UHGV virus genome: UHGV-0162383
Strand: one strand, 5' to 3'
Length of the DNA stretch: 34,947 bases
From: a virus
The translations under genes were made by a program, and so were the position numbers. Below are positions 1 through 34,947 of this stretch, piece after piece. Positions within the stretch are counted from its first letter, which is position 1, and every line of letters begins with the position of its first letter. Below the pieces are notes generated by a model. It saw only the letters and a program-made list of their open reading frames with translations. It did not search any database and was not told where the DNA came from.

Positions 1-9
1 TTAGCAAGG

Positions 10-29
10 TTGTGTACATTTGTACACAA
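10..29. promoter_or_regulatory. Perfect inverted repeat TTGTGTACA-tt-TGTACACAA just upstream of the TetR-family gene; candidate autoregulatory operator
   Basis: 9-bp arms are exact reverse complements, placed about 20 bp upstream of the likely ATG at 50; TetR-family repressors typically bind palindromes overlapping their own promoter. Confidence 0.4.
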
Positions 30-49
30 TTGCAGAGAGAGGAAATGAC

Positions 50-586
50 ATGCGTCGCGCTAACGATCCGCAACGGCGAGAAAAAATTATCCAGGCCACG
101 CTGGAGGCGGTGAAACTTTACGGAATACATGCTGTTACGCACCGCAAAATTGCTACCCTTGCCGGGGTACCGTTGGGATCGATGACCTACTATTTTTCAG
201 GAATTGATGAGTTGTTGCTGGAGGCGTTCAGCAGTTTTACTGAGATTATGTCCCGGCAATATCAGGCATTTTTTAGCGATGTTAGTGATGCTCAAGGCGC
301 ATGCCAGGCTATCACCGATATGATCTACAGCTCACAGGTTGCAACGCCGGATAATATGGAGCTGATGTACCAGCTCTACGCGCTGGCTAGCCGAAAACCG
401 CTATTAAAAACGGTAATGCAAAACTGGATGCAGCGCAGTCAGCAAACGCTCGAACAATGGTTTGAACCCGGAACCGCCCGCGCGCTTGATGCGTTTATTG
501 AGGGGATGACGCTGCATTTTGTCACCGACCGTAAGCCGCTATCGCGCGAGGAGATTTTGAGGATGGTTGAGAGGGTTGCAGGGTAG
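50..586 (+). CDS. TetR-family transcriptional regulator (host flank of the prophage)
   Basis: N-terminal HTH signature ([41 protein letters not shown]); ORF runs from 20 (TTG) but ATG at 50 with AGGAAA-type RBS is the more plausible start; host-like GC content. Confidence 0.8.
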
Positions 587-635
587 TAGATAAGTTTTAG
601 ATAACAAAAAACCCATTTATGTAAACGGGTTAATG

Positions 636-667
636 AAAACAATAAGTTAGAGTAAAAACAATAAGTT
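636..667. repeat. Tandem direct repeat AAAACAATAAGTT (x2, 6-bp spacer) next to the 3' end of int; candidate integrase arm-type sites / attL region
   Basis: Exact 13-bp repeat at 636-648 and 655-667, inside the 104-bp gap between the TetR stop and the int stop. Confidence 0.3.
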
Positions 668-690
668 GGGTTGGTGGTCAGTGGTGGTTA

Positions 691-1743
691 TTACGGGGTA
701 ATGCCAACCGCTGCCGCCACTTTGTCGCCACTTGGCAGCGTTGCCAGAGGATTGAAACGGAGCGCCGTTTCCAGATGATCCGGTGCCAGATGTGCGTAAC
801 GCATAGTCATTTTTATATCGTGGTGTCCGAGAATTTTTTGTAAGGCCAGAATGTTTCCACCCGACATCATGAAGTGCGCCGCAAACGTATGGCGCAGAAC
901 GTGTGTGAGTTGACCGCGAGGGAGCACGATAGACGTTTTTTCCATCACGGATAAAAATTGAAAATAGCAGTCTGTGAAGAAATTGAACCCATCAAGCGCC
1001 ATGATCTCTTCGTAAAGCTCTTTACTGATAGGGATGCTTCTGTTTTTCTTCCCCTTCGTTCTTACAAAGGTAATTCGGTATTTGGTCACCTGTGAACGAG
1101 TAAGATTTACGGCTTCTCGCCAGCGTGCGCCTGTGCTTAAGCATATCTTAACTACCAGTGCCAGAATTGGGTCCTGACGTTTGCAATCAGCCAGTAATTC
1201 AACAATCTGCTCATGGGTAAGCCATGCCATCTCTTTTTCTGCGATGGTGAATTTTCGCATGTTCTCCAGTGGGTTCGGATACGACCATTCGCCCAGGCGG
1301 GATAGTTCGCTAAAAACACTACTTAGATAGCTTTGCTCCAGGTTAATGGTGACCGGGCTTGCTCCTTTCTTCCATTTCTCGCTGAAGTAGATCTCACCTG
1401 TCAGGCGTTTATCTCGATAGTGGGCAAACATTTTAGAGGTTAGATCAGTTGCAAGGGGATTGCCCAGAGCGTCAACCATCAGCAGCAATTTGTCATAGAC
1501 ATGCTGCCCAGCTGTCAGTGATTTACCATGTAGTTTGAACCATAGCTCAACCACGTCTTTCAGTGTTCGACGATCCACTGATTCACCTAGCCAGGGCTTT
1601 GCTTCGGTTTCTTCCATCGTGTGACGCTCAAAAGCCAGTGCTTCGCCTTTGGTGGCGAATTGTTTACGCACACGACGTCCACTACGTCCGGCGGGGTAAC
1701 ATTCGCAAAGCCATTTTCCTGTGGTGAGTTTTCGTACTGCCAT
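691..1743 (-). CDS. int: Phage integrase, tyrosine recombinase (P2/186 Int family)
   Basis: 350 aa; C-terminal catalytic signature HVLRHTFAAHFMMSGGNILALQKILGHHDIKMTMRYAH (R..H..R..Y); N-terminus MAVRKLTTGKW...RKQFATKGEALAFE typical of P2/186 integrases; sits at the prophage end. Confidence 0.9.
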   Translation of the reverse strand: MAVRKLTTGKWLCECYPAGRSGRRVRKQFATKGEALAFERHTMEETEAKPWLGESVDRRTLKDVVELWFKLHGKSLTAGQHVYDKLLLMVDALGNPLATDLTSKMFAHYRDKRLTGEIYFSEKWKKGASPVTINLEQSYLSSVFSELSRLGEWSYPNPLENMRKFTIAEKEMAWLTHEQIVELLADCKRQDPILALVVKICLSTGARWREAVNLTRSQVTKYRITFVRTKGKKNRSIPISKELYEEIMALDGFNFFTDCYFQFLSVMEKTSIVLPRGQLTHVLRHTFAAHFMMSGGNILALQKILGHHDIKMTMRYAHLAPDHLETALRFNPLATLPSGDKVAAAVGITP

Positions 1744-1826
1744 AAAAAAGCCCTCATATCAGAGGGCTAAATTTAACTGTATATACAACCAGTAATCAAT
1801 GTGTGATTGCTATGAAACATACATTG

Positions 1827-3503
1827 CTAAGCAACATGTAGTTCATCGTTGGCGGAAGTGGCTGCTTTGCGTTCCTGCTCAATAGCTAGTGACTCTCTAT
1901 ATTCTTTCGCCTCTGCAAACATTGTCCAGTGGGCATTGATGTTCATATCTTCAATAACCGATTTAATTTCTTTAATATTTACGTTAAAAAACTCTTTTCG
2001 TGAGTTAATTTTATTGACCTGCTTTTCGTTGAAGACTTTATGCAGATGATTTTCTAATGACGGTGCATCATCACTATAAATCATCGCATGAACATCGAAC
2101 GAAAAAGGAACACTAGCATCCCCAAGTTCACGAACACGATCAAGTGGTTCAAGGCGGCGTGTCATTCCAATTTTATATACATCTTCGCCAAATGAGCCAA
2201 TATTGCTAATTATATAAACATGGCCTGATCTAGTTTGTTGAGCCATAGAAATAGCTCGTTGGTTTTTAGCTTCAGCTTCTTCATATTTTAACTGTAGTTC
2301 AGCTATTTTTTGCTCTAAAGCTAAGCGTTGTTCTTCATTTGCAAGCATAAGCTCTTTCGTTGCTTTATTTATAGCTTGCTGAATAGCTTTTTCTTCTTTT
2401 TCGGCTTCTTTTATCGCTTTTTCATACTCTCTACGAGCTCTTTCCTCTTCACGAAGCTGTTCTTTAATCCTTCTTTGCTCCTCTTTTTCTTCGAGCATAA
2501 TTTCATTAACTGCAACTCCCCATTTTAGCTCGTTGAGTCGTGCCTGAAGATAGATGTCACTTATTTTTGCGGATCTAAAAGCAGAGCCATTATAATTTAC
2601 AAGTTGAAATGCATCTTTTATTTCTTGGGAAAGTTTTCCAAAATTGTTGTGTTTGACTTTTGATAAAATACTGTCAACTCTTCCATTGAAGGCATCCAAA
2701 ACAAAGTTGATAGCAGTATTACGCCTGTTTTGCTCAACATAATCACACGAAGCTGCTTTATTAGTTTTTATTAATGATTTTGTTAACTCCCTGGCTTTTT
2801 GTAATTCCTTGCCTGCATCTGTAAACTCATAATTTTCTGCCAATTCATCAAGTACACTACGGTTAGGGATGATCCATTCATCGCCATAACCTTCAATTTT
2901 ATTTTTCATTGATTTGGCAACTGCTTCATATTTTTCTGCAAACTCTTTAGCTTCATATGCTGAACCAGCAATCTCTTTTGCTCTTTCTTCTGCATCGGAA
3001 ATAATTTTTACTGCGTTGTCATTAGCATTTGAGATCAGCTCATTTGCTTTACTGTTGGCATTATCAAGACGTTCTTTGGCTTTCAGGCGTGCATCGCGAG
3101 CGTCTTTGGTGATTGCTATAGCTTCGCTATTAGCGTTGCTTATTGTTATCTGAGCTTGATAACTTGCTTCGTTTACTGTCTTAGCTGCCTTTATTTGGGC
3201 TTCTTCTATTTTTTGCCTAGCTATTGAGTCTGCATTTTTTATCTTATTCTCTGCCTCCATCACTGCGCTGTGCAATTCTTCGTATTGCCATAATGGTGCT
3301 GCTCGCCCTTCAAGCTCTGATAGATCTCGTGCAGTCTGTGCTAACTTTTCTTGATTTTCACTCAGTTGGCTGGAAAGGGCTATGTTGTTAGCCGTCAGGT
3401 TATCTATGGCGGCTTTGTGTTCTTTACTTTGCTTAAATAATATTATAGCTAGAACAGGGGCGAGAAATGCTAATAAGAATATAACGATGGAAAATGAATT
3501 CAT
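1827..3503 (-). CDS. Membrane-anchored coiled-coil protein with DUF4041-like middle region and C-terminal T5orf172 (GIY-YIG-like) domain; cargo (moron) gene
   Basis: 558 aa; N-terminal hydrophobic helix (IVIFLLAFLAPVLAIILF), long A/E/K-rich heptad-like stretches, C-terminal GHVYIISN...VYKIGMT.R...R..E motif resembling GIY-YIG/T5orf172; strongly AT-rich compared with flanking int and cI. Confidence 0.6.
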   Translation of the reverse strand: MNSFSIVIFLLAFLAPVLAIILFKQSKEHKAAIDNLTANNIALSSQLSENQEKLAQTARDLSELEGRAAPLWQYEELHSAVMEAENKIKNADSIARQKIEEAQIKAAKTVNEASYQAQITISNANSEAIAITKDARDARLKAKERLDNANSKANELISNANDNAVKIISDAEERAKEIAGSAYEAKEFAEKYEAVAKSMKNKIEGYGDEWIIPNRSVLDELAENYEFTDAGKELQKARELTKSLIKTNKAASCDYVEQNRRNTAINFVLDAFNGRVDSILSKVKHNNFGKLSQEIKDAFQLVNYNGSAFRSAKISDIYLQARLNELKWGVAVNEIMLEEKEEQRRIKEQLREEERARREYEKAIKEAEKEEKAIQQAINKATKELMLANEEQRLALEQKIAELQLKYEEAEAKNQRAISMAQQTRSGHVYIISNIGSFGEDVYKIGMTRRLEPLDRVRELGDASVPFSFDVHAMIYSDDAPSLENHLHKVFNEKQVNKINSRKEFFNVNIKEIKSVIEDMNINAHWTMFAEAKEYRESLAIEQERKAATSANDELHVA

Positions 3504-3523
3504 TTTTAAATCCTTTTACTATA

Positions 3524-4120
3524 TCAATTTGAAACTATTGTACTTCTTATACAAGCAACCACTTCAATATCAGAAAATGCACATTCAAAGCTATTCTCTG
3601 TAGTTGTAATTTTAATCATACCTTTTGGAAGCTTTGTGATTTTTCGAATGGAATAGGTTCCGTCGATGTTGATTAACCAGTGTCCATCAAGTACTTCAGA
3701 AAATTTTTGATCACAAATGTATGTGACAAGCCCATCCTGAATAACAATTGGTGATGAAAGATTTGCAGGAAGAAATGATGAATCGAATACATATGAACCA
3801 TCTTCAATCATTTTGCCTGCGGTAAGGCGAAACTTGGGAAGCTCTTCTGTGGCTACTGTCAGCGAGCTTTGCTTAAGTCCTTGCCCGGTGGTTAACCATT
3901 TCAGTGAGGTTCCTGTTTCAAGAGCACATTGGATTATCCAGTCTGCAGGAAACGTATCCCGCAAATACCTGTTCGCCAGAGTGCTTTTTGATACTTCCAA
4001 GTGATCAGCTAAAGCCTGTCGTGTCGTAAAGCCATAAGCTTCGACTAATCGCTCAATCGCAGCCTTACCACCTTTATTGGGATTTATTTTGATCTCACTT
4101 GGGTACTTTGATGTTGACAT
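3524..4120 (-). CDS. cI: Phage immunity repressor, 186 CI-like (HTH N-terminal domain)
   Basis: 198 aa; N-terminal HTH-like segment (YGFTTRQALADHLEVSKSTLANRYLRD); position immediately after int and divergent from apl/cII-like genes, as in 186. Confidence 0.75.
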   Translation of the reverse strand: MSTSKYPSEIKINPNKGGKAAIERLVEAYGFTTRQALADHLEVSKSTLANRYLRDTFPADWIIQCALETGTSLKWLTTGQGLKQSSLTVATEELPKFRLTAGKMIEDGSYVFDSSFLPANLSSPIVIQDGLVTYICDQKFSEVLDGHWLINIDGTYSIRKITKLPKGMIKITTTENSFECAFSDIEVVACIRSTIVSN

Positions 4121-4215
4121 ATCTCTTTTGCGATCCTAGTATCAGTTTTGTCCCCATTTGGGTACTTGTCACGATTACTACAGGCTCACCACAAGCCAAT
4201 AGGAGATGTTGCATC
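4121..4215. promoter_or_regulatory. Lysis-lysogeny switch region between divergent repressor and apl/cII-like genes (expected to hold the lytic/lysogenic promoters and operators)
   Basis: Intergenic region between the divergent cI-like (-) and apl-like (+) starts; individual -35/-10 elements could not be assigned confidently. Confidence 0.4.
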
Positions 4216-4437
4216 ATGACCCCTAACATTTCAATAACTCTGAATACGCCACATGTCACAATTGAGCGTTATAGCGAACTTACTGGTCTTTCAATCGACA
4301 CAATTAACGATATGCTGGCTGACGGTCGCATCCCTCGGCATCGCCTTCGGAAAGACAAGAAAAGAGAAAAGGTGATGATCAACCTTGCTGCTCTTACCGT
4401 TGATGCACTTACTGATTGCAATGTTGTATTCAACTAG
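4216..4437 (+). CDS. apl: Apl/Cox-like small DNA-binding excisionase/repressor
   Basis: 73 aa from ATG 4216 with AGGAG 10 nt upstream; first gene of the rightward early operon, directly upstream of the cII-like gene; small basic protein. Confidence 0.5.
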
Positions 4438-4469
4438 TTCCATTTTGGGATACATCAGGGGTGTCGACC

Positions 4470-4979
4470 ATGTTTGATTACCAAGTTTCCAAACATCCAC
4501 ATTTTGATGAAGCCTGTCGTGCATTCGCATTGCGCCACAACCTGGTGCAACTGGCAGAACGTGCTGGCATGAATGTGCAGATTCTGCGGAACAAGCTGAA
4601 CCCATCTCAACCTCATTTATTAACCGCACCAGAAATCTGGCTGCTTACCGATCTGACTGAAGATTCAACGCTGGTAGATGGTTTTCTGGCACAGATTCAC
4701 TGCCTGCCATGTGTACCGATTAATGAGGTTGCAAAAGAGAAACTGCCGCATTACGTCATGAGCGCAACTGCAGAGATCGGACGTGTTGCAGCAGGTGCGG
4801 TATCTGGTGATGTAAAAACTAGTGCCGGTCGTCGTGATGCTATCAGCAGCATTAACTCTGTAACACGACTGATGGCGCTGGCTGCTGTTTCATTGCAGGC
4901 CCGTTTACAGGCTAATCCTGCGATGGCGAGTGCAGTTGATACCGTGACTGGCCTCGGTGCTTCATTCGGTTTGCTGTGA
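4470..4979 (+). CDS. cII: 186 CII-like transcriptional activator
   Basis: 169 aa from ATG 4470 ([45 protein letters not shown]...); size and position match 186 CII. Confidence 0.7.
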
Positions 4980-4986
4980 GGTGCTT

Positions 4987-5187
4987 ATGCTGACGAAAGA
5001 ACCATCATTTGCATCGCTGCTGGTAAAACAAAGCCCGGCAATGCACTACGGTCACGGCTGGATCATGGGTGAGGATGGTAAACGCTGGCATCCGTGCCGT
5101 TCACAAGATGAATTGCTGGCAGAACTATCTACGAAAAAACGGGGGAACAAATGGCTATTGAAGGCGCTGCGGCGACTGTTCCATTAA
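4987..5187 (+). CDS. Small early-operon protein of unknown function (possibly Fil-like)
   Basis: 66 aa ORF with GAGGTG RBS before ATG 4987; position corresponds to the fil/dhr region of 186 but identity not established. Confidence 0.4.
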   Translation: MLTKEPSFASLLVKQSPAMHYGHGWIMGEDGKRWHPCRSQDELLAELSTKKRGNKWLLKALRRLFH

Positions 5188-5492
5188 GCCCCGGTGAACG
5201 CCTGAATGGACTTAATCACATAGCGGAATTAAGGGCGAAAGTTTTTGGCCTGAATATTGAGTCAGAGCTTGAGCGGTTTATTAAAGATATGCGTGATCCA
5301 CGGGATATCAATAACGAACAAAATAAACGAGCACTGGCAGCCATATTCTTTATGGCAAAAATTCCGGCTGAACGTCATAGCATCAGCATCAATGAGCTGA
5401 CCACTGACGAAAAGCGGGAGTTGATTAAAGCAATGAATCATTTTCGTGCAGTGGTGAGCTTATTTCCCAGACGGCTAACCATGCCGAATTAA
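5151..5492 (+). CDS. Hypothetical early protein
   Basis: 113 aa ORF with GGGGGA RBS; phage-like GC content; overlaps the upstream gene by 37 nt in a different frame. Confidence 0.45.
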   Translation: MAIEGAAATVPLSPGERLNGLNHIAELRAKVFGLNIESELERFIKDMRDPRDINNEQNKRALAAIFFMAKIPAERHSISINELTTDEKRELIKAMNHFRAVVSLFPRRLTMPN

Positions 5493-5559
5493 CCAACTAA
5501 TGAAATTAATGGCGTAAACCCGCCGAGCATCCCTTTATCTAAATTCAGGAGAATTGATT

Positions 5560-5793
5560 ATGCGTAATATTGAAATCCTCACGACTAAAACCGGACCGGA
5601 TGATGCAGGGCTTAATATTTTACTGACAGAGGTTCGTCTGGAAGAACGCCGGGCAAGGGCTGAAGCAATGGCAGCTCGCCTTGATAGCCTGGCGTGTCAT
5701 ATCTCATCCCGTCAGCTAAACCACGTGGAAGCGGCAGAACTGCTGCGTGTGACTGCTGAAGCAATCCAGAACGAAGCGCAGGAGATCCACTAA
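5560..5793 (+). CDS. Hypothetical early protein
   Basis: 77 aa from ATG 5560 with AGGAG 8 nt upstream; stop overlaps the next start (TAATG). Confidence 0.45.
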   Translation: MRNIEILTTKTGPDDAGLNILLTEVRLEERRARAEAMAARLDSLACHISSRQLNHVEAAELLRVTAEAIQNEAQEIH

Positions 5794-6020
5794 TGGCTGA
5801 TGCAATGGATCTCGTACAGCAGCGCGTTGAAGAAGAACGCCAGCGCCATATCCGTGCTGCCCGTGCCAAAACACCGGGCGTGTCTCGCGTGCTTTGCATT
5901 GAGTGTGAAGCGCCAATTCCGCCAGCACGCCGCCGTGCCATTCCGGGTGTGCAGCTTTGCATTACCTGCCAGGAAATTGCAGAGCTGAAAGGCAAACATT
6001 ACAACGGAGGTGCTGTATGA
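5793..6020 (+). CDS. TraR/DksA-family C4 zinc-finger protein
   Basis: 75 aa with CxxC...CxxC (CIECEAPIPPARRRAIPGVQLCITCQ), the TraR/DksA zinc-finger pattern common in P2-like early operons. Confidence 0.7.
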   Translation: MADAMDLVQQRVEEERQRHIRAARAKTPGVSRVLCIECEAPIPPARRRAIPGVQLCITCQEIAELKGKHYNGGAV

Positions 6021-6874
6021 GCACCATCCTGAAATGGGCGGGAAATAAAACCGCCATTATGTCCGAACTGAAAAAACACCTTCCTGCAGGCCCGCGACTG
6101 GTTGAACCTTTCGCGGGTTCCTGTGCTGTGATGATGGAGACGGATTATCCCTGCTATCTGGTTGCGGATATTAATCCTGATTTAATCAACCTCTATAAAA
6201 AGGTTGCCGCTGATTGTGAGGTGTTTATATCTCGTGCCAGAGCTTTATTTGAGGACGCAAACAGGGAGGTGACTTATTACAACATAAGACAGGAGTTTAA
6301 TTACTCAACTGAAATTACTGATTTCATGAAAGCGGTATATTTCCTGTATCTCAATCGTCACGGTTACCGTGGGTTATGTCGTTATAACAAGAGCGGGCAT
6401 TTCAACATTCCATACGGTAATTATAAAAATCCGTATTTCCCTGAAAAAGAAATTCGCGCATTTGCAGAGAAAGCCCAGCGAGCAACGTTTATCTGCGCCA
6501 GCTTTGATGAAACGCTGGCGATGCTGCAGGTGGGGGATGTGGTGTATTGCGATCCGCCTTATGACGGTACGTTTTCCGGCTATCACACTGACGGCTTCAC
6601 TGAAGATGACCAGTATCACCTGGCATCCGTTCTTGAACATCGGTCATCAGAAGGATATCCGGTCATTGTTTCTAACAGTGACACATCCCTGATCCGTTCG
6701 TTGTATCGCAATTTCACCCACCACTACATCAAAGCAAAACGCAGCATCGGTGTGGCAGCTGGTGAGAGTAAATCTGCAACAGAAATCATCGCTGTTTCCG
6801 GGCCGCGCTGCTGGGTAGGATTTGATCCTTCGCGTGGCGTGGATTGTTCCGTCGTGTACGGAGTGCGTGCATGA
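6017..6874 (+). CDS. dam: DNA adenine methyltransferase (Dam-like, N6-adenine MTase)
   Basis: N-terminal ILKWAGNK...PFAGSCAV (AdoMet-binding) and DPPY catalytic motif ([15 protein letters not shown]); ATG 6017 with GGAGG RBS, ATGA overlap with the upstream stop. Confidence 0.85.
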
Positions 6875-9285
6875 GCCATGCTGATATGAACAACTGCAGC
6901 GGCTTTAATGAGGTCGCCGCAGCATTCTCATGGAACAGCCCGAAAAAGGCCATTAACCCTTATCTGGACCCGGCGGAAGTTGCGCCGGTTTCTGCGCTTT
7001 CAAACCTGATCACTCTGTACGCTGCCGATAACGAGCAGGAACAACTGCGCCGCGAGGCACTGAGTGATCAGGTCTGGGAGCGTTATTTCTTTAATGAATC
7101 CCGTGATCCTGTCCAGCGCGAAATGGAGCAGGATAAGCTCATTAGCCGGGCAAAGCTGGCGCATGAGCAGCAGCGTTTTAATCCGGATATGGTCATTCTG
7201 GCGGACGTCAACGCCCAGCCTTCCCATATCAGCAAGCCGCTGATGCAACGTATTGAATACTTTAGCAGCCTGGGCAGGCCAAAGGCTTATTCCCGCTATT
7301 TACGTGAGACGATTAAGCCATGTCTGGAACGACTGGAGCATGTACGCGACAGCCAGCTATCTGCATCTTTTCGCTTTATGGCAAGCCATGAAGGGCTGGA
7401 CGGCCTGCTGATCCTGCCTGAAATGAGTCAGGATCAGGTGAAGCGCCTGTCTACCCTTGTCGCCGCGCATATGAGCATGTGCCTTGATGCAGCTTGTGGT
7501 GATTTGTATGCCACCGATGACGTTAAGCCAGAAGAAATCCGCAAGACATGGGAAAAGGTGGCAGCGGAAACCCTGCGTCTGGATGTCATCCCGCCTGCGT
7601 TTGAGCAACTCCGCCGGAAAAGAAACCGCCGTAAACCCGTGCCCTATGAACTCATTCCGGGTTCGCTGGCGCGTATGTTGTGCGCCGACTGGTGGTACCG
7701 GAAATTATGGAAGATGCGTTGCGAATGGCGGGAAGAGCAGTTGCGTGCTGTCTGCCTGGTCAGCAAAAAAGCATCTCCCTATGTCAGCTATGAAGCCGTG
7801 ATGCATAAACGTGAGCAGCGCCGTAAGTCGCTGGAGTTTTTTCGTTCTCATGAACTGGTGAACGAAGACGGCGACACGCTGGACATGGAGGATGTGGTAA
7901 ACGCCAGCAGCAGCAACCCTGCGCATCGCCGCAATGAGATGATGGCCTGTGTTAAAGGCCTGGAGCTTATCGCGGAAATGCGTGGTGACTGCGCCGTTTT
8001 CTACACCATTACCTGTCCGTCACGTTTCCATTCCACGCTCAATAACGGCAGACCAAACCCAACCTGGACAAATGCGACGGTAAGACAAAGCAGCGATTAT
8101 CTGGTCGGCATGTTTGCTGCATTTCGTAAGGCGATGCACAAAGCCGGGTTGCGCTGGTATGGCGTGCGGGTGGCTGAGCCGCATCATGACGGTACGGTTC
8201 ACTGGCACCTGTTGTGTTTCATGCGCAAAAAAGACCGCCGTGCCATTACTGCATTGTTGCGTAAGTTTGCCATCCGTGAAGACCGCGAGGAACTGGGTAA
8301 TAACACTGGTCCACGCTTTAAATCTGAGCTGATAAACCCGCGCAAAGGAACACCGACAAGCTACATCGCGAAATACATTAGTAAGAACATTGACGGGCGT
8401 GGTCTGGCTGGCGAGATCAGCAAGGAAACGGGTAAATCCCTGCGTGATAACGCTGAATACGTTAATGCCTGGGCGTCTCTGCATCGTGTTCAGCAATTCC
8501 GCTTCTTTGGTATTCCGGGGCGTCAGGCTTACCGTGAACTGCGATTGCTGGCTGGTCAGGCGGCAAGGCAACAGGGCGACAAAAAAGCAGGTGCGCCGGT
8601 ACTGGATAACCCGCGCCTTGATGCCATCCTGGCTGCTGCTGATGCTGGTTGTTTTGCCACTTACATCATGAAGCAGGGTGGTGTACTGGTTCCCCGCAAA
8701 TATCACCTCATCAGAACTGCTTATGAAATTAACGAAGAGCCGACCGCCTATGGCGATCACGGCATTCGTATTTATGGCATCTGGTCACCCATTGCAGAGG
8801 GCAAGATCTGCACTCATGCAGTGAAGTGGAAAATGGTTCGTAAAGCCGTTGACGTTCAGGAGGCGGTAGCCGACCAGGGCGCTTGCGCCCCTTGGACTCG
8901 TGGCAATAACTGTCCCCTTGCTGAAAATTTGTACCAACAAGGGAAAGACAAATCAGCTGATGGAGATACCAGAACGGATATCACCCGCATGGATGACAAG
9001 GAGTTGCACGATTACCTGCACAGTATGAGCAAAAAAGAGCGCCGGGAACTGGCTGCAAGGTTACGCCTGGTGAAACCGAAACGGCGTAAAGACTACAAAC
9101 AGCGAATTACAGACCATCAGCGACAGCAGCTCGTCTATGAACTGGAGTCCAGAGGATTTAATGGCAGCGAGAAAGAGGTCGATTTACTCCTTCGCGGCGG
9201 CAGTATTCCGTCAGGAGCAGGTCTGCGTATCTTCTATCGGAACCAGCGTTTGCAGGAAGATGATAAGTGGCGAAACCTGTATTAA
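6871..9285 (+). CDS. A: Replication initiation protein A (rolling-circle HUH endonuclease, P2 gpA family)
   Basis: About 804 aa; HUH motif ([13 protein letters not shown]) and downstream Tyr-containing segment ([10 protein letters not shown]); ATG 6871 overlaps the dam stop (ATGA); the six-frame ORF begins upstream at TTG 6844. Confidence 0.9.
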
Positions 9286-9379
9286 TTACGCGGGTTAACA
9301 ATTCGTGCTCTTAATAATACCAGGCATATCAGGCTGATGAACGTAAAAAAACGTTTTACATCAGTAAGATTATTATATA

Positions 9380-9395
9380 CTGTAAATATAAACAG
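9380..9395. promoter_or_regulatory. LexA (SOS) box CTGT-N8-ACAG: taCTGTaaatataaACAGtg
   Basis: Canonical CTGT-N8-ACAG with AT-rich spacer, about 45 bp upstream of the Tum-like/DinI-like gene pair. Confidence 0.65.
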
Positions 9396-9438
9396 TGGTT
9401 ATGTATACAGTATTGCTTGTGGTGTCATAGGAGGAAAG

Positions 9439-9627
9439 ATGCAGGACTATTTTTTGGAGTCTTTGAAGCTCCAGCGCATTGATTTTTTTCTTAAGCTTGT
9501 AGCGGCTAGTGAGTGTAGTGATGAAGAGAAGGGGCTGGCTTTGCAGTGGGTTTCTGAACTGACAGATGAACTCATGGCAAAAATCAGAAGCCACGAATAC
9601 AACCGCTCAATGGATGTCATCAGCTGA
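9439..9627 (+). CDS. Small protein downstream of the LexA box; candidate Tum-like SOS-inducible antirepressor
   Basis: 62 aa from ATG 9439 with AGGAGG RBS; position and LexA control match the 186 tum locus; no sequence-level confirmation. Confidence 0.4.
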   Translation: MQDYFLESLKLQRIDFFLKLVAASECSDEEKGLALQWVSELTDELMAKIRSHEYNRSMDVIS

Positions 9628-9637
9628 GGGGACTTTT

Positions 9638-9871
9638 ATGCGCATTGAAATAATGATCGATAAAGAGCAGAAGATTAGCCAGTCTACCCTGGACGCCCTT
9701 GAATCCGAGCTTTACCGCAATCTGCGCCCCCTGTATCCCAAAACGGTAATTCGTATCCGTAAAGGTAGCTCTAACGGTGTGGAACTGACCGGACTGCAAC
9801 TGGACGAAGAAAGGAAGCAAGTGATGAAAATTATGCAGAAGGTGTGGGAAGACGACAGCTGGCTGCATTAA
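9638..9871 (+). CDS. DinI-family protein
   Basis: 77 aa, MRIEIMIDKEQKISQSTLDALESELYRNL...VWEDDSWLH, resembling E. coli DinI in length and in N- and C-terminal motifs; immediately follows the Tum-like ORF under the same LexA box. Confidence 0.7.
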   Translation: MRIEIMIDKEQKISQSTLDALESELYRNLRPLYPKTVIRIRKGSSNGVELTGLQLDEERKQVMKIMQKVWEDDSWLH

Positions 9872-10141
9872 GAAACGTTGCTGGCGTCTGAACTTGCTTC
9901 TGGCGTCAGCAAGGTTGAACAACGAGCTGTGCGAGGCGTTAGTGTCAATTTGTTACCTTAACCACGATATATGCTAGGAAATTAACAGTTCTTAAGAAAC
10001 CGCTTGCATGATCGAGCGCATTGAACTTAAGTTTAAGTAACGAAATCAACAGATGATATTGTTGTCTAAATTTTAAAGATAATCTGTTGAGGTTGTAGGC
10101 GTCGGAGTGTAGACTTCCGCGCCATGTAAAAAGGGGGAGTT

Positions 10142-10357
10142 ATGTCAAGCATCGCCGCATTTAGCCTGGGTAACCCAGTTGAACGTCTGGCAAGGGTTCT
10201 TAAAGAGAACCAGGACAAACTCAATCTTAGTAAAGATGGTTTTGTGTCCGTAGACTTGTCTAACAAAAGAGCAATGGATGCCATCAAGGCACAGATGGAT
10301 AAGCTTGAAGGCATCAAAACGAGCACTGTAAAAGAGAAAACTAATAGAACCAGATAA
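10142..10357 (+). CDS. Small soluble charged protein; first gene of a two-gene cargo operon
   Basis: 71 aa; strong RBS AGGGGGAG before ATG 10142; stop overlaps the downstream start (TAATG); AT-rich. Confidence 0.45.
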   Translation: MSSIAAFSLGNPVERLARVLKENQDKLNLSKDGFVSVDLSNKRAMDAIKAQMDKLEGIKTSTVKEKTNRTR

Positions 10358-11199
10358 TGGCAACATTACTTTTAGCAGTGATTTTGGTTAGTGGTTTTAT
10401 TTATGTAAACCTATCACTTTCAACAAGATACCGATATAAGCGTTCCAACGGCTGGGACGCTTATTTTTTTGTGGCTGCCTGGGGTATTGTTTTTTTTCTC
10501 CTTGGCGGTTTTTTCACCTTTATTTTGAACGTCAGCGGAGGGTTTCGTTGGCTGGCTAATGCCTTGAATCTAACACCTGACAGTTTTAATGGCATGTTGT
10601 CTTCATCGAAAGACAAACTTCAAAGAATAAATGAAATCAAACAGATAGCATGGGTTATGATTTCAATTGTCCTCGCTGCGATTTCAGGTTTTGGAAATAA
10701 GTTACGCACATCACGTGGAGATCGTCGCTGGGATGCCTTAGCTAAAGCTGTGGGTAATAACGCTTTCGAATCATTACTCATGGAAGCGTCCGCAAGACAG
10801 TTTCCGATCATAGCAACTCTGTCGTCTCGCAAAATCTATGTTGGTCTTGTTACTTGTCCGGCGTTAGAAAACGGGCTTTCAGAGCACCTTGAACTTCTCC
10901 CGATGTTAAGCGGATATCGGGATAAAGATGATCTAACGATTAGTATCACGACTAACTATCACCAACATTATCTTGATAGTGGTGTGATAAGTGGAATGTC
11001 TCGGCTTAATATCGAAGATTTCCGTGTGCTCATACCAAAAGATGAGGTTGAAACAATTTCGTTTTTTGATACTGAGACATATAACAAATTTAAAGAAAAT
11101 GAAGCCAGGGATAGAAAGAGCTGTCGAAAGATTGGTAGTAAAAGTGCATCTTCGCGCAGCAAGCGTGCAGCAGATGCTGAGTCAAATGATCGTGCATGA
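10357..11199 (+). CDS. Integral membrane protein (about 3 TM helices) with cytoplasmic C-terminal domain; second gene of the cargo operon
   Basis: 280 aa; hydrophobic segments near residues 3-17, 35-57 and 97-112, then a soluble domain of roughly 130 aa and a basic Ser/Arg/Lys-rich tail; translationally coupled to the upstream ORF; followed by an intrinsic terminator. Confidence 0.5.
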   Translation: MATLLLAVILVSGFIYVNLSLSTRYRYKRSNGWDAYFFVAAWGIVFFLLGGFFTFILNVSGGFRWLANALNLTPDSFNGMLSSSKDKLQRINEIKQIAWVMISIVLAAISGFGNKLRTSRGDRRWDALAKAVGNNAFESLLMEASARQFPIIATLSSRKIYVGLVTCPALENGLSEHLELLPMLSGYRDKDDLTISITTNYHQHYLDSGVISGMSRLNIEDFRVLIPKDEVETISFFDTETYNKFKENEARDRKSCRKIGSKSASSRSKRAADAESNDRA

Positions 11200-11247
11200 C
11201 TATGCTGCATGAGATCGCATGATCGTTTGAGGATCGTTTTTGCTAAG

Positions 11248-11272
11248 GCCCGCCAGAACTGGCGGGCTTTTG
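11248..11272 (+). terminator. Rho-independent terminator (GCCCGCCAG..CTGGCGGGC + TTTTG)
   Basis: Perfect 9-nt inverted repeat with short loop followed by a T-run, about 50 bp after the stop of the membrane-protein gene. Confidence 0.7.
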
Positions 11273-11316
11273 CGTAGATCATGCACCTGCATGAAAACTA
11301 CTACATAAAGCGGGCA

Positions 11317-11335
11317 GGCGTGGCGGGGATACGAG
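11317..11335. other. Candidate cos (cohesive-end) site, GGCGTGGCGGGGA...
   Basis: GGCGTGGCGGGGA matches my recollection of the first 13 nt of the 19-nt cohesive ends of P2/186 (GGCG[A/T]GGCGGGGAAAGCA..); located between the A-side cargo and the portal-side cargo, where cos lies in this family. Confidence 0.4.
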
Positions 11336-11455
11336 CGCGCGCTAGAAACGTTTACTGATATTCTTGTAGTACATTGCATTTTTCTTTTTTTATGTCATAT
11401 CATTAGCCATTTGAATAGGACATTATTATCAATTTGTTGTCTCTGAGGATAAGTT

Positions 11456-13237
11456 ATGAATTTTGATGCAACACCACTAAATATAAAAAACATTCTATCT
11501 GTAAAACAAAGATATGTTATTCCACGTAATCAACGTGAGTTTAGTTGGGAAAAGCTTCAGCTTGAAGAATTATGGCAAGATATTGTCAGAAACATAAGGT
11601 TGAATGAAGATGGACAGAACTTGGAGTGTTCAGAATATTTTATAGGGACTATTGTTCTTTCTGGAGCAGATAGTGATGATGTATTAGAAGTGGTTGATGG
11701 ACAACAACGATTTTCAGTTATTACTATATTGCTTTCATTAATATCGCGTAAATTGCGTTCCTTAGGGCAAGATTCATTAGCGGATGATATATTTAAAACA
11801 TATATCGTTACTGTGAGTCCTACATTTAGCAGAAGCCAATTAGCTTCAAATGGTGAGACATTTATTGAAAAATTAGCAAAAAATAGCGATAGAACATATT
11901 TTAAGTTAAAATATCAAGATCGCGAAGAGCATCAAGTTGATGAATCTTGTGAAGAAGATGTACGTATAAGTTATGCAGGAATTTTTCTTTCTAGAAAACT
12001 AGGGAGGAAATCACTCTGTTCTGCATTGTTGCGAGATGGTGCAAAACATTATAATAACCAAGATTATATATTTTGTTTGACTGCTGTATATAGAATGATT
12101 ACCAATTATTTGAAGTTGGTAAAAATATCTGTAGGTAAGGAGGATGATGCTTATGATATTTTTGAAGTGTTGAATGCTCGAGGGATAAACTTAAGTTCAA
12201 TTGATTTGATAAAGAATAAAGTATTCCAAACTTGCACTCAAACATATCCGGTAGATATTGCAAAAACAAAATGGGATTATATCGTTACTCAAATTGAGTC
12301 TAGGGATAGTAATAGCACTATTGCTGATTATATTAGAACGTGGTGGCTTTCTAAGTATAATTATATTGGAGAAGATCAACTTTATCGTGCTTTTAAACGT
12401 GAGATTCAAGATGAGAATACTTTATTGTCATCAGCATCATTTCTGAACGAATTATATGATGATGTTGAATTATACTGTAAAATAATAGCGCCAAATACAG
12501 ATGACTGGCCTCAACCTGATCAGCGTGAAATTTACAACTCGTTAAAAGCATTCGAGATTTTTAATGTGAGTATTCCTCGACCATTTGTACTCTCATTACT
12601 TAGAAAACGTAAAGAGAAACCGAGAGCCCTTACACAATCAATGCTGATAGAATGTTTGAAGTCCTTAGAGTCATTTCACTTTAAGTTTAATGCAGTATGT
12701 CGTCTAAGACCATCTGGAATCGATGCAAAATATTCTGTATTAGCAGTAAGAATGAATAAGGCATTAAATAAAAGAGATGTTGAGGGTGTTATTAATGACG
12801 CATTAGATTATTTTACACAGAAAGGGCCTTCAGAAAATATATTCAAACAAGCATTTTCAAAGAATATTGTTTATACAAATAAAAAGTCTGGGCAAAGGAA
12901 GTTGATTGTTTATATTTTTGACAAATTGGAACGTATCAGACGAGGGACGCGAGAGTTAAAAATGGATATAGTTTCTTTGGAACACATATCATCTCAAAGC
13001 AAAACTAACGAGTCAGTCGTGGGTATGATTGGTAATTTACTACCACTCTGTTTTTCACTTAATGAAGATTGCAAAAATTATGAGTTGCACAAAAAAATAG
13101 AATCTTATAAAAAATCTGATTTAAAATTAGTTACAGAGTTTGTTAGTGAGTCAGAAGCAAGAGAACATAAATGGGATGATTCATTAATAAAAGAAAGAAC
13201 AGATAGCTTGGCGTTAGAAACGTTTGCTAAAATATAA
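11456..13237 (+). CDS. DUF262/DUF1524 two-domain protein, GmrSD-like (type IV restriction-like) nuclease; cargo gene
   Basis: 593 aa; N-terminal DUF262/ParB-like motifs (IPRNQREFSWE and VVDGQQRFSV), C-terminal His-Me-finger-like motifs (SLEHISSQS ... GNLLPLCFSLNEDCKN); strongly AT-rich; RBS GAGGA before ATG 11456. Confidence 0.6.
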   Translation: MNFDATPLNIKNILSVKQRYVIPRNQREFSWEKLQLEELWQDIVRNIRLNEDGQNLECSEYFIGTIVLSGADSDDVLEVVDGQQRFSVITILLSLISRKLRSLGQDSLADDIFKTYIVTVSPTFSRSQLASNGETFIEKLAKNSDRTYFKLKYQDREEHQVDESCEEDVRISYAGIFLSRKLGRKSLCSALLRDGAKHYNNQDYIFCLTAVYRMITNYLKLVKISVGKEDDAYDIFEVLNARGINLSSIDLIKNKVFQTCTQTYPVDIAKTKWDYIVTQIESRDSNSTIADYIRTWWLSKYNYIGEDQLYRAFKREIQDENTLLSSASFLNELYDDVELYCKIIAPNTDDWPQPDQREIYNSLKAFEIFNVSIPRPFVLSLLRKRKEKPRALTQSMLIECLKSLESFHFKFNAVCRLRPSGIDAKYSVLAVRMNKALNKRDVEGVINDALDYFTQKGPSENIFKQAFSKNIVYTNKKSGQRKLIVYIFDKLERIRRGTRELKMDIVSLEHISSQSKTNESVVGMIGNLLPLCFSLNEDCKNYELHKKIESYKKSDLKLVTEFVSESEAREHKWDDSLIKERTDSLALETFAKI

Positions 13238-13243
13238 GTTCAG

Positions 13244-13264
13244 TGGCAGGTATAGTACCTGCCA
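13244..13264. terminator. Bidirectional hairpin TGGCAGGTA-tag-TACCTGCCA between convergent genes
   Basis: Perfect 9-bp inverted repeat with 3-nt loop in the 36-bp gap between the stops of the GmrSD-like gene (+) and the portal gene (-), followed by a T-rich tract. Confidence 0.55.
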
Positions 13265-13273
13265 TTATTCAAT

Positions 13274-14311
13274 TTACATACACTCCACAGAGTATTCACT
13301 GAATGAGATGATGTTTTTTTTAGCCCATTCATTAAGTTGCAGAATATGTTTTTGAATTGGTAGTAACTCATTCATAACAAATACTTTCGCGGCCTTCTCC
13401 ACATCCCCAAAACCCCCAACATTATTAGGCATTATCCCCATCATTTGCGGCGGCACGCGGTGCGCAGCCATCATGTCATCACGGCTCACGTTTTTGATAT
13501 TCAGAAACTCATCCTTCGCTGCGACTTCTGACAACGGGATAATCTGAAGACCGTCTTTTTTACCATTAGGCGAGTACATAAACAGATTGCGGAAGTTACC
13601 TGGTCCTTTGGCGCTTTTCATCGCATTGCGAAGGTTGTTCACGTCCTCCTGGTTCTGCGCGGCATCGGTCATGTACATGATGAAGCCTGCATGACTGCCG
13701 TTAATGTAATACTTGCGGCGGAACAGCGTGGCGGACTCGTTGAGCAGGGCTGACGGAATGGCAGAAAGATAGCCGGGCAGACCATAGATCTCCTGATTTA
13801 TGTCCGGTTCCATCAGATGGAAAATGCTGCCTTTCGTGAACTGATACGGCTGCGTGGTCATGCCGTATTGCACAAACCAGTAGGTATCCAGGTCTAACCC
13901 GCGTCGGGTGTATTTTGCCAGCGCAGGTTCAAGGGCGATAACTTCACCGAAGCGGTTCGTGCGTTTCTCCAGATAGGCGTTACCAAATACCAGATAGTCC
14001 TGTACAAAACGCGAAAAAGCCTGTTGGCTGAGCAGCGGATGAGGGATATAGGTACTGGTCAGAATGTTGCACTTTACTGCAATCGGGGAACTGTGATGCA
14101 CGGCAGCGCGGAAGGTGCGCGCCAGTCCGTCAAAGCTGACGGGCGGCTCATACCAACGGTCCATCTGTACGCATTCCACATAGTCCAGTAATTCTCGGCG
14201 GTCCAGAACTGGAACGGGATCGCCGAAGCTGAATGCTTCGGCTGTAGTCTGGTTTTTATGCTGGATCTGATTCGTCGCCGCAGTGCGGTTTTTCTTACTC
14301 TTTCCCATCAA
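13274..14311 (-). CDS. Q: Portal (capsid vertex) protein, P2 gpQ family
   Basis: 345 aa; sequence (FSFGDPVPVLDRRELLDYVE...WYEPPVSFDGLAR...GNAYLE..) matches my recollection of P2 Q; adjacent to and co-oriented with the terminase. Confidence 0.9.
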   Translation of the reverse strand: MMGKSKKNRTAATNQIQHKNQTTAEAFSFGDPVPVLDRRELLDYVECVQMDRWYEPPVSFDGLARTFRAAVHHSSPIAVKCNILTSTYIPHPLLSQQAFSRFVQDYLVFGNAYLEKRTNRFGEVIALEPALAKYTRRGLDLDTYWFVQYGMTTQPYQFTKGSIFHLMEPDINQEIYGLPGYLSAIPSALLNESATLFRRKYYINGSHAGFIMYMTDAAQNQEDVNNLRNAMKSAKGPGNFRNLFMYSPNGKKDGLQIIPLSEVAAKDEFLNIKNVSRDDMMAAHRVPPQMMGIMPNNVGGFGDVEKAAKVFVMNELLPIQKHILQLNEWAKKNIISFSEYSVECM

Positions 14312-16074
14312 AAAATCTCCACAATATTGCTGGTATTGGCGGACTCGCCCTGCAGCGGTTCGTTAAACAGTGCGTGCATCGTTGCCCAGGCCAGATCGGC
14401 GTGGCTGGCTTCTTCGCTGCGGCTGGCTTCATAGGTCGGGCGGTTGCCGCTGGCGGTGGTGGCGCGACGGATTGCCATGAATGACTGCGCAATGTCGGTG
14501 TGCCCGGCGTCAAACTCCAGACGGCGGTGGCTGATAATGTCGTAGGCCTTGAGTACCAGGGCGTTTTTAACGTTGGGGTTGTAGACAAACTCCCGGACGG
14601 CTGGAAAAAACGCTTTCACGTTCTCGTAAACCCCGTGGCCGACACCTGTCGAGTCGATGCCGATGTAGGTCACGTTGTACTGTTCAGTCAGTTTTTTGAT
14701 GGCGTCAGCCTGGGCGCGGAAGTCCATCCCGCGCCACTGGTGACGCTCAAGAATGCGGAACTTACCGCCCGGCACGGCTGGCGGTGCCACCACCACGCAT
14801 CCGGCGCTGTCGCCGTTCTGCGTACCTTTTGCCGGGTCATAACCGATCCACACCTCGCGCCAGCCAAACGGGCGCAGGGCCAGTGCATGAAAGTCGGTCC
14901 AGACTTCCCAACTGTCCACCATGCACGCCTGCAGTTCGCTGAGCGGGAACACGGACGCGAGATCGTCCACAAACTCGCACATCAGCAGGTTCTGGTATTC
15001 GTCCGGGCTGTACTCCATGCGCAACTGGTCAAGGTCGAACAGGTTACAGCCGCCGCGCACCGCATCTTCCACGGTGACTATCTGGCGGTATTGCCCGTCT
15101 GCGCACAGCAGGCCGGGGGCCAGATTGCTGTGGGACAGGTCGATGTCCACCTTATCGGCTTTGTTGCGCCCACGGTTGAACAGCGCACCGGACCAGAACG
15201 GATAAGCACTGTGGGTCAGGCTGGATGGCGTGGAAAAATAGGTTTGTCGCCATTTTTTATGAATAGCCATACCGGAAGCCACTTTGCGCAGCTCCTGGAA
15301 TTTCGGTATCCAGAAATATTCATCCAGATACAGGTTGCCGTGGTAACTCTGGGCCGTGCGGGCATTGGTGCCGAGGAAGTAAAGCGTGGCCCCGTTAGGA
15401 AGCACCATCGGATCGCCTTTCAGCTCCACCTCGACTTCTTTGGCGAAGTCGATGATGTACTGCTTAAAGACGTGAGCCTGTGCCTTACTGGCAGAAAGGA
15501 AAATCTGGTTACGTCCGGTAAGCAGGGCGTCAATCAGGGCTTCACGGGCAAAGTAAAAGGTCGCGCCGATCTGGCGTGACTTCAGCAGGTTGCGGATGCG
15601 GTTGGTTTTTCCGGCTTCCCACCAGTGGCGCTGGTAGTTGAACATGGAGGAATGGAAAATTTCTTCCAGCTTCTCAATCTGTTCATCGGTGAAAACGTTC
15701 TTTTCCGGCTGACGGCGTGGGCCTTTGTTGCGGTTGGCGACGTTAGGGTTTAAGTCGGCTTCGTTGCCGCCATTGTTAAACTTGCCGATCCGCGCGTGGC
15801 GTTCCGACTGGCGCGCCAGCAGGTCAATCTCTTTGAAATCTTTCCCTTCTTTGTGCTCCTTCATAATGAGCTGGCAGTAGCGTGCGGCGGTGGTGAGCTG
15901 CATCTGATCCAGCGGCCCATAGTCACCCCACTTGTCGCGTTTTTTCCAGCTGTGAACGGTTGCAACTTTCTCGCCCAGCATTTCAGCAATGCGGGCTACG
16001 CGGTATCCCTGAAAGTACAGCAGCATGGCCTGCCGACGGGGATCGAGATCTGCGGGTGTCAGTGTGGTGTTCAT
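14308..16074 (-). CDS. P: Terminase large (ATPase) subunit, P2 gpP family
   Basis: 588 aa; N-terminus MNTTLTPADLDPRRQAMLLYFQGYRVARIAEMLGEKVATVHSWKKRDKW characteristic of P2 P; stop overlaps the Q start. Confidence 0.9.
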   Translation of the reverse strand: MNTTLTPADLDPRRQAMLLYFQGYRVARIAEMLGEKVATVHSWKKRDKWGDYGPLDQMQLTTAARYCQLIMKEHKEGKDFKEIDLLARQSERHARIGKFNNGGNEADLNPNVANRNKGPRRQPEKNVFTDEQIEKLEEIFHSSMFNYQRHWWEAGKTNRIRNLLKSRQIGATFYFAREALIDALLTGRNQIFLSASKAQAHVFKQYIIDFAKEVEVELKGDPMVLPNGATLYFLGTNARTAQSYHGNLYLDEYFWIPKFQELRKVASGMAIHKKWRQTYFSTPSSLTHSAYPFWSGALFNRGRNKADKVDIDLSHSNLAPGLLCADGQYRQIVTVEDAVRGGCNLFDLDQLRMEYSPDEYQNLLMCEFVDDLASVFPLSELQACMVDSWEVWTDFHALALRPFGWREVWIGYDPAKGTQNGDSAGCVVVAPPAVPGGKFRILERHQWRGMDFRAQADAIKKLTEQYNVTYIGIDSTGVGHGVYENVKAFFPAVREFVYNPNVKNALVLKAYDIISHRRLEFDAGHTDIAQSFMAIRRATTASGNRPTYEASRSEEASHADLAWATMHALFNEPLQGESANTSNIVEIF

Positions 16075-16120
16075 GGCACAAACCTACAGCCTTGAATGAA
16101 GGCTTTCCCCGCCTGCGGTT

Positions 16121-16138
16121 TGTGTGGTTGTCGGTACA
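16121..16138. promoter_or_regulatory. TGT-N12-ACA dyad (Ogr/Delta-type late-activator site) in the divergent P/O promoter region
   Basis: TGTgtggttgtcggtACA in the gap between the P start (16074, -) and O start (16217, +); centre about 87 bp upstream of the O ATG. Confidence 0.5.
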
Positions 16139-16216
16139 AATACCGCGCATTGTTTCACTGCCCCCATCACCGCAACCATAAGGCTCCAGTAAGTTTTTTC
16201 TAACGGAGCACGGCTC

Positions 16217-17050
16217 ATGACAGTGAAAGCAAAGCGTTTTCGCATCGGGGTGGAAGGTGCCACCACCGACGGACGCGAAATCCAGCGTGAATGGCTGGAA
16301 CAGATGGCAGCCAGCTACAACCCGGCGGTGTATACCGCGCTGATTAACCTTGAGCACATCAAGTCTTATCTGCCGGACAGCACCTTTAACCGTTACGGCA
16401 AGGTGACGGCGCTGTTTGCCGAAGAAATCACGGAAGGTCCGCTGGCAGGCAAGATGGCGCTGTATGCCGACGTTGAGCCAACGGAATCCCTGGTGGAGCT
16501 GGTGAAAAAAGGCCAGAAATTATTCACCTCTATGGAAGTCAGCCCGAAGTTCGCTGATACGGGCAAAGCCTACCTGGTCGGCCTGGCTGCCACTGATGAC
16601 CCTGCCAGTCTGGGTACGGAAATGCTGACATTCAGCGCCAGTGCAGCTCATAACCCGCTGGCAAACCGCAAGCAGAATCCTGCAAATCTCTTTACCGCTG
16701 CAGAGGAAACGGTGATCGAACTGGAAGAAATCCAGGATGACAAACCGTCCCTGTTTGCCCGTGTCACGGCGTTGTTTACCAAAAAAGAGCAGTCCGATGA
16801 CGCCCGGTTCGCTGATGTGCATAAGGCCGTGGAGCTGGTCGCCACTGAGCAGCAGAACCTGAGCGCACGCACCGAAAAATCCCTGTCTGAGCAGGAAGAA
16901 CGCCTGTCTGAGCTGGAGACTGCTCTGCAGGAGCAGCAAACCGCCTTTAACGAACTGGTGAATAAGCTGAGTCATGAAGACAGCCGCCAGGACTACCGCC
17001 AGCGTGCAACAGGCGGTAACGCCCCCGCTGACACTCTGACCAATTGCTGA
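16217..17050 (+). CDS. O: Capsid scaffolding protein, P2 gpO family
   Basis: 277 aa; conserved position between terminase and major capsid gene; acidic coiled-coil C-terminal half typical of scaffold proteins. Confidence 0.8.
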   Translation: MTVKAKRFRIGVEGATTDGREIQREWLEQMAASYNPAVYTALINLEHIKSYLPDSTFNRYGKVTALFAEEITEGPLAGKMALYADVEPTESLVELVKKGQKLFTSMEVSPKFADTGKAYLVGLAATDDPASLGTEMLTFSASAAHNPLANRKQNPANLFTAAEETVIELEEIQDDKPSLFARVTALFTKKEQSDDARFADVHKAVELVATEQQNLSARTEKSLSEQEERLSELETALQEQQTAFNELVNKLSHEDSRQDYRQRATGGNAPADTLTNC

Positions 17051-17066
17051 TGGAGCACAAAACCTG

Positions 17067-18125
17067 ATGAAGAAGAATACCCGCTTTGCTTTTAACGCTT
17101 ACCTGCAGCAGCTGGCGCGTCTGAACGGTGTGGCAGTTGAAGAACTGTCCAGCAAGTTCACCGTGGAGCCGTCTGTACAGCAGACGCTGGAAGACCAGAT
17201 CCAGCAGTCTGCCGCTTTCCTGACGCTGATTAACGTCACGCCAGTGACTGAGCAGTCCGGTCAGCTGCTGGGGTTGGGTGTTGGTAGCACCATTGCCGGA
17301 ACCACTGACACCACCGCGAAAGAGCGTGAACCTGTCGATCCTACGCTGATGGTCGATGTGGAATACAAATGCGAGCAGACCAACTTTGACACGGTACTGA
17401 CCTACGCGAAGCTGGACCTGTGGGCGAAGTTTCAGGATTTCCAGGTGCGTATCCGTGACGCCATCGTGAAACGTCAGGCACTGGACCGCATCATGATCGG
17501 CTTTAACGGCGTGAAGCGTGCGAAAACCTCCAACCGTAGCGAAAACCCGCTGCTGCAGGATGTGAACAAAGGCTGGCTGCAGAAAATCCGTGAGGATGCA
17601 CCGGATCATGTCATGGGCAGCACCACCACGGGCGGTGAAACCACACCGGGCGCGGTGAAAGTCGGGAAAGGTGGCGAATATGCCAACCTGGACGCCGTGG
17701 TGATGGATGCCGTCAATGAGCTTATCGACGTGGTCTACCAGGACGATGACGATCTGGTGGTGATTTGCGGCCGTGAACTGCTGTCTGACAAGTATTTCCC
17801 GCTTGTCAACAAAGAGCAGGAAAACAGTGAAAAACTGGCTGCCGATATGATCATCAGTCAGAAGCGCATGGGGGGCCTGCAGGCCGTGCGTGCGCCGTTT
17901 TTCCCGCCGAATGCGCTGCTGATCACCCGTCTGGATAACCTGTCCATCTACTGGCAGGAAGACACCCGCCGCCGTTCAGTTATCGACAACCCGAAACGTG
18001 ACCGGATTGAAAACTTTGAATCCGTTAACGAAGCCTATGTGGTTGAGGACTACCGCTGCGCAGCACTGGTGGAAAACATCCAGATTGGCGACTTCAGCGC
18101 CGTCGCAGTAGAAACCGGAGCGTAA
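17067..18125 (+). CDS. N: Major capsid protein, P2 gpN family
   Basis: 352 aa; N-terminal region (RFAFNAYLQQLARLNGV...KFTVEPSVQQTL...) matches my recollection of P2 N. Confidence 0.9.
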   Translation: MKKNTRFAFNAYLQQLARLNGVAVEELSSKFTVEPSVQQTLEDQIQQSAAFLTLINVTPVTEQSGQLLGLGVGSTIAGTTDTTAKEREPVDPTLMVDVEYKCEQTNFDTVLTYAKLDLWAKFQDFQVRIRDAIVKRQALDRIMIGFNGVKRAKTSNRSENPLLQDVNKGWLQKIREDAPDHVMGSTTTGGETTPGAVKVGKGGEYANLDAVVMDAVNELIDVVYQDDDDLVVICGRELLSDKYFPLVNKEQENSEKLAADMIISQKRMGGLQAVRAPFFPPNALLITRLDNLSIYWQEDTRRRSVIDNPKRDRIENFESVNEAYVVEDYRCAALVENIQIGDFSAVAVETGA

Positions 18126-18128
18126 TCC

Positions 18129-18779
18129 ATGAGCCTGAGTCCCGCACGGCAGCATCGCCTGCGCGTTCAGGCTGAACAGGCCGCTCGCGAGGGTGGCAGT
18201 GTTCGCCACGCGTCGGGCTATGACCTGATGCTGCTGCAACTGGCGGAAGACCGCCGCCGTCTCAAGGGCGTTCAGTCCACGGTCAAAAAAGCGGAAATCA
18301 AGGTGGAACTGCTGCCGAAATACGCCGCCTGGGCAGAGGGTGTCCTGGCTGGCGGAGGCGCGCAACAGGATGACGTGCTGATGTACGTGATGCTGTGGCG
18401 CATTGATGCCGGAGATTATGCCGGGGCGCTGGAGATCGGGCGTCACGCCCTGCGTCATGGCTGGGTGATGCCGTTGGGTAACCGCAACGTGCAGACCGTG
18501 CTGGCAGAGGAAATGGCAGACGCGGCGCAGAGCGCAATGCTTGCCGCCACCGGCTTTGATGCTGATCTGTTGCTGCAGACGCTGGAGCTGACAGACGGTC
18601 TGGATATGCCGGACCAGTCACGGGCACGTCTGCATAAAGCGATTGGCGCTGTCCTGAGTGAAAGCAATCCGGCTTCCGCCCTTAATCATCTCAACCATGC
18701 GTTACAGCTCGATCCCCGCTGTGGCGTGAAAAAAGACAAACAGCAGCTGGAGCGCAGACTGCGCAATGACAGCCGCTGA
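18129..18779 (+). CDS. M: Terminase small (endonuclease) subunit, P2 gpM family
   Basis: 216 aa; position immediately after the major capsid gene as in P2. Confidence 0.8.
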   Translation: MSLSPARQHRLRVQAEQAAREGGSVRHASGYDLMLLQLAEDRRRLKGVQSTVKKAEIKVELLPKYAAWAEGVLAGGGAQQDDVLMYVMLWRIDAGDYAGALEIGRHALRHGWVMPLGNRNVQTVLAEEMADAAQSAMLAATGFDADLLLQTLELTDGLDMPDQSRARLHKAIGAVLSESNPASALNHLNHALQLDPRCGVKKDKQQLERRLRNDSR

Positions 18780-18874
18780 CAGAACGTGCCCCCGCGCACG
18801 GGCGGCACGGGGTGGCGAAAGGCACTGCCACATCAAAACCCCGTCCACCGCCCTTTATTTCAGGAGAAAGCAGC

Positions 18875-19339
18875 ATGAAGTTTGTTGCGCCAGAACAGGC
18901 ACCGGAACAGGCGGGAATCATCAGAAATACGCCGTTCTGGCCTGATGTGGACCTGTCGGAGTTTCGCAGTGTGATGCGCACTGACGGCACGGTGACGCAG
19001 CCGCGTTTAAAACAGGTTGCCCTGTCGGCAATTTCGGAGGTCAACGCAGAGCTGTATGAGTTTCGCAGACGCCAGCAGATGCTGGGATATGCCTCGCTGG
19101 CAGAGGTTCCGGCAGAACAGCTGGATGGGAAAAGTGAGCGCATTCAGCACTATTTCAACGCGGTTTACTGCTGGGCACGCGCCATGCTCAACGAACGTTA
19201 CCAGGACTATGACGCCACGGCATCCGGTGTGAAGCGGGGCGAGGAACTGGCGGAAGCCAGCGGTGATTTATGGCGTGACGCCCGCTGGGCCATCAGCCGG
19301 GTACAGGATGCGCCGCACTGCACTGTGGAGCTTATCTGA
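18875..19339 (+). CDS. L: Head completion/stabilisation protein, P2 gpL family
   Basis: 154 aa from ATG 18875 (AGGAGA RBS); synteny with P2 L. Confidence 0.75.
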   Translation: MKFVAPEQAPEQAGIIRNTPFWPDVDLSEFRSVMRTDGTVTQPRLKQVALSAISEVNAELYEFRRRQQMLGYASLAEVPAEQLDGKSERIQHYFNAVYCWARAMLNERYQDYDATASGVKRGEELAEASGDLWRDARWAISRVQDAPHCTVELI

Positions 19340-19542
19340 TGAAAGTGCGTGCGCATCAGTATGACACGGTGGACGCGCTTTGCTGGCGTCATTACGGGCG
19401 CACGCAGGGTGTCACGGAGCAGGTACTGAAGGCAAATCCGGGGCTTGCCGAATACGGCCCCTTTTTACCTCACGGGCTGCAGGTGGAGCTGCCGGACATT
19501 CCGACAACCACCACCGTGCAGACCGTCCAGCTATGGGACTGA
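19339..19542 (+). CDS. X: Tail protein X (P2 gpX family, LysM-like)
   Basis: 67 aa; ATGA overlap with the L stop; synteny. Confidence 0.7.
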   Translation: MKVRAHQYDTVDALCWRHYGRTQGVTEQVLKANPGLAEYGPFLPHGLQVELPDIPTTTTVQTVQLWD

Positions 19543-19545
19543 ATT

Positions 19546-19761
19546 ATGACGCTTGAGCGAATCAGCGCCTTTATCACGTATTGCATCGCCGTCGTGCTGG
19601 CCTGGCTGGGCGATTTGTCCATCAAGGATGCCTCAACGCTGGGCGGCCTGATGATCGGTGTGCTGATGCTGGCTATCAACTGGTACTACAAACACAAAGC
19701 CTACCAGCTTCTGCGCGACGGGCAGATCACGCGGGAGGACTATGAATCCATCAATCGTTAA
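19546..19761 (+). CDS. Holin
   Basis: 71 aa with one or two hydrophobic helices and a charged C-terminus; directly upstream of the endolysin. Confidence 0.55.
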   Translation: MTLERISAFITYCIAVVLAWLGDLSIKDASTLGGLMIGVLMLAINWYYKHKAYQLLRDGQITREDYESINR

Positions 19762-20254
19762 ACGCTGCCTTGTCGGGGTCGTGCTGGCTATTGCTGCCAC
19801 GCTGCCGGGTTTTCAGCAGCTTCACACCTCCGTGGAGGGACTGAAACTGATTGCCGATTACGAAGGCTGTCGTCTGCAGCCGTATCAGTGCAGCGCGGGT
19901 GTCTGGACCGACGGCATTGGTAATACATCGGGCGTCATTCCCGGCAAAACAATCACGGAACGACAGGCAGCAGAAGGGCTGATCTCCAACGTGCTGCGTG
20001 TGGAGCGGGCACTGGAAAGGTGTGTGAAGCAACAGCCACCACAGAAGGTGTATGACGCTACGGTGTCGTTTGCCTTCAACGTGGGGACGGGCAATGCCTG
20101 TAGTTCCACGCTGGTGAAATTGCTCAATCAGCGGCGCTGGGCGGATGCGTGCCGACAGTTGCCGCGCTGGGTTTATGTAAAAGGTGTGTTTAATCAGGGG
20201 CTGGATAACCGCCGTGCGCGGGAGATGGCCTGGTGTTTACAGGGAGCAAACTGA
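19742..20254 (+). CDS. Endolysin (phage lysozyme) with N-terminal signal-anchor-like hydrophobic segment
   Basis: 170 aa; hydrophobic N-terminus (CLVGVVLAIAATLPGF) followed by a lysozyme-like segment (EGLKLIADYEGCRLQPYQC..GVWTDGIGNT). Confidence 0.8.
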   Translation: MNPSIVKRCLVGVVLAIAATLPGFQQLHTSVEGLKLIADYEGCRLQPYQCSAGVWTDGIGNTSGVIPGKTITERQAAEGLISNVLRVERALERCVKQQPPQKVYDATVSFAFNVGTGNACSSTLVKLLNQRRWADACRQLPRWVYVKGVFNQGLDNRRAREMAWCLQGAN

Positions 20255-20256
20255 AA

Positions 20257-20633
20257 TGAAAAAGAAATTAATCAGCGGACTGCTTCTGATGTTATGGATG
20301 GCGCTGTTAATCGCAGCAATGGTGTATCCGCAGGGGATCTTTCCGGTACTGGCAGCGTCCGGCGTTTGGGTAGCCTGTTTGCTGACATGGGCGGTAATTC
20401 CGGTAGCACTGGCTGCGTTAATTCAGAATGGCCCGCTCTGGCAGGAGTTAAGGGCATCTTTGCTGAAGACAATTACCCGAAAAGAATACGTATTTATCAG
20501 TTGGGTGATGCGATTGCTGATTGTTGTAAGTCTCGCATGGACGGGGTGGGCTATTACCCAGGTCTTTTATCTACTGACCGTTATTGCCTTCTGGATCACC
20601 CGTAATCAGATGGCGCAACAGGTAGCAGCATGA
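20257..20633 (+). CDS. lysA: LysA-like membrane protein (lysis timing)
   Basis: 125 aa, multiple hydrophobic helices; position after the endolysin as P2 lysA. Confidence 0.5.
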
Positions 20634-21058
20634 ACCGGTTGCTGCTGGTTGTGCTGGCGTTATTACTAGCGGCGCTGGGCTGGCAGACGTGGCGGCTGGC
20701 TGATGCCAGCCAGACCATCAGCACGCAGGCAAACGAGCTGCAGAGCAAAAGCCAGGCACTGGCAAAGAGCAACAGCCAGCTTATCAGCCTGTCCATTCTG
20801 ACTGAAACCAATAACCGGGAGCAGGCGCGGCTCTATGCCGAAGCAGAACAGACCAGCGCACAGCTGAGACAACGACAACGCCGGATCGAGGAACTGAAAC
20901 GTGAGAACGAGGATTTACGCCACTGGGCTGATACTCCTTTGCCTGCTGACATTATCCGGCTGCGGGAACGTCCGGCACTCACCGGAGGTACGGCTTACCG
21001 TCAGTGGTTGTCCGCGAGTGACGCCGTGTCGGCTGGATCAGGCAACGCCGCGCACTAA
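20630..21058 (+). CDS. lysB: LysB, Rz-like inner-membrane spanin
   Basis: 142 aa; N-terminal TM helix then coiled-coil/charged periplasmic domain; ATGA overlap with lysA. Confidence 0.6.
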   Translation: MNRLLLVVLALLLAALGWQTWRLADASQTISTQANELQSKSQALAKSNSQLISLSILTETNNREQARLYAEAEQTSAQLRQRQRRIEELKRENEDLRHWADTPLPADIIRLRERPALTGGTAYRQWLSASDAVSAGSGNAAH

Positions 21059-21191
21059 TGGAGATCTGAACGCGTTGCTGGATGAAACGGAGGCTGCCTG
21101 GGCGGTCTGTGCAGACAAAGTGGACATGATTATTGCGTGTCAGGAGCGAAACAGTGAACAAACCACAATCCCTGCGCCACGCCCTCAATAA
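20901..21191 (+). CDS. lysC: LysC, Rz1-like outer-membrane lipoprotein spanin, overlapping the lysB 3' end in another frame
   Basis: 96 aa; lipobox LTLSGC after a hydrophobic signal peptide; Pro-rich mature region; embedded/overlapping arrangement typical of Rz/Rz1. Confidence 0.6.
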   Translation: MRTRIYATGLILLCLLTLSGCGNVRHSPEVRLTVSGCPRVTPCRLDQATPRTNGDLNALLDETEAAWAVCADKVDMIIACQERNSEQTTIPAPRPQ

Positions 21192-21585
21192 AGCGGTGCC
21201 TTATGTCCGCAATAACCCGGACAAACTGCATCTGTTTGTGGATAACGGTTCGCTGGTTGCCACGGGGGCCAGCTCCATGTCGTGGGAGTACCGTTACACC
21301 CTGAACGCGGTGATTGAGGATTTCAGCGGCGACCAGAATCTGCTGATGGCCCCGGTTTTGCTGTGGCTGAGGGATAACCAGCCCGATGCCATCAATAACC
21401 CGGCGTTACGGGAAAAACTATTCACCTTTGAGGTGGATATTCTGCGCAACGATGTCTGTGATATCAGCCTGAACCTGCAACTGACGGAGCGTGTGCTGGT
21501 CAGCACTGACGGCAGTGTGTCGAGCGTTGAAGCTGTAGCGGAACCTGATGAACCTGAAGAAATGTGGACGGTGAAACGTGGCTGA
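21154..21585 (+). CDS. R: Tail completion protein R (P2 gpR family)
   Basis: GTG 21154 with AGGAG 7 nt upstream; motifs LFVDNGS...YRYTLN...PVLLWLRDNQPD match my recollection of P2 R; the six-frame ORF begins at 21133. Confidence 0.75.
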   Translation: MNKPQSLRHALNKAVPYVRNNPDKLHLFVDNGSLVATGASSMSWEYRYTLNAVIEDFSGDQNLLMAPVLLWLRDNQPDAINNPALREKLFTFEVDILRNDVCDISLNLQLTERVLVSTDGSVSSVEAVAEPDEPEEMWTVKRG

Positions 21586-22024
21586 ACTGCAGAAAGTGGA
21601 CGACTGGCTGAGTGCCTTGCTGGCGAATCTGGAACCAGCCGCAAGAAGCCGCATGATGCGCCAGCTGGCGCAGGAACTGCGCCGGACACAGCAGCAGAAT
21701 ATCAGAATGCAGCGCAATCCAGATGGCAGCAGTTATGAACCTCGACGGGTAACAGCACGCAGTAAAAAGGGGCGCATCAAACGTCAGATGTTTGCAAAGC
21801 TGCGCACCACAAAATACCTGAAAACTGCCGCCAGCGCCGACTCTGCCAGCGTACAGTTTGAAGGCAAGGTGCAGCGTATTGCCCGTGTTCACCATTACGG
21901 CCTGCGTGATCGCGTCAGTCGCAAAGGACCGGAGGTCCGTTACGCAGAGCGCCGCCTGCTGGGTGTAAATGATGATGTTGAGGCAATGACCCGCGACATG
22001 ATTCTGCAATGGCTGGCGGGGTGA
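21578..22024 (+). CDS. S: Tail completion protein S (P2 gpS family)
   Basis: 148 aa; overlaps the R stop; synteny. Confidence 0.7.
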   Translation: MAELQKVDDWLSALLANLEPAARSRMMRQLAQELRRTQQQNIRMQRNPDGSSYEPRRVTARSKKGRIKRQMFAKLRTTKYLKTAASADSASVQFEGKVQRIARVHHYGLRDRVSRKGPEVRYAERRLLGVNDDVEAMTRDMILQWLAG

Positions 22025-22028
22025 TCTT

Positions 22029-22046
22029 TGTATCAGCACTGATACA
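22029..22046. promoter_or_regulatory. TGT-N12-ACA dyad (late-activator site) upstream of V
   Basis: Near-perfect palindrome TGTATCAGCACTGATACA in the S-V intergenic region; matches the conserved late-promoter element of P2-like phages. Confidence 0.5.
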
Positions 22047-22092
22047 AGTTGCAGCACTGCCGCCTTTCTTCCCCTGATGGCAACCTTTCCCT

Positions 22093-22671
22093 ATGAACGC
22101 ACAATTAACCGAAATCATGCGCCTTATCACCAACCTGATTCGCACAGGGGTAGTCACCGAAGTGGACAGGGAAAACTGGCTTTGCCGGGTGAAAACGGGC
22201 GAGCTTGAAACCAACTGGATTAGCTGGCTGACGCTGCGTGCCGGGAATGCCCGCACATGGTGGCGACCATCGGAAGGTGAGCAGGTGGTGCTGCTGAGTC
22301 TGGGCGGCAATCTGGAAACCGCCTTTGCGCTGCCCGCTGTCTATTCGAATCAGTTCGCACCACCGTCGACGTCGGCGGACGCCTGCGTGACAGAACATCC
22401 TGACGGTGGCTGGTTTGAATACGAACCCGCCACCGGGCGCTGGTATGTCAGGGGCATCAAATCAATGGTCATTGAGGCCGCTGACAACATCACCATGAAA
22501 ACCAGTGAGTTTGTACTGGAGGCTGACCGCACGCGCATTAACAGCGAAGTGGTGATCAATGGTGGCGTTACCCAGGGCGGCGGAGCGATGAGTTCTAACG
22601 GGATCGTGGTTGATGCGCATCAGCATACTGGCGTCCTGAAAGGCGGCGATACAACCGGAGGCCCGGTATGA
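22093..22671 (+). CDS. V: Baseplate spike/hub protein V (P2 gpV family)
   Basis: 192 aa; WLTLRAGNARTWWRPSEGEQVVLLSLGG and C-terminal HQHTG motifs match my recollection of P2 V. Confidence 0.85.
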   Translation: MNAQLTEIMRLITNLIRTGVVTEVDRENWLCRVKTGELETNWISWLTLRAGNARTWWRPSEGEQVVLLSLGGNLETAFALPAVYSNQFAPPSTSADACVTEHPDGGWFEYEPATGRWYVRGIKSMVIEAADNITMKTSEFVLEADRTRINSEVVINGGVTQGGGAMSSNGIVVDAHQHTGVLKGGDTTGGPV

Positions 22672-23027
22672 CGCTTTATAGCGGGATGAACAATACCAGC
22701 GGTAAAGCCATTACTGATATTGACCATCTGCGTCAGTCGGTGCGGGACATTCTACTGACACCGCAGGGTAGCCGCATTGCCCGTCGTGAATATGGTTCCC
22801 TGCTGTCGACACTGATAGACCAGCCACAAAATCCGGCATTACGCCTGCAGGTCATGTCGGCAGTGTATGTGGCGCTGAGTCGCTGGGAGCCACGGCTGAC
22901 GCTGGATTCCATCACCATTAAAAGCAATTTTGACGGTTCAATGGTGGTGGGGCTGACCGGGCGGCGTAATAACGGTGTGCCTGTTTCCCTTTCCGTATCA
23001 ACAGGAGCAGAGAATGGCAGTGATTGA
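22668..23027 (+). CDS. W: Baseplate wedge protein W (gp25-like)
   Basis: 119 aa; synteny; ATGA overlap with V. Confidence 0.8.
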   Translation: MTLYSGMNNTSGKAITDIDHLRQSVRDILLTPQGSRIARREYGSLLSTLIDQPQNPALRLQVMSAVYVALSRWEPRLTLDSITIKSNFDGSMVVGLTGRRNNGVPVSLSVSTGAENGSD

Positions 23028-23922
23028 CCTTTCGCAGTTGCCTGCGCCGCAGATTGTGGATGTGCCGGACTTTGAGACGCTGCTTGCCGAACGCAAGGCA
23101 GAATTTGTGGCGCTTCATCCGAAAGATGAGCAGGAAGCAGTAATGCGTACGCTGGAGCTTGAATCTGAACCCGTCACCAAATTGCTGCAGGAGAACGCTT
23201 ACCGTGAGTTGCTTCTGCGCCAGCGCATTAACGAAGCCGCGCAGGCTGTGATGGTGGCTTACGCGATGGGCGGCGATCTTGACCAGCTCGCTGCCAACTA
23301 CAACGTGACACGCCTGACGGTGACGCCTGCTGATAATGATGCTGTGCCGCCCGTTGCAGCTGTGATGGAAAGCGATGAAGCGTTACGCCTGCGTGTGCCT
23401 GCAGCCTTTGAAGGGCTTTCTGTTGCGGGGCCAACTGCAGCTTATGAATTTCATGCCCGAAGCGCCGACGGTCGGGTGGCGGATGCCAGTGCAACCAGCC
23501 CGGCACCTGCAGAGGTGGTACTGACTGTCCTGAGTCGTGAAGGCGACGGAACAGCAGAAAAAGACTTGCTGGATGTGGTGGAGAAAGCCCTGAACAGTGA
23601 GAACGTCCGCCCGGTGGCTGACCGTCTGACGGTTCGCAGCGCAGAAATCATCCCGTACCGTGTGGAAGCTACCATTTTTCTTTATCCGGGACCGGAAGCA
23701 GAGCCGGTAATGGCAGCGGCAAAAGTCAGCCTGCAGAGGTACATCGCCAGTCAGACGCGGCTGGGTCGGGATATTCGCCGTAGCGCCATTTTTGCCGCCC
23801 TGCATGTTGAGGGTGTGCAGCGTGTGGAACTGGCTTCTCCGCTGGCGGATGTGGTCCTGAACAAAACACAGGCGGCATCATGTACGCAGTGGAGCGTAAC
23901 CAACGGAGGAACGGATGAATAG
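23014..23922 (+). CDS. J: Baseplate protein J
   Basis: 302 aa from ATG 23014 (AGGAGCAGAGA before ATG); synteny with P2 J. Confidence 0.85.
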   Translation: MAVIDLSQLPAPQIVDVPDFETLLAERKAEFVALHPKDEQEAVMRTLELESEPVTKLLQENAYRELLLRQRINEAAQAVMVAYAMGGDLDQLAANYNVTRLTVTPADNDAVPPVAAVMESDEALRLRVPAAFEGLSVAGPTAAYEFHARSADGRVADASATSPAPAEVVLTVLSREGDGTAEKDLLDVVEKALNSENVRPVADRLTVRSAEIIPYRVEATIFLYPGPEAEPVMAAAKVSLQRYIASQTRLGRDIRRSAIFAALHVEGVQRVELASPLADVVLNKTQAASCTQWSVTNGGTDE

Positions 23923-24520
23923 TCTGCTGCCACCGGGTTCAACGCCACTGGAGCGCCGACTGGCACAAACCTGCAGCGGGATTTCTGATTTGCAGGTGCC
24001 GCTACGTGACTTGTGGAATCCGGCGACCTGTCCGGTCAGTTTCCTGCCTTATCTCGCCTGGGCGTTCTCTGTGGATCGCTGGGACGAGGGCTGGACAGAA
24101 AGCGTCAAGCGCCAGGTGGTGAAGGATGCTTTTTATATTCATCAGCATAAAGGAACCACCAGTGCCGTGCGGCGGGTGGTGGAGCCGTTCGGCTTCCTGA
24201 TCCGCATTATTGAGTGGTGGCAGACCGGAGAAACACCGGGCACGTTTCGCCTGGATATCGGCGTGCAGGACCAGGGCATCACTGAAGATACCTATCTGGA
24301 ACTTGAGCGACTGATAAGCGATGCCAAACCATGTAGCCGTCACATGATCGGCATGTCTATCAATCTGCAGACCAGCGGCCCGCATTGGGTGGGAGCCGCC
24401 AGCTATCTTGGCGAAGAAATCACGATCTATCCGTATATCAACGAAACAATTATTTCCGGCGGCACCGCGCATGAAGGCGGGGCGGTCCATGTTATTGACA
24501 CAATGAGAGTGAATCCATGA
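23915..24520 (+). CDS. I: Baseplate/tail protein I
   Basis: 201 aa; synteny with P2 I. Confidence 0.8.
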
Positions 24521-25938
24521 GCACAAAATTTTATACCCTGCTGACGGATATTGGCGCGGCGAAACTTGCCAGCGCCGCCGCGCTCGGTGTGCCTTTAAAA
24601 ATTACCCATATGGCAGTCGGCGATGGCGGCGGAATATTGCCAACGCCGGACGCAAAGCAGACAGCACTGGTAAATGAGAAACGCCGGGCTGCGCTGAATA
24701 TGCTCTATATCGACCCGCAGAACAGCAGCCAGATTATTGCCGAACAGGTGATCCCTGAAAATGAGGGCGGTTGGTGGATCCGTGAAGTGGGCCTGTTTGA
24801 TGAGTCCGGGGCATTGATTGCCGTGGGTAACTGCCCGGAAAGCTATAAGCCGCAACTGGCTGAAGGCAGCGGGCGCACCCAGACCGTGCGCATGGTGCTG
24901 ATTACCAGCAGCACGGACAATATCACCCTGAAAATCGACCCTGCCGTCGTGCTGGCAACCCGCAAGTATGTGGATGACAAGGTACTGGAGCTGAAGGTGT
25001 TCGTGGATGATAAGATGGCAAAACATCTTGCCGCACCGGACCCGCATTCACAGTATGCACCCAAAGAAAGCCCGACATTGACCGGAACACCCAAAGCGCC
25101 AACGCCAGCGGAGGGGAATAACACCACGCAGATTGCGACCACCGCGTTTGTTCAGGCCGCTATTACTGCTCTGATTAACGGTGCGCCAGCCACGCTGGAC
25201 ACACTGAAAGAAATTGCCGCAGCCATTAACAATGACCCGAAATTCAGTACCACCATTAACAATGCGCTGGCACTAAAAGCACCGCTGTTGAGTCCGGCAC
25301 TCACCGGAACGCCAACAGCACCTACTGCGGCACAGTCGGTTAACAATACACAGATTGCCACCACGGCTTTTGTGAAATCGGCAATTGCGGCAATGGTGGG
25401 GTCTGCACCTGCTGCACTGGATACACTGAACGAACTGGCTGCGGCGCTGGGGAATGACCCGAACTTTGCCACGACAATGCTTAATGCACTGGCAGGTAAA
25501 CAACCGCTGGACAATACGCTGACTAATTTGAGTGGAAAGGATGTAGCTGGTCTTCTCACATACCTTGGTTTGGGAGAAGCGGCAAAACGAAATGTGGGAA
25601 CAGGGGAAAATCAGATACCGGACATGGCTTCATTTAGTGGGGTGAGGGATTATTACGGAAAACAACTTTTGCCAGGAGGGTTGATACTTCAGTGGCTGAC
25701 GATTCCATCAAGTGCAGCAGCCAAAGCTGTAACACTGAATAATGGTAATTATCAGCTGTCAGGCTATAAATGGCCCCAGTCATTTGGTGTCCTGTTTGCT
25801 GTGTTTGCTACAAAAGTTTCTGGCTCGACTAACGAAGCATATGCAATCTCAGTTAATCGTCACTCTACCGATGTAATTGTCACCTGGAATGCCCGTAAGG
25901 CTGATGATGTCCACATTTTAGGAATTGGGAAATTATGA
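24517..25938 (+). CDS. H: Tail fibre protein H (current orientation); constant N-terminal part fused to variable C-terminal part
   Basis: 473 aa; N-terminus [39 protein letters not shown] typical of P2-like H; two internal ~70-aa repeats; recombination site within the gene at 25553-25578. Confidence 0.85.
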
Positions 25939-26354
25939 AAATGAAATGGTCCCCATCTGTTCAGGGATTTTTCTCTGAAAATAACAGCGATATTCCCGAT
26001 GATGCTTTCGATATTGAAGATGCTCTTTATTATGAACTTATGAATGGTCAGAGTACGGGGAAAATTATTATCAATAACCCGGATAACTACCCTGTACTTA
26101 CTGAATATCCAGCGAAGACACAGGAACAGGAAATAGCTGAAGCGGAGGGAATGAAAAGTATACTTATTGAACAGGCCAACGAATACATGAACAGTAAGCA
26201 ATGGCCTGGTAAAGCCGCTATTGGTCGTCTGAAAGGTGAGGAACTGGCGCAATATAATTTGTGGCTGGATTACCTGGACGCACTGGAACTGGTCGATACT
26301 TCCGGTGCGCCAGATATTGAATGGCCTACGCCTCCGGCAGTTCAGGCCAGATGA
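25935..26354 (+). CDS. G: Tail fibre assembly chaperone G (current orientation)
   Basis: 139 aa immediately downstream of H with ATGA overlap; typical tail-fibre-assembly position. Confidence 0.7.
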
Positions 26355-26589
26355 CGTCCGACGCGGTGCTGGTATCTGATTCCATCACCGCGTCGATATT
26401 ACCAACATCATATTCAGTCATTTCCGGTTCCGGTAGTGCTATAAACTCTCCGTCAGAATAGAACCAACCGACGCCTGCATCTATATGATCAATATTTATA
26501 ATTTCGCAGTTAGAGAATAAATCACCCTCTCCATCCCAGATAATAATATTTTTCACCACGCCATGTTCAATCAGAGCAAAATTACTCAT
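26326..26589 (-). CDS. Alternative tail fibre assembly/chaperone gene, inverted orientation (used after segment inversion)
   Basis: 87 aa ORF on the opposite strand inside the invertible segment, immediately downstream of the alternative fibre tip ORF. Confidence 0.5.
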   Translation of the reverse strand: MSNFALIEHGVVKNIIIWDGEGDLFSNCEIINIDHIDAGVGWFYSDGEFIALPEPEMTEYDVGNIDAVMESDTSTASDVIWPELPEA

Positions 26590-27282
26590 CAGGCATACTC
26601 CTCAACAATAACTATTCCCGGGGCACCGTCACCTCCCGATTGAGCCTCACTTCCGGCAGATGCGCAGGCTCCGCCTCCGCCAGCACCAAAGCCCTCAGCT
26701 TTACCACCACCACGTCCGCTGAATGATGAAGAACTTGCACCACCTATACCGCCTGAACCTAGTGGTGTATCCCCCCCGGTACCACCTGCAACAGCTTTAA
26801 CAGAGATAACCATTGCTCCTGGTGTTTTTGCACTACAGCGAAATGCTCTTAGTACAGTACCGGACGATGTCGGACTGGCACCCCATGAAATACCCTGAAT
26901 ATATGATGTGTTTGCAGATGCTCCCCCCGCGCCACCGCCTGTACCACCCGGTGCAGTTATCAGGGAACCGAAATAAGTTGTGCCACCTTCACTACCTGAA
27001 TTTCTTCCGGCTCCCCCCCCTTTACCTGCAGCACCGATAATAACGTTGACTTCGAAATCATTATCAACCTCGAAAAATGCTTCAATAAATGCACCGCTCA
27101 ATCCAGCTCCGGCTGTTGCCTGCTGATTTTCTGTTGTTTCAGGAACCCCACCGCCGCCGCCACCGCCACCAGAGGCAATGACCCTTATCTTTTTTGTCCC
27201 TGGTGTTGGGATATATTTTCCAGAGCTTTTAAAAATATTCGTGTTTAACAAACGACCAGAGAATCTGGCTTCTCCCAAACCA
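26589..27282 (-). CDS. Alternative tail fibre C-terminal (receptor-binding) segment, glycine-rich; no own start, expressed only after inversion
   Basis: Open frame on the minus strand runs from the crossover site to 26589; Gly-rich tracts (GGGGGGGG, GGTGGGAGG); shares the site-encoded GLGEA residues with the current H junction. Confidence 0.65.
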
Positions 27283-27350
27283 ACGTTTATGAAAATGCAG
27301 AGATAACGGCTAACTGGCATCATCTCCGGTTTTTATTCAGGGGAATGATC

Positions 27351-27917
27351 ATGCTTATTGGCTATGTACGCGTGTCAACAAATGACCAGAACACCGATTT
27401 GCAACGCAATGCACTGAACTGTGCGGGATGTGAGCGGATTTTTGAGGATAAAATCAGTGGCACCAAGTCCGACAGACCGGGGCTGAAAAAGCTGCTCAGG
27501 ACACTATCGGCAGGAGACACGCTGGTTGTCTGGAAGCTGGACAGACTGGGGCGCAGTATGCGGCATCTTGTTACGCTGATAGAAGAGCTGCGCCAGCGTG
27601 GCGTAAATTTCCGAAGCCTGACTGACAGTATTGATACCAGCACCCCAATGGGCCGTTTCTTTTTTCATGTCATGGGTGCCCTGGCTGAAATGGAACGCGA
27701 ACTGATAGTTGAACGTACCAGGGCGGGGCTGGCTGCAGCTCGTGCTAAAGGCAGAGTAGGTGGACGCCGTCCTAAGTTGACCAGCGAACAGTGGGCACAG
27801 ATTGGGCGTTTACTCGAGGCCGGAGAATCAAGACAGCGTATTGCACTGATTTTTGATGTAGGCGTTTCTACCATTTATCGAAAATTTCCGGCAAATAAGA
27901 ACAATAAATCTCCCTGA
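27351..27917 (+). CDS. Site-specific DNA invertase, serine recombinase (Hin/Gin/Cin/Pin family)
   Basis: MLIGYVRVSTNDQNTDLQRNAL...VVWKLDRLGRS...DSIDTSTPMGRFFFHVMGALAEMERELIVERT: resolvase/invertase catalytic domain with Ser in YVRVST plus C-terminal HTH; an alternative ATG lies at 27345. Confidence 0.9.
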   Translation: MLIGYVRVSTNDQNTDLQRNALNCAGCERIFEDKISGTKSDRPGLKKLLRTLSAGDTLVVWKLDRLGRSMRHLVTLIEELRQRGVNFRSLTDSIDTSTPMGRFFFHVMGALAEMERELIVERTRAGLAAARAKGRVGGRRPKLTSEQWAQIGRLLEAGESRQRIALIFDVGVSTIYRKFPANKNNKSP

Positions 27918-27965
27918 ATCAGCTTTATTTTGATTATCCCTGAAAGCAGACAAATACCGTCATTT

Positions 27966-27983
27966 TGTGTGAATAACGGTACA
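27966..27983. promoter_or_regulatory. TGT-N12-ACA dyad (late-activator site) upstream of the sheath gene
   Basis: TGTgtgaataacggtACA, centre about 85 bp upstream of the FI ATG; very similar to the dyad upstream of O. Confidence 0.5.
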
Positions 27984-28059
27984 ACTGCGTTTAGCTGTTT
28001 GTCAGGCACAATCACTTCAACATAGGGCGAAGCCTAATCCAATCAGGAGGTTCGCCACT

Positions 28060-29232
28060 ATGGCTCAGGATTACCACCACGGGGTGCGCGTTGTTGAAGT
28101 CAACGAAGGCACCCGATCTATTACCACGGTGAGCACCGCCATCGTGGGTATGGTCTGCACGGGCGATGATGCCGATGCAAAAATGTTTCCTCTTAATAAA
28201 CCCGTGCTGATCACTGATGTGCTGACTGCCAGCGGTAAAGCGGGTGAGTCCGGTACTCTGGCCCGTTCGCTGGATGCCATCGCTGACCAGGCAAAACCCG
28301 TGACCATTGTTGTGCGTGTGCCGCAGGGTGAAACGGAAGACGAAACCACGACCAATATCATCGGCGCAGTGACTGCTGAAGGTAAAAAAACAGGTATGAA
28401 AGCCCTGTTATCTGCCCAGTCACAGCTCGGCGTTAAACCGCGCATTCTCGGCGTGCCAGGCCACGACACCAAGGCGGTAGCTACTGAGTTGCTGAGCGTG
28501 GCGCAAAGCCTGCGTGGATTTGCTTACCTGTCAGCGTATGGCTGCAAGACAGTGCAGGAGGCGATCACTTACCGCGAAAACTTCAGCCAGCGTGAAGGGA
28601 TGCTGATCTGGCCTGACTTTACTGGCTGGGACACGGTGCTGAATGCCGAAGCAACGGCATATGCCACCGCCCGTGCGCTTGGTCTGCGCGCCAAAATTGA
28701 CGAGCAGACCGGATGGCACAAAAGCCTGTCCAATGTGGGCGTGAACGGTGTCACCGGAATTTCTGCAGATGTGTTCTGGGATCTGCAGGACCCGGCAACC
28801 GATGCAGGTCTGCTGAACCAGAACGACGTCACCACGCTTGTGCGTAAAGACGGTTTCCGCTTCTGGGGGTCCCGCTGCCTGAGTGATGACCCGCTCTTTG
28901 CCTTCGAAAACTACACCCGCACGGCGCAGGTGCTGACGGACACGATGGCAGAAGCACACATGTGGGCGGTGGATAAACCGCTTAACCCGTCGCTGGCCCG
29001 CGACATTATCGAAGGTATCCGCGCCAAAATGCGCAGCCTGGTCAGTCAGGGCTATCTCATTGGTGGTGATTGCTGGCTGGATGAGTCGGTGAACGACAAA
29101 GACACGCTGAAAGCCGGAAAACTCACCATCGACTACGACTACACGCCAGTGCCGCCACTTGAAAACCTGATGCTGCGTCAGCGCATCACCGATCAGTACC
29201 TGGTGAATTTCGCCAGCCAGGTCAGCGCGTAA
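28060..29232 (+). CDS. FI: Tail sheath protein FI
   Basis: 390 aa; N-terminus [34 protein letters not shown] typical of P2-family sheath proteins. Confidence 0.9.
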
Positions 29233-29241
29233 GGGGACAAC

Positions 29242-29757
29242 ATGGCTTTACCACGCAAATTAAAACACCTGAACCTGTTTAACGACGGGAACAACTGGCA
29301 GGGGATCGTTGAGTCGCTGACGCTGCCGAAATTTACCCGCAAATATGAGAAGTATCGCGGCGGCGGAATGCCGGGTGCGGTGGATGTGGATCTGGGGCTT
29401 GATGACAGTGCGCTGGACACAGAATTTTCCATTGGTGGTACTGAATTGCTGCTGTTTAAACAGATGGGTAAAGCCACGGTGGATGGCATCCAGCTGCGCT
29501 TTACCGGCTCTATTCAGCGTGACGATACCGGGGAAGTGCAGGCCGTGGAGCTTGTCGTGCGTGGACGTCACAAAGAAGTGGATTCCGGCGAGTGGAAGAC
29601 GGGCGAAAGCAACACCACCAAAGTGACCAGTACCAACAGCTACGCGAAGCTGACCATCAATGGTGAGGTGCTCTATGAAGTGGACCTTATCAACATGGTG
29701 GAAATTGTGGACGGTGTGGACCTGATGGAGGCGCACCGCAACGCCCTCGGCCTCTGA
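29242..29757 (+). CDS. FII: Tail tube protein FII
   Basis: 171 aa directly after the sheath gene; MALPRKLKHLNLFNDGNNWQG... tube-protein-like. Confidence 0.9.
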   Translation: MALPRKLKHLNLFNDGNNWQGIVESLTLPKFTRKYEKYRGGGMPGAVDVDLGLDDSALDTEFSIGGTELLLFKQMGKATVDGIQLRFTGSIQRDDTGEVQAVELVVRGRHKEVDSGEWKTGESNTTKVTSTNSYAKLTINGEVLYEVDLINMVEIVDGVDLMEAHRNALGL

Positions 29758-29811
29758 TATATCTGAACGGCGCGGGATACCGCGCCAGAACCCAATTGAC
29801 AGGACAGCAAA

Positions 29812-30114
29812 ATGAGCGATAAGCAGACTGAAAAGACCATTCAACTGGATACCCCCATCAAGCGCGGTAAAACAGAAATCACCGAAATTGTGCTGCGTAA
29901 ACCGCAGTCCGGTGCGCTGCGCGGTACACGCCTGCAGGCCATTATGGATATGGATGTAAACGCGATGATGACCGTGATCCCCCGCATCTCCATTCCGGCA
30001 CTGACTGCACAGGAAATTGCAGAGATGGACCCGGCAGATCTCACTGCCATGTCGGTTGAGGTTGTCACTTTTTTGTTGAAGAAGTCGGTGCTTGCCGGTT
30101 TACCGACAGCCTGA
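29812..30114 (+). CDS. E: Tail assembly chaperone E
   Basis: 100 aa upstream of the tape measure gene; contains the slippery heptamer near its 3' end. Confidence 0.7.
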   Translation: MSDKQTEKTIQLDTPIKRGKTEITEIVLRKPQSGALRGTRLQAIMDMDVNAMMTVIPRISIPALTAQEIAEMDPADLTAMSVEVVTFLLKKSVLAGLPTA

Positions 30115-30248
30115 CGGTTGACGATCTGGTGGCAGATATCGCCACCATTTTTCACTGGCCGCCATCCGTTACTGACGTTATGCCGCTGACCGAAGTGCTG
30201 GAATGGCGGTATAAAGCGATTCAGAGAAGCGGGGCCAACGATGAGTGA
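29812..30248 (+). CDS. Tail assembly chaperone E+E' (programmed -1 frameshift product)
   Basis: Slippery T_TTT_TTG at 30069-30075 in the E frame; the -1 frame stays open from there to TGA at 30246-30248, just after the T start codon. Confidence 0.6.
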
Positions 30249-33200
30249 TAACAACCTGCGTCTGCAGGTCATTCTTAATGCGGTTGACAAGCTCACCCGC
30301 CCATTTCGATCTGCGCAGGCCAGTTCAAGAGAACTGGCTGCTGCTGTCAAAAAATCCCGCGATGCAATAAAGCAGCTTGATCAGGCCGGGAGCAGTCTGG
30401 ACAGCTTCCGAAAGCTGCAGGCAGAAAATCAGAAATTAGGCGACAGGCTGAACTATGCCCGCCAGCGTGCAAATTTGCTCAGTCAGGAACTGGGAGCGAT
30501 GGGGCCGCCTTCGCAACGTCAGGTTGTTGCTCTGGGCCGTCAACGGCTGGCTGTTCAGCGCCTGGAAGAACGCCAGAAAAAGCTGCAGCAGCAGACGGCG
30601 CTTGTGCGTGCTGAACTGTACCGGGCGGGAATTTCTGCGAAAGACGATGCGGGAGCAACTGCCCGTTTAGCCCGTGAAACATCACGTTATAACCAGGAAC
30701 TTTCGAAACAGGAGGCGCGGCTGAAGCGACTGGGGGAAGCTCAGCGCAGGATGAATGCAGCGCGTGCCAGTTATGCCCGTTCGCTGGAGGTGCGTGATCG
30801 TATTGCAGGTGCCGGAGCCACCACCACGGCTGCAGGGCTGGCAATGGGCGCACCAGTGATGGCGGCAGTAAAAAGCTATACCAGCATGGAAGATGCCATG
30901 AAAGGTGTGGCAAAGCAGGTCAATGGTCTGCGTGACGATAATGGTAACCGCACTGCACGTTTTTATGAAATGCAGGATGCCATCAAGGCTGCCAGCGAAC
31001 AGTTGCCGATGGAAAACGGTGCGGTGGATTTCGCTGCACTGGTTGAAGGTGGTGCGCGCATGAACGTCGCAAACCCTGACGACAGTTGGGAAGATCAGAA
31101 ACGTGACCTGCTGGCCTTCGCCAGTACGGCAGCAAAGGCGGCAACAGCCTTTGAGCTGCCAGCGGATGAACTGTCAGAAAGTATGGGGAAAATCGCCCAG
31201 CTCTACAAAATCCCCACCCGCAATATTGAACAGCTCGGTGATGCGCTGAACTATCTGGATGATAACGCCATGTCGAAAGGGGCAGACATCATTGATGTGA
31301 TGCAACGTCTGGGCGGTGTGGCTGACCGTCTGGATTATCGTAAAGCGGCGGCGCTGGGTTCCACCTTCCTGACACTGGGCGCTGCGCCAGAGGTTGCAGC
31401 CAGTGCAGCAAACGCGATGGTGCGTGAATTGTCCATTGCCACCATGCAAAGCAAGAGTTTCTTTGAAGGGATGAATCTGCTGAAACTAAATCCTGAAGTG
31501 ATTGAAAAGCAGATGACGAAGGATGCGATGGGAACCATCCAGCGCGTGCTGGAGAAGGTAAACGCGCTGCCGCAGGACAAGCGCCTGTCTGCCATGACTA
31601 TGTTGTTTGGTAAAGAGTTTGGCGATGACGCGGCGAAACTGGCAAACAACCTGCCGGAACTGGAGCGTCAGTTAAAACTGACAGCGGGCAATGATGCGCT
31701 CGGCTCCATGCAGAAAGAATCCGACATTAACAAGGATTCACTTTCTGCGCAGTGGTTGCTGGTCAAAACCGGAGCGCAGAACACCTTCAGCAGCCTGGGC
31801 GAAACGCTGCGCCAGCCGCTGATGGATATTCTGTACACGGTGAAAAGCGTCACGGGGGCGTTGCGTCGCTGGGTGGAAGCTAACCCGGAACTGACAGGCA
31901 CACTGATGAAAGCATCGGCTGTTGTGGCTGCGGTTACCGTCGGCCTCGGCACCTTAGCGGTGGCGCTGGCTGCAGTGCTGGGGCCGCTGGCAGTGATCCG
32001 TCTGGGATTCTCTGTGCTGGGTATCAAAACGTTATCTTCCGTTACGGCAGCAGTAACTCGAACAAGCAGCGCGTTGTCCTGGCTGGCTGGCGCACCACTG
32101 GCACTGCTGCGACGCGGGCTTGCTTCATCGGGCAACGCCGCAGGTTTACTTACTGCGCCGTTGTCGTCTTTGCGCCGCACGGCATCACTGACGGGAAATG
32201 TCCTGAAAACTGTAGCAGGTGCGCCGGTTGCACTTTTGCGGTCTGGATTATCCGGTTTACGTGCTGTTGCTGTGATGTTTATGAATCCTCTGGCGGTACT
32301 GCGCGGTGGACTGGCCGCCGCAGGCACGGTGCTGCGAGTACTGGCATCTGGTCCACTGGCGATGCTGCGCGTTACCCTGTATGCCATATCTGGTCTGTTA
32401 GGTGCTCTGCTCAGTCCGATAGGTCTTGTGGTTACTGCACTGGCGGGCGTGGCGCTGGTTGTCTGGAAATACTGGCAACCCATCACCGCATTTCTCGGTG
32501 GCGTGGTGGAAGGATTCAAAGCGGCGGCAGGTCCCATCAGTGCAGCGTTCGAACCGCTTAAGCCCGTGTTCCAGTGGATTGGCGACAAAGTGCAGGCGCT
32601 GTGGGGCTGGTTTACTGATCTGCTGACGCCCGTTAAGTCGACCTCTGCCGAACTGCAGAGCGCAGCGGCAATGGGGCGACGATTCGGGGAGGCACTGGCA
32701 GAAGGGCTGAATATGGTCATGCATCCGCTGGACTCCCTGAAATCCGGCGTTTCCTGGTTGCTGGAGAAACTCGGCATTGTCAGTAAAGAGGCTGCAAAGG
32801 CGAAACTGCCGGAAAGCGTGACGCGTCAGCAACCTGCGACGGTGAATGCAGACGGTAAAGTGATGATGCCATCGGGTGATTTTCCGTCATGGGGATATGG
32901 CTTTGCGGGGATGTATGACAGCGGCGGCTATATCCCGCGCGGGCAGTTTGGCATCGTCGGTGAAAACGGGCCGGAAATTGTTAACGGCCCGGCAAACGTG
33001 ACCAGTCGGAGAAATACAGCTGCACTGGCTGCCGTTGTCGCCGGAATGATGGGTGTTGCTGCCGCGCCAGCAGAGCTTCCACCGTTGCATCCTTTGGCGC
33101 TTCCCGCAAAAGGCGGTGAAGCGATGGTGAGTCGTGCAGCTACTGTGCCGCCCATTTACCGGATTGAAGCACCGACGCAGATCATCATCCAGACACAGCC

Positions 33201-33318
33201 AGGACAAAGTGCGCAGGATATTGCGCGGGAGGTGGCCCGCCAGCTTGATGAACGTGAACGCAGGCTGAAGGCAAAAGCCAGGAGTAACTACAGCGATCAG
33301 GGGGGATACGACGCATGA
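30241..33318 (+). CDS. T: Tail tape measure protein T
   Basis: 1025 aa; long coiled-coil N-terminal region, Ala/Leu-rich hydrophobic middle with internal repeats; position between E/E' and U. Confidence 0.85.
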   Translation: MSDNNLRLQVILNAVDKLTRPFRSAQASSRELAAAVKKSRDAIKQLDQAGSSLDSFRKLQAENQKLGDRLNYARQRANLLSQELGAMGPPSQRQVVALGRQRLAVQRLEERQKKLQQQTALVRAELYRAGISAKDDAGATARLARETSRYNQELSKQEARLKRLGEAQRRMNAARASYARSLEVRDRIAGAGATTTAAGLAMGAPVMAAVKSYTSMEDAMKGVAKQVNGLRDDNGNRTARFYEMQDAIKAASEQLPMENGAVDFAALVEGGARMNVANPDDSWEDQKRDLLAFASTAAKAATAFELPADELSESMGKIAQLYKIPTRNIEQLGDALNYLDDNAMSKGADIIDVMQRLGGVADRLDYRKAAALGSTFLTLGAAPEVAASAANAMVRELSIATMQSKSFFEGMNLLKLNPEVIEKQMTKDAMGTIQRVLEKVNALPQDKRLSAMTMLFGKEFGDDAAKLANNLPELERQLKLTAGNDALGSMQKESDINKDSLSAQWLLVKTGAQNTFSSLGETLRQPLMDILYTVKSVTGALRRWVEANPELTGTLMKASAVVAAVTVGLGTLAVALAAVLGPLAVIRLGFSVLGIKTLSSVTAAVTRTSSALSWLAGAPLALLRRGLASSGNAAGLLTAPLSSLRRTASLTGNVLKTVAGAPVALLRSGLSGLRAVAVMFMNPLAVLRGGLAAAGTVLRVLASGPLAMLRVTLYAISGLLGALLSPIGLVVTALAGVALVVWKYWQPITAFLGGVVEGFKAAAGPISAAFEPLKPVFQWIGDKVQALWGWFTDLLTPVKSTSAELQSAAAMGRRFGEALAEGLNMVMHPLDSLKSGVSWLLEKLGIVSKEAAKAKLPESVTRQQPATVNADGKVMMPSGDFPSWGYGFAGMYDSGGYIPRGQFGIVGENGPEIVNGPANVTSRRNTAALAAVVAGMMGVAAAPAELPPLHPLALPAKGGEAMVSRAATVPPIYRIEAPTQIIIQTQPGQSAQDIAREVARQLDERERRLKAKARSNYSDQGGYDA

Positions 33319-33800
33319 TGATGGTGCTGGGATTGTACGTGTTTATGCTGCGCACCGTGCCGTATCAGGAACTGCAGTATCAGCGCAGCTGGCGACATGT
33401 GGCTAACAGCCGGGTAAATCGTCGTCCGTCCACGCAGTTTCTGGGACCGGACAACGACATGCTGACGCTTTCCGGTGTTCTTATGCCGGAGATAACAGGC
33501 GGCAGGCTGTCGTTGCTGGCACTGGAGCAGATGGCAGAACAGGGGAAAGCATGGCCCCTGATTGAAGGCAGCGGCACGATTTACGGCATGTATGTGATTG
33601 AGGGACTGAATCAGACTAAAACGGAGTTTTTCCGCGACGGTATGCCGCGCCGGATTGAGTTCACCCTGTCGCTCAAACGAGTGGATGAATCCCTGTCCGA
33701 TATGTTCGGTGATCTCAGTGCGCAACTGAATAATCTGCAGGACACGGCAACGTCTGCCTTAAGCGATATCAGTAAAACGGTGGGAGGGCTGCTGTCGTGA
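33315..33800 (+). CDS. U: Tail protein U
   Basis: 161 aa; ATGA overlap with T; synteny with P2 U. Confidence 0.8.
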   Translation: MMMVLGLYVFMLRTVPYQELQYQRSWRHVANSRVNRRPSTQFLGPDNDMLTLSGVLMPEITGGRLSLLALEQMAEQGKAWPLIEGSGTIYGMYVIEGLNQTKTEFFRDGMPRRIEFTLSLKRVDESLSDMFGDLSAQLNNLQDTATSALSDISKTVGGLLS

Positions 33801-34897
33801 ATTTCAGCTCTGAACTGCTTAACAAAGGCAACAAAACTCCCGCATTCAGCATCAGTATTGAGGGCAGGGATATCACCACTGTGCTGGATAACCGCCTGAT
33901 GAGTTTGACGCTGACGGATAACCGGGGCTTTGAAGCGGACCAGCTTGATCTGGAGCTGGATGACGCTGACGGAAAAATCGTGCTGCCGCGCCGTGGTGCG
34001 GTTATTACGCTGGCGCTGGGCTGGAAGGGGCAGCCGCTTTTCCCGAAAGGGGCATTCACAGTGGACGAGATTGAACACACTGGCGCACCGGACCGCCTGA
34101 CTATCCGGGCGCGAAGTGCTGATTTTCGGGAAACGCTGAATACCCGCCGTGAAAAATCGTGGCATAAGACCACCGTCGGGGAAGTGGTGAAGGAAATAGC
34201 CGCGCGGCACAAGCTGAAGATGGCACTGGGTAAAGACCTGTCGGATAAGCCCGTGGAGCATATAGACCAGACTAATGAGAGTGACGGCAGTTTTCTGATG
34301 CGGCTGGCGCGACAGTACGGTGCCATCGCGTCGGTGAAAAATGGCAATCTGTTATTCATCCAGCAGGGGCAGGGCAAAAGCGCCACTGGTAAACCTCTGC
34401 CAGTGATCACTATCACACGCAAGGACGGCGACAGTCACCGATTTACCCTGGCAGATCGCGGAGCCTACACGGGCGTAATTGCCAGCTGGTTGCATACCCG
34501 CGAACCTGCGAAGAAAGAAAGCACCACGGTGAAGCGTAAGCGCAGAACTAAGAAGCAGAAGAAAGAGCCAGAAGCGAAGCAGGGCGATTACCTGGTGGGT
34601 ACGGATGAAAACGTGCTGGTACTTAATCGCACTTATGCCAACCGGAGCAACGCCGAACGAGCGGCGAAAATGCAGTGGGAACGCCTGCAACGCGGCGTTG
34701 CGTCATTTTCGCTACAACTGGCAGAAGGGCGGGCAGATCTCTACACGGAAATGCCTGTGAAGGTCAGTGGTTTTAAACAGCCGATAGATGATGCGGAATG
34801 GACCATTACGACTCTGACGCATACCGTCAGCCCGGATAACGGTTTTACGACCAGTTTGGAGCTTGAAGTGAGGATTGATGATTTCGAAATGGAATGA
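33797..34897 (+). CDS. D: Tail protein D (late control gene D family)
   Basis: 366 aa; overlaps the U stop; last gene of the tail operon as in P2. Confidence 0.85.
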   Translation: MNFSSELLNKGNKTPAFSISIEGRDITTVLDNRLMSLTLTDNRGFEADQLDLELDDADGKIVLPRRGAVITLALGWKGQPLFPKGAFTVDEIEHTGAPDRLTIRARSADFRETLNTRREKSWHKTTVGEVVKEIAARHKLKMALGKDLSDKPVEHIDQTNESDGSFLMRLARQYGAIASVKNGNLLFIQQGQGKSATGKPLPVITITRKDGDSHRFTLADRGAYTGVIASWLHTREPAKKESTTVKRKRRTKKQKKEPEAKQGDYLVGTDENVLVLNRTYANRSNAERAAKMQWERLQRGVASFSLQLAEGRADLYTEMPVKVSGFKQPIDDAEWTITTLTHTVSPDNGFTTSLELEVRIDDFEME

Positions 34898-34947
34898 TTC
34901 TTCGCAATGGAGAACTTTTAAGTTTGCAAAATGGAATAATGCGGTAT

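Follow-up and report, generated by a model that had tools for sequence, protein, structure and literature searches.

A SNIPE (PD-λ-1) family gene between the immunity repressor and integrase genes of a 186-like prophage

Introduction

PD-λ-1, a single-gene system of E. coli ECOR26, was found in 2022 by functional selection for resistance to λ (Vassallo et al. 2022, PMC9519451). It was renamed SNIPE when its mechanism was dissected in 2025-26 (Saxton et al., bioRxiv 10.1101/2025.11.03.685801), and it has been reviewed in PMC13434031. The ECOR26 protein, RCP76574.1, has 500 aa (PMC9519451; bioRxiv 10.1101/2025.11.03.685801) and sits in the inner membrane with N-out topology; its DUF4041 domain binds DNA, it is found in proximity to ManYZ and the λ tape measure protein, and it cuts λ DNA during injection, not afterwards (Saxton et al.). 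The E414A substitution abolishes both defence and toxicity, deletion of DUF4041 abolishes defence, and the ΔTM form is toxic and causes chromosome breaks (Saxton et al.). ManYZ-independent activity against siphoviruses is weak and broad, and no activity was seen on any myovirus or podovirus tested (Saxton et al.). Specificity is shifted by mutations in DUF4041 (E223K, W257R and others), escape mutations arise in the tape measure protein, and the N-terminal region has been proposed as a specificity adapter (Saxton et al.). The protein is made constitutively, with prophage induction unaffected, and most homologues are membrane-targeted (Saxton et al.).

Other members of the family and other systems that act at genome entry give further points of comparison. 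A distant PD-Lambda-1 homologue from S. thermophilus EU01 protects its host by >3 logs from phages of several S. thermophilus genera; of the S. thermophilus homologues that are 98.5% identical, one is active and another inactive, and homology by itself is therefore no proof of activity. The EU01 and CIRM956 proteins belong to the same defence family as the protein described here by DefenseFinder/PADLOC assignment, and differ in their Gram-positive host and chromosomal location. Zorya, Kiwa and HK97 gp15 likewise work at the inner membrane around the step of genome entry; HK97 gp15, a superinfection-exclusion protein, is in addition prophage-encoded and tape-measure-dependent (bioRxiv 10.1101/2025.11.03.685801). 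We detected no sequence relationship between any of these three and the protein described here; Zorya and Kiwa differ further in being multi-gene systems, and HK97 gp15 in blocking injection without a nuclease domain.

The genomic position of such genes is also relevant. P2-like phages have several hotspots (old/tin at gpA-portal, Z/fun in the tail region, the K139-like cI-int position, and the integrase-primase and integrase-att intervals), which share variable cargo at a fixed position in the backbone. The cI-int hotspot is known from Vibrio K139-like, P2-related phages of Vibrionaceae (PMC9122126), and a 2026 survey, which delimited 3574 P2/186-like prophages, placed 8% of P2 defence systems in the integrase-primase interval and 3% in the integrase-att interval (PMC13586616). 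In phage 186 the lysogenic operon has the order pL, cI, int, orf69. Here we describe a SNIPE-family gene at the cI-int position of a 186-like prophage and compare it with the characterized protein.

Results

Location and family assignment

The analysed DNA (the window) is the 34,947-nt stretch UHGV-0162383, a 186-like (Peduoviridae) prophage integrated beside rcdA. An ATG-to-stop ORF of 558 codons on its minus strand lies between int and a 186-type cI gene and is co-oriented with both. The region contains the following features:

20 to 586: rcdA, which adjoins int, an adjacency seen in about 1100 E. coli genomes
691 to 1743, minus strand: tyrosine integrase gene int, 350 aa, the downstream neighbour (Pfam Int_N and Phage_integrase)
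1744 to 1826, minus strand: conserved int leader with an inverted repeat, promoter-like hexamers, an ACTG-N10-CAGT palindrome and a hairpin
1749 to 1768, minus strand: the hairpin, AGCCCTC-N6-GAGGGCT plus T6, terminator-like and abutting the int ATG
1827 to 3503, minus strand: gene of the SNIPE / PD-λ-1 family, 558 aa, predicted to be an anti-phage defence system of one gene (ORF, PADLOC, PHROG and hhalign)
3511 to 3516, minus strand: Shine-Dalgarno-like AAAGGA, 7 nt 5' of the ATG and inside the 20-nt gap after the cI stop (read directly from the sequence)
3524 to 4120, minus strand: 186-type immunity repressor gene cI, 198 aa, upstream and in the same predicted transcription unit (Pfam PF07022 Phage_CI_repr and PF16452 Phage_CI_C)

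The GC content of the ORF is 37.6%; cI is similarly low at 39.7%, int has 48% and the window overall 50.7%. The ORF call, the Pfam matches and this composition bear out the original prediction of an AT-rich gene co-oriented with its two neighbours. A scan of the 20-nt gap between cI and the ORF for promoter-like or terminator-like sites found none, which supports the placement of the gene in the lysogenic (cI-to-int) unit that had been proposed from the window alone. The Shine-Dalgarno-like region, GTAAAAGGATTT, is kept at the orthologous Klebsiella and Salmonella loci and has one mismatch in E. coli HZ13. Judging from the spacing and the phage 186 paradigm, cI and the SNIPE gene are most likely cotranscribed in the lysogen.

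Profile searches place the protein in the SNIPE family. The PADLOC PD-Lambda-1 profile PDLC03976 matches residues 107-550 over profile positions 37-481 of 491 (E = 7.3e-120), a second PADLOC profile, PDLC03977, matches with E = 3.7e-116, and the PHROGs match is phrog_1847 (E = 4e-132). On these sequence matches we assign the 558-aa protein to the already characterized SNIPE (PD-λ-1) family. The earlier guess of a defence gene is supported by the PADLOC match, and the accompanying remark, that its author was not aware of a characterized function for this architecture, is answered by the published work on PD-λ-1 / SNIPE (PMC9519451; bioRxiv 10.1101/2025.11.03.685801).

The gene and its relatives are well represented in databases. 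The exact 558-aa sequence is on record in at least 1000 contigs, RefSeq copies 99-100% identical to the window locus are named “DUF4041 domain-containing protein” or “SNIPE associated domain-containing protein” (the latter name is already carried by identical copies), and in precomputed Pfam labels PF13250 is now named “SNIPE”. An exhaustive profile search of 1.84 billion cluster representatives returned 3355 clusters at E ≤ 1e-3, 1405 of them at E ≤ 1e-30. An N-terminal hydrophobic segment (17-mer) is present in 218 of 235 diverse full-length homologues, in broad agreement with the published description of most homologues as membrane-targeted. In the loci examined the gene stands singly: cI and int of the phage backbone flank it every time, and there is no conserved partner gene.

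Domain architecture

The original prediction described an N-terminal membrane anchor, about 200 residues of coiled coil, a DUF4041-like middle region and a C-terminal segment resembling T5orf172/GIY-YIG domains, and each of these elements was recovered. A Pfam search matched DUF4041, T5orf172 and MUG113, all above curated cut-offs, and an AF2 model with a mean pLDDT of 78.9 has the architecture described. The model was built on a 90-sequence alignment from a profile search; AF2 run on a shallow alignment (23 sequences, each at least 81% identical) gave a pLDDT of 55 and an unusable model. Coding positions of the predicted parts are as follows:

3438 to 3494, minus strand: codons of the N-terminal TM anchor, residues 4-22, FSIVIFLLAFLAPVLAIIL (Kyte-Doolittle)
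2895 to 3425, minus strand: residues 27-203, a predicted helical hairpin rich in Ala that makes up the variable “adapter” region (AF2 helices 2-130 and 136-203)
2529 to 2855, minus strand: globular helical domain with DUF4041, residues about 217-325, Pfam core 267-322 (Pfam PF13250 and AF2)
2229 to 2528, minus strand: long charged linker helix from DUF4041 to the nuclease, residues 326-425 (AF2 helices 316-387 and 390-425)
1926 to 2225, minus strand: C-terminal T5orf172/MUG113 (GIY-YIG-type) nuclease domain, residues 427-526 (Pfam and AF2)
2052 to 2054, minus strand: codon of E484, the equivalent of catalytic E414 in reference SNIPE (pairwise alignment, 70-residue offset)

The TM anchor is the sole strongly hydrophobic stretch of the protein, with a Kyte-Doolittle 19-mer mean of 2.99, and the only stretch above 1.6. 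There is no charged residue N-terminal of the segment, and K24, K27 and K30 lie on its C-terminal side, so that by the positive-inside rule we infer an N-out/C-in topology. M1, F4, A12, P16 and L18 are invariant across orthologues. Because the first AF2 helix begins at residue 2, the TM segment runs directly into the long helix 2-130. The sequence up to about residue 203 is helical and Ala/Glu/Lys-rich, in keeping with the proposed coiled coil, and the helix-turn-helix order in the model, taken without inspection of coordinates, suggests that it forms a hairpin. Weak coiled-coil matches to DivIVA and ATP-synthase-b-like proteins in this adapter region are far under the family cut-offs.

After a low-confidence connector (205-215), AF2 predicts a compact helical domain at 217-309 with a pLDDT of 80-90, and the Pfam match to PF13250 DUF4041 covers residues 267-322 (E = 3e-12, 46.6 bits vs. 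a cut-off of 27). The linker helix that follows carries the conserved motif EEQRRIKEQ.REEE.ARRE. In the C-terminal domain, Pfam T5orf172 matches residues 427-520 (E = 6e-17, 62.5 bits) and MUG113 residues 443-520 (E = 1.6e-19, 70.7 bits), and the model has a beta-beta-alpha-beta-alpha unit at 427-494 (strands 427-435 and 441-448, helix 453-459, strand 470-477, helix 480-494) with further elements to residue 526. A GIY...YIG / Arg / Glu / Asn pattern on a beta-beta-alpha-beta-alpha core is the hallmark of the GIY-YIG superfamily. The corresponding residues V429-Y430-I431, Y443-K444-I445-G446, R449/R450, E484 and N497/N500 are all present and invariant or nearly so. Among 90 diverse aligned homologues (46-85% identity), Y430, R449, R450, H472, E484 and N497 are invariant (E484 is E in 90 of 90), position 443 holds Y or F, and N500 and H488 show almost no variation. 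The full-length AF2 model gave no significant GIY-YIG match in fold searches, where helical matches dominated, and a profile search against PDB sequences gave weak coiled-coil matches only, such as ATP synthase b, with no solved relative.

Comparison with reference SNIPE

As comparator we used a 500-aa “SNIPE associated domain-containing protein” from a lambdoid prophage of E. coli E8 (L001), whose gene stands alone between ren and the nin genes. It was taken as reference-type by its length, its domain coordinates and the presence of six residues named in the mutants of Saxton et al. (E223, N250, L253, W257, E264 and E414), not by accession. BLASTP aligned it to residues 265-555 of the window protein with 49% identity over 293 residues (E = 1e-76), and hhalign with the 90-homologue profile aligned window residues 224-543 with reference residues 140-474 (probability 100%, E = 2.7e-73), such that the DUF4041-containing domain corresponds to reference residues 140-255. 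From residue 1 to about 223, neither BLASTP nor hhalign detected similarity to the reference-type N-terminus.

The window protein and ECOR26 SNIPE share the order TM segment, helical region, DUF4041, long linker helix and GIY-YIG/T5orf172 nuclease, identity extends to the catalytic Glu and further nuclease residues, and both are single-gene systems on prophages. However, the window protein is 58 residues longer, its domains lie 70 residues further along, and its first ~220 residues have no sequence relationship to the first ~139 of the reference. Two specificity-related positions also differ, with S292 in place of reference E223 and K327 in place of reference W257. K or R occupies the latter position in 89 of the 90 aligned homologues, and by this alignment the studied reference protein is the atypical one there. 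The settings differ as well: the window gene belongs to the lysogenic operon of a 186-like myovirus prophage and the reference-type gene to the ren-nin region of a lambdoid prophage.

The divergent N-terminus fits the known variable “adapter” region of the family. Since this is the ManYZ-associating region in the published model, the target range and the partner of the window protein may differ from those of the reference.

The cI-int slot and the int leader

That the int-cI junction of P2 and 186 has no gene, as the original prediction stated, is correct for the prototype records: in phage 186 the cI stop overlaps the int start, and in P2 the C-int gap is 115 bp with no annotated gene. It does not extend to E. 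coli prophages sharing the window integrase, in which the slot is occupied in 12 of 12 loci examined. A survey of int-cI content in these related prophages found the SNIPE gene, a 324-aa, a 314-aa or a 63-aa cargo. The 324-aa and 314-aa proteins were each found in one prophage with the same integrase and attachment site, and the 63-aa gene (“YdcA family” in two records) fills the slot in all five of the “integrase-only” loci examined. The cI-int slot is thus not special to the SNIPE gene. PADLOC and Pfam scans of the 324-, 314- and 63-aa cargos returned nothing significant, and with no defence match among them the slot cannot be called a general defence hotspot.

Among the P2-like hotspots, the window cargo occupies the cI-int position, as in Vibrionaceae, and falls within the integrase-primase interval. 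The 186-like enterobacterial cargos differ in that each type is paired with its own cI allele, a link that we did not find stated in the hotspot literature.

An alignment shows that the ~85-nt int leader is conserved whatever cargo lies upstream, which places the cargo boundary right at the ORF stop codon. Its fold energy is -15.7 kcal/mol (z = -2.3). Separately, a genome-wide count of LexA boxes (CTGT-N8-ACAG, at most one mismatch) gave 18, compared to 12.4 ± 3.6 expected, which is not above chance; two AT-rich LexA-box-like sites are worth noting, as leads only.

Conservation and selection

Orthologues from Klebsiella, Salmonella and E. coli HZ13 have 82-85% protein identity to the window protein and a dN of about 0.10-0.12. 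Synonymous sites are at or near saturation in these comparisons, and dN/dS is about 0.03-0.1 where dS could be estimated. The TM segment, the N-terminal hairpin after it and the C-terminal tail have the highest dN values, and DUF4041, the linker and the nuclease the lowest (0.15-0.30 in the N-terminal region vs. about 0.05-0.09 in the latter three). These substitution patterns indicate that the SNIPE gene is functional and has long been maintained under strong purifying selection.

The layout of the locus is conserved along with the protein. In Klebsiella and Salmonella, at the same chromosomal site, cI (198 aa), a 20-nt gap, the SNIPE gene (558 aa), 82-83 nt and int follow one another with the same lengths and spacing, and the same cI-SNIPE-int layout is also found in an E. 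coli prophage at a different site. The SNIPE-variant locus is carried by 165 of 5426 complete E. coli genomes (about 3%). In these complete genomes the 198-aa cI allele always accompanies the SNIPE gene, which is intact in 165; in the one apparent exception, an IS4-family element has inserted into the 5' end of the SNIPE gene.

Discussion

The 558-aa ORF is identified as a SNIPE gene of a 186-like prophage by its family membership and domain order, by its conserved catalytic residues, and by the purifying selection on it and its operon-like layout. The family is published, named and mechanistically characterized, and the gene is found by standard PADLOC / PD-Lambda-1 annotation; since the family was already described, the finding is real but ordinary. 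We put the probability at about 85% that the protein works as its family name implies, as an inner-membrane nuclease that cuts the DNA of superinfecting phages at entry.

By analogy with the characterized homologue, the protein would be a single-pass inner-membrane protein with DUF4041 and a GIY-YIG-type nuclease in its cytoplasmic part, DUF4041 binding both DNA and the tape measure protein. It would most likely be produced constitutively in the lysogen, together with cI, from the prophage's lysogenic promoter. Cotranscription with cI would fit the constitutive expression of SNIPE without interference with induction. Incoming DNA, most likely that of siphoviruses, would be cut while crossing the membrane, and the tether to the membrane would protect the host chromosome and the resident prophage from the nuclease. 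That the protein is an active nuclease, that it cuts at the injection stage and that it prefers siphoviruses are in each case predictions from the homologue's behaviour. The carrier is a contractile-tailed P2/186-type phage, so it would itself be outside the target range of reference SNIPE.

The divergence of the N-terminal region bears on which phages would be targeted. The protein could be a SNIPE whose adapter docks onto another inner-membrane entry factor or another injection apparatus and that serves mainly in superinfection exclusion, for example of P2/186-like myoviruses or non-λ phages, and less in the λ and siphovirus defence known from the reference. Residues 1-223 cannot be aligned to the reference and have diverged faster than the DUF4041, linker and nuclease parts; they are also the region proposed as specificity adapter (bioRxiv 10.1101/2025.11.03.685801). 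K327 stands at the site where W257R alters specificity in the reference, and the close tie to a single cI immunity allele would be in keeping with an exclusion module. On the other side, reference SNIPE is inactive on every myovirus and podovirus tested and conservation here extends to the DUF4041 surface implicated in binding the tape measure, and we regard such a shift in target as unlikely. A broader version of the idea appears somewhat less doubtful, though still tentative: the 558-aa clade may be a functionally distinct variant whose unrelated N-terminal adapter, made up of the TM segment and the ~180-residue hairpin, docks onto an entry factor other than ManYZ and gives another target range, and in which cI allele and SNIPE gene form a fixed two-gene “immunity plus injection-blocking” module that swaps as a unit among 186-like prophages.

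Two readings outside defence were weighed and are both very improbable. T5orf172/GIY-YIG domains are known in phage homing endonucleases, the ORF is AT-rich compared to the window, and the prototype phages have no gene at the site, as might be expected if a selfish mobile gene of homing-endonuclease type had inserted between cI and int with no benefit to host or prophage. The adjacent cI, however, is equally AT-rich, the protein has a TM anchor and a ~400-residue non-nuclease part under strong purifying selection, and in the E. coli, Klebsiella and Salmonella prophages examined, whose proteins are about 82-85% identical, position and spacing are the same, in a family with a member of demonstrated defence function. 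A free-standing GIY-YIG homing endonuclease was rejected on the TM anchor, the DUF4041 architecture, the stable synteny across genera and the purifying selection. Database names point instead to a coiled-coil protein with a structural or cell-biological role, of the SMC, “chromosome segregation ATPase” or DivIVA type: the phage entries OM835953 and ON470620 in GenBank say “chromosome segregation ATPase”, “V-type ATPase subunit H” and “DivIVA” are among the names used by JGI, and there are weak NCBIfam matches to DivIVA_Wag31 and SMC. These matches span only the Ala/Glu/Lys-rich helices. We rejected DivIVA at 24.5 bits vs. a curated cut-off of 260 for DivIVA_Wag31, where the resemblance is that of coiled coils, and an SMC or ATPase at 15.5 bits vs. 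729 for SMC_prok_A and no ATPase domain in Pfam. Judged by sequence, the names “chromosome segregation ATPase”, DivIVA and “V-ATPase subunit” reflect coiled-coil composition only.

With the SNIPE assignment as the preferred reading, the gene is a data point for the family: a SNIPE variant in the lysogenic operon of 186-like prophages, tied to one repressor allele. Its practical weight is small. [quoted passage not shown]

Annotation of the SNIPE Gene

The SNIPE gene is labeled "chromosome segregation ATPase" in two phage records (OM835953.1 and ON470620.1), and no domain supports that label. A 477-aa version of the protein forms protein cluster P0063 (164 member sequences); because it is 100% identical across 85% of the query, it probably begins at an internal methionine and lacks the transmembrane anchor, and it looks like the product of a mis-called start codon. 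Two genomes carry insertion sequences at the locus. In one, the IS4-family element ISVsa5 lies within the 5' end of the SNIPE homolog (L013, 2684-3892); in the other (hit H62, NZ_CP075487.1), an IS1A transposase is annotated inside the locus.

Variable Cargo on Both Sides of the Integrase

Among prophages that share the integrase, the interval between cI and int is filled by other genes, and each cargo type is paired with its own cI allele (cI of 314, 292, and 189 aa). For the 314-aa cI, from locus L004, Phage_CI_repr matched in two stretches. The cargo proteins themselves had no match among known defense models.

cI-int cargo in related prophages
L004 2726-3700, minus strand, 324-aa product
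L005 3448-4392, minus strand, 314-aa product
L006 5636-5827 and L014 3830-4021, minus strand, 63-aa product

A second slot of variable content in this prophage lineage lies between the att site and int, with cargo at L005 1592-2314, L006 3477-4229, L007 3132-4360, and L009 7910-8770. One prophage encodes a DUF2971/PDC-S31 candidate defense protein there, another a Panacea-domain protein and a partner, a third a 240-aa product whose HEPN match is faint, and a Klebsiella prophage a pentapeptide-repeat protein.

The int Leader

An alignment of loci with differing upstream cargo (A5) showed that the stretch of ~85 nt before int (1744-1826, minus strand) is kept regardless of the gene that precedes it. 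It contains an inverted repeat (ATGTATG..CATACAT), promoter-like hexamers (TTGATT-17-TTAAAT), an invariant LexA-box-like palindrome (ACTG-N10-CAGT, 1777-1792), and a hairpin (AGCCCTC-N6-GAGGGCT) followed by T6 (1749-1768), whose 3' arm is the sole SD-like sequence available to int. These features suggest that int is shielded from the cI transcript and perhaps under SOS control. In phage 186, by contrast, the cI stop overlaps the int start.

Other Regulatory and Accessory Features

An exact CTGT-N8-ACAG match (CTGTAAATATAAACAG) and the ORF downstream of it have a parallel in phage 186, namely its p95-tum SOS operon; the position of this ORF is that of a gene annotated as "DinI family protein" in the near-identical LR-50 prophage. 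Farther along, 24517-27917 is an apparent invertible tail-fiber segment.

6844-9285, replication gene A
9380-9395, exact LexA-box match, just downstream of gene A
9566-9871, plus strand, ORF downstream of the match
24517-25938, tail fiber gene
25935-26354, tail fiber assembly gene
26589-27323, minus strand, glycine-rich ORF in opposite orientation
27345-27917, Hin/Cin-type serine invertase (Resolvase, 2e-53; HTH_7)

Further Defense Cargo

The classic P2 hotspot between gene A and the portal gene is also occupied.

10357-11199, plus strand, 280-aa protein
11456-13237, plus strand, GmrSD-like type IV restriction enzyme
13274-14311, minus strand, portal gene

The 280-aa protein, encoded immediately upstream of the GmrSD-like gene, has N-terminal stretches that look hydrophobic, and Pfam and PADLOC scans returned no match for it. 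The GmrSD-like product matched Pfam GmrSD_N (2e-32) and GmrSD_C (1e-11) as well as PADLOC HEC-06 (7e-75), so that, with the SNIPE gene, the prophage carries at least two defense genes.

Follow-up and report, generated by a model that had tools for sequence, protein, structure and literature searches.

Three AT-rich cargo slots at the integrase and cos sides of an Escherichia coli 186/P2-like prophage

Do AT-rich stretches in a phage genome mark cargo that has been acquired horizontally? The question is raised by the 34,947-nucleotide virus genome UHGV-0162383 (the window), where a first-pass annotation singled out three such stretches (1827-3503, 9900-11200 and 11340-13270), took each for a gene set outside the canonical P2/186 gene order and proposed three independently acquired modules. 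The window is very probably an E. coli 186/P2-like (Peduoviridae) prophage adjoining rcdA, in which the AT-rich stretches now fill three cargo slots prone to recombination. Judged from its sequence, the cargo consists of known types of anti-phage nuclease in two slots and of an uncharacterised membrane gene pair in the third. The chromosomal side of the left end is marked by rcdA, 98-99.6% identical in nucleotides to genes annotated rcdA in E. coli relatives, and the integrase is the backbone gene forming the left flank of slot 1.

20-586, plus strand: rcdA, host gene for a TetR-family regulator (Pfam TetR_N, TetR_C)
691-1743, minus strand: phage integrase (Pfam Int_N, Phage_integrase), conserved in all relatives

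Sliding-window GC and exact counts showed that the stretches are real, with GC contents of 0.376 (1827-3503), 0.413 (9900-11200) and 0.322 (11340-13270), compared with 0.548 in the late-gene region (13271-34947), 0.503 in the early region (4121-9285) and 0.535 in the prophage outside the islands. Against same-length background windows the z scores were -5.2, -3.8 and -7.1, respectively; none of about 950-1000 background windows was as low in GC as any island, and binomial p values ran from 1e-18 to 2e-79. The AT-biased codon choice reported by eye was borne out, GC3 and codon adaptation (reference set: late genes of the same prophage) falling together with GC. Late genes had a GC3 of 0.57-0.71, whereas the gene in island 1 had 0.283, the pair in island 2 had 0.444 and 0.342, and the gene in island 3 had 0.224; codon adaptation was 0.49, 0.54/0.47 and 0.40, as against 0.62-0.80 in backbone genes. 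The proposed extents had to be partly redrawn: three AT-rich stretches stand, but the first does not end at 3503, GC and homology breakpoints carrying it through cI to ~4112, and the second starts at ~9943 rather than at 9900, judging from an empty-site relative. The rest of the prophage does have a higher GC (~0.53), but is not uniformly balanced, as GC also dips, less strongly, in the SOS operon leader (9001-9750, 0.42-0.44), in dam (6001-6750, 0.44-0.45) and in the tail-fibre tip and assembly region (25500-26500, 0.42-0.45). AT-richness is not a required mark of non-canonical genes, because Dam, DUF5347 and the invertase module, all without a counterpart in P2/186, have a GC near that of the backbone. 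Moreover, the core gene cI is as AT-rich as the cargo, and therefore composition alone cannot tell cargo from backbone.

A tblastn search of P2 and 186 (E <= 0.01) found no homologue for any of the four cargo proteins, which agrees with their placement outside that gene order. They are also rare among relatives, since islands 1, 2 and 3 were found in 165, 52 and 50, respectively, of the 1,368 backbone-bearing E. coli genomes, with no genome carrying all three. Each island occupies a slot with sharp, recurring breakpoints, where relatives hold other cargo or none: DETEC-P881 carries island 2 only, with SieB in slot 3; J3 and IMT16316 carry islands 1 and 3 only, with other genes in slot 2; and 2014C-3061 and KP12 carry island 1 only. 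The alternative occupants comprise retron Ec67, retron St85, SieB, a Hypoth_Ymh protein and various hypothetical genes, all of them AT-rich (GC 0.32-0.41), and P2 old, tin, fun(Z) and orf30 lie at 0.33-0.35 (old 0.348, tin 0.329). In fact, the window is a three-way mosaic. Identity to 2014C-3061 is 99.7-100% from int through cII (to KP12, 99.7-100% over int, SNIPE and cI), and identity to DETEC-P881 is 99.9-100% over dinI, island 2 and cos; J3 and IMT16316 share the GmrSD gene at 99.7%, while dam and A reach only 94-97% in every relative. In the prophages sharing the 99.7% identical GmrSD gene, A and dam are 95-97% and the portal gene 94.7% identical; cargo identity is therefore decoupled from backbone identity. 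Separate occurrence in relatives, recurrent breakpoints and decoupled identities uphold the independence of the three modules, and independent cargo turnover is supported. The term acquisition fits less well than replacement of cassettes in hotspots that were already there, a process known from the literature (PMC9122126, PMC13586616, PMC9519451).

Slot 1, between integrase and repressor, contains the following features.

1807-4112: slot 1 variable AT-rich block (SNIPE and cI), GC 0.379, z = -5.5
1827-3503, minus strand: SNIPE / PD-lambda-1 homologue, 558 aa (PADLOC PD-Lambda-1 7e-120; Pfam DUF4041, T5orf172, MUG113)
3524-4120, minus strand: cI, 186-type CI immunity repressor (Pfam Phage_CI_repr, Phage_CI_C)

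Island 1 is no lone moron, being swapped jointly with the equally AT-rich core repressor cI (GC 0.397; 33% amino acid identity to 186 CI); homology to SNIPE-less relatives ends at 1806/1826 and picks up at 3879-4113. The SNIPE homologue is laid out as an N-terminal TM helix (TM-like segment at residues 1-27), a coiled coil, DUF4041 and a C-terminal GIY-YIG (T5orf172) nuclease domain, with the motifs VYI (429), YKIG (443), TRR (448) and E484. It shares the TM helix, central DUF4041 and C-terminal nuclease with SNIPE / PD-lambda-1 (Vassallo 2022; Nature 2026, PMC13190303), which the searched parts of the latter paper describe as an inner-membrane-anchored GIY-YIG nuclease cutting phage DNA as it is injected. 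The PADLOC PD-Lambda-1 model is matched along almost all of its length; unlike in that profile, the N-terminal coiled-coil region is ~70 aa longer here (match of 107-550 to profile 37-481). RefSeq names the relatives, near-identical proteins included, 'SNIPE associated domain-containing protein'. Alleles of cI and SNIPE co-vary among relatives and co-diverge across six genera, one cI type being always paired with SNIPE (6/6), with ~80-86% amino acid identity for the pair across Escherichia, Citrobacter, Silvania, Raoultella and Klebsiella prophages; the pairing is therefore of long standing and not an insertion made recently and independently. SNIPE lies within the lysogenic gene string from cI to int and moves together with one particular cI immunity allele. 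The location resembles the cI-int hotspot of Vibrio K139-like P2-related phages (Rousset 2022) and the integrase-to-primase hotspot of P2-like prophages (Moura de Sousa 2026, PMC13586616), which accounts for 8% of P2 defence systems; as there, defence cargo lies between repressor and integrase. In their searched parts, these accounts deal with Vibrio phages or give a mere percentage for P2-like elements, and hold no one-to-one SNIPE/cI-type pairing; term searches of the SNIPE paper (PMC13190303) found neither the cI-int location nor the linkage to a cI allele.

Slot 2, at the right-hand end of the genome as packaged, is bounded by the DinI-like gene and the cos block.

9378-9397, plus strand: LexA box TACTGTAAATATAAACAGTG (CTGT-N8-ACAG), read directly from the sequence
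9439-9871, plus strand: backbone SOS operon genes orf62 (9439-9627; phrog_698) and DinI-like (9638-9871; Pfam DinI)
9943-11190: slot 2 cargo block, GC 0.405, z = -4.0
10142-10357, plus strand: orf71, small soluble basic protein (phrog_9843 at 1e-36)
10357-11199, plus strand: orf280, predicted three TM helices and cytoplasmic Sm/LSm-like beta-barrel domain (phrog_3630 at 4e-99)
11191-11343: conserved cos block, aligning with the 186 and P2 cos junctions and present in all relatives

The LexA box lies upstream of the orf62/DinI-like operon, whose genes form the left flank and are 97-100% conserved in all relatives; its position matches the SOS promoter p95 of 186, where tum is annotated with p95 and a LexA site in front of it, and the DinI-like protein shares 41% identity with the C-terminal half of 186 Tum. 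The left-hand breakpoints fall at 9869/9881/9942 and the right-hand ones at 11191/11192, and in phage 813R9 the slot is empty, 7 bp taking the place of island 2. Searches gave no match for orf71 in Pfam, NCBIfam or PADLOC and no family for orf280 in the same three collections, no known defence model in PADLOC matching the island, and the 57 homologues of orf280 found are all without a name. A gene of 55-72 aa sits upstream of the orf280 homologue in all six contexts examined, orf71 being 42% identical to the Pectobacterium one, and the cassette turns up as well in tail regions of lambdoid and other siphophages and in one tRNA-adjacent islet. The AF2 model of orf280 has a pLDDT of 77, with a weak Foldseek match to Sm/LSm proteins (E 4e-3, TMt 0.75). 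Slot 2 holds a mobile two-gene cassette of a small soluble protein and a three-TM protein with an Sm-like domain, which may serve, expressed in lysogens or under SOS control, for exclusion at the membrane or for abortive infection. Its place is that of 186 orf97 (SOS operon p95-tum-orf97), a gene which when cloned blocks infection by 186: downstream of a LexA-box-controlled Tum/DinI-like gene and right before terminator and cos. Unlike orf97, with which it shares no sequence similarity, island 2 has two genes, one of them for a membrane protein.

Within the cos block, a terminator-like hairpin (11248-11267) is followed by a T run, and the 19-nt cohesive-end sequence GGCGTGGCGGGGATACGAG at 11317-11335, which divides slot 2 from slot 3, by CGCGCGC at 11336-11342. 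The cos-block part of the island 2 query was matched by ~1,259 E. coli genomes, sampled hits spanning only 11192-11340. Beyond it come the 1.9 kb of slot 3, which separate cos from the portal gene, lie at the left-hand end of the genome as packaged and extend into the 3' end of Q.

11344-13290: slot 3 cargo block, GC 0.321, z = -7.1
11456-13237, plus strand: GmrSD-type (DUF262 and DUF1524) putative type IV restriction nuclease, 593 aa (Pfam GmrSD_N 2e-32, GmrSD_C 1e-11)
13242-13266: terminator-like hairpin where the GmrSD and portal genes converge (terminator scan), within the cargo block
13274-14311, minus strand: portal protein, homologue of P2 gpQ / 186 W (60-62% amino acid identity), right flank of slot 3

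Relatives diverge 7 bp past the cohesive end, and homology is back at 13291-13364, in a gene whose annotation in relatives is phage portal protein. In PADLOC, the GmrSD protein matched HEC-06 at 7e-75 and also the Orf5, SspE and mREase_IV models. Like the GmrSD-family type IV enzymes (BrxU, the SspE N-terminal domain, HEC-06), it is a single-gene system with a DUF262 N-terminal domain bearing DGQQR (at 81) and a DUF1524 C-terminal domain with a His-Me finger-like motif (EH / GNL / N at 508-541), and it would be a modification-dependent type IV restriction enzyme. Similarity to solved structures is just distant, the nearest being 9jfl (a DUF262 protein, 9e-12) and SspE, through its N-terminal domain only, and no close homologue was found among 50,697 phage records.

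A survey of one genome per species, with 52 prophages for the cos-side slots and 68 186-type prophages for the int-to-cI slot, extended these observations. The cos-to-Q slot was filled in 44/52, with a mean GC of 0.377 as against 0.56 in the core, lower by >0.05 in 44/44, and the A-to-cos interval exceeded 1 kb in 33/52. Both cos-side slots were filled in 26 species, slot 3 only in 18, slot 2 only in 7 and neither in one. The int-to-cI slot was filled in 30/68, and was AT-rich in every case.

These counts bear on whether islands 2 and 3 are a single insertion in the gpA-gpQ hotspot. They are just ~150 bp apart and lie within one hotspot as defined in the searched parts of PMC9122126 and PMC13586616, but the universally conserved cos block stands between them, their GC differs (0.405 vs 0.321), their best-matching relatives differ, the two sides are filled independently across the 52 species, and each occurs without the other (island 2 with SieB in DETEC-P881, island 3 with other slot 2 genes in J3 and IMT16316); a single block is hardly credible, being already contradicted by these data. 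It is also improbable that the islands are ancestral genes of the lineage, lost by P2 and 186 and not gained here. Their loss from those phages may apply to slots 1 and 3, and the SNIPE/cI co-divergence points to a long vertical association within one immunity type, but Synechococcus and Marinitoga viruses carry SNIPE homologues of 53-55% identity. Islands 2 and 3 are each present in <4% of backbone-bearing E. coli genomes, and their incongruent identities, with near-identical copies (99.7-99.9%) in backbones 3-10% apart, count against ancestry, as does the occurrence of the island 2 cassette in other phages' tail regions and beside a tRNA gene.

A tentative explanation of another kind is that AT-richness is a trait of lysogeny-expressed or regulatory phage genes rather than of foreign origin, composition then being silent on acquisition; selection for H-NS binding, low expression or promoter density could possibly be its source. 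The repressor cI is AT-rich here and in DETEC-P881 (0.382), less so in 186 (0.449), and all slot occupants are AT-rich regardless of family or host genus, a uniformity hard to square with many different donor genomes. Nevertheless, horizontal exchange is shown without recourse to composition, by presence/absence polymorphism, the empty site, alternative occupants and decoupled identities, and such a bias is compatible with the reading of the islands as cargo, as it concerns why cargo is AT-rich and not whether it is cargo.

For the preferred reading of exchangeable slots, composition, breakpoints, protein family assignments, independent assortment and the generality of AT-rich cargo are established here. 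The cassettes would be swapped by homologous recombination within conserved flanks, namely int and the pR/cII region (slot 1), dinI and the cos block (slot 2), and the cos block and Q (slot 3), which would yield mosaics like this window.

The cos-side slots correspond to the P2 tin-old ('TO') region (Odegrip 2006), with its AT-rich non-essential cargo, and to the cos-proximal gpA-gpQ defence hotspot of P2-like phages (Rousset 2022, PMC9122126), between replication gene A and portal gene Q, for which alternative arrangements are known in hundreds. Table S5A of that paper, in its searched part, lists WP_000094764, WP_024220380, WP_022645420 and WP_001008289, island 2 and 3 proteins included, and P2 hotspots also appear in searched passages of PMC9519451 (Vassallo 2022). 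Unlike the hotspot as described there, two slots are present here with the conserved cos block in between, a split not found stated in the searched passages of the P2 hotspot papers. In P2 (tin, old) and 186 (orf97) the A-side slot alone is filled and the cos-to-Q interval is empty (170-180 bp), whereas here the larger system, GmrSD, is on the Q side, as is cargo in most of the species-level relatives. AT-rich cargo slots are a well-documented, published trait of these phages, in the form of the P2 gpA-gpQ and int-side defence hotspots; to the cited papers, in the parts searched, this prophage adds a hotspot split by cos, the co-divergence of SNIPE with its cI allele, and an uncharacterised gene pair in island 2.

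The three stretches singled out in the first-pass annotation as markedly AT-rich (about 1827-3503, 9900-11200 and 11340-13270; islands 1, 2 and 3 below) have GC contents of 0.376, 0.413 and 0.322, respectively, against 0.548 in the late region and 0.535 in the prophage outside the islands, and every background window of the same length is higher in GC (z = -5.2, -3.8 and -7.1). Third-position GC (GC3) is 0.283 in island 1, 0.444 and 0.342 in island 2 and 0.224 in island 3, compared with 0.57-0.71 in the late genes, while codon adaptation, computed with the prophage's own late genes as the reference, is 0.40-0.54 in island genes versus 0.62-0.80 elsewhere. Given the GC z-scores and the drops in GC3 and codon adaptation, which all agree, the AT-richness and AT-biased codon choice are real and far beyond chance. 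The edges proposed for the stretches were only partly right: AT-rich DNA is present at all three, but the first block extends through cI (GC 0.397) to about 4112 and island 2 starts at about 9943. Likewise, the remainder of the prophage is roughly balanced overall, as had been claimed, but milder dips occur in the SOS-operon leader, in dam and in the tail-fibre tip and assembly region.

ORF listing, domain scans and nucleotide searches describe a host gene followed by a prophage of the Peduoviridae with 186-type regulation, organized as follows.

20-586: rcdA, host gene
691-1743, minus strand: integrase
1827-3503, minus strand: 558-aa gene (SNIPE)
3524-4120, minus strand: CI repressor
between the CI repressor and A: apl-like, cII, fil, DUF5347, DUF2732, TraR and Dam genes, in this order
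6871-9285: replication protein A
9439-9871: small ORF (orf62) and DinI-like gene
10142-11199: 71-aa gene (orf71) and 280-aa gene (orf280)
11317-11335: cohesive-end sequence
11456-13237: 593-aa gene (GmrSD-type)
13274-14311, minus strand: portal Q, then terminase P (minus strand), with the late genes beyond
25553-25580 and 27268-27295: 28-nt inverted repeats of the tail-fibre module
26589-27323, minus strand: alternative fibre C-terminal segment, Gly_rich_2
27345-27917: Hin/Cin-type serine invertase
within 25553-27917: two opposed tail-fibre-assembly ORFs

The same rcdA site is occupied by related prophages in complete E. coli genomes. The backbone is distant from the type phages, the A protein being 31-36% identical in amino acids to that of P2 or 186 and Q 60-62%. 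Rfam and tRNA scans across the whole window gave no match. Between the stop codon of SNIPE and the start codon of int, a terminator-like hairpin with a trailing T run is present at 1749-1768 (minus strand), the int ATG being inside the T-run tail; the hairpin belongs to the conserved backbone, at or below 1806. In 186, by contrast, cI and int overlap and no such hairpin is found. The tail-fibre module (25553-27917) is an invertible host-range module at the position of P2 Z/fun, and GC is 0.42-0.45 across 25500-26500, a fourth, milder compositional patch missing from the first-pass annotation.

P2 and 186 lack a homologue of every cargo protein, as had been stated of the three gene sets. Nevertheless, composition and gene content do not coincide completely. 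DUF5347 (5151-5492, GC 0.447), the Dam-type N6-adenine methylase (6017-6874, GC 0.471) and the invertase module also lack a homologue in P2 and 186; since the GC of the first two is only mildly lowered, non-canonical genes are not always compositional islands, and the invertase module is likewise without strong AT-richness. Moreover, the core gene cI is itself AT-rich, which shows that this property is not confined to accessory genes.

Pairwise BLAST of window positions 1-14400 against seven close relatives gave sharp, recurrent edges, which define three cargo slots. In slot 1, between int and cI, the relatives' homology ends at 1806 or 1826 and is resumed at 3879-4113, so that replacement affects the 558-aa gene together with all or most of cI. 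In slot 2, between dinI and cos, homology ends at 9869, 9881 or 9942 and is resumed at 11191/11192; phage vB_EcoM-813R9 has 7 bp here, an empty site. In slot 3, between cos and the portal gene, homology ends at 11343 and, in relatives with different slot 3 cargo, picks up again only within the 3' end of the portal gene, at 13291-13364. The variable block thus takes in the final 6-30 codons of that gene (13274-13364), so that the portal C-terminus is swapped with the slot 3 cargo.

Islands 2 and 3 both lie between A and Q, flanking cos, which is the position of the gpA-gpQ hotspot, and they could be taken for a single block. This was rejected: the 153-bp block 11191-11343, kept in every relative examined, lies between them, and relatives carry each island separately. 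About 1,259 E. coli genomes match an island 2 query, and the sampled ones match at this block only. When the 186 and P2 end junctions are aligned to the block, the cos site falls within it; the cohesive-end sequence GGCGTGGCGGGGATACGAG is followed by CGCGCGC, directly after which the relatives diverge. The site has itself diverged, as a search of the window for the P2/186 cos 19-mer with up to 3 mismatches found no match. With cos between them, the two islands are on its opposite sides: neighbours in the prophage, they stand at opposite ends of the packaged DNA. P2 (tin, old) and 186 (orf97) differ in that only the A-side slot is used, their cos-to-portal interval of 170-180 bp being empty. 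At the position of P2 orf30 there is a further cargo slot, filled in DETEC-P881 and empty in the window; in DETEC-P881 an HNH endonuclease and an AAA ATPase separate the tail-completion from the baseplate genes (comparison locus L005, 21685-23441).

The GmrSD cassette is bracketed by a 23-nt direct repeat (11339-11361 and 13211-13233; 19 of 23 positions identical, with the exact 11-mer TAGAAACGTTT), one copy of which begins at the left breakpoint of slot 3 while the other forms the last codons of the GmrSD gene. The 8-mer GAAACGTT has three copies only in the window, the third at 9872-9879, 1 nt past the dinI stop codon and at the left breakpoint of slot 2. Such repeats were considered as a general insertion signature of slot 3 and rejected, because in 44 other species no comparable repeat flanks the slot 3 cargo (0/44). 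Since the repeat accompanies the window's GmrSD cassette only, it does not reflect a general mechanism; it may be the footprint of microhomology-mediated recombination, or it may be due to chance.

The first-pass annotation had also proposed that the three modules were acquired independently. The seven relatives present seven combinations of slot contents, a variability characteristic of the gpA-gpQ hotspot.

Slot contents of the seven close relatives
DETEC-P881: slot 1, without SNIPE; slot 2, as in the window; slot 3, SieB
2014C-3061: slot 1, SNIPE (100%); slot 2, different gene; slot 3, retron Ec67
J3: slot 1, SNIPE; slot 2, different gene; slot 3, same GmrSD
IMT16316: slot 1, SNIPE; slot 2, different gene; slot 3, same GmrSD
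KP12: slot 1, SNIPE; slot 2, different genes; slot 3, different genes
813R9: slot 1, SNIPE; slot 2, empty; slot 3, Hypoth_Ymh protein
4LV2017: slot 1, other cargo; slot 2, different genes; slot 3, retron St85

Compared segment by segment, the window proves to be a three-way mosaic. The segment int, SNIPE, cI, apl and cII is 99.7-100% identical to 2014C-3061; DETEC-P881 matches dinI, island 2 and cos at 99.9-100%; and J3 and IMT16316 match GmrSD at 99.7%. KP12 shares int, SNIPE and cI at 99.7-100% but apl-cII at only 94.4%, and dam and A reach only 94-97% against any relative. The backbone is carried by 1,368 of 5,426 complete E. coli genomes, among which SNIPE is found in 165, island 2 in 52 and GmrSD in 50, all 50 GmrSD copies showing 99% identity or more. 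Coverage of the region stays at or below 91% in every genome, which means that the trio is absent from all 5,426. As the GC deviates and the genes are rare among relatives, the interpretation stands: free assortment and mosaic identities support independent acquisition, with the caveats on edges and composition already described.

In island 1, the 558-aa protein matches the PADLOC profile PD-Lambda-1 (PDLC03976) over almost its full length (E = 7.3e-120, residues 107-550 to profile positions 37-481 of 491). Residues 1-27 form a hydrophobic segment (Kyte-Doolittle peak 2.99), a predicted transmembrane (TM) anchor; one TM is reported for 59% of SNIPE homologues (PMC13190303). DUF4041 (Pfam PF13250, 3e-12, above the gathering score) covers residues 267-322 and a GIY-YIG domain residues 427-520 (Pfam T5orf172, 6e-17; MUG113, 2e-19), with the motifs VYI, YKIG and TRR and the downstream Glu E484 all intact; we infer that E484 is equivalent to the published E414. 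The predicted architecture is thus that of SNIPE, an inner-membrane nuclease shown by experiment to cut phage DNA during injection (PMC13190303), and near-identical proteins bear the RefSeq name 'SNIPE associated domain-containing protein'. Homologues with 53-55% amino-acid identity over 72-87% of the protein occur in Synechococcus phages and in viruses of Marinitoga (Thermotogota) (phage records H154-H157), a very wide host range at such similarity.

SNIPE and the window-type CI co-occur strictly, in both directions, in 6 of 6 prophages of a species-level, cII-anchored survey, the carriers being Escherichia, Citrobacter, Silvania, Raoultella, Klebsiella and one more enterobacterium (loci L099, L107, L118, L120, L122 and L124). 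The two proteins diverge in parallel (CI 84-98% amino-acid identity over its full length, SNIPE 80-98%), and the close relatives show the same co-variation. Such linkage across genera means that island 1 is not a recent solitary insertion. By sequence comparison it is one half of a putative immunity-plus-defence module, swapped as a unit and, since the two go together in all six, the coupling of SNIPE to one CI immunity type may be functional as well as physical.

The 593-aa protein of island 3 combines an N-terminal GmrSD_N domain (DUF262; Pfam, 2e-32, residues 10-257, DGQQR at 81) with a C-terminal GmrSD_C domain (DUF1524; Pfam, 1e-11, residues 458-586), the His-Me finger nuclease domain, in which LEH (508), GNL (526) and an N-containing motif (535-541) are present. 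Among PADLOC models the protein fits HEC-06 best (7e-75), and the closest solved structures are 9jfl, a DUF262 protein, and the N-terminal domain of SspE. From these features we infer a putative type IV, modification-dependent nuclease.

Island 2 gave no match to known defences, orf71 and orf280 finding nothing in PADLOC-DB v2, Pfam or NCBIfam and matching PHROGs of unknown function only (phrog_9843 and phrog_3630). The orf280 product has three TM-like helices, and its AF2 model (pLDDT 77) ends in a C-terminal five-stranded barrel with a weak Foldseek resemblance to Sm/LSm in PDB and BFVD (E about 4e-3, TMt up to 0.75); searching PDB sequences with a profile gave no match, and Pfam at E up to 1 returned only noise from the TM segments. 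If an Sm-like domain of this sort formed a ring while anchored in the membrane, it would point to an oligomeric pore or gate. A gene of 55-72 aa precedes the orf280 homologue in each of the six contexts studied. These are P2-like prophages of E. coli and Photorhabdus, DNA adjoining a P2-like prophage of Shewanella, tail regions in Enterobacter (lambdoid) and Aeromonas (siphophage), and a tRNA-adjacent islet in Pectobacterium with a LexA box and dinI directly upstream. The two genes move together as a cassette among P2-like, lambdoid and other prophages, and also into tRNA-adjacent islets of the chromosome. The Pectobacterium mini-islet (locus L010, 5128-6819), beside an apparent tRNA gene and outside any recognisable prophage, holds a perfect LexA box (TACTGTTTATTTATACAGTA), dinI, a 65-aa gene and the orf280 homologue, which suggests that the dinI/small/TM trio is able to exist alone as an SOS-regulated unit.

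A LexA box also precedes orf62 and the DinI-like gene in the window (9378-9397), making two contexts in which the cassette directly follows a LexA-box/dinI unit, and the window's layout matches the 186 SOS operon p95-tum-orf97. Homology of orf280 with 186 Orf97 was nevertheless rejected (best BLASTP E 0.24; nothing by tblastn against 186), as was the identification of orf62 with the N-terminal half of 186 Tum, to which it shows no similarity; the C-terminal half of Tum aligns with the window's DinI-like ORF only. A comparison of the six contexts for a common leader or regulatory RNA upstream of orf71 found no convincing shared element. It is possible, if rather doubtful, that the cassette is an uncharacterised SOS-linked membrane module, expressed in the lysogen or upon SOS induction, for superinfection exclusion or abortive infection.

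The slot organization extends beyond these relatives. In a survey of one genome per species, anchored on the portal gene (52 prophages with identifiable cos) or on cII (68 prophages), the cos-to-Q slot, counted as filled above 400 bp, was filled in 44/52, with a median of 1.8 kb and a mean GC of 0.377 versus 0.56 in the core, all 44 being lower by more than 0.05; empty slots were GC-rich (0.55-0.64). The A-to-cos interval exceeded 1 kb in 33 of 52 prophages, 32 of these 33 being AT-poorer than the core. Slots 2 and 3 were both filled in 26 of the 52, slot 3 alone in 18, slot 2 alone in 7 and neither in 1. As for int-to-cI, the gap was at most 50 bp, as in 186, in 38 of 68 prophages, and AT-rich DNA of 385-2968 bp occupied the other 30. 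Alternative occupants in the seven relatives are all AT-rich as well (GC 0.32-0.41), as are P2 old, tin, fun(Z) and orf30 (0.33-0.35). AT-rich slot occupancy is thus shown to be lineage-wide; candidate causes are the origin of the donors or a selective effect, H-NS silencing for instance. The classic gpA-gpQ hotspot in fact comprises two slots separated by cos, of which the one between cos and the portal gene is filled more frequently in this lineage.

In P2-like phages, AT-rich defence cargo near cos and near the integrase is already established. Rousset 2022 (PMC9122126) and Vassallo 2022 (PMC9519451), both citing earlier work of Odegrip and colleagues, describe the cos-proximal gpA-gpQ hotspot and its defence content. 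The proteins of islands 2 and 3 (WP_000094764, WP_024220380, WP_022645420 and WP_001008289) appear in Table S5A of the former, within arrangements already catalogued, for example 'hypothetical + DinI + hypothetical + hypothetical + SieB' and 'hypothetical + DUF262/DUF1524 + hypothetical + DinI' (PMC9122126). The literature also reports rapid exchange of defences among 1,511 P2-like prophages and a minor integrase-primase hotspot with 8% of systems (Moura de Sousa 2026, PMC13586616), as well as a cI-int hotspot in Vibrio K139-like phages (Rousset 2022, PMC9122126). Thus, the finding is an accurate rediscovery of a known phenomenon. Term searches of the available text of these papers returned nothing on a hotspot split by cos into two independently filled slots, on SNIPE-cI co-inheritance or on a function of orf71/orf280.

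As regards mechanism, family knowledge suggests that SNIPE, presumably expressed from the lysogenic transcript, would cleave DNA at injection and that the GmrSD-type enzyme would restrict modified DNA; island 2 would receive SOS input, and the cassettes would be exchanged by homologous recombination in the conserved flanks. That composition alone picked out the accessory anti-phage load of the prophage makes it a useful annotation heuristic, and the joint inheritance of SNIPE and one particular cI immunity allele may be of interest to specialists. The lysogen probably carries two known nucleases against incoming phage DNA, SNIPE and the GmrSD-type enzyme, together with one membrane cassette to which no function is assigned. 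This island 2 cassette is the best lead for new biology, as a cheap and well-defined experimental candidate.

Follow-up and report, generated by a model that had tools for sequence, protein, structure and literature searches.

The early region of the prophage described here carries a complete gene for a Dam-family DNA adenine methyltransferase (dam), set between a zinc-finger gene (zf) and the replication initiator gene A and overlapping each of them by a few nucleotides. The joint reading that we favour, and to which we give a probability of roughly 80%, is that the product is a solitary GATC methyltransferase made only in lytic growth together with the A protein (gpA), that its gene is translationally coupled to A, and that it would top up the Dam activity of the host before packaging. 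The analysis shows what the gene is, that it is conserved and under purifying selection, where it stands in the operon, and that it has conserved overlaps with its neighbours; we infer the GATC specificity, the timing of expression, real translational coupling and the biological benefit. The feature itself is already known, being standard, widely annotated and present in about one quarter of complete E. coli genomes. The window, by which we mean the whole stretch of 34,947 nucleotides (UHGV virus genome UHGV-0162383), is nearly all one prophage, with a left flank (1-700) that matches the E. coli rcdA region at 100% identity, and the element is a 186/Fels-2-like (Peduoviridae) prophage adjoining rcdA.

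The zf-dam-A block in the early lytic operon

The three genes lie on the plus strand, and profile matches agree with the identities given to them in the preliminary description, namely a TraR/DksA zinc finger, a Dam methyltransferase with a DPPY motif and replication gene A. The first (zf, 5793-6020), a homologue of P2 orf82, matches PF01258 (43.5 bits, cutoff 24.9), TIGR02419 (65.8 bits, cutoff 59.7) and phrog_54 in profile searches, and its product carries four cysteines (C35, C38, C56 and C59) in the pattern CxxC-x17-CxxC, which places it among the TraR/DksA C4 zinc-finger proteins. The second (dam, 6017-6874; PF02086, TIGR00571) encodes a Dam-family N6-adenine DNA methyltransferase of 285 residues, of the D12 class and alpha type. 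The third (A, 6871-9285) encodes the replication initiator, a rolling-circle nickase, with matches to PF05840 (Phage_GPA, 426 bits) and phrog_91 ('nicking at origin of replication').

The ATGA overlaps claimed on either side of dam stand exactly where they had been placed. Read from the sequence, the zf/dam junction at 6017-6020 joins the dam start (ATG, 6017-6019) to the zf stop (TGA, 6018-6020), and the dam/A junction at 6871-6874 joins the A start (ATG, 6871-6873) to the dam stop (TGA, 6872-6874); one step upstream, the DUF2732 and zf genes meet in a TAATG overlap (5791-5795). The Shine-Dalgarno sequence of dam (GGAGG, 6006-6010, plus strand) lies 6 nt 5' of the ATG within the zf coding sequence, that of gene A (GGAG, 6860-6863, plus strand) lies 7 nt 5' of its ATG within the dam coding sequence, and GTACGGAGT...ATGA ahead of gene A is kept among relatives. 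ATGA junctions are not distinctive of dam, as about eight genuine ones occur in the same prophage. An in-frame TTG at 5957 is unlikely as the dam start, for E. coli Dam aligns from residue 3-4 onwards with the product initiated at ATG 6017, and the latter start is the one used by all annotated relatives.

The wider layout is that of the early lytic operon of phage 186, both in the order of cI, pR and cII and in the position of a pR-like promoter between cI and apl, as for pR of that phage. On the minus strand are the integrase gene (691-1743) and the gene for a 186-type CI repressor (3524-4120). The promoter (TTGACA-17-TAGTAT, 4114-4142, plus strand) was found by a consensus scan with 10 of 12 matches, its function being predicted from this likeness, and is followed on the plus strand by cII, fil, DUF5347, DUF2732, zf, dam, A and a DinI-like gene. 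The genes ahead of zf comprise a cII-like regulator (4467-4979; PF06892, 144.5 bits; phrog_101), a Fil-like gene (4987-5187; PF10893, 85 bits on the ORF 4957-5187), whose start at 4987 was set by analogy with the 201-nt gene of phage Cartapus, a DUF5347 gene (5151-5492; PF17282, 114 bits) and a DUF2732 gene homologous to P2 orf80 (5560-5793; PF10809, 97 bits), all on the plus strand. The earlier assignment of dam to the early operon is thus borne out by its position downstream of cII and fil in the early lytic operon, and the pR-like promoter would drive the whole apl-cII-fil...zf-dam-A unit. From its place in a CI-repressed early operon, expression of dam would be limited to lytic growth: the gene would be silent in the lysogen, and its product made with gpA on induction or infection.

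Two further genes of this prophage deserve mention. A 280-codon ORF (10357-11199, plus strand), flanked by the DinI-like gene and the terminator near cos, encodes hydrophobic N-terminal segments and had no Pfam or PADLOC match; the table of a K. pneumoniae Fels-2-like prophage has a hypothetical gene of equal length (843 nt). A 558-residue protein encoded between the integrase gene and cI (1827-3503, minus strand) represents a second defence cargo, with DUF4041 and T5orf172/MUG113 (GIY-YIG-like) domains and matches to the PADLOC PD-Lambda-1 models (7e-120).

The block is common. Of 5426 complete E. coli genomes, 1240 contain its 1082-bp zf-dam stretch at an identity of at least 90% and annotate it in the same way, and the whole zf-dam-A block also occurs, annotated as such, in dozens of phage records. 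The novelty implied by the preliminary description is therefore not supported, as the annotations of over 1200 E. coli genomes already include the arrangement. Over the 4.9-kb early region, identity with many Klebsiella, Escherichia and Salmonella Peduoviridae is about 96%, and there the three genes already bear the labels TraR/DksA regulator, DNA adenine methylase and replication endonuclease. Fels-2, Klebsiella phage 4LV2017, the ST11/ST258 prophages, Escherichia phage Cartapus and other Peduoviridae carry dam in the same place; in prophages of the Fels-2/4LV2017/Cartapus type the 228/858/2415-nt block and its 4-nt overlaps are the same, with protein identity of 93-96% and DNA identity of about 96%, and they differ from the window only in accessory defence genes elsewhere. 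The published table of a K. pneumoniae Fels-2-like prophage gives zf (228 nt), dam (858 nt) and A (2415 nt) with the same 4-nt overlaps (PMC7826664), and an ORF for a Dam methylase was reported in the 186-related retron-Ec67 prophage (Hsu et al., 1990, as cited in PMC7826664). M.EcoMIV, the 'prophage Dam homolog' of the ST131 strain EC958 that is untranscribed in the lysogen, was considered as a counterpart and rejected; because it sits in a Mu-like prophage and the P2-like prophage of EC958 has no dam, its expression data do not apply here.

Family membership and predicted specificity of the phage Dam

The phage Dam belongs to the Dam family and the D12 class by profiles, motifs and GATC-contact residues alike. 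It matches PF02086 with 256.3 bits (cutoff 22) over profile positions 1-253 of 253, and TIGR00571 ('Dam family') with 320.3 bits (cutoff 114.85). The motifs EPFAGS (residues 30-35) and DPPY (179-182), which align with EPFVGA and D181-Y184 of E. coli Dam, show little or no variation in 39 relatives and follow the alpha-class order (motif I, target recognition, motif IV). Structures of E. coli Dam are matched with E = 7e-74, with weaker matches to DpnM and T4 Dam, both of them GATC enzymes, and identity with K-12 Dam is 46% over 267 aligned residues. With E. coli Dam (M.EcoKDam; PDB 2G1P, 4GOL and other entries) the protein shares the fold family, an FxGxG-like AdoMet motif, a DNA-recognition region and DPPY. 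It differs from that enzyme in one contact residue, in a C-terminal extension of 22 residues, in scoring below an equivalog cutoff and in genomic setting, E. coli Dam sitting in the chromosomal aroK-damX-dam operon and the phage Dam in a repressed lytic operon. Its score against NF008152, the equivalog model of the chromosomal enzyme, is 288.1 bits where the cutoff is 441, and because of this shortfall the phage enzyme is, as judged by profile, a member of the Dam family and not the housekeeping orthologue. That the methylase is an orphan, as had been proposed, is upheld by its neighbours zf and gpA, no nuclease gene being adjacent, and its best PADLOC match is likewise 'orphan methyltransferase' (1e-110).

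The residues that touch the recognition site carry most of the argument on specificity. In E. coli Dam, R124 reads the fourth base pair, L122 and P134 the third, and K9 and Y138 the first, while Y119 intercalates, and loss of R124 abolishes discrimination at the fourth base pair (PMC4417163). Six of the seven GATC-contact residues are identical in the phage Dam, E. coli K9, Y119, L122, R124, P134 and Y138 corresponding to phage K6, Y117, L120, R122, P132 and Y136. Among 15 aligned relatives from several Peduoviridae genera, five of these six are invariant, and the sixth, Y117, is replaced by phenylalanine in the Dam of ESSI2_ev129, a conservative change that keeps the aromatic ring. The seventh, N120, which hydrogen-bonds a base in E. 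coli Dam, is arginine (R118) throughout the P2-like subfamily. Purifying selection on dam is evident from dN/dS values of 0.12-0.18 against four relatives. Because of the structure matches, the identity with K-12 Dam, the kept contact residues and the purifying selection, methylation of the adenine of GATC is very probably the activity of this protein, and GATC as the likeliest specificity, put forward earlier, thereby gains the backing of the Dam structure match, the 46% identity and the six contact residues. Among the papers covered by a literature search, none reported direct experiments on a P2/186-like Dam.

The substitution of N120 by arginine across the whole P2-like subfamily could also be read as the sign of an adenine methyltransferase of other or broader specificity, for example relaxed GAT-N or non-palindromic recognition, which would set a phage-specific mark and not duplicate host Dam. 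The score below the chromosomal Dam equivalog cutoff would fit such an enzyme, as would the apparent redundancy of a copy of the host activity in a Dam+ host, and some prophage methyltransferases are indeed non-specific (e.g., M.EcoGI and M.EcoGII), though these are of class beta. We nevertheless regard a different specificity as unlikely, as the kept contact residues include R124, the identity with E. coli Dam extends over the full length, and P1 Dmt, a distant relative (36%), is a GATC enzyme just as DpnM and T4 Dam are. At the position of N120, P1 Dmt, DpnM and T4 Dam differ from one another as well. Non-specific activity of the M.EcoGII kind was rejected, since M.EcoGII is a beta-class enzyme of a different family.

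Beyond the catalytic domain, the P2-like Dam proteins (loci L019-L098) share a C-terminal extension of about 22 residues (264-285) with the pattern W-x-G-x-D-x3-G-x-D-x-S-V. It has changed faster than the remainder of the enzyme, its coding sequence houses the ribosome-binding site of A, and it is missing both from E. coli Dam and from the Dam of ESSI2_ev129, where dcm and not A follows. Structure prediction of the phage Dam was poor (mean pLDDT 60, with about 25-34 in the tail) and did not resolve the extension.

A variable slot upstream of A and the coupling of translation

What lies between zf and A was surveyed in 80 loci fetched from IMG/VR, in which gpA is at least 78% identical to that of the window. 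Some loci hold dam alone, as in the window; others hold it together with a DUF3850/ASCH gene, an exonuclease gene, a gene for a PAPS-reductase-like protein, one for a C5-methyltransferase, or one for a 276-residue protein; the remaining ones hold the PAPS-reductase-like gene alone or are empty. The 276-residue protein, encoded between dam and A in four loci (L048, L049, L054 and L055; e.g., L048:4596-5426), has no Pfam match. Phage ESSI2_ev129 has dam plus dcm in this slot; phage 186 has an exonuclease-like gene, a DUF5405 gene and a PAPS-reductase-like gene, and phage P2 has a DUF5405 gene only (orf83). These two phages thus lack dam, as do about 10 of 77 close relatives. The start of A is overlapped over 4 nt (ATGA or GTGA) by the last gene of the slot in 56 of the 78 loci, whether that gene encodes Dam, the PAPS-reductase-like protein or the C5-methyltransferase; in the other loci the overlap is of 1 or 20 nt, or there is a short gap, mostly where the slot is empty. 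The interval from zf to A is a slot for variable cargo, and the overlap with A is a property of the locus, not of dam.

The same holds outside this survey, for in 186 (orf84-A) and in P2 (orf83-A) the end of the upstream gene overlaps the start of A as in the window, the 186 junction being ATGA. According to the record of phage 186, translation of A apparently needs translation to the end of the upstream orf84. The window has the hallmarks of an operon of the 186/P2 type, in that the stop codon overlaps the start of A, the Shine-Dalgarno sequence lies in the upstream ORF and both are conserved in relatives. Taken together, the slot survey, the 186 record and the 186 junction lead to the view that translational coupling to A is, by analogy with 186, a documented and ancestral feature of the operon, in which dam is just the resident cargo. 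The tight co-expression with replication proposed for dam is in keeping with the note in the 186 record and with the retention of the 4-nt overlap in 56 of 78 relatives. With the stop of dam and the start of A sharing nucleotides, and the last dam codons holding the ribosome-binding site of A, ribosomes ending dam would deliver or unmask initiation at A. An actual dependence of A translation on that of dam is what we infer from the 186 case, and the fact that dam and A each have their own Shine-Dalgarno sequence means that initiation at A could also be independent of the upstream ribosome. In phage 186 an intragenic terminator, tM1, lies at the 5' end of A. The candidate for it in the window, a hairpin at 6970-6988 (-13.8 kcal/mol), is no better than shuffled sequences (z = -0.8 vs -4.0 for 186 tM1), and the window thus has no convincing counterpart of the 186 hairpin.

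The company that dam keeps bears on a further possibility, that the main selected role of the enzyme is host takeover, a burst of Dam removing hemimethylation from the host and so disturbing SeqA and oriC, mismatch repair and Dam-sensitive promoters. In 186, early genes co-expressed from the same operon act on the host, fil blocking division and dhr blocking host replication, and cells that overproduce Dam show physiological effects, the excess being detected by a retron defence system (Bobonis et al. preprint). We hold such a role to be decidedly improbable, as the presence of C5-methyltransferases and PAPS-reductase-like proteins in the same slot fits modification of the phage genome better.

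GATC sites, the GmrSD-like gene and the role of the enzyme

If the phage Dam were needed at cis-acting GATC sites of the phage itself, packaging or replication might be gated by methylation, as at pac of P1, where Dmt has a documented role. The origin offers little for such a scheme. The probable ori nick region within gene A (8877-8913, plus strand) was recognised by its similarity to the ori of 186 and P2, with GGGCGCTTGCGCCCCTTGGACTCGTGGCAATAACTGT compared with the sequence at the annotated nick site of each of these phages. This ori-like sequence contains no GATC, the nearest sites being at 8755 and 8805, and GATC control of the origin was rejected on this ground.

The surroundings of cos, placed at about 11317-11335 by comparison with P2 cosR, are richer in such sites. 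Just to its left, within 11188-11281, are five GATC sites (11188, 11213, 11221, 11232 and 11277), a cluster within 90 bp for which random placement gives P of about 0.04, and they surround a strong terminator hairpin (11246-11275). Two of the sites, 11221 and 11232, form a GATC-N7-GATC pair (11221-11235) that is 85-100 bp from cos and overlaps conserved GCATG repeats; although its spacer comes in 17 versions, 72 of 76 related loci keep the pair. The density of the cluster, the conservation of the pair and its absence from P2, 186 and SW9, which have no Dam, would suit a need of the phage Dam at its own sites. The pair is, however, as common without dam (8 of 10 relatives) as with it (63 of 65), by which a tie between the pair and the phage dam is refuted. 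The conserved blocks beside cos moreover extend beyond GATC, comprising the GCATG repeats, which are common to 186 and P2, GCATGATC and AGGATC, and the lack of GATC at ori weighs against the scheme as well. A general requirement for the phage Dam at cis-acting sites therefore seems to us hardly probable at all. Its more specific form, that the phage Dam and the GATC pair gate the recognition or cleavage of cos through methylation of new DNA, in the manner of P1 pac, we consider very unlikely; were it true, it would be a control not described for P2/186-like phages, and the position of dam beside A would free the packaging step from limiting host Dam. The conserved blocks beside cos may instead bind a protein, perhaps terminase, and contain Dam sites by coincidence.

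The preliminary description had also supposed a conflict within the prophage, the phage Dam making the DNA a target of the GmrSD-like gene. This gene (DUF262/DUF1524; 11456-13237, plus strand) matches PF03235 (113 bits) and PF07510 (45 bits) as well as PADLOC HEC-06 (7e-75), and with both the N- and the C-terminal GmrSD domains its product is a predicted type IV restriction enzyme. Its place is an insertion hotspot with cos on one side and the portal gene Q (13274-14311, minus strand) on the other, which in 186-related prophages is occupied by retrons Ec67 and Ec86 (PMC7826664). The conflict is implausible because the DNA of a Dam+ host itself carries GATC methylation, at about 99.9% of sites in the E. 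coli chromosome (PMC6602927), so that a nuclease directed at this mark would be self-destructive. No evidence was found for cleavage of GATC-m6A by the GmrSD-like gene product. To our knowledge, the characterised enzymes of the GmrSD family act on modified cytosines, not on m6A. Considered by itself, the GmrSD-like gene is likely to serve as a lysogenic-conversion defence against phages with modified cytosines. A better documented cost of a phage Dam is abortive infection of the retron-Sen2 type, mediated by methylated GATC in msDNA (Bobonis et al. preprint).

The reading that we prefer is therefore set out as follows. The phage Dam would be active and solitary, most likely methylating the adenine of GATC, and its burst of synthesis alongside gpA would supplement a limiting host enzyme, so that the DNA rapidly produced by rolling-circle replication would be fully GATC-methylated before it is packaged. 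Full methylation might then shield the phage against restriction of the MboI/DpnII type in the next host, and phage DNA would not be left hemimethylated, the state seen by MutH and SeqA. There is too little host Dam for DNA present in many copies, and the usual view of phage Dam enzymes is that they serve in anti-restriction (Bobonis et al. preprint). P1 Dmt, the Dam proteins of T4/T2, VT2-Sa and HP1 and that of the retron-Ec67 prophage are likewise solitary enzymes of the GATC type in Dam+ hosts, and such orphans are viewed as anti-restriction or packaging aids; they belong to different subfamilies and contexts, P1 Dmt being 36% identical to the enzyme of the window and T4 Dam matching it with E = 4e-18. 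An anti-restriction or packaging role of the phage Dam is plausible. Against this stand the facts that the host has its own Dam, which makes the benefit not obvious, that relatives without dam exist, and that the 117 GATC sites of the prophage (observed/expected 0.73) amount to only mild depletion.

For the biology of this prophage family, the slot view means that whichever gene stands last between zf and A overlaps the start of A. Enterobacterial prophages of this very common family carry dam as routine cargo, and the gene has little significance beyond its correct annotation. Prophage dam genes of this kind would be silent duplicates of host Dam that can confound the assignment of methylomes, and on induction the prophage Dam could set off Dam-sensing defences such as retron-Sen2.

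Follow-up and report, generated by a model that had tools for sequence, protein, structure and literature searches.

What links the induction of this prophage to the SOS response of its host, and is the link encoded by the two small genes that follow gene A? The window, i.e. the whole stretch of 34,947 nt that was analyzed, is a 186-like (Peduoviridae) prophage of the phage-186/Fels-2 type. Its gene order, int-(cargo)-cI-apl-cII-fil-...-dam-A-tumA-tumB, matches that of Fels-2-like phages, and its cargo comprises PD-Lambda-1 and a GmrSD-like enzyme. The replication gene A, which encodes gpA (6844-9285, stop codon at 9283-9285), is followed by a LexA box, tumA and tumB, and the layout in which tumA comes after gene A is common to 186, PSP3, Fels-2, SEN8, MLG42, ESSI-2, ENT90 and the YenM phages. 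We consider it very probable that the locus is an operon under LexA repression, in which one promoter serves two genes: tumA, for a small antirepressor, and the DinI-like tumB.

The LexA box was kept in 80 out of 80 related loci retrieved, as were the two ORFs and the distances between these elements (the loci are the best TumA matches, and the uniformity of TumA among them is partly due to that selection), and the module was found in 1125 of 5426 complete E. coli genomes, about a fifth. The split into tumA and tumB is already known: the PSP3 record annotates both genes, and a stop codon has been described as dividing the tum genes of Fels-2 and PSP3 into two (Lemire et al., 2011, PMC3121763), the primary source being Bunny et al. 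2002. Given this prior description and its frequency in E. coli, the arrangement is an ordinary one. We found nothing on Fels-2 tum in PMC12455584 or PMC8072944, and a full-text literature search with the string CAGTGGTTAT returned only unrelated papers.

ORF1 resembles the antirepressor domain of 186 Tum

tumA (plus strand, 9439-9627, including the TGA stop codon at 9625-9627) encodes 62 aa behind a Shine-Dalgarno sequence, AGGAGG (plus strand, 9429-9434), that is invariant in the related loci; the initial annotation had claimed a 62-aa ORF with a good ribosome-binding site after the LexA box, and this is what we find. Its variable sites across the 80 loci number 2, 1 and 15 at codon positions 1, 2 and 3, so that ORF1 is a real gene under purifying selection. 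Its product is 97% identical to STM2728 of Fels-2, a prophage of Salmonella Typhimurium LT2 (NC_010463) in which STM2728 and STM2726.1 lie at the same position after gpA.

With BLASTP, ORF1 could be aligned neither to 186 Tum nor to PSP3 TumA. An ungapped Smith-Waterman alignment covering residues 6-41 of both ORF1 and 186 Tum scored 57, a value that 0 of 5000 shuffles reached (21.4 ± 4.0; z ~9). ORF1 matched the profiles of phrog_698 (E = 5.9e-38), phrog_8554 (E = 1.1e-8) and phrog_1993 (E = 0.002), and the N-terminal domain of 186 Tum matched the first of these, the family of ORF1, with E = 5.9e-6, and also the other two. Comparing two small family alignments, one on the ORF1 side and one on the Tum side, hhalign gave 96.7% (E = 4.4e-10) over columns 1-42 of both. 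Identity to the 186 domain is only ~21%. [quoted passage not shown] The earlier proposal of a split 186 tum, with ORF1 as its antirepressor part, is thus supported by the Smith-Waterman score, the cross-matches between phrog families and hhalign; aligning both ORFs to 186 Tum, as had been suggested, brings out the similarity of ORF1 by profile methods and not by BLASTP, and also that of ORF2.

The counterpart in PSP3 (NC_005340) is likewise split into tumA and tumB, with a LexA box upstream and at the same position after the A gene. Its TumA is only ~22% identical to ORF1 (phrog_1993 versus phrog_698 here), and the gene is annotated as 'similar to 5' end 186 tum; UV induction of prophage'. Neither Pfam nor NCBIfam holds a family for ORF1, and a PDB search found no structure of the Tum N-terminal domain or of its complex. 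A single-sequence AF2 model predicts TumA to be a two-helix hairpin (H2-23 and H28-61, pLDDT 91.5).

ORF2 belongs to the DinI family

tumB (plus strand, 9638-9871) encodes 77 aa, and its Shine-Dalgarno sequence, GAGGGG (plus strand, 9626-9631), overlaps the stop codon of tumA; the 10-nt gap between the two genes suggests translational coupling. The product matches the Pfam family DinI (PF06183) with 81.3 bits against a cut-off of 24.2 (E = 6.6e-23), its residues 14-76 covering profile positions 1-63 of 63, which bears out the DinI-like ORF of 77 aa with a good ribosome-binding site that had been reported before. It is 100% identical to STM2726.1 of Fels-2, 78% identical to PSP3 TumB (annotated as 'similar to dinI and 3' end of 186 tum') and 42% identical to Tum95.5 of 186. 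In 186, Tum carries both domains fused in 146 aa with a linker of ~25 aa, in contrast to the two ORFs here; ORF2 aligns to Tum residues 71-145 (31/75 identical, 41%, E = 3e-24), and its start coincides exactly with the internal GTG start from which 186 separately makes the DinI-like Tum95.5.

Residues 1-75 of TumB align end to end with E. coli DinI (PDB 1ghh, E = 2.7e-6), including the C-terminal helix (ILQETWE / IMQKVWED). The protein falls below the equivalog cut-off for chromosomal DinI (NCBIfam PRK10597, 42.7 bits versus 111), and on these matches TumB is a phage paralogue of the TumB type and not a host dinI product. Binding to RecA filaments and modulation of SOS would be its predicted activities, and the 186 record states that the equivalent Tum95.5 'modulates SOS induction'. 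Deletion of the dinI homologue of Gifsy prophages had no measurable effect on induction (PMC3121763), and the role of TumB is therefore uncertain.

A 186-type repressor without a self-cleavage domain

The presumed target of TumA is the product of cI (minus strand, 3524-4120), an immunity repressor of the 186 type in which Pfam recognizes Phage_CI_repr (residues 20-83) and Phage_CI_C (94-190), and no S24 peptidase or other self-cleavage domain. It is 33% identical to 186 CI (E = 1e-34), a member of the same family, and matches PDB 2fjr (E = 6e-27). Since a 186-type CI lacks the peptidase domain, an antirepressor route is to be expected rather than self-cleavage, in line with what the initial annotation had proposed.

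We compared CI among the 70 loci whose TumA is 98-100% identical. The N-terminal domain of CI is 70-100% identical (median 79%) in these loci, and the C-terminal domain 26-100% (median 38%). This near-invariant TumA allele is found with CI proteins that are 39-100% identical overall. The CI of Fels-2 is 71% identical to the CI described here in the N-terminal domain and only 25% in the C-terminal domain. [quoted passage not shown] PSP3 CI, for its part, is a 286-aa protein with a duplicated N-terminal domain.

Among eight phages, TumA identity correlated with that of the CI N-terminal domain (Pearson 0.96) and equally with that of gpA (0.97). The correlation was dropped as a sign of TumA/CI co-evolution, because gpA and CII track TumA equally well, which points to lineage. 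Lineage thus confounds any link of TumA to the N-terminal domain of CI, and only the missing relation to the C-terminal domain is informative.

A presumed SOS promoter overlapped by a LexA box

LexA box 1, CTGTAAATATAAACAG (9380-9395, listed without strand), is the sole exact CTGT-N8-ACAG in the window and is centered in the 20-mer TACTGTAAATATAAACAGTG (9378-9397). The box precedes the ORF1 start by 44-59 nt, overlaps a -10-like TACTGT and is nearly invariant among the 80 related loci. With an approximate LexA weight matrix, whose scores and heterology indices are indicative only, it reached 23.7 bits, rank 2 of the 34,928 20-mers of the window. An exact match alone is weak evidence, to which the context adds weight: 0.38 are expected by chance in the window, and 33 of 100 shuffles held at least one. 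Exact match, conservation and matrix rank together confirm the canonical LexA box that had been noted at this place.

The presumed SOS promoter, equivalent to p95 of 186, was read from the sequence as TTTACA (plus strand, 9355-9360) and TACTGT (plus strand, 9378-9383, inside box 1), separated by 17 nt. These hexamers are weak. A sigma-70 promoter and terminator consensus scan of 9200-10400 called nothing; it misses the promoter because TACTGT fits TATAAT at 3/6 positions only. The promoter is therefore assigned by analogy with p95 as annotated in 186 (TTCACA, 18 nt, TACTGT), where an identical -10 hexamer is placed in the same way relative to the LexA box. In silico, then, a conserved LexA operator lies over the operon's own promoter, box 9380-9395 covering TACTGT.

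A CTGT-N8-ACAG box was found 25-45 nt upstream of the start codon in every TumA-like relative examined. It accompanies TumA-like genes with DinI fused (186) or split (PSP3, Fels-2, SEN8, MLG42, ST437phi4.1), and also those where DinI is absent (ESSI-2, ev015, ENT90, YenM_324 and YenM_201.16).

A probable double operator

The operator holds a second candidate site, which the earlier annotation had missed. LexA box 2, GTGGTTATGTATACAG (9395-9410, listed without strand; 20-mer CAGTGGTTATGTATACAGTA at 9393-9412), is offset by 15 bp from box 1 and has G9395 in common with it. Its left arm is degenerate (GTGG, non-consensus, versus CTGT). With the approximate matrix it scores an indicative 15.7 bits, rank 3 of the 34,928 20-mers; for scale, the weakest training site has 13.0 bits, and the site that ranks next in the window has 9.4. 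The approximate heterology index from the same matrix is 4.3 for box 1 versus 7-11 for box 2. Across the 80 loci the arms of box 2 are conserved, and its center (9403-9405) varies more than any other part of the intergenic region, a pattern that would be expected of a LexA site.

Over 42-48 nt, the pair of boxes shares 86-88% of its bases with the DNA directly in front of the genes for colicin N, cloacin and a pore-forming colicin, i.e. with their promoters. In such colicin promoters, two LexA dimers occupy a pair of overlapping SOS boxes (PMC2994835, PMC4482635), and these double boxes lead to very tight and late SOS expression (PMC4482635, PMC2994835). The double box reads TATACTGTAAATATAAACAGTGGTTATGTATACAGTAT here and TA(A/T)ACTGTATATAAAACCAGTGGTTATGTGTACAGTAT in the colicin operons, with one shared base pair in both, and the CTG-N10-CAG-type boxes at 9380-9395 and 9395-9410 have the geometry of a colicin-type double overlapping SOS operator. 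The boxes of the colicin promoters directly follow a strong TTGACA-17-TAATTT, whereas here box 1 overlaps the presumed weak -10, and the genes controlled in the colicin operons (colicin N, cloacin, E1/K/E8 type) are unrelated to tumA-tumB. The resemblance may reflect either common descent or convergence on LexA constraints. Fels-2 has the same promoter and double operator except for two center bases of box 2. Judged by this geometry and conservation, the operator is probably of the colicin type, double and bound by two LexA dimers.

A single operator in an otherwise identical operon, bound by one dimer as in 186 p95, with box 2 a relic or a sequence kept for other reasons such as the 5' UTR, appears to us rather unlikely, although there is a case for it. 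The left arm of box 2 departs from the consensus and its score is well below that of box 1, and 186, PSP3, ESSI-2, ENT90 and the Yersinia phages have one box only, compared with two here. Moreover, in the MAFFT alignment the lone box of 186 and PSP3 falls on box 2, and one of the two boxes here might therefore be left over from a duplication. Yet box 2 is still the third best site in 35 kb and stands above the weakest training site, and its conserved arms flank the most variable center of the region. The one-base overlap and the GTGGTTAT...TACAG pattern are those of colicin operators in which both boxes were footprinted with LexA (PMC4482635, PMC2994835), and the double arrangement is retained in SEN8, MLG42 and ST437phi4.1 even though the surrounding sequence has diverged.

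A model for induction and its alternatives

From sequence, conservation and the 186 precedent, we infer that in the lysogen LexA occupies the operator over the -10, in the interval from gene A to tumA, and silences the operon. A double operator occupied by two LexA dimers would make this repression very tight, the promoter firing only at deep LexA depletion. Upon DNA damage, activated RecA would trigger the self-cleavage of LexA, and tumA-tumB would be transcribed, as is established for 186 p95. TumA would then bind CI stoichiometrically and reversibly; with CI off its operators, pR would fire and lytic development and excision would follow. TumB, whose translation from the shared mRNA is probably coupled to that of tumA, would bind RecA filaments and adjust the duration or the strength of the SOS signal; this is a predicted role, and the TumB counterpart is dispensable in related systems. 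The split falls exactly at the domain boundary, where 186 makes its separate DinI-like product from an internal start.

Most of these steps have a counterpart in 186. Its p95-tum(-orf97) operon has a LexA site over the TACTGT -10, and an antirepressor domain precedes a DinI-like domain, as here; the 186 record describes p95 as SOS-dependent, with the LexA site over its -10, Tum as a protein that 'inhibits CI DNA binding', and Tum95.5 as a DinI-like protein in its own right. Tum of 186 sequesters CI after LexA derepression (PMC7708051), and the upstream gene of a split tum has been credited with antirepressor activity through a cited personal communication (PMC3121763). We infer antirepressor activity of the TumA studied here by homology, such activity being established for 186 Tum and reported for PSP3 TumA. 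A comparable logic is found in the dinI-gfoA/gftA operons of Gifsy-1/-2/-3, where a LexA box precedes two genes, a DinI homologue and a small antirepressor that acts against a non-cleavable repressor (PMC3121763). In those lambdoid prophages dinI comes first, the reverse of the order here, and antirepressors and repressors belong to other families by the description in PMC3121763.

Two other readings of the locus deserve consideration. That a LexA-like palindrome stands by accident beside functionless short ORFs gains some credit from the fact that one CTGT-N8-ACAG in 35 kb is not rare, and that ORF1 has no Pfam or NCBIfam family. The conservation data refute it, and we regard its probability as negligible: box, ORFs and spacing recur in every one of the related loci with substitutions biased to synonymous sites, the module is carried by about a fifth of complete E. 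coli genomes, and ORF2 is a clear member of the DinI family. The other reading accepts the SOS-induced operon and makes the 62-aa protein act not on CI but on a conserved host or phage target, e.g. cell division, RecA or another regulator, the prophage being non-inducible or induced by another route. A specific protein-protein inhibitor would not be expected to stay near-invariant beside such divergent CI proteins, as TumA does; its identity to the characterized 186 domain is low, and most records say 'hypothetical protein'. We nevertheless find it very unlikely, for several reasons. Profile comparison finds significant homology to the Tum antirepressor domain; throughout the 186-like group, including phages without DinI, the gene keeps its position, its strand and its LexA control; and the DNA-binding domain of CI is at least 70% identical wherever the allele occurs. 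Besides, CI has no other visible SOS input, and TumA is the only evident SOS route because the repressor lacks a self-cleavage domain. Finally, a lexA null is reportedly lethal in Salmonella because of Fels-2, if one goes by the title of Bunny et al. 2002 as cited in PMC3121763 and PMC8072944, and the Fels-2 tumA is the close homologue (97%) described above.

With TumA as a CI antirepressor, the practical value lies in annotation: a gene labelled 'hypothetical protein' in most of the phage records examined, and among the E. coli matches listed, is likely the trigger of prophage induction. Recognizing tumA would predict that these P2/186-like prophages are SOS-inducible, e.g. by fluoroquinolones, a matter of relevance for the spread of the defence cargo that they carry.

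A LexA-like site upstream of int

The best LexA matrix score in the window, 24.7 bits with the approximate matrix, belongs to another site, AACTGTATATACAACCAGTA (1775-1794, listed without strand), located 32-51 nt upstream of the start of int (1743, minus strand). A promoter-like TTGATT-17-TTAAAT surrounds the site, which occupies its spacer. In some 40 related loci the arms of the site are kept and its center varies, and three of the variants are perfect CTGT-N8-ACAG. A terminator-like hairpin that contains the int Shine-Dalgarno sequence (1768-1749) follows it. The site presumably belongs to the same SOS wiring as the tumA-tumB operator. In Fels-2, int is of another type, placed 3 nt after cI, and the downstream cargo also differs.

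Taken together, a double operator, a LexA-gated int and one TumA serving many CI proteins would amount to a richer SOS wiring than that of 186, a picture that we put forward tentatively and regard as somewhat doubtful; we found no description of these three features (double operator, int LexA box, TumA/CI sharing). If confirmed, they would refine our view of the induction threshold and of how excision is coupled to DNA damage. A true double operator at tumA-tumB would delay induction until LexA is deeply depleted. A transcript from the int promoter, if real, would start at or inside the terminator-like hairpin that hides the int ribosome-binding site, in which case LexA would control not only derepression but also excision, and Int would be translated only from transcripts that SOS has initiated. 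And a TumA acting on the DNA-binding domain of CI could cross-induce co-resident prophages.

Hairpins flanking the operon

An A/U-rich imperfect hairpin (plus strand, 9333-9365) follows the stop codon of gene A, its 3' arm containing the -35 hexamer. Its RNA fold has -12.6 kcal/mol (z = -3.8), 0 of 200 shuffles folding as well, and positions 9346-9367 are nearly invariant in the 80 loci, with one low-frequency variable site. The terminator scan did not call it; it may possibly act as an insulator or as a weak terminator of read-through from the early operon.

On the other side, just after tumB, RNA folding shows a hairpin with an 11-bp stem and no U tract (plus strand, 9878-9912), at the position of the partial terminator t95a of 186. 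The fold around it is not significant (z = -1.4 for the whole 95 nt), and no terminator was called. The ORFs downstream of tumB match PHROG families without known function and a GmrSD-like protein. Homology stops at 9869 with some relatives and at ~9942 with others, which places the region after tumB at the edge of a variable cargo hotspot.

The window carries the tumA-tumB operon of Fels-2/PSP3-type phages

The window represents a prophage of the P2/186-like (Peduoviridae) type whose insertion site adjoins rcdA (ybjK), and the phage record vB_EcoM-813R9 is 97% identical to it, with the same annotation. On the minus strand, int (691-1743), a 558-aa cargo gene (1827-3503) and cI (3524-4120) follow one another; rightward from cI lie, in order, apl/cox, cII, fil-like, B-like and orf80-like genes, a DksA-type zinc-finger gene, dam and replication gene A (6844-9285). 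The module under study is the 153-nt gap 3' of gene A plus the next two genes. The initial annotation had described here a LexA box and two closely spaced ORFs with ribosome-binding sites, accurately, as each element could be read in the sequence: LexA box 1 (CTGTAAATATAAACAG, 9380-9395), a Shine-Dalgarno sequence (AGGAGG, 9429-9434), ORF1 (tumA, 62 codons, 9439-9627), a second Shine-Dalgarno sequence overlapping the ORF1 stop codon (GAGGGG, 9626-9631) and ORF2 (tumB, 77 codons, 9638-9871). This 586-nt segment is found in 1125 of 5426 complete E. coli genomes, and box, Shine-Dalgarno sequences and ORFs are all present in 80/80 related IMG/VR loci, these being the best 80 TumA matches. Variable sites in ORF1 across these loci split 2/1/15 over codon positions 1/2/3, a distribution showing that ORF1 encodes a protein and evolves under purifying selection.

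ORF2 is a DinI-family protein (Pfam PF06183, 81.3 bits; cut-off 24.2) that aligns end to end with E. coli DinI (PDB 1ghh) and scores under the NCBIfam equivalog cut-off, thus representing a phage paralogue. It is 100% identical to Fels-2 STM2726.1, 78% to PSP3 TumB and 41-42% to the C-terminal residues 71-145 of 186 Tum, its first residue falling at the internal GTG start of 186 that yields the separate product Tum95.5. ORF1 is 97% identical to Fels-2 STM2728 and belongs to phrog_698, annotated as of unknown function. BLASTP gave no match between ORF1 and either 186 Tum or PSP3 TumA, yet three independent tests show, at the sequence level, that ORF1 and the N-terminal, antirepressor half of Tum are homologous. 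Ungapped Smith-Waterman alignment with 186 Tum (residues 6-41 of both) scored 57, against 21.4 ± 4.0 for shuffled controls, 0/5000 of which reached 57. The 186 Tum N-domain matches phrog_698 (E 5.9e-6), and both it and ORF1 match phrog_8554 and phrog_1993, the latter being the PSP3 TumA family. Lastly, when an alignment of six ORF1-group sequences was compared by hhalign with one of five sequences (186/PSP3/ENT90/Yersinia), the probability was 96.7% (E 4.4e-10; columns 1-42 of both). The proposal of a split tum, with an antirepressor-half homologue and a DinI-like gene, is hence supported. A single-sequence AlphaFold2 model of ORF1 is a confident two-helix hairpin (pLDDT 91.5) with its turn at the conserved Cys26; the PDB holds no solved structure of a Tum N-domain or TumA.

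The idea was, however, already known. The PSP3 GenBank record describes tumA as 'similar to 5' end 186 tum; UV induction of prophage' and tumB as 'similar to dinI and 3' end of 186 tum', the Fels-2 record points its DinI gene to PSP3 TumB, and the Fels-2/PSP3 split was reported by Lemire et al. (PMC3121763), citing Bunny et al. 2002 and a personal communication. The module is therefore the known SOS operon of these phages, in its Fels-2 allele; modest leads beyond it are the likely double operator, the LexA-like box at int and the mosaic pattern of TumA and CI.

In most other records examined, and in the listed E. coli genome matches, tumA is labelled 'hypothetical protein'. Two RefSeq phage records (L091, 8896-9189; L090, 4381-4671) call it as a 97-aa ORF starting ~100 nt further upstream, probably a start-codon mis-call, since the LexA boxes and promoter would then be coding.

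Induction probably proceeds through an antirepressor

The CI of the window is of the 186 type (Phage_CI_repr + Phage_CI_C; 33% identical to 186 CI). A domain search found no S24 peptidase domain in it, so that RecA-stimulated self-cleavage would be unavailable, which supports the antirepressor route suggested at the outset over repressor self-cleavage. In 186, LexA represses p95, the promoter in front of tum; damage removes LexA, and Tum is made and sequesters CI from its operators (PMC7708051; 186 record). TumA is on this ground most likely the induction trigger. By homology, we infer every biochemical step for the window allele: LexA would repress the promoter, DNA damage would remove LexA and allow TumA to be made, and TumA would draw CI away from its operators. 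TumB, whose translation is probably coupled to that of TumA, would act on RecA filaments. How much it matters is doubtful: in Gifsy prophages no clear effect of deleting dinI was seen (PMC3121763), and ESSI-2, ev015, ENT90 and YenM_324 carry a TumA-like gene and a LexA box but no DinI gene.

The tumA operator is predicted to be double

A single exact CTGT-N8-ACAG in 35 kb is unremarkable alone (0.38 expected by chance; at least one in 33/100 shuffles), and its weight comes from context. Box 1 overlaps a TACTGT located 17 nt downstream of TTTACA, the same layout as in 186 p95 as annotated (TTCACA, 18 nt, TACTGT, LexA site over the -10). Scored with a weight matrix for LexA that draws on 18 chromosomal sites and is only indicative, box 1 ranks 2 among 34,928 window positions.

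A second box (GTGGTTATGTATACAG, 9395-9410) directly follows, sharing G9395 with box 1; its right arm is perfect and its left arm degenerate. It is the third best site in the window at an indicative 15.7 bits; the weakest training site scores 13.0, and the site ranking next in the window 9.4. The arms of this second box are conserved among the 80 loci, whereas nowhere in the intergenic region is variation higher than at its centre (9403-9405), as one would expect for a LexA site. The double box is retained in SEN8, MLG42 and ST437phi4.1 (TumA 84-90% identical), whereas 186, PSP3, ESSI-2, ev015, ENT90 and Yersinia enterocolitica phages have a single one. Among plasmids, 9372-9414 is 86-88% identical to small mobilisable plasmids, ~40 nt upstream of colicin N, cloacin and pore-forming colicin genes, a likeness that may reflect shared descent or convergence. 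Judging from these sequence patterns, two overlapping LexA boxes probably form the operator.

A LexA-like site at int

The best site in the window by the same indicative matrix (24.7 bits) is AACTGTATATACAACCAGTA, at 1775-1794. On the int strand (1744-1800, minus) it fills the 17-nt spacer between TTGATT and TTAAAT; most relatives have TTGACA, 17 nt and AAAAAT. Downstream of the box, a terminator-like hairpin (AGCCCTC-TGATATG-AGGGCT plus T-run, 1768-1749) includes the Shine-Dalgarno sequence of int and ends at its ATG. In ~40 relatives the arms of the box are conserved and the centre varies, three variants being perfect CTGT-N8-ACAG, and the element is present in 1096 of 5426 E. coli genomes. 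Fels-2-type int genes, in contrast, start 3 nt after cI without such a LexA/hairpin element. These data suggest that the int promoter is SOS-controlled, and its transcript may start inside the hairpin. A shallow search of the searchable literature found no published description of an SOS-controlled int promoter. Just upstream of the -35-like hexamer lies an inverted repeat (ATGTATG-N(13-17)-CATACAT, 1795-1830, minus), retained in relatives with different flanking sequence.

TumA is conserved next to a mosaic CI

Of the IMG/VR loci, 70 include cI, and TumA is 98-100% identical in them, a uniformity that is partly selection, as loci were drawn from the best 80 TumA matches. Overall CI identity is 39-100%, the divergence sitting in the linker and C-terminal oligomerisation domain (26-100%, median 38%). 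Since this C-terminal part and int vary, switching type together, while cII and gene A stay 89-100% identical, the alignments place a recombination joint within cI, and TumA apparently travels with the switch region and the N-terminal domain rather than with the C-terminal one. Such a pattern is consistent with TumA acting on the CI DNA-binding domain, but does not prove it. In eight more distant phages TumA identity tracks that of the CI N-terminal domain, but gpA identity tracks it equally well, and we did not count this correlation as co-evolution.

As an exchange pattern, the segment encoding the CI N-terminal domain moves with the conserved switch, cII and gene A, and linker plus C-terminal part are exchanged with int type. 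CI reaches 286-318 aa in some related loci (L023, L028, L051, L055, L062, L068, L074, L075, L087 and L095, the PSP3 cI) through a tandem duplication of the N-terminal HTH domain ahead of the C-terminal domain; these long repressors coexist with the same TumA allele as single-domain CI proteins.

Cargo genes

The 558-aa cargo gene matches a PD-Lambda-1 defence protein (PADLOC E 7e-120; Pfam DUF4041 + T5orf172/MUG113) and occurs in only 8 of 81 related loci checked (L002 and 7 IMG/VR loci), always with window-type CI. The cargo hotspot that separates tumB from the portal gene is variable and encodes, on the same strand as tumAB, a GmrSD-like protein (11456-13237, +; Pfam GmrSD_N + GmrSD_C; PADLOC HEC-06/Orf5, E 7e-75) found in only 2/80 related loci. 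Two overlapping ORFs of 71 and 280 aa (10142-11199, +; phrog_9843 and phrog_3630, no annotated function) match nothing in PADLOC or Pfam; the first starts 270 nt after tumB, on the same strand, and the 280-aa protein has a hydrophobic N-terminal region. Four related loci have copies at 85-87% identity, and the two ORFs may form an uncharacterised cargo or defence pair.

Follow-up and report, generated by a model that had tools for sequence, protein, structure and literature searches.

A two-gene accessory cassette of temperate phages, probably a self-contained operon, in the cos-proximal hotspot of P2-like phages

Described systems resembling the locus

The region between gpA and gpQ is an established defence hotspot of P2-like phages, as set out in two studies (PMC9122126; PMC13586616), and in P2 itself it carries, on the same side of cos as the locus described here, the genes tin and old, a dispensable cargo that serves in lysogenic conversion and keeps out other phages (NC_001895; PMC9122126). 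The locus (two adjoining genes, referred to below as the small and the large gene) lies in a window of 34,947 nucleotides, which is the whole stretch of the virus genome UHGV-0162383 that was analysed. Old is an AAA/OLD nuclease and Tin a soluble protein, both of them unrelated to the proteins of the pair. A promoter close to cos drives tin and old in the leftward direction; the pair points rightward.

The Rex system of phage lambda consists of the soluble RexA (~279 aa) and of RexB (~144 aa), which has four transmembrane (TM) helices, and the relative dosage of the two matters. Like the pair, it is a two-gene prophage operon for one cytoplasmic and one polytopic inner-membrane protein, and for the pair dosage control is suggested by translational coupling and by a hairpin within the large gene. 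However, the protein sizes are reversed in the pair, its membrane protein has a predicted cytoplasmic Sm-like domain, and there is no match in PADLOC. The lactococcal proteins AbiC and AbiP have an N-terminal membrane anchor and a soluble domain whose binding to nucleic acid is independent of sequence, AbiP binding both RNA and single-stranded DNA; they are non-toxic until a phage protein triggers them (PMC13064643). A membrane-tethered Sm-like domain followed by a basic tail could work in a similar manner, and from the structure model we infer that the large protein may bind nucleic acid. AbiC and AbiP differ from the pair in being single-gene systems with one or two TM helices and another predicted fold, and no homology between them and the pair was detected.

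CBASS effectors of the Cap15 type are an architectural analogue, combining N-terminal TM helices with a compact cytoplasmic beta-barrel that could bind a ligand and, once oligomerised, disrupt the membrane. Transmembrane effectors are also discussed in PMC9122126. Unlike the Cap15 type, the pair comes without a cyclase or signal enzyme and with a 71-aa partner, its barrel is of another type, and PADLOC again gives no match. MscS-type channels have three TM helices and a Sm-like cytoplasmic beta domain in a protein similar in size to the large one, and such a channel was considered and rejected, since neither a match to the MS_channel profile nor an MscS-like fold match was obtained. The cytoplasmic domain itself can be compared to Sm, LSm and Hfq proteins, to WYL sensor domains and to Rof/YaeO. 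It differs in that Pfam finds no LSM or Hfq match in the large protein, its conserved motif PxLSGYRDKD is not a Sm1/Sm2 motif, a helical insertion is placed between strands 4 and 5, and three TM helices are fused to the Sm-like domain.

A cassette inserted in the phage backbone

The pair constitutes a 1.25-kb cassette inserted in conserved backbone (Table 1), the junctions of which (~9943 and ~11191) were set by alignment to phage 500465-1, where the cassette is absent. It is preceded by dinI and followed by a cos-like site (GGCGTGGCGGGGATACGAG), a GmrSD gene and the portal gene. The stop codon of the small gene overlaps the start codon of the large gene in the sequence TAATG. Upstream of the small-gene ATG lies the purine-rich Shine-Dalgarno stretch AAAGGGGGAG, whereas no comparable motif could be read from the sequence 5' of the large-gene ATG, which is consistent with translational coupling. 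GC content is 0.40-0.42 over positions 10001-11500 versus ~0.52-0.60 in the phage backbone. The original prediction of an AT-rich, translationally coupled pair with a strong ribosome-binding site, placed between the SOS module and cos, is thus borne out on each of these points, and the two-gene observation on which it was built is confirmed. Its claim that the pair has its own intrinsic terminator has to be withdrawn. The hairpin in question is real, but it lies inside a cos-proximal block that is found in ~700 E. coli genomes and in many P2-like phages without the pair (in phage 500465-1 it directly follows dinI on the 3' side), and it is therefore an element of the backbone and not the terminator of the cassette. 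The stop codon of the large gene also falls within this block. The only terminator downstream of the pair in the window is hence the backbone's, whereas the copies in lambdoid prophages have a strong one of their own.

Table 1. Positions of the cassette, its component features and its neighbours in the window.
Feature	Position	Strand	Basis or remark
dinI gene	9566-9871		PF06183
Cassette, 1.25 kb	9943-11191		alignment to phage 500465-1
Upstream leader, cassette-specific, ~199 bp	9943-10141	plus	alignment to phage 500465-1
Inverted repeat in leader, 15 nt	10046-10060 / 10076-10090		
Shine-Dalgarno stretch	10130-10139		5' of small-gene ATG
Small partner gene, 71 aa	10142-10357	plus	ORF (ATG start); phrog_9843 match
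Large gene, 280-aa predicted inner-membrane protein, 3 TM helices	10357-11199	plus	ORF (ATG start), hydropathy, AlphaFold
Intrinsic-terminator-like element, intragenic	10436-10471	plus	codons ~27-39 of large gene
Backbone block, cos-proximal, ~150 bp (context, not cargo)	11192-11343	plus	conserved without the pair
Hairpin, then TTTTG	11242-11273		inside the backbone block
cos-like site	11317-11335		14/19 bases identical to P2 cosL annotated in NC_001895
GmrSD gene	11456-13237		
Portal gene	13274-14311	minus	

Cassettes from E. coli and Klebsiella share a conserved leader, including the core CAACAG...CTGTTG of its inverted repeat. A consensus scan of these 199 bp gave no sigma-70 promoter on the plus strand, so that expression of the pair in the lysogen is only putative; in the window it could be read through from the early operon. 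No Rfam family was found in positions 9300-11500, and there were no convincing flanking direct repeats that might represent insertion scars.

Among 5,426 complete E. coli genomes the pair is rare and patchy, being present in 52 (~1%), compared to ~700 with the adjacent backbone block, and its absence from most P2-like prophages that have the flanking backbone identifies it as variable cargo. Seventy P2-type loci showed 49 different gene arrangements between the pair and the portal gene. The genes across cos change constantly and most of them are recognised defence genes, with GmrSD, Septu PtuA/PtuB, bSEFIR, retron-type reverse transcriptases, TIR, SieB, PIN_12 and KAP NTPase among the neighbours. 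The placement of the pair in a variable cargo hotspot between replication gene A and cos/portal, as originally proposed, agrees with the established gpA-gpQ hotspot, the patchy occurrence of the pair and its swapping neighbours. The pair is also found at unrelated sites, i.e., in the lambdoid nin region adjoining hok/gef and within lambdoid tail clusters, while a Shewanella copy is located at a prophage edge. Relatives are encoded on 232 IMG/VR contigs, and the GenBank phages that have the pair are exclusively temperate or induced phages. Given its insertion between backbone genes, its deviant base composition and its patchy distribution, the pair is a "moron"-type accessory operon of temperate phages and probably a self-contained one.

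The family of the large protein is far broader than a gene of the defence hotspot. It comprises 2,891 clusters at 50% identity with a uniform architecture, and distant relatives (~25-35% identity) are found among ordinary chromosomal genes of Pseudomonas, Photorhabdus, Psychrobacter and Neisseria. The neighbourhoods of these distant members are syntenic, with genes for a flavin oxidoreductase, an HTH-cupin protein and OMPs in Pseudomonas, and for multicopper oxidase, YceI, purL or valS elsewhere. Guilt by association is for this reason limited to the phage-borne clade, and the chromosomal setting of the distant members suits a cellular role no less than defence.

The two proteins and a hairpin within the large gene

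A hydropathy scan of the large protein gave hydrophobic segments at residues ~1-23, 34-63 and 94-112, and AlphaFold models the same three segments as long helices; the charges of loops and tail fit an N-out/C-in orientation, and the tail (residues 251-280) is basic, with 10 K/R versus 4 D/E. Hydropathy, model and tail charge thus agree with the three-TM protein with cytoplasmic domain and basic tail that had been proposed. Residues ~136-250 are predicted to form a cytoplasmic Sm/LSm-like beta-barrel, in which the model shows a beta-sheet of five strands, strongly bent and closed into a small barrel, after an alpha-helix at the N-terminal end. Sm-like barrels are common small folds. Sm1/Sm2 motifs and LSM or Hfq profiles are absent from the large protein, for which Pfam gives no match at E-values up to 1, and its best PDB profile match, to YaeO/Rof, a Rho inhibitor with a Sm-like fold, falls short of significance (E 0.25); four alignments searched against the PDB by sequence and by profile gave nothing significant for either protein. 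Structure matches in BFVD are weak (TM ≤0.37, normalised to the query). Of the few named ones, one is a "Sm-like domain-containing protein" and the other names are uninformative. The Sm-like fold of the cytoplasmic domain and the intragenic hairpin described below were absent from the original prediction.

The small protein is basic (pI ~9.9), in keeping with the small, charged, soluble protein that had been described, and it is predicted to fold as a helix, a beta-hairpin (DGFVSVDL) and a second helix, although its AlphaFold model is of low confidence (pLDDT 65) and too poor for a fold search. Its ORF is under purifying selection (median dN/dS ~0.19 over 55 pairs), and homologous ORFs are found upstream of distant homologues of the large protein, down to ~25% identity. 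Such a small ORF precedes the large gene in 102 of 103 distinct loci at stop-to-start distances of -13 to +35 nt, and the ORFs share a common conserved hairpin-helix core. At 90% identity the small protein forms 29 clusters. A scan of 47 small-partner homologues returned scattered chance matches only, and no recognisable DNA-binding antitoxin fold was found in the small protein. Its hairpin has a G-x-h-x-h-D/N motif reminiscent of AbrB/MazE-like antitoxins; this identity was rejected as no profile supports it.

Neither protein has a match in Pfam, NCBIfam or PADLOC, and these profile searches (Pfam, NCBIfam) detected no enzymatic domain in either. In PADLOC-DB v2.0.0 the small protein matched no family, and what the large protein matched was at chance level (E 0.14). 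The pair matches just two PHROGs, both of unknown function, the one of the small protein being phrog_9843. The statement that neither protein belongs to a described family is therefore upheld, and of the checks that had been proposed along with it, the PADLOC run gave no defence-system match for either protein. Weak matches to Pfam DUF6338 were obtained for 6 of 122 diverse members of the large-protein family (best E 4.6e-05), the protein of the window not being among them, so that at most a distant relationship to this uncharacterised family may be proposed. The pair was not found in the available portions of the DefensePredictor supplements, and the accessible part of a hotspot survey lists it only as "hypothetical + hypothetical" (PMC9122126). 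Searches by accession, sequence, PHROG id, DUF6338 and topic revealed no published characterisation or phage-protection test.

Within the large gene we identified a hairpin resembling an intrinsic terminator, with a stem of 11-12 bp (ATAAGCGTTCC / GGGACGCTTAT), a loop of 5-7 nt and a following run of seven T. A terminator scan picks this element in the window and in two cassettes with proteins only ~50% identical. The minimum free energy is -17.2 kcal/mol (z = -2.4), and across 41 sequences pairing is kept in 93.6% of cells, compared to 31-51% in slid controls; compensatory UA to CG changes of the stem occur in seven sequences. Codon entropy falls below 0.3 bits only at codons 28 and 34-37, the mean over 86 conserved columns being 1.32. 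The frozen synonymous sites and the compensatory changes demonstrate selection on the hairpin, and make it likely that the hairpin holds down production of the membrane protein. Whatever the function of the pair, this is a clean case of selection at the RNA level overriding codon and even amino-acid choice, and it would reveal the means by which two coupled proteins of a phage cassette are kept in proportion. The runs of T were also considered as sites of phase variation, an idea that was dismissed, as the single-base indels seen in two viral contigs are indistinguishable from sequencing error. As to decay of the cassette, five genomes have a split large gene next to an intact small one, and no clear case of a broken small gene with an intact large one was found.

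Candidate functions of the pair

The explanation that we favour, tentatively and with somewhat less than even confidence, is that the pair encodes a membrane module for phage exclusion or abortive infection which the small partner restrains. The original interpretation as a candidate anti-phage module is supported in part. This explanation draws on cargo status, hotspot, mobility, pairing, effector-like architecture, restrained expression and the decay pattern, and it receives no support from PADLOC, Pfam or NCBIfam, where the pair is homologous to no known family of defence proteins, toxins or antitoxins. Oligomerisation, interaction between partner and effector, a trigger, an action on the membrane and even the activity against phages would all have to be assumed. 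In such a module the three-TM protein would form a ring at the inner membrane, assembling by way of its Sm-like domain in the cytoplasm. Its small partner might be made in excess, since it is translated first and the large gene lacks a Shine-Dalgarno sequence of its own, and the intragenic hairpin might stop most transcripts after the small gene. By binding the acidic Sm-like domain, the partner would then keep the module inactive. Upon infection a phage-derived ligand, perhaps a protein or the end of a nucleic acid, would engage the Sm-like domain or the basic tail, or else the partner would be lost, whereupon the clustered TM helices could disturb the membrane or stop DNA from entering. A more far-reaching version, which we consider improbable, regards the whole family of ~2,900 clusters as a widespread and so far unrecognised defence family of Sm-like membrane rings that directly sense incoming or nascent phage nucleic acid, or a phage protein, under a small keeper protein, sensing leading to a membrane lesion or a block of DNA entry. 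There the hairpin and its U7 run (terminator-like, or like a site of transcriptional slippage) would gate the effector by requiring tight coupling of transcription and translation.

Several of the same observations would be expected of a toxin-antitoxin or addiction module without a direct anti-phage role, in which an over-produced small antidote neutralises a membrane toxin and the module stabilises the prophage or itself. As in type II modules, the antidote would come first, in a small-then-large gene order where the stop codon of one overlaps the start of the other; expression would be tilted towards it by coupling and by the intragenic hairpin, and decayed loci keep the small gene when the large one is split; moreover, the pair moves among unrelated prophage sites and one copy adjoins the hok/gef toxin gene. 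However, neither protein falls in a known toxin or antitoxin family and a DNA-binding antitoxin fold is missing, and on balance we regard an addiction module as unlikely, if far from negligible. Many toxin-antitoxin modules in defence hotspots prove to be abortive-infection systems, so that this alternative overlaps with the explanation we favour. Alternatively, the pair may have a non-defence membrane function that prophages merely carry, for example as a tethered Sm-like factor in RNA, protein-partner, envelope or stress processes, acting as a lysogenic-conversion or phage-lifecycle gene. The very large family of uniform architecture, the syntenic chromosomal neighbourhoods of its distant members and the (non-significant) YaeO/Rof match all point in this direction, and, as no promoter was found and the pair is oriented like the early operon, it may be expressed in lytic growth. 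Yet the clade of the window copy occupies prophage accessory sites and occurs only in temperate phages, the E. coli copies are confined to ~1% of genomes, and they sit among swapping defence genes in the best-documented defence hotspot. Small defence systems are often isolated chromosomal genes, and the chromosomal context is therefore compatible with defence as well; a non-defence role thus seems doubtful to us, while still deserving real weight. Almost no credence, finally, is given to the view that there is no real two-gene unit, either because the small ORF is spurious or a leader or because the pair belongs to the ordinary P2 backbone. The small protein folds poorly in silico, and some of its clusters carry the nonsensical database name "multidrug ABC transporter ATPase", but both conservation and selection already contradict this view, as seen from the low dN/dS of the small ORF, its presence upstream of far-diverged large homologues, its PHROG family of its own and the lack of the pair in most P2-like prophages with the flanking backbone.

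If the pair protects against phages, it would represent a defence family without detectable homology to any known system, although one that has already spread through Gammaproteobacteria and further. A Sm-like domain tethered to the membrane would for the first time be given a function, and a "hypothetical + hypothetical" entry in the best-studied prophage defence hotspot would be filled. Should the pair turn out to serve only for addiction, or as a membrane factor of the housekeeping type, it would be a warning against equating hotspot location with defence.

A class I holin was also considered for the large protein, as topology and basic tail fit. It was rejected because the protein, with 280 aa, exceeds the size of holins (~100 aa) and has a folded cytoplasmic domain according to the model, and because its gene is ~9 kb away from the lysis genes of a near-identical prophage, in which holin, lysozyme, LysB and LysC correspond to window positions ~19.5-21 kb.

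The gene pair and its insertion site

The window is a P2-like prophage that encodes an integrase, CI and CII regulators, a Dam-type methylase and replication gene A, as well as portal and terminase genes with head, lysis and tail genes beyond them. The original prediction had singled out an AT-rich, translationally coupled gene pair preceded by a strong ribosome-binding site, and this two-gene operon is confirmed: the two co-directional ORFs lie between the DinI and portal genes, the stop of the first and the start of the second overlap as TAATG, a purine-rich Shine-Dalgarno stretch is found before the first ATG but not before the second, and the GC content is 0.40-0.42 against roughly 0.52-0.60 in the backbone. 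The small ORF is under purifying selection (median dN/dS about 0.19).

The whole segment 10000-11300 was recovered by megablast from 52 of 5,426 complete E. coli genomes; about 700 genomes of the species have no more of it than roughly the last 107 bp, as do many P2-like phages. The corresponding backbone block is also present in many Klebsiella and Salmonella P2-like phages, and in phage 500465-1, a P2-like phage free of the cassette, it directly follows dinI; alignment of the junctions places the insertion at about 9943-11191. The 280-aa ORF extends a few codons into this block, which supplies its stop codon. The "own intrinsic terminator" previously assigned to the pair does not belong to it, as the hairpin in question sits in the block common to cassette-free P2-like phages and is a backbone element. 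By contrast, a strong terminator of its own comes after the pair in both scanned lambdoid copies, one from the nin region and one from a tail cluster. A cos-like site within the block matches the annotated P2 cosL at 14 of 19 bases, which places the pair between A/dinI and cos, at the position that tin and old occupy in P2. Cargo is inserted on both sides of the block: a gene for a GmrSD-type restriction enzyme (GC 0.31-0.36) lies across cos from the pair and is bounded by the cos-like site and the portal gene.

In the leader of the cassette, two 15-nt arms separated by 15 nt form an inverted repeat. Its core CAACAG...CTGTTG is kept in the Klebsiella copy (about 80% identical), and it may serve as an operator or as a hairpin of the 5'-UTR.

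Features of the prophage discussed in the text
Feature	Position	Strand	Remarks
Integrase	691-1743		
558-aa protein	1827-3503	minus	PADLOC PD-Lambda-1 (E 7e-120); Pfam T5orf172/MUG113 + DUF4041
CI repressor	3524-4120		
Replication gene A	6844-9285		
DinI	9566-9871		PF06183
Insertion	about 9943-11191		junction alignment
Leader inverted repeat	10046-10090		TCAACAGATGATATT ... AAGATAATCTGTTGA
Small ORF	10142-10357	plus	71 aa
Large ORF	10357-11199	plus	280 aa
Intragenic terminator-like hairpin	10436-10471		ATAAGCGTTCC-AACGG-CTGGGACGCTTAT + seven T; large ORF codons about 27-39; terminator scan
Backbone block	11192-11343		
Terminator-like hairpin	11242-11273		inside block
cos-like site	11317-11335		GGCGTGGCGGGGATACGAG; P2 cosL GGCGAGGCGGGGAAAGCAC
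GmrSD-type type IV restriction enzyme	11456-13237	plus	PF03235 + PF07510; PADLOC HEC-06/Orf5
Portal and terminase genes	from 13274	minus	
Tail-fibre and assembly genes	25935-27323		oppositely oriented
Hin/Gin-type serine invertase	27345-27917	plus	Resolvase + HTH_7

Protein family and predicted structure

Neither protein matched Pfam, NCBIfam or PADLOC, in line with the earlier statement that they belong to no described family, and each matches one PHROG to which no function is assigned there. In a word-indexed search the large protein had 57 clusters and the small one 29, all unnamed or misnamed "multidrug ABC transporter ATPase". Several records (protein clusters P0059, P0063, P0064, P0069 and others) give this name to the 71-aa protein, which is a propagated misannotation, as the name cannot fit a protein of 71 residues that lacks an ABC motif. 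An exhaustive profile search with the large protein yielded, with E limited to 0.001 or less, 2,891 clusters at 50% identity; nearly all are 240-300 aa long and match end to end. A small ORF was located directly upstream of the large gene in 169 fetched loci, and for 102 of 103 distinct loci the distance from its stop to the large-gene start is between -13 and +35 nt. In the nearer clades HMMs show the small ORFs to be homologous, and a hairpin-helix core of roughly 35 residues is common to them family-wide. Judged from this close spacing and common core, the unit is a two-gene module rather than a pair of chance neighbours.

The large protein has three hydrophobic segments, and loop charges predict an outside N-terminus and a cytoplasmic C-terminal domain. 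In the AlphaFold model (34 homologues used, pLDDT 76.7) three long helices are followed by two short ones, a helix with a bent beta-sheet (about 136-236), a final helix and a disordered basic tail. Hydropathy, loop charges and model thus agree with the predicted architecture of about three transmembrane helices, cytoplasmic domain and basic tail. The top 50 Foldseek hits in the PDB were exclusively Sm/LSm entries or snRNP/spliceosome complexes containing Sm/LSm, and the modelling shows an inner-membrane protein with a predicted cytoplasmic Sm-like domain. Across 122 representatives (22-45% identity to the window protein), invariant or near-invariant residues (K159, Y161, G163, P182, S185, G186, Y187, R188, Y201, F237) fall mostly in this domain, and the family signature reads SRKxYVG...PxLSGYRDKD...NY. 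The Sm-like domain is acidic and the tail basic. The small protein is also basic (pI about 9.9) and was modelled, at low confidence only, as helix, hairpin, helix.

Five genomes, two of them from Symbiopectobacterium symbionts, have an intact small gene followed by a large gene that is broken into two ORFs (loci L024, L026, L031, L043, L066). In one Photorhabdus chromosomal clade (loci L033, L035, L049) a 161-aa protein with a ClpX-type C4 zinc finger is encoded about 190 nt downstream of the pair; three species share this arrangement, in which the protein may act as a third component.

A hairpin within the large gene

The terminator scan flagged a hairpin with a U run inside the large ORF, and it picked up this element again in two lambdoid cassettes, although their proteins are only about 50% identical. 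An alignment of 41 distinct sequences from the phage-borne clade has 93.6% of its cells paired, compared with 31-51% after the partner column is slid. Seven sequences, spread over at least three lineages, have C-G in place of U-A at one stem pair, and a second pair has become G-C once; residues are altered (D to S, G or H; S to A) and the stem is kept. Over 86 columns of conserved amino acids in 69 sequences the mean codon entropy is 1.32 bits, and the only columns below 0.3 bits are K28 (AAG, 69/69), D34 (GAC, 59/59), A35 (GCT, 68/69), Y36 (TAT, 66/69) and F37 (TTT, 69/69), i.e., stem and U run, while loop and flanking codons vary freely. The folding energy is -17.2 kcal/mol (z = -2.4). Rfam contains no matching family, and the hairpin is absent from distant clades, even those with a similar peptide motif.

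From these patterns we infer that the RNA element is under selection. Most likely it attenuates transcription into the large gene, which together with translational coupling would leave the small protein in large excess over its partner; alternatively, it might act in transcriptional slippage at the U run. Two long T runs lie in the large gene within 10462-10500: T7 at the hairpin and, about 25 nt beyond, T8. Near them the ORF is broken in two IMG/VR contigs (L119, L129), and L119 and L137 each differ from the window by a single-base indel, which may reflect sequencing error, decay or slippage.

Genomic neighbourhoods and possible function

The predicted variable hotspot between A and cos/portal is borne out by the P2-type loci (gene A upstream, portal downstream; 70 of 169), which show 49 distinct gene arrangements between pair and portal. 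Representatives of these genes match many recognised defence families: GmrSD, Septu PtuA/PtuB, bSEFIR, retron-type reverse transcriptases, TIR, SieB, PIN_12, KAP NTPase, RelA/SpoT, DndB, FRG and PDC candidate families. The pair also occupies other phage sites: the lambdoid nin region, where hok/gef and DUF968/RusA/Q flank it, lambdoid tail clusters, where it lies among L, K, I and J, another tail module adjoining a tape-measure gene, and a prophage edge in Shewanella. The deposited phages with homologues are all temperate or induced (Klebsiella ST15-OXA48phi14.1; Salmonella SEN4 and SEN5; Cronobacter phiES15; Pseudoalteromonas C5a; Pseudomonas vB_Pae_U5 and U6). The pair is thus a mobile two-gene accessory cassette of temperate phages. 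Distant relatives (about 25-35% identity) reside among ordinary chromosomal genes: in Pseudomonas next to flavin oxidoreductase, HTH-cupin regulator and OMP genes, syntenic in many species, in Photorhabdus by a multicopper oxidase or YceI, in Psychrobacter by purL and in Neisseria by valS. Guilt by association is therefore strong in the clade of the window copy but absent in the wider family.

We tentatively favour a phage-exclusion module that would act at the membrane, through abortive infection or superinfection exclusion, and that the small partner would keep silent, because of the hotspot position, the restriction to temperate phages, the moron behaviour and an effector-like architecture without enzyme domain; dosage control would also fit a harmful effector. 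A pure addiction or toxin-antitoxin module appears rather unlikely. The same low probability attaches to a membrane or RNA-related function outside defence that phages would carry; in view of the chromosomal relatives, this reading has to be taken seriously. That the genes form no real unit is highly improbable, being excluded by the conservation data. As analogues of the proposed exclusion module, none of them homologous, we consider lambda RexAB and the AbiC/AbiP proteins, which are membrane-anchored and bind nucleic acid (PMC13064643); Cap15-type TM-plus-barrel effectors and WYL/Sm-like sensor domains are likewise comparable, but not homologous.

The gpA-gpQ hotspot is well described (PMC9122126, PMC13586616); in Table S5A of the former study the pair figures only as "hypothetical + hypothetical", e.g., with SieB or PIN_12. 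The accessible literature, DefensePredictor supplements included, gave no published characterisation under RefSeq accessions, PHROG ids or sequences. Hotspot cargo composed of a membrane protein and a small partner is of a known kind, and new are the protein family, the putative membrane-tethered Sm-like domain and the intragenic hairpin. The pair is a well-defined candidate that is cheap to test and has one solid new molecular feature.

Two further regions of lower GC were noted in the prophage. Between integrase and CI repressor, the int-cI cargo site holds the gene for the 558-aa protein, a second and recognised defence gene of this prophage, and the serine invertase with the adjoining tail-fibre and assembly genes (25935-27917) looks like a tail-fibre inversion cassette for host-range switching.

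Follow-up and report, generated by a model that had tools for sequence, protein, structure and literature searches.

The interval between the replication gene A and the portal gene Q is known as a hotspot in which P2-like prophages carry defence genes (Rousset 2022). The window analysed here, a stretch of 34,947 nucleotides from the virus genome UHGV-0162383, carries a long open reading frame in this interval, next to the cohesive-end site, and the question raised by this locus is what kind of protein this gene encodes and against what that protein would act. A first-pass annotation, made from the sequence alone, had proposed a GmrSD-like nuclease, carried as AT-rich cargo between cos and Q and probably directed against other phages. 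This core reading is supported by Pfam, PADLOC, the motifs, the predicted fold, and the comparison with P2, 186 and the prophages of Escherichia coli. From these sequence-based data, the gene very probably encodes a defence nuclease of the GmrSD family and belongs to the cargo of the hotspot, whereas the fuller reading, according to which this stand-alone cargo nuclease would also be modification-dependent (type IV-like), is given a probability of roughly 0.6.

The nuclease gene and the architecture of its product

The gene occupies positions 11456..13237 of the plus strand, exactly where the first-pass annotation had placed it, starts with an ATG and encodes 593 amino acids; at the base composition of this reading frame, 593 stop-free codons would arise by chance with a probability of about 7e-24. 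The start codon lies 120 bp past the cos-type 19-mer described below and is preceded, 7 nt upstream, by a GAGGA ribosome-binding site. The strong AT-richness already pointed out in that annotation is clear from a GC content of 0.321, versus 0.563 in the phage structural genes at 13400-25000. In the 110 bp upstream of the gene, from cos to the start codon, no sigma-70-like promoter scored above the scan threshold, and expression of the nuclease in the lysogen is for this reason an assumption. The protein is 100% identical to RefSeq WP_001008289.1, an annotated CDS in E. coli J3.

The Pfam search proposed by the first-pass annotation found both expected domains above their gathering scores: GmrSD_N/DUF262 (PF03235; E=2.1e-32, 113 bits with a cut-off of 33.2), spanning the full profile at residues 10-257, and GmrSD_C/DUF1524 (PF07510; E=1.1e-11, 45 bits with a cut-off of 23). 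No specific NCBIfam model matches the protein, which is covered by PHROG 21165, a group of unknown function. Its architecture consists of a ParB/Srx-like DUF262 domain with the DGQQR motif, a helical linker, and a C-terminal DUF1524 His-Me finger.

All the motifs quoted in the earlier annotation (IPRNQREFSW, DGQQR, EHISSQS and GNLLPL...N) are present in the protein, and their conservation was assessed across 37 homologues with 36-82% identity. The N-terminal ParB-like motif IPRNQREFSW (residues 22-31; 11519..11548, plus strand), located in the homologue alignment, contains five residues that are invariant among the family homologues, namely R24, Q26, R27, S30 and W31. The DGQQR motif (residues 81-85; 11696..11710, plus strand), the predicted site of NTP binding and hydrolysis of the DUF262 domain, is invariant in 37/37 homologues. 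The catalytic core of the His-Me finger (12980..13063, plus strand), delimited by conservation and by the structural model, is formed by E509-H510 (12980-12985), N527 (13034-13036) and N536 (13061-13063), each of them also invariant in 37/37. The first two residues open the motif EHISSQS (residues 509-515; 12980-13000, plus strand), N527 belongs to GNLLPL (residues 526-531; 13031-13048, plus strand), and N536 falls within SLNEDCKN. This core matches the E/D-H-N-N nuclease motif of the GmrSD family (Machnicka 2015), and in the AlphaFold2 model (pLDDT 86) it adopts the corresponding strand-strand-helix arrangement, with strands at 506-510 and 528-532 and a helix at 533-539 (beta-beta-alpha, 506-539). 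When this model was compared with the PDB using Foldseek, the significant matches (11/11) were all DndI, SspE or BrxU, with E-values of 3e-17 (TM 0.61), 5e-15 and 8e-06, respectively.

Relatives of the nuclease and its predicted target

The best PADLOC model for the protein is HEC-06 (PDLC04154, 7.4e-75, residues 3-587; PDLC04157, 2.7e-73; PDLC04155, 2.6e-65), while no described system could be linked to the name of the second-best family, 'Orf5' (5.8e-66). HEC-06, from E. coli MOD1-EC1687 (WP_096851903; Payne et al. 2024 preprint), is a single-gene defence confirmed by experiment, in which mutations in DGQQR and EH, including the Q79A/R80A changes equivalent to those in DGQQR, abolish defence (10.1101/2024.01.29.577857), and which reportedly blocks T4. 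Both proteins are single DUF262-linker-DUF1524 polypeptides with DGQQR and an EH-type His-Me motif (EHICP in HEC-06, EHISS in the window), and HEC-06 works alone, an operation without partner that also fits the genomic contexts of the window gene, on genomic evidence only. However, HEC-06 is embedded in an Hma system, whereas the window gene is prophage cargo, and the identity between them is 24% (E=1e-27), over some 420 N-terminal residues aligned to the 399 residues available for HEC-06. The two proteins are homologous, yet too distant for the specificity to be transferred from one to the other.

The prototype type IV enzymes of the family, EcoCT596 GmrSD and Eco94GmrSD, act against glc-5hmC DNA and presumably exclude T-even phages. 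They share with the window protein the same two Pfam domains, the E/D-H-N-N motif and carriage by prophages, but their genes lie beside tail-fibre genes, and the window gene beside cos. The PADLOC model for the canonical type IV GmrSD enzymes (mREase_IV) gives a weak partial match (E=2.2e-14) limited to two short stretches, and because of this the window protein is placed outside the canonical EcoCT/Eco94 clade. BrxU (PDB 7P9K), a BREX-embedded type IV enzyme of the GmrSD family for which an RLFDS nucleotide-binding motif has been described, has the same family fold, DGQQR and a D/E-H nuclease motif; however, it shares only ~11% identity with the window protein in the structural alignment, with a TM of ~0.33 over the whole chain, and the window gene is not embedded in a BREX system.

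Based on Eco94GmrSD, BrxU, HEC-06, SspE and DndI, the protein would be an NTP-driven, modification-dependent nuclease that excludes other phages, the 'type IV' label being suggested by its family. It would probably work as a dimer whose DUF262 domain, by binding and hydrolysing NTP, would control both conformation and the binding of DNA, with nicking or cleavage of the DNA left to the His-Me finger. Since the gene is solitary, with no partner modification genes, such an enzyme must spare the Dam/Dcm-methylated DNA of E. coli. The most economical reading of its target would be incoming phage DNA with base modifications foreign to the host, for instance hydroxymethylcytosine or glucosyl-hydroxymethylcytosine as found in T-even phages, so that the lysogen, and thereby the prophage, would be protected. 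The first-pass annotation had additionally suggested that the nuclease complements the Dam methylase of the phage. This part of the proposal finds no support: the D12 (Dam) methylase gene (5957-6874) belongs to the backbone and is also found in sister prophages with quite different cargo, and a functional pairing of the two enzymes was rejected because the methylase is present whatever the cargo.

A modification-dependent nuclease is not the only effector that this architecture could support. Its trigger could instead be a phage-encoded protein or an intermediate of replication, the enzyme then causing abortive infection or acting in some other way that does not depend on modification, and the distance of this clade from the enzymes of known substrate (identities of 24% with HEC-06 and 18% with DndI, and the weak mREase_IV match), together with the richness of the P2 hotspot in abortive-infection systems (Rousset 2022), leaves some room for it. 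Even so, the GmrSD-like enzymes whose specificity has been determined read a chemical mark on the DNA, either a base modification or phosphorothioate, and the conserved NTPase and His-Me motifs fit such a mark-reading mechanism, which makes this alternative rather improbable. Equally modest are the chances of a broader departure from the known cases, in which the clade may recognise a mark or trigger that is new to the family, for example a modified purine or deazaguanine, or else a non-modification signal, and in which, as a separate matter, cargo would be swapped in a hotspot with two slots.

Less probable still is that the nuclease acts in the manner of DndI and SspE, which sense phosphorothioate and attack unmodified DNA; it would then read the 'self' marks of a host with dnd or ssp genes, on which it would depend either to leave the chromosome of the host intact or to be activated by it, and attack phosphorothioate-free phage DNA. 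These two proteins (PDB 9JFL for DndI, 6JIV/7DRR for SspE) are the closest to the window protein among solved folds and PDB sequences and have the same domain order, with DndI first by sequence (9jfl, E=9e-12) as well as by fold, SspE following it, and the SspE models of PADLOC also matching the N-terminal domain of the nuclease. However, DndI and SspE work together with modification operons (dnd or ssp), and such genes were found neither in the window nor next to the homologues carried by other phages or by plasmids, those of 5.6 kb included. The tyrosine of the hydrophobic patch that senses phosphorothioate (PMC11662687), Y25 in DndI and Y30 in SspE, aligns with Asn25 of the window protein, and the family varies at this position, 19 of the 37 sequences having N, 11 F and 7 Y. 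Moreover, DndI is toxic to cells that lack phosphorothioate, a property that would not be compatible with the passage of a prophage between ordinary E. coli strains.

The cos-adjoining slot and its cargo

The gene lies between the replication gene A (ORF 6844-9285, named from the annotated replication endonuclease of the sister prophages) and the portal gene Q (13274..14311, minus strand), a homologue of P2 gpQ (Pfam Phage_portal, 4.6e-16; annotated as portal in J3), and adjoins cos. The placement of the cargo between cos and the portal gene, as claimed in the first-pass annotation, is borne out, and it corresponds to the published gpA-gpQ hotspot, so that it is not unusual. WP_001008289 itself is entered as "DUF262/DUF1524" in supplementary file 6 of that study (Rousset 2022), the only place where it appeared in our literature search, which did not find it in any main text.

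The cos-like site announced directly before the gene was confirmed as well. It is a 19-mer at 11317..11335 of the plus strand (GGCGTGGCGGGGATACGAG), the predicted cohesive-end sequence, which was recognised by eye, by comparison with the annotated ends of P2 (cosL, GGCGAGGCGGGGAAAGCAC; cosR was also compared) and 186 (cos, GGCGTGGCGGGGAAAGCAT), and by a breakpoint of homology. The sites of the window, P2 and 186 have common flanks, aagcgggc before and GCGCGC after, and the same 19-mer is found in the sister prophage L009. A search for the 19-nt cos of P2 with up to 3 mismatches (<=3) gave no match, the site of the window differing from it at 5/19 positions. The 19-mer sits in a conserved island of ~150 bp (11192..11346), with 89-98% identity to L001, to the sister prophages L005-L009 and to ~1,270 E. 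coli genomes, and the homology to these genomes breaks at 11341-11346, just beyond the cos-type site.

Two hairpins accompany this arrangement. The first one, at 11245..11276 of the plus strand (GGCCCGCCAG-aact-CTGGCGGGC-UUUUG; -23.4 kcal/mol, z = -5.0), is strong, is followed by a U-tract and is likely the terminator of rightward transcription ahead of cos. The second one, an inverted repeat with an 11-bp stem at 13242..13266, sits where the nuclease gene and Q converge, between their stop codons, with -16.2 kcal/mol on the plus strand and -14.0 on the minus strand (z = -5.5 and -4.5) and weak U-tracts, and possibly acts as a bidirectional terminator. Of the flanking bidirectional terminator described in the first-pass annotation, then, one hairpin downstream of the gene stands, but it does not flank the gene on both sides and its U-tracts are weak.

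Beyond the island extends a variable slot (11347..13363, GC 0.32), the second of the hotspot, which comprises an AT-rich leader, the nuclease gene, the hairpin downstream of it and the final ~30 codons of Q. Compared with L005-L008, the window shows no homology from 11342/11346 to 13364-13401. In five sister prophages the content of the interval between A and Q differs while the flanks are 89-99% identical, and sister prophages have this slot occupied by an ABC-three-component system, by a protein of the TIGR02391 family or by hypothetical genes. The C-terminal tails of the portal vary from prophage to prophage, and the position of the right junction inside the portal gene hints that each cargo may move with its own AT-rich portal C-terminus, a pattern of junctions that would point to exchange by homologous recombination, with cos and the 3' end of Q as anchors.

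This locus and that of P2 both lie between gpA and gpQ, adjoin cos and contain AT-rich defence cargo that can be exchanged. However, the own cargo of P2 (orf91, tin and old) lies before cos, whereas the nuclease gene lies after it. Both Rousset et al. 2022 and a 2026 NAR follow-up treat the hotspot as a single interval, while here the cos island splits it, and there are hints that the island divides the hotspot into two slots that assort independently.

The distribution of the gene is patchy. It is found in 50 of 5,426 complete E. coli genomes, all 50 being among the ~1,270 that have the cos island, and a second allele, ~70% identical as DNA and 69% as protein, is present in 18 further E. coli genomes. 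The homologues are solitary genes in P2-like prophages, in the nin region of Klebsiella lambdoid prophages and on IncF plasmids, and in the 5.6-kb plasmids mentioned above the homologue is the sole cargo besides rep. In the collection of deposited phages, the DNA matches are confined to the cos island and there is no close protein homologue, just two Listeria records with 23% identity, so that the nuclease gene is known only from prophages.

Even though the gene directly adjoins cos, the portal gene and the terminase genes, a role as an HNH endonuclease aiding cos cleavage and packaging (as the terminase-adjacent HNH proteins of HK97-like phages do), or as a selfish homing nuclease, is highly improbable, and the packaging role was rejected: P2 and 186 package normally with only ~165 bp of non-coding DNA at this place, the gene is carried by just 50-68 of ~1,270 related prophages, the rest having unrelated cargo, its homologues occur in plasmids and nin regions, which are not packaging contexts, and its base composition is foreign to the phage backbone.

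The enzyme family, its role in defence, its carriage by prophages and this exact hotspot are already published, and the identical protein is found in RefSeq and in the hotspot table; with the family and the hotspot both described, the gene is an ordinary example and opens no new question. With it, the list of defences carried by prophages gains a further uncharacterised clade of GmrSD-like nucleases that stand alone. Cloning it may be worth the effort to extend the range of substrates known for type IV-like enzymes, given that phage therapy and the counter-defence of T-even phages (Ip proteins) hinge on the variants present in a strain.

Domains, fold and closest relatives of the nuclease

The nuclease gene (11456-13237, +) is an ORF of 593 aa with an ATG start, and a stop-free run of 593 codons would be expected by chance with a probability of about 7e-24 (32% GC, stop probability of 0.086 per codon). 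The sequence presents a GAGGA ribosome-binding site, and no consensus promoter was found upstream by a promoter scan. The first-pass annotation had proposed a GmrSD-like DUF262/DUF1524 protein, and all the motifs that it quoted are found in the ORF: IPRNQREFSW (aa 22-31) and DGQQR (aa 81-85) in the N-terminal region, and EHISSQS (aa 509-515), GNLLPL (aa 526-531) and N536 in the C-terminal one. The Pfam profiles GmrSD_N/DUF262 (PF03235, 2.1e-32, full profile) and GmrSD_C/DUF1524 (PF07510, 1.1e-11) both match well over their gathering scores; therefore, the protein does carry the two domains whose absence would speak against that proposal. A protein database search recovered 890 homologues of ~575-600 aa, all of them with both domains. 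Among the 37 homologues aligned to assess conservation (36-82% identity), the invariant residues are M1, R24, Q26, R27, S30, W31 and D81-G-Q-Q-R85 in the N-terminal part, and E509, H510, N527 and N536 in the C-terminal one, a set that includes the GmrSD signature (DGQQR plus E/D-H-N-N) defined by Machnicka et al. in 2015.

In the AlphaFold2 model (mean pLDDT of 86), E509-H510 lie on a strand, N527 ahead of the second strand and N536 on the next helix, as in the beta-beta-alpha-metal arrangement. The significant Foldseek matches in the PDB are all GmrSD-like enzymes, namely DndI (9JFL, 3e-17, TM 0.61), SspE (5e-15) and BrxU (8e-06), ranked in the same order by a PDB sequence search. In PADLOC, the top model is HEC-06 (7.4e-75, aa 3-587), followed by a model set labelled 'Orf5', a label behind which no described system was traced, while coverage by the models for SspE and for canonical type IV enzymes (mREase_IV) is only partial. 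HEC-06, an E. coli defence made of a single gene, has been validated, and its protection is abolished by the substitutions Q79A/R80A in DGQQR and E471A/H472A in EHICP (10.1101/2024.01.29.577857). HEC-06 has been reported to block T4. However, the tested HEC-06 shares only 24% identity with the window protein, with ~420 N-terminal residues aligned to the 399 available HEC-06 residues, which is enough to carry over homology and mechanism but not specificity. The finding is thus real and its initial reading correct: the protein is a stand-alone GmrSD-family nuclease, and we give a role as a GmrSD-family defence nuclease a probability of about 0.9.

Prophage layout and the two cargo slots

The window represents a prophage of P2/186-like type, whose genes include an integrase (691-1743, -), a CI repressor (3524-4120, -), a D12-class N6-adenine methylase of Dam type (5957-6874, +) overlapping the downstream gpA (6844-9285), the portal gene Q (13274-14311, -), the large terminase (14308-16074, -) and, beyond it, capsid and tail genes. 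A small conserved ORF (9337-9627, +, phrog_698) and a DinI-like gene (9566-9871, +, Pfam 1.3e-22) follow gpA and are backbone in all the sister prophages compared, so the variable region begins only at 9943. The methylase is also backbone, present with every cargo type examined, and the suggested complementarity between it and the nuclease is therefore unsupported.

Pairwise BLAST of the window (9200-14400) against six sister loci resolved a conserved backbone up to 9942, a variable slot 1 (9943-11191), a conserved cos island (11192-11346) and a variable slot 2 (11347 to ~13364-13400), after which the backbone resumes. According to the sequences of these seven loci, both slots would assort independently: strain A30 has slot 1 in common with the window, though not slot 2, strain J3 has only slot 2 in common with it, and in the sister locus L009 slot 1 is empty. 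The right-hand cargo junction falls inside Q. When portal 3' ends were compared between the window, the sister loci L005, L006, L008 and L009, P2 and 186, the last ~30 Q codons (13274-13363) proved AT-rich (GC 0.28-0.38) and variable between prophages with different cargo, whereas the same stretch in the cargo-less P2 and 186 has a GC of 0.51-0.56. Since this end is AT-rich and differs with the cargo, each cargo would appear to bring along a portal C-terminus of its own, a pattern that fits recombinational exchange with anchors in cos and in Q, as seen in only seven loci.

The cos-type sequence GGCGTGGCGGGGATACGAG (11317-11335) equals the 186 cos over its first 13 bases, and its flanks are common to the P2 and 186 cos sites. 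The interval from cosL to the portal stop comprises ~165 non-coding bp in P2 and 186, terminator tQ/tW included, versus 1.9 kb in the window. In the packaged genome as predicted, the nuclease gene therefore comes first on the left arm, which had been anticipated. The proposed bidirectional terminator is a single hairpin between convergent stops (13242-13266; -16.2 and -14.0 kcal/mol, z = -5.5 and -4.5), stable although with weak U-tracts, and the gene lacks a flanking hairpin on its other side. Another strong terminator (~11245-11276) would end the rightward operon ahead of cos.

Slot 1 holds an overlapping pair of ORFs (10142-10357, +, 71 aa; 10357-11199, +, 280 aa), the second with a hydrophobic N-terminal half that, read by eye in the translation, looks membrane-spanning. 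The pair matches phrog_9843 and phrog_3630, both of unknown function, and nothing in Pfam, PADLOC or NCBIfam; it is also found in A30, with a like-arranged pair in CFT073, and is absent from J3 and L009. The two ORFs are candidates for a so far uncharacterised function in defence or exclusion. Elsewhere in the prophage, between the integrase and the CI repressor, an island of 35-40% GC encodes a 558-aa protein (1827-3503, -) matching PADLOC PD-Lambda-1 (2.6e-119) and Pfam DUF4041 plus T5orf172/MUG113, which by these matches would be a second known defence gene, in another, minor hotspot. The tail-fibre region (24517-27917), of lower GC (0.44-0.51), contains genes for a fibre (24517-25938) and an assembly protein (25935-26354), then a glycine-rich ORF in the opposite orientation (26589-27323, -) and a serine invertase of the Hin/Gin type (27345-27917, +), and has the appearance of an invertible switch of host range. 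In CT596, tail-fibre and invertase genes of this kind adjoin the prototype GmrSD.

Phosphorothioate sensing or modification dependence

An alternative to be taken seriously is that the protein reads phosphorothioate (PT) marks as DndI and SspE do, given that these are its nearest solved structures. Both enzymes read PT marks on host DNA and attack DNA without them. However, Asn25 aligns to their PT-sensing tyrosine (DndI Y25, SspE Y30; PMC11662687), a position occupied by N, F or Y across the family, and no dnd or ssp genes were found within the window. DndI is toxic where PT is absent (PMC11662687). Homologues of the nuclease occupy the same P2-like slot (69% identity), IncF plasmids (45%), the nin region of Klebsiella lambdoid prophages (38%) and, as sole cargo, 5.6-kb Klebsiella plasmids (54%). 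In the last of these (H113-H119, 5,640-bp plasmids of K. pneumoniae, e.g. NZ_CP079731.1), the genes annotated under the match are just a replication initiator and the nuclease homologue; on this genomic evidence, they could be minimal 'defence plasmids' with a nuclease working without a partner.

As the gene moves alone among ordinary hosts, we infer that its product must spare normal Dam/Dcm DNA, which in turn favours a type IV-like, modification-dependent enzyme. We take the nuclease to be most likely a type IV-like anti-phage enzyme and consider its modification dependence moderately probable.

A catalogued gene in a known hotspot

In E. coli, 1,650 gene arrangements occur in the cos-proximal gpA-gpQ interval, which Rousset et al. 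2022 defined as a defence hotspot, and a 2026 NAR study that stresses its rapid swapping has confirmed this. WP_001008289.1 and the window protein share 100% identity; this accession is entered as 'DUF262/DUF1524' in the supplementary table of Rousset et al. 2022, for example in the arrangement 'hypothetical + DinI + hypothetical + DUF262/DUF1524'; no sign of its experimental test was found in that table or in the literature searched by accession. Among 5,426 complete E. coli genomes, the cos island is common to 1,274, the window allele (at least 99% identity) is found in 50, always beside the portal gene, and an allele ~70% identical at the DNA level in 18. In sister prophages, the slot that here holds the nuclease contains other cargo: strain A30 has a pair of hypothetical genes, 22AR0322 a single one, AR_0085 an ABC-three-component system and CFT073 a TIGR02391-family protein. 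A prophage location was also the founding case of the GmrSD family, with the enzymes of EcoCT596 and Eco94. The gene thus sits in the published P2 gpA-gpQ hotspot, where it was already catalogued, and what this analysis adds is the module borders of that hotspot.

Follow-up and report, generated by a model that had tools for sequence, protein, structure and literature searches.

The tail-fibre gene H of a P2-like (Peduoviridae) prophage, carried on a 34,947-nucleotide stretch of the virus genome UHGV-0162383 (henceforth the window), appears with high likelihood to be subject to a Gin/Cin-type inversion switch that exchanges the receptor-binding C-terminal end of the fibre. The switch is real and, judging from comparison with related genomes, very probably active in this prophage. 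An earlier note on this DNA had proposed a model of the Mu G-segment or P1 C-segment type, and this model is supported by a Gin/Cin-like invertase, inverted sites with identical cores, in-frame fusions, a separate assembly gene for each tip and the occurrence of both orientations in relatives. The invertible segment spans ~1.7 kb and holds two convergent cassettes between the inverted sites (Table 1): the plus-strand cassette combines the present C-terminal tip of H (tip A) with a Tfa chaperone gene, and the minus-strand cassette combines a glycine-rich fibre tip (tip B) with an 87-aa shortened Tfa (mini-Tfa).

Table 1. Features of the fibre locus, with positions in the window.
Feature	Position	Strand	Remarks
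Tail-fibre gene H, full ORF	24517-25938	+	window form 473 aa
H constant N-terminal part	24517-25564	+	349 codons, outside the invertible segment; PF12571 Phage_tail_fib E=1.7e-64; PHROG 327/6202 tail fibre
Left recombination site	25553-25578	+	TTCTCACATACC-TT-GGTTTGGGAGAA; core TT 25565-25566; within H coding sequence (…YLGLGEA…)
Variable tip A	25567-25938	+	present C-terminal 123 aa of H; from ORF 24517-25938
tfa, assembly gene of tip A	25935-26354	+	139 aa; PF02413 Caudo_TAP E=2.6e-23; PHROG 188 E=2.3e-51
Mini-Tfa, partner of tip B	26326-26589	-	87 aa; overlaps 3' end of tfa(+) by 29 bp; ATG overlaps tip B stop
GC-rich hairpin	26359-26395	.	tail-to-tail junction of both cassettes; inverted repeat I2
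Variable tip B	26589-27281	-	silent glycine-rich fibre tip, ~230 aa; PF21722 Gly_rich_2 E=1.7e-7
Right recombination site	27270-27295	-	reverse complement TTTTCATAAACG-TT-GGTTTGGGAGAA; core 27282-27283
Terminator-like hairpin + TTTTATT	27312-27331	+	between segment and invertase gene; consensus match only
Gin/Cin/Pin/Hin-family serine DNA invertase	27351-27917	+	188 aa; catalytic Ser9 in YVRVSTNDQ; C-terminal HTH
Putative recombinational enhancer	27369-27440	+	two Fis-like 15-mers, ~97 bp from right-site core

Recombination sites

The site type considered here is a pair of inverted 26-bp sites in each of which a 2-bp core separates two imperfect 12-bp half-sites; both flanks of the segment conform to it. 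The hix/gix-like pair around ~1.7 kb that the earlier note had described was recovered both by a repeat search and by pattern scans run alongside shuffles. The former returns 25553-25580 and 27268-27295 as the arms of an inverted repeat (28 nt, 86% complementary, 1687 nt between them), which share a perfect 16-bp identity. A pattern built from both sites matches these two places alone in the 34.9-kb window and nothing in 100 shuffles. The same outcome, two sites in the window and none in 100 shuffles, is obtained with TTNTCNNAAACCNNGGTTTNNGANAA, which we take to be the generic hix/gix-type consensus and which was afterwards compared with the Mu gix sequences; each 26-bp site differs from it by 1 mismatch, against a chance expectation of 0. 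Between the two sites the TT core and the inner half-sites are identical, whereas the outer half-sites differ. A shufflon with more than two sites was rejected, the window holding only these two even with 3 mismatches allowed. The hairpin at the junction of the cassettes (RNA fold -24.1 kcal/mol, z=-2.85) falls in a widely shared tfa 3' end, ~91% identical to the tfa 3' ends of HK97, SfIV and pro483.

Invertase, candidate enhancer and proposed mechanism

The Hin/Gin-family invertase reported just outside the right site is borne out by Pfam (PF00239, E=2.3e-53; PF02796, E=5.8e-16), PHROG (125, DNA invertase, E=2e-101) and PDB matches, while a search of NCBIfam returned sub-threshold recombinase matches only. 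The protein aligns end to end with Gin (3uj3/4m6f), the YVRVSTNDQ motif included; against 3uj3 (E=1.1e-92) the alignment runs from residue 3 of the longer ORF, and the start is most likely at 27351 rather than 27345. Sequence identity with Gin is 73% and with Cin 77%, while tblastn against P1 cin gives 79%; the characterised Hin, Gin, Cin and Pin invertases are themselves ~60-80% identical to one another.

Two Fis-like 15-mers of the form G-N13-C lie at 27372-27386 (GTGTCAACAAATGAC) and 27421-27435 (GTGCGGGATGTGAGC), i.e. nt 22-36 and 71-85 of the invertase gene, where they overlap the P1 enhancer as annotated at cin nt 19-90, and Mu gin shows conservation of both. The same stretch encodes the conserved catalytic N-terminus, and third-codon-position identity is no higher in it (10-11/24) than in the remaining gene (42-44/103). 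By its position the region is a probable enhancer, inseparable from coding constraint. Scans for promoters and terminators offer weak hints only, because their counts are close to those of shuffled sequence; the promoter scan found no sigma-70-like promoter for the invertase gene.

In the proposed mechanism, dimers of the invertase (27351-27917) would bind the 26-bp sites at 25553-25578 and 27270-27295, and host Fis, on the enhancer within the 5' portion of the invertase gene, would assist inversion, a predicted dependence on Fis and enhancer. A cut at the central TT of both sites, 180-degree rotation of the half-complexes and religation would then leave 25567-27281 inverted. As the window stands, the late operon would express H with the 123-aa tip A and the 139-aa Tfa; once inverted, the same 349 N-terminal codons would be read in frame into the ~230-aa tip B, followed by its own 87-aa mini-Tfa. 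One lysogen population would therefore release virions of two types that differ in their fibres and probably in the receptors bound, and inversion would be expected to change the host range.

In-frame fusion on inversion

In H, position 25565 is the second base of a codon; in the minus-strand ORF, position 27282 is the third. The frame arithmetic of the earlier note and the in-frame fusion drawn from it are right: inversion in silico yields an uninterrupted 580-aa product (H'), in which tip B would join at H codon 350, whichever cut point within the repeat is chosen. A minus-strand ORF out of frame on precise alignment of the sites, which had been named as an observation that would speak against the switch, is not what is found, the frame being open for any cut in the repeat. 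Both junctions encode GLGEA, as had been stated and is confirmed from the sequence, one of them reading NVGLGEARFS. RefSeq annotates an intact fusion of the same length, 580 aa, in UC4316, and the 473-aa form, corresponding to the window state, in Ec1117. Similarity to other P2-like H genes ends at the left site (query nt 1048-1062).

Both orientations in natural genomes

The flipped construct is covered over 100% of its 3,544 nt by Escherichia coli 89-3156 at 99.3% identity, and the window state is matched by Ec1117 at 99.5%; the invertases of these two strains are 100% identical to that of the window. Strain 89-3156 is the only near-identical (99%) flipped relative, and its H' is annotated as frameshifted; decay was rejected as the explanation, because 7/7 of its indels are 1-nt deletions in homopolymer runs and look like sequencing errors. 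Flips are also seen within strains whose invertases are 97.9% identical to the window's: inversion is the sole difference between the ATCC 8739 assemblies NC_010468.1 and NZ_CP033020.1, and UC4315 and UC4316, lab mutants of UC4224, differ only by the inversion. Both pairs put the crossover within the recombination site. A census of 5,426 E. coli genomes finds the glycine-rich tip fused to H in 16 and silent on the invertase side in 17. The earlier note had held that detection of only one orientation would tell against a switch; among relatives both are found, in 89-3156 versus Ec1117, the ATCC 8739 pair and UC4315/UC4316, and from these relatives we infer that the segment would flip in the window's own host too.

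These data also bear on whether the locus is a relic in which sites, cassettes and invertase are intact and flipping has been lost (e.g. with the invertase unexpressed), the minus-strand cassette then being a silent fossil. That the scan found no sigma-70-like promoter for the invertase gene would fit such a state. It is difficult to reconcile with the presence of this segment, in both orientations, beside an identical invertase in two strains, with within-strain flips under 97.9% identical invertases, with an on:off ratio of 16:17 in the census and with the ORFs of the silent cassette, which are intact and coupled through their start and stop codons. We hence consider loss of flipping improbable.

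In ATCC 8739 site position 26 is polymorphic (G/A), and this difference travels with the segment whereas the outer half-sites stay in place; the crossover thus falls between site positions 13 and 25, TT core included. This confinement to 13 bp containing the core is one of several points that make it extremely unlikely that the inversions between genomes stem from RecA-dependent homologous recombination of the short inverted repeats and not from the invertase. The arms do offer a perfect 16-bp identity, and sequence comparison alone does not name the enzyme; efficient RecA exchange, however, requires more than 16 bp of homology, beside the segment lie a cognate invertase of the Gin type and an enhancer-like element, and the arrangement recurs with different cassettes at the same sites.

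The two tips and their assembly genes

A silent copy of tip A in related loci carries the NCBI/RefSeq name 'gp53-like domain'. A PDB sequence search with tip A gave no significant match, and no NCBIfam model covers the fibre parts. The next gene, tfa(+), passes the Pfam threshold for Caudo_TAP and has its start codon overlapping the stop codon of H (ATGA).

Tip B is a genuine fibre domain: it matches the tail-fibre C-terminus PHROG 6202 (E=1.4e-54), and its AlphaFold2 model (pLDDT 88.5) retrieves in Foldseek the fibre of cyanophage Pam3 (7ypx, 7yfw) and the tail tip of Bxb1 (9d93), with E=8e-8 to 4e-6 and TM 0.5-0.6, and more weakly the ALK/LTK glycine-rich domain. Its predicted fold is thus akin to that of the glycine-rich fibre domains (PF21722, Pam3, Bxb1) and of ALK/LTK, whereas sequence identity to the Pam3, Bxb1 and ALK/LTK domains is just 21-26% and these occur outside any inversion switch. 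PDB sequence searches with tip B and the 87-aa ORF returned nothing significant, and informative matches came solely from the fold comparison with the tip B model.

The earlier note had called the glycine-rich minus-strand ORF start-less. The ORF is there, but it is not start-less: it occupies 26589-27323, extending 13 codons past the right site and so out of the segment, as far as ATGATG (27318-27323), which is in frame. The 244-aa ORF from this out-of-segment ATG is annotated by RefSeq in a related genome, strain UC4315, and the silent tip is in frame with the ATGATG in either orientation, as is likewise the case in Mu. Another reading is that the switch serves mainly the lysogen, one orientation yielding a fibre-derived protein that blocks receptors against other phages, perhaps via the ATGATG. 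A recombinase-activated adsorption block is on record for PinQ/StfE2 of e14 (PMC12529663), the silent tip is in frame with the ATGATG in both orientations and the window carries other defence cargo. Nevertheless, the promoter scan shows no leftward site into the silent tip, GGAG directly abuts the ATG, which is poor spacing, and the prophage looks complete, so that its fibre genes have an ordinary structural role; moreover, such a function would add to a host-range switch and not replace it. We regard this reading as very unlikely, and a host-range switch of H is retained as the preferred interpretation.

The small ORF reported downstream of the glycine-rich ORF is likewise present (26326-26589) and is a shortened Tfa homologue, not an unrelated chaperone. 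Its first 55 aa can be aligned to the Caudo_TAP gene downstream of a distant glycine-rich fibre, at an overall identity of 43%, and its C-terminus fits the Tfa C-terminal motif, ~45 central residues being absent relative to a normal Tfa. It falls below the Pfam threshold for Caudo_TAP (E=0.014, 16 bits vs 22.1) and matches tfa(+) in BLASTP with E=5e-4. By these comparisons the partner of tip B is Tfa-derived. A fibre with tip B might assemble poorly, since mini-Tfa is without those ~45 central residues.

There is a slim chance that the glycine-rich cassette is more than a second host-range option, with mini-Tfa being a minimal Tfa and, separately, the ATGATG ORF yielding a free receptor-blocking tip. 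Were mini-Tfa sufficient for fibre assembly, a minimal Tfa would consist of a fibre-specific N-domain and the shared C-terminal motif; were the ATGATG ORF expressed in lysogens, a free fibre-tip protein could block receptors in the manner of StfE2/PinQ.

P2-like setting and spread of the module

The RefSeq annotation of a 99% identical locus displays the P2 gene order V-W-J-I-H-G … FI-FII-E-T-U-D, with G-FI as a variable hotspot, and the P2-like phages KP12 and vB_EcoM-813R9 cover 84-86% of window positions 1-24000 with 96-97% identity. Plain P2 is without the invertase module, as the earlier note had said, its reference genome having fun(Z) between G and FI and no invertase there. The note's placement of the module at G-FI also stands, but not as a departure from other P2-like phages with Z/fun cargo there: many P2-like phages and prophages have this module too. 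Sequence matching at least a portion of the 3.5-kb region, be it H, the segment or the invertase, occurs in approximately 2,980 of the 5,426 E. coli genomes, and a DNA invertase is annotated in Cartapus, pro483, 500465-1 and KP12. Invertible fibre segments in P2-like prophages are thus common and already published (PMC4272514; bioRxiv 10.1101/2024.10.15.618418): reproducible phase variation was reported for two P2-like prophages of EPEC (PMC4272514), and invertases whose neighbouring genes are inverted were noted at the P2 Z/fun hotspot (bioRxiv 10.1101/2024.10.15.618418).

The glycine-rich tip with mini-Tfa is found in 0 of 50,697 deposited phage records, and the tip in ~33 of the 5,426 complete E. 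coli genomes, the cassette having been seen to date in prophages only. A tblastn search of the phage collection with tip B gave no match, to which the low-complexity filter may contribute, and blastn with the cassette DNA matched just its last 72-80 nt, i.e. the shared tfa 3' end.

For annotation, the locus, presently labelled 'phage tail protein', 'hypothetical protein' and 'recombinase family protein', would be better described as a phase-variable two-tip tail fibre, and 'truncated' or 'start-less' fibre genes at this locus in assemblies would not be pseudogenes. It contributes a further cassette pair to the known modular repertoire of fibre switches in P2-like phages, one cassette having a gp53-like tip and Tfa and the other a glycine-rich tip and mini-Tfa, of which the latter could serve host-range engineering of P2-like phages or tailocins; understanding of the inversion mechanism is unchanged by it.

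Relationship to known switches

As in the G segment of Mu with Gin and the C segment of P1 with Cin, the invertase gene adjoins one site, the half-sites of the 26-bp sites follow a shared pattern and a constant N-terminal fibre part is completed by either of two convergent C-terminal ends, each accompanied by its own assembly gene. The candidate enhancer matches the Mu and P1 enhancers in position, within the 5' portion of the invertase gene and ~95-97 bp away from the site. In contrast, the segment is smaller (1.7 kb vs 3 kb in Mu and 4.2 kb in P1), the phage belongs to the P2-like group, the tips show no relationship to S/S', the core dinucleotide is TT as against TC/GA in gix, and one assembly gene, unlike those of Mu G and P1 C, is a shortened 87-aa Tfa.

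Further parallels are the P2-like invertible segments of the EPEC E2348/69 prophages (PMC4272514) and of Cartapus, pro483, 500465-1 and KP12, which share the location in the Z/fun hotspot, flanked by H and FI; Fels-2/Fin of Salmonella, as far as the account of Kutsukake 2006 cited in PMC4272514 goes, is of the same group. The invertases of the P2-like relatives are 88-98% identical to the window's and their sites are the same. Cartapus and LF82-type prophages have the H constant part and tip A/Tfa in common with the window, while the cassette combination elsewhere differs from that found here.

Another parallel is the P segment of e14 with PinE (also PinQ and PinR), where a related Hin-family invertase alternately fuses an stf-type fibre gene, with tfa genes within the segment. 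It differs in that e14 is a defective lambdoid element for which a defence role of StfE2 is reported (PMC12529663). Some matches to the segment are annotated pinE and tfaE.

Prophage setting and gene order

In the window we recognise a P2-like prophage: Klebsiella phage KP12 and Escherichia phage vB_EcoM-813R9 cover 84-86% of positions 1-24000 with 96-97% identity, and a RefSeq-annotated, 99% identical E. coli locus displays the P2 order of baseplate genes V, W, J and I, the fibre gene, and then sheath, tube and tape measure. A TGT-N12-ACA element (TGTGTGAATAACGGTACA) is present at 27966-27983, roughly 80 bp ahead of FI, the sheath gene, and matches the P2 Ogr-type late-promoter activator motif; an activator site is annotated at the equivalent place in the P2 record. 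Given this activator-like motif upstream of FI, the invertase module would be an insertion downstream of the H-G operon and ahead of the F promoter. Plain P2 is without the switch, as the earlier note held: the P2 reference carries fun(Z) there and no invertase.

Features of the fibre switch and its neighbours in the window
Feature	Coordinates	Strand	Remarks
H, tail-fibre gene	24517-25938	+	473 aa, PF12571
Left 26-bp site	25553-25578		TTCTCACATACC-TT-GGTTTGGGAGAA
Caudo_TAP assembly gene (tip A Tfa)	25935-26354	+	139 aa
87-aa ORF	26326-26589	-	after glycine-rich ORF
Glycine-rich ORF	26589-27323	-	PF21722
Right 26-bp site	27270-27295		reverse complement TTTTCATAAACG-TT-GGTTTGGGAGAA
Serine recombinase	27345/27351-27917	+	
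Sheath gene FI	from 28060	+	next after recombinase

Recombination sites and reading frame

A repeat search of the window returned inverted arms at 25553-25580 and 27268-27295 and, together with two pattern scans, bears out the two 26-bp inverted sites of the earlier note. The central TT and the inner half-sites are identical between them, the outer half-sites differ, and the layout resembles that of Mu gix (TTATCCAAAACC-TC-GGTTTACAGGAA, from the Mu record). The pattern derived from the sites and a generic invertase-site consensus (compared with the Mu gix sequences) each match these two places only in the 34.9 kb, with no match in 100 shuffles. In-silico inversion between the cores fuses the minus-strand ORF to H at codon 349/350, giving an open 580-aa protein; the fusion is in frame, as had been calculated from the sequence, and GLGEA is indeed encoded at both junctions.

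Both orientations in public genomes

Public E. coli genomes contain the segment in both orientations. Strain Ec1117 matches the window state at 99.5% along all 3,544 nt, and the in-silico flipped sequence is 100% covered in one piece at 99.3% by strain 89-3156, the invertases of both being identical to that of the window. Two isogenic pairs, namely the ATCC 8739 assemblies NC_010468.1 and NZ_CP033020.1, and strains UC4315 and UC4316 (mutants of UC4224 per their records), differ only by inversion of the segment, with flanks 99.97-100% identical and the interior reverse-complemented. UC4316 has an annotated 580-aa protein in which the Gly-rich tip is fused to H, of the same length as predicted. 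In ATCC 8739 position 26 is G in one inner half-site and A in the other. This base moves with the segment, the outer half-sites remaining where they were, which places the exchange somewhere from position 13 to position 25 of the site, a stretch including the TT core. When 5,426 complete E. coli genomes were queried with 400-nt junction sequences, the Gly-rich tip was joined to H in 16 and to the invertase side in 17, a ratio near the 1:1 expected of a freely flipping segment; part of the 3.5-kb region is matched in about 2,980 of the 5,426.

E. coli 214-4 (NZ_CP025840.1) has two Gly-rich switch copies, at ~18086 and ~5123177, one per orientation and separated by ~33 kb spanning the record origin, which suggests tandem P2-like prophages with independent flipping. 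The fibre gene of 89-3156 (4050-5760 of its locus, L002) is 'frameshifted' by seven 1-nt deletions relative to the window. All seven sit in homopolymer runs, and long-read sequencing errors are a more probable cause than decay or slippage-based switching. The Gly-rich tip (window 26589-27281, minus strand) contains G8, G7 and G6 runs.

Invertase and candidate enhancer

Residue 3 of the recombinase (MLIGYVRVSTNDQ…) is where its alignment with Mu Gin of known crystal structure (3uj3, E=1e-92) begins; identities are 73% to Gin and 77% to Cin. Because the alignment begins there, the start is most likely 27351, which is also the RefSeq annotation in near-identical loci. In the annotation of P1, the Cin enhancer occupies cin nt 19-90; in the window, two Fis-like G-N13-C 15-mers lie at nt 22-36 and 71-85 of the invertase gene (27372-27386 and 27421-27435), both conserved in Mu gin and ~97 bp from the right-site core as against ~95 bp in Mu. 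This candidate enhancer is consistent with an inversion switch, but is not independently shown, since the stretch also codes for the catalytic N-terminus and its synonymous positions display no unusual conservation.

Alternative tips and the shortened assembly protein

Tip A, the present H C-terminus (123 aa), and its Tfa are often found together, phage Cartapus and the LF82 prophage being two examples. Tip B, Gly-rich and silent, is a genuine fibre domain: there is a match to the PHROG 6202 tail-fibre C-terminus (E=1e-54), and its AlphaFold2 model (pLDDT 88.5) is similar to proteins of the cyanophage Pam3 fibre and the Bxb1 tail tip and, more distantly, to the ALK/LTK glycine-rich domain. Distant Gly-rich fibres (~39% identity) of other prophages are directly followed by a normal Caudo_TAP gene. 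The first 55 residues of the 87-aa ORF align with the Tfa of a distant Gly-rich fibre (43% identity overall) and its end retains the Tfa C-terminal motif; as ~45 central residues are missing and it scores below the Pfam threshold, we designate it a shortened Tfa and putative chaperone. The last 72-80 nt of its gene are ~91% identical to the tfa 3' ends of HK97, SfIV, pro483 and KP12, and the rest of the cassette had no match in 50,697 phage records.

Lambdoid and SfIV-like phages share this type of tfa 3' end with P2-like ones. In the window the convergent assembly genes have their final 29 bp in common (26326-26354), and TGGCCT reads WP on both strands. Window 26326-26405 looks like a shared linker and cassette exchange point; this putative linker contains a stable hairpin at 26359-26395 (-24 kcal/mol, z=-2.85).

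In the loci around P0054 and P0103 (L010 and L012), distant Gly-rich-tipped fibres end Mu-type baseplate modules. Next come a Caudo_TAP gene and then genes for O-antigen modification (gtrA/gtrB/glucosyltransferase), in an arrangement reminiscent of serotype-converting phages. Some sources misname such fibres 'carbohydrate kinase'.

Comparison with known switches

The switch would operate in the manner of the Mu G and P1 C segments and shares with that class the features that can be read from sequence, the enhancer as a candidate. An invertible fibre switch is already known for P2-like elements: Goldberg et al. reported reproducible phase variation in two EPEC P2-like prophages, one of them a two-state switch like the present one (PMC4272514), and according to Egorov et al. 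the P2 Z/fun hotspot is often occupied by a DNA invertase whose neighbouring genes are inverted (bioRxiv 10.1101/2024.10.15.618418). The original observation is confirmed and its interpretation as an inversion switch supported; mildly unusual are only the shortened Tfa, a Gly-rich cassette seen only in prophages, and an out-of-segment in-frame ATG.

The last is an ATGATG a short way beyond the right site (at 27318-27323, minus strand), directly preceded by GGAG and in frame with the silent tip in either orientation; no promoter-like site was found upstream of it. RefSeq annotates ORFs of this kind in ATCC 8739 and UC4315, and Mu is annotated likewise, Mup52 starting 28 nt outside the G boundary.

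Defence genes elsewhere in the window

The P2 old/tin hotspot, between a replication gene and the portal gene, holds a GmrSD-type type IV restriction protein (593 aa, 11456-13237, plus strand; PF03235 and PF07510; PADLOC HEC-06/Orf5, E=7e-75), beside which a 280-aa ORF (10357-11199) has no Pfam or PADLOC match. A PD-Lambda-1 defence protein (558 aa, 1827-3503, minus strand; DUF4041 and T5orf172, PADLOC E=7e-120) occupies the third P2-like hotspot, flanked by the integrase (691-1743) and CI repressor (3524-4120) genes; positions 20-586 carry a host gene of the TetR family.
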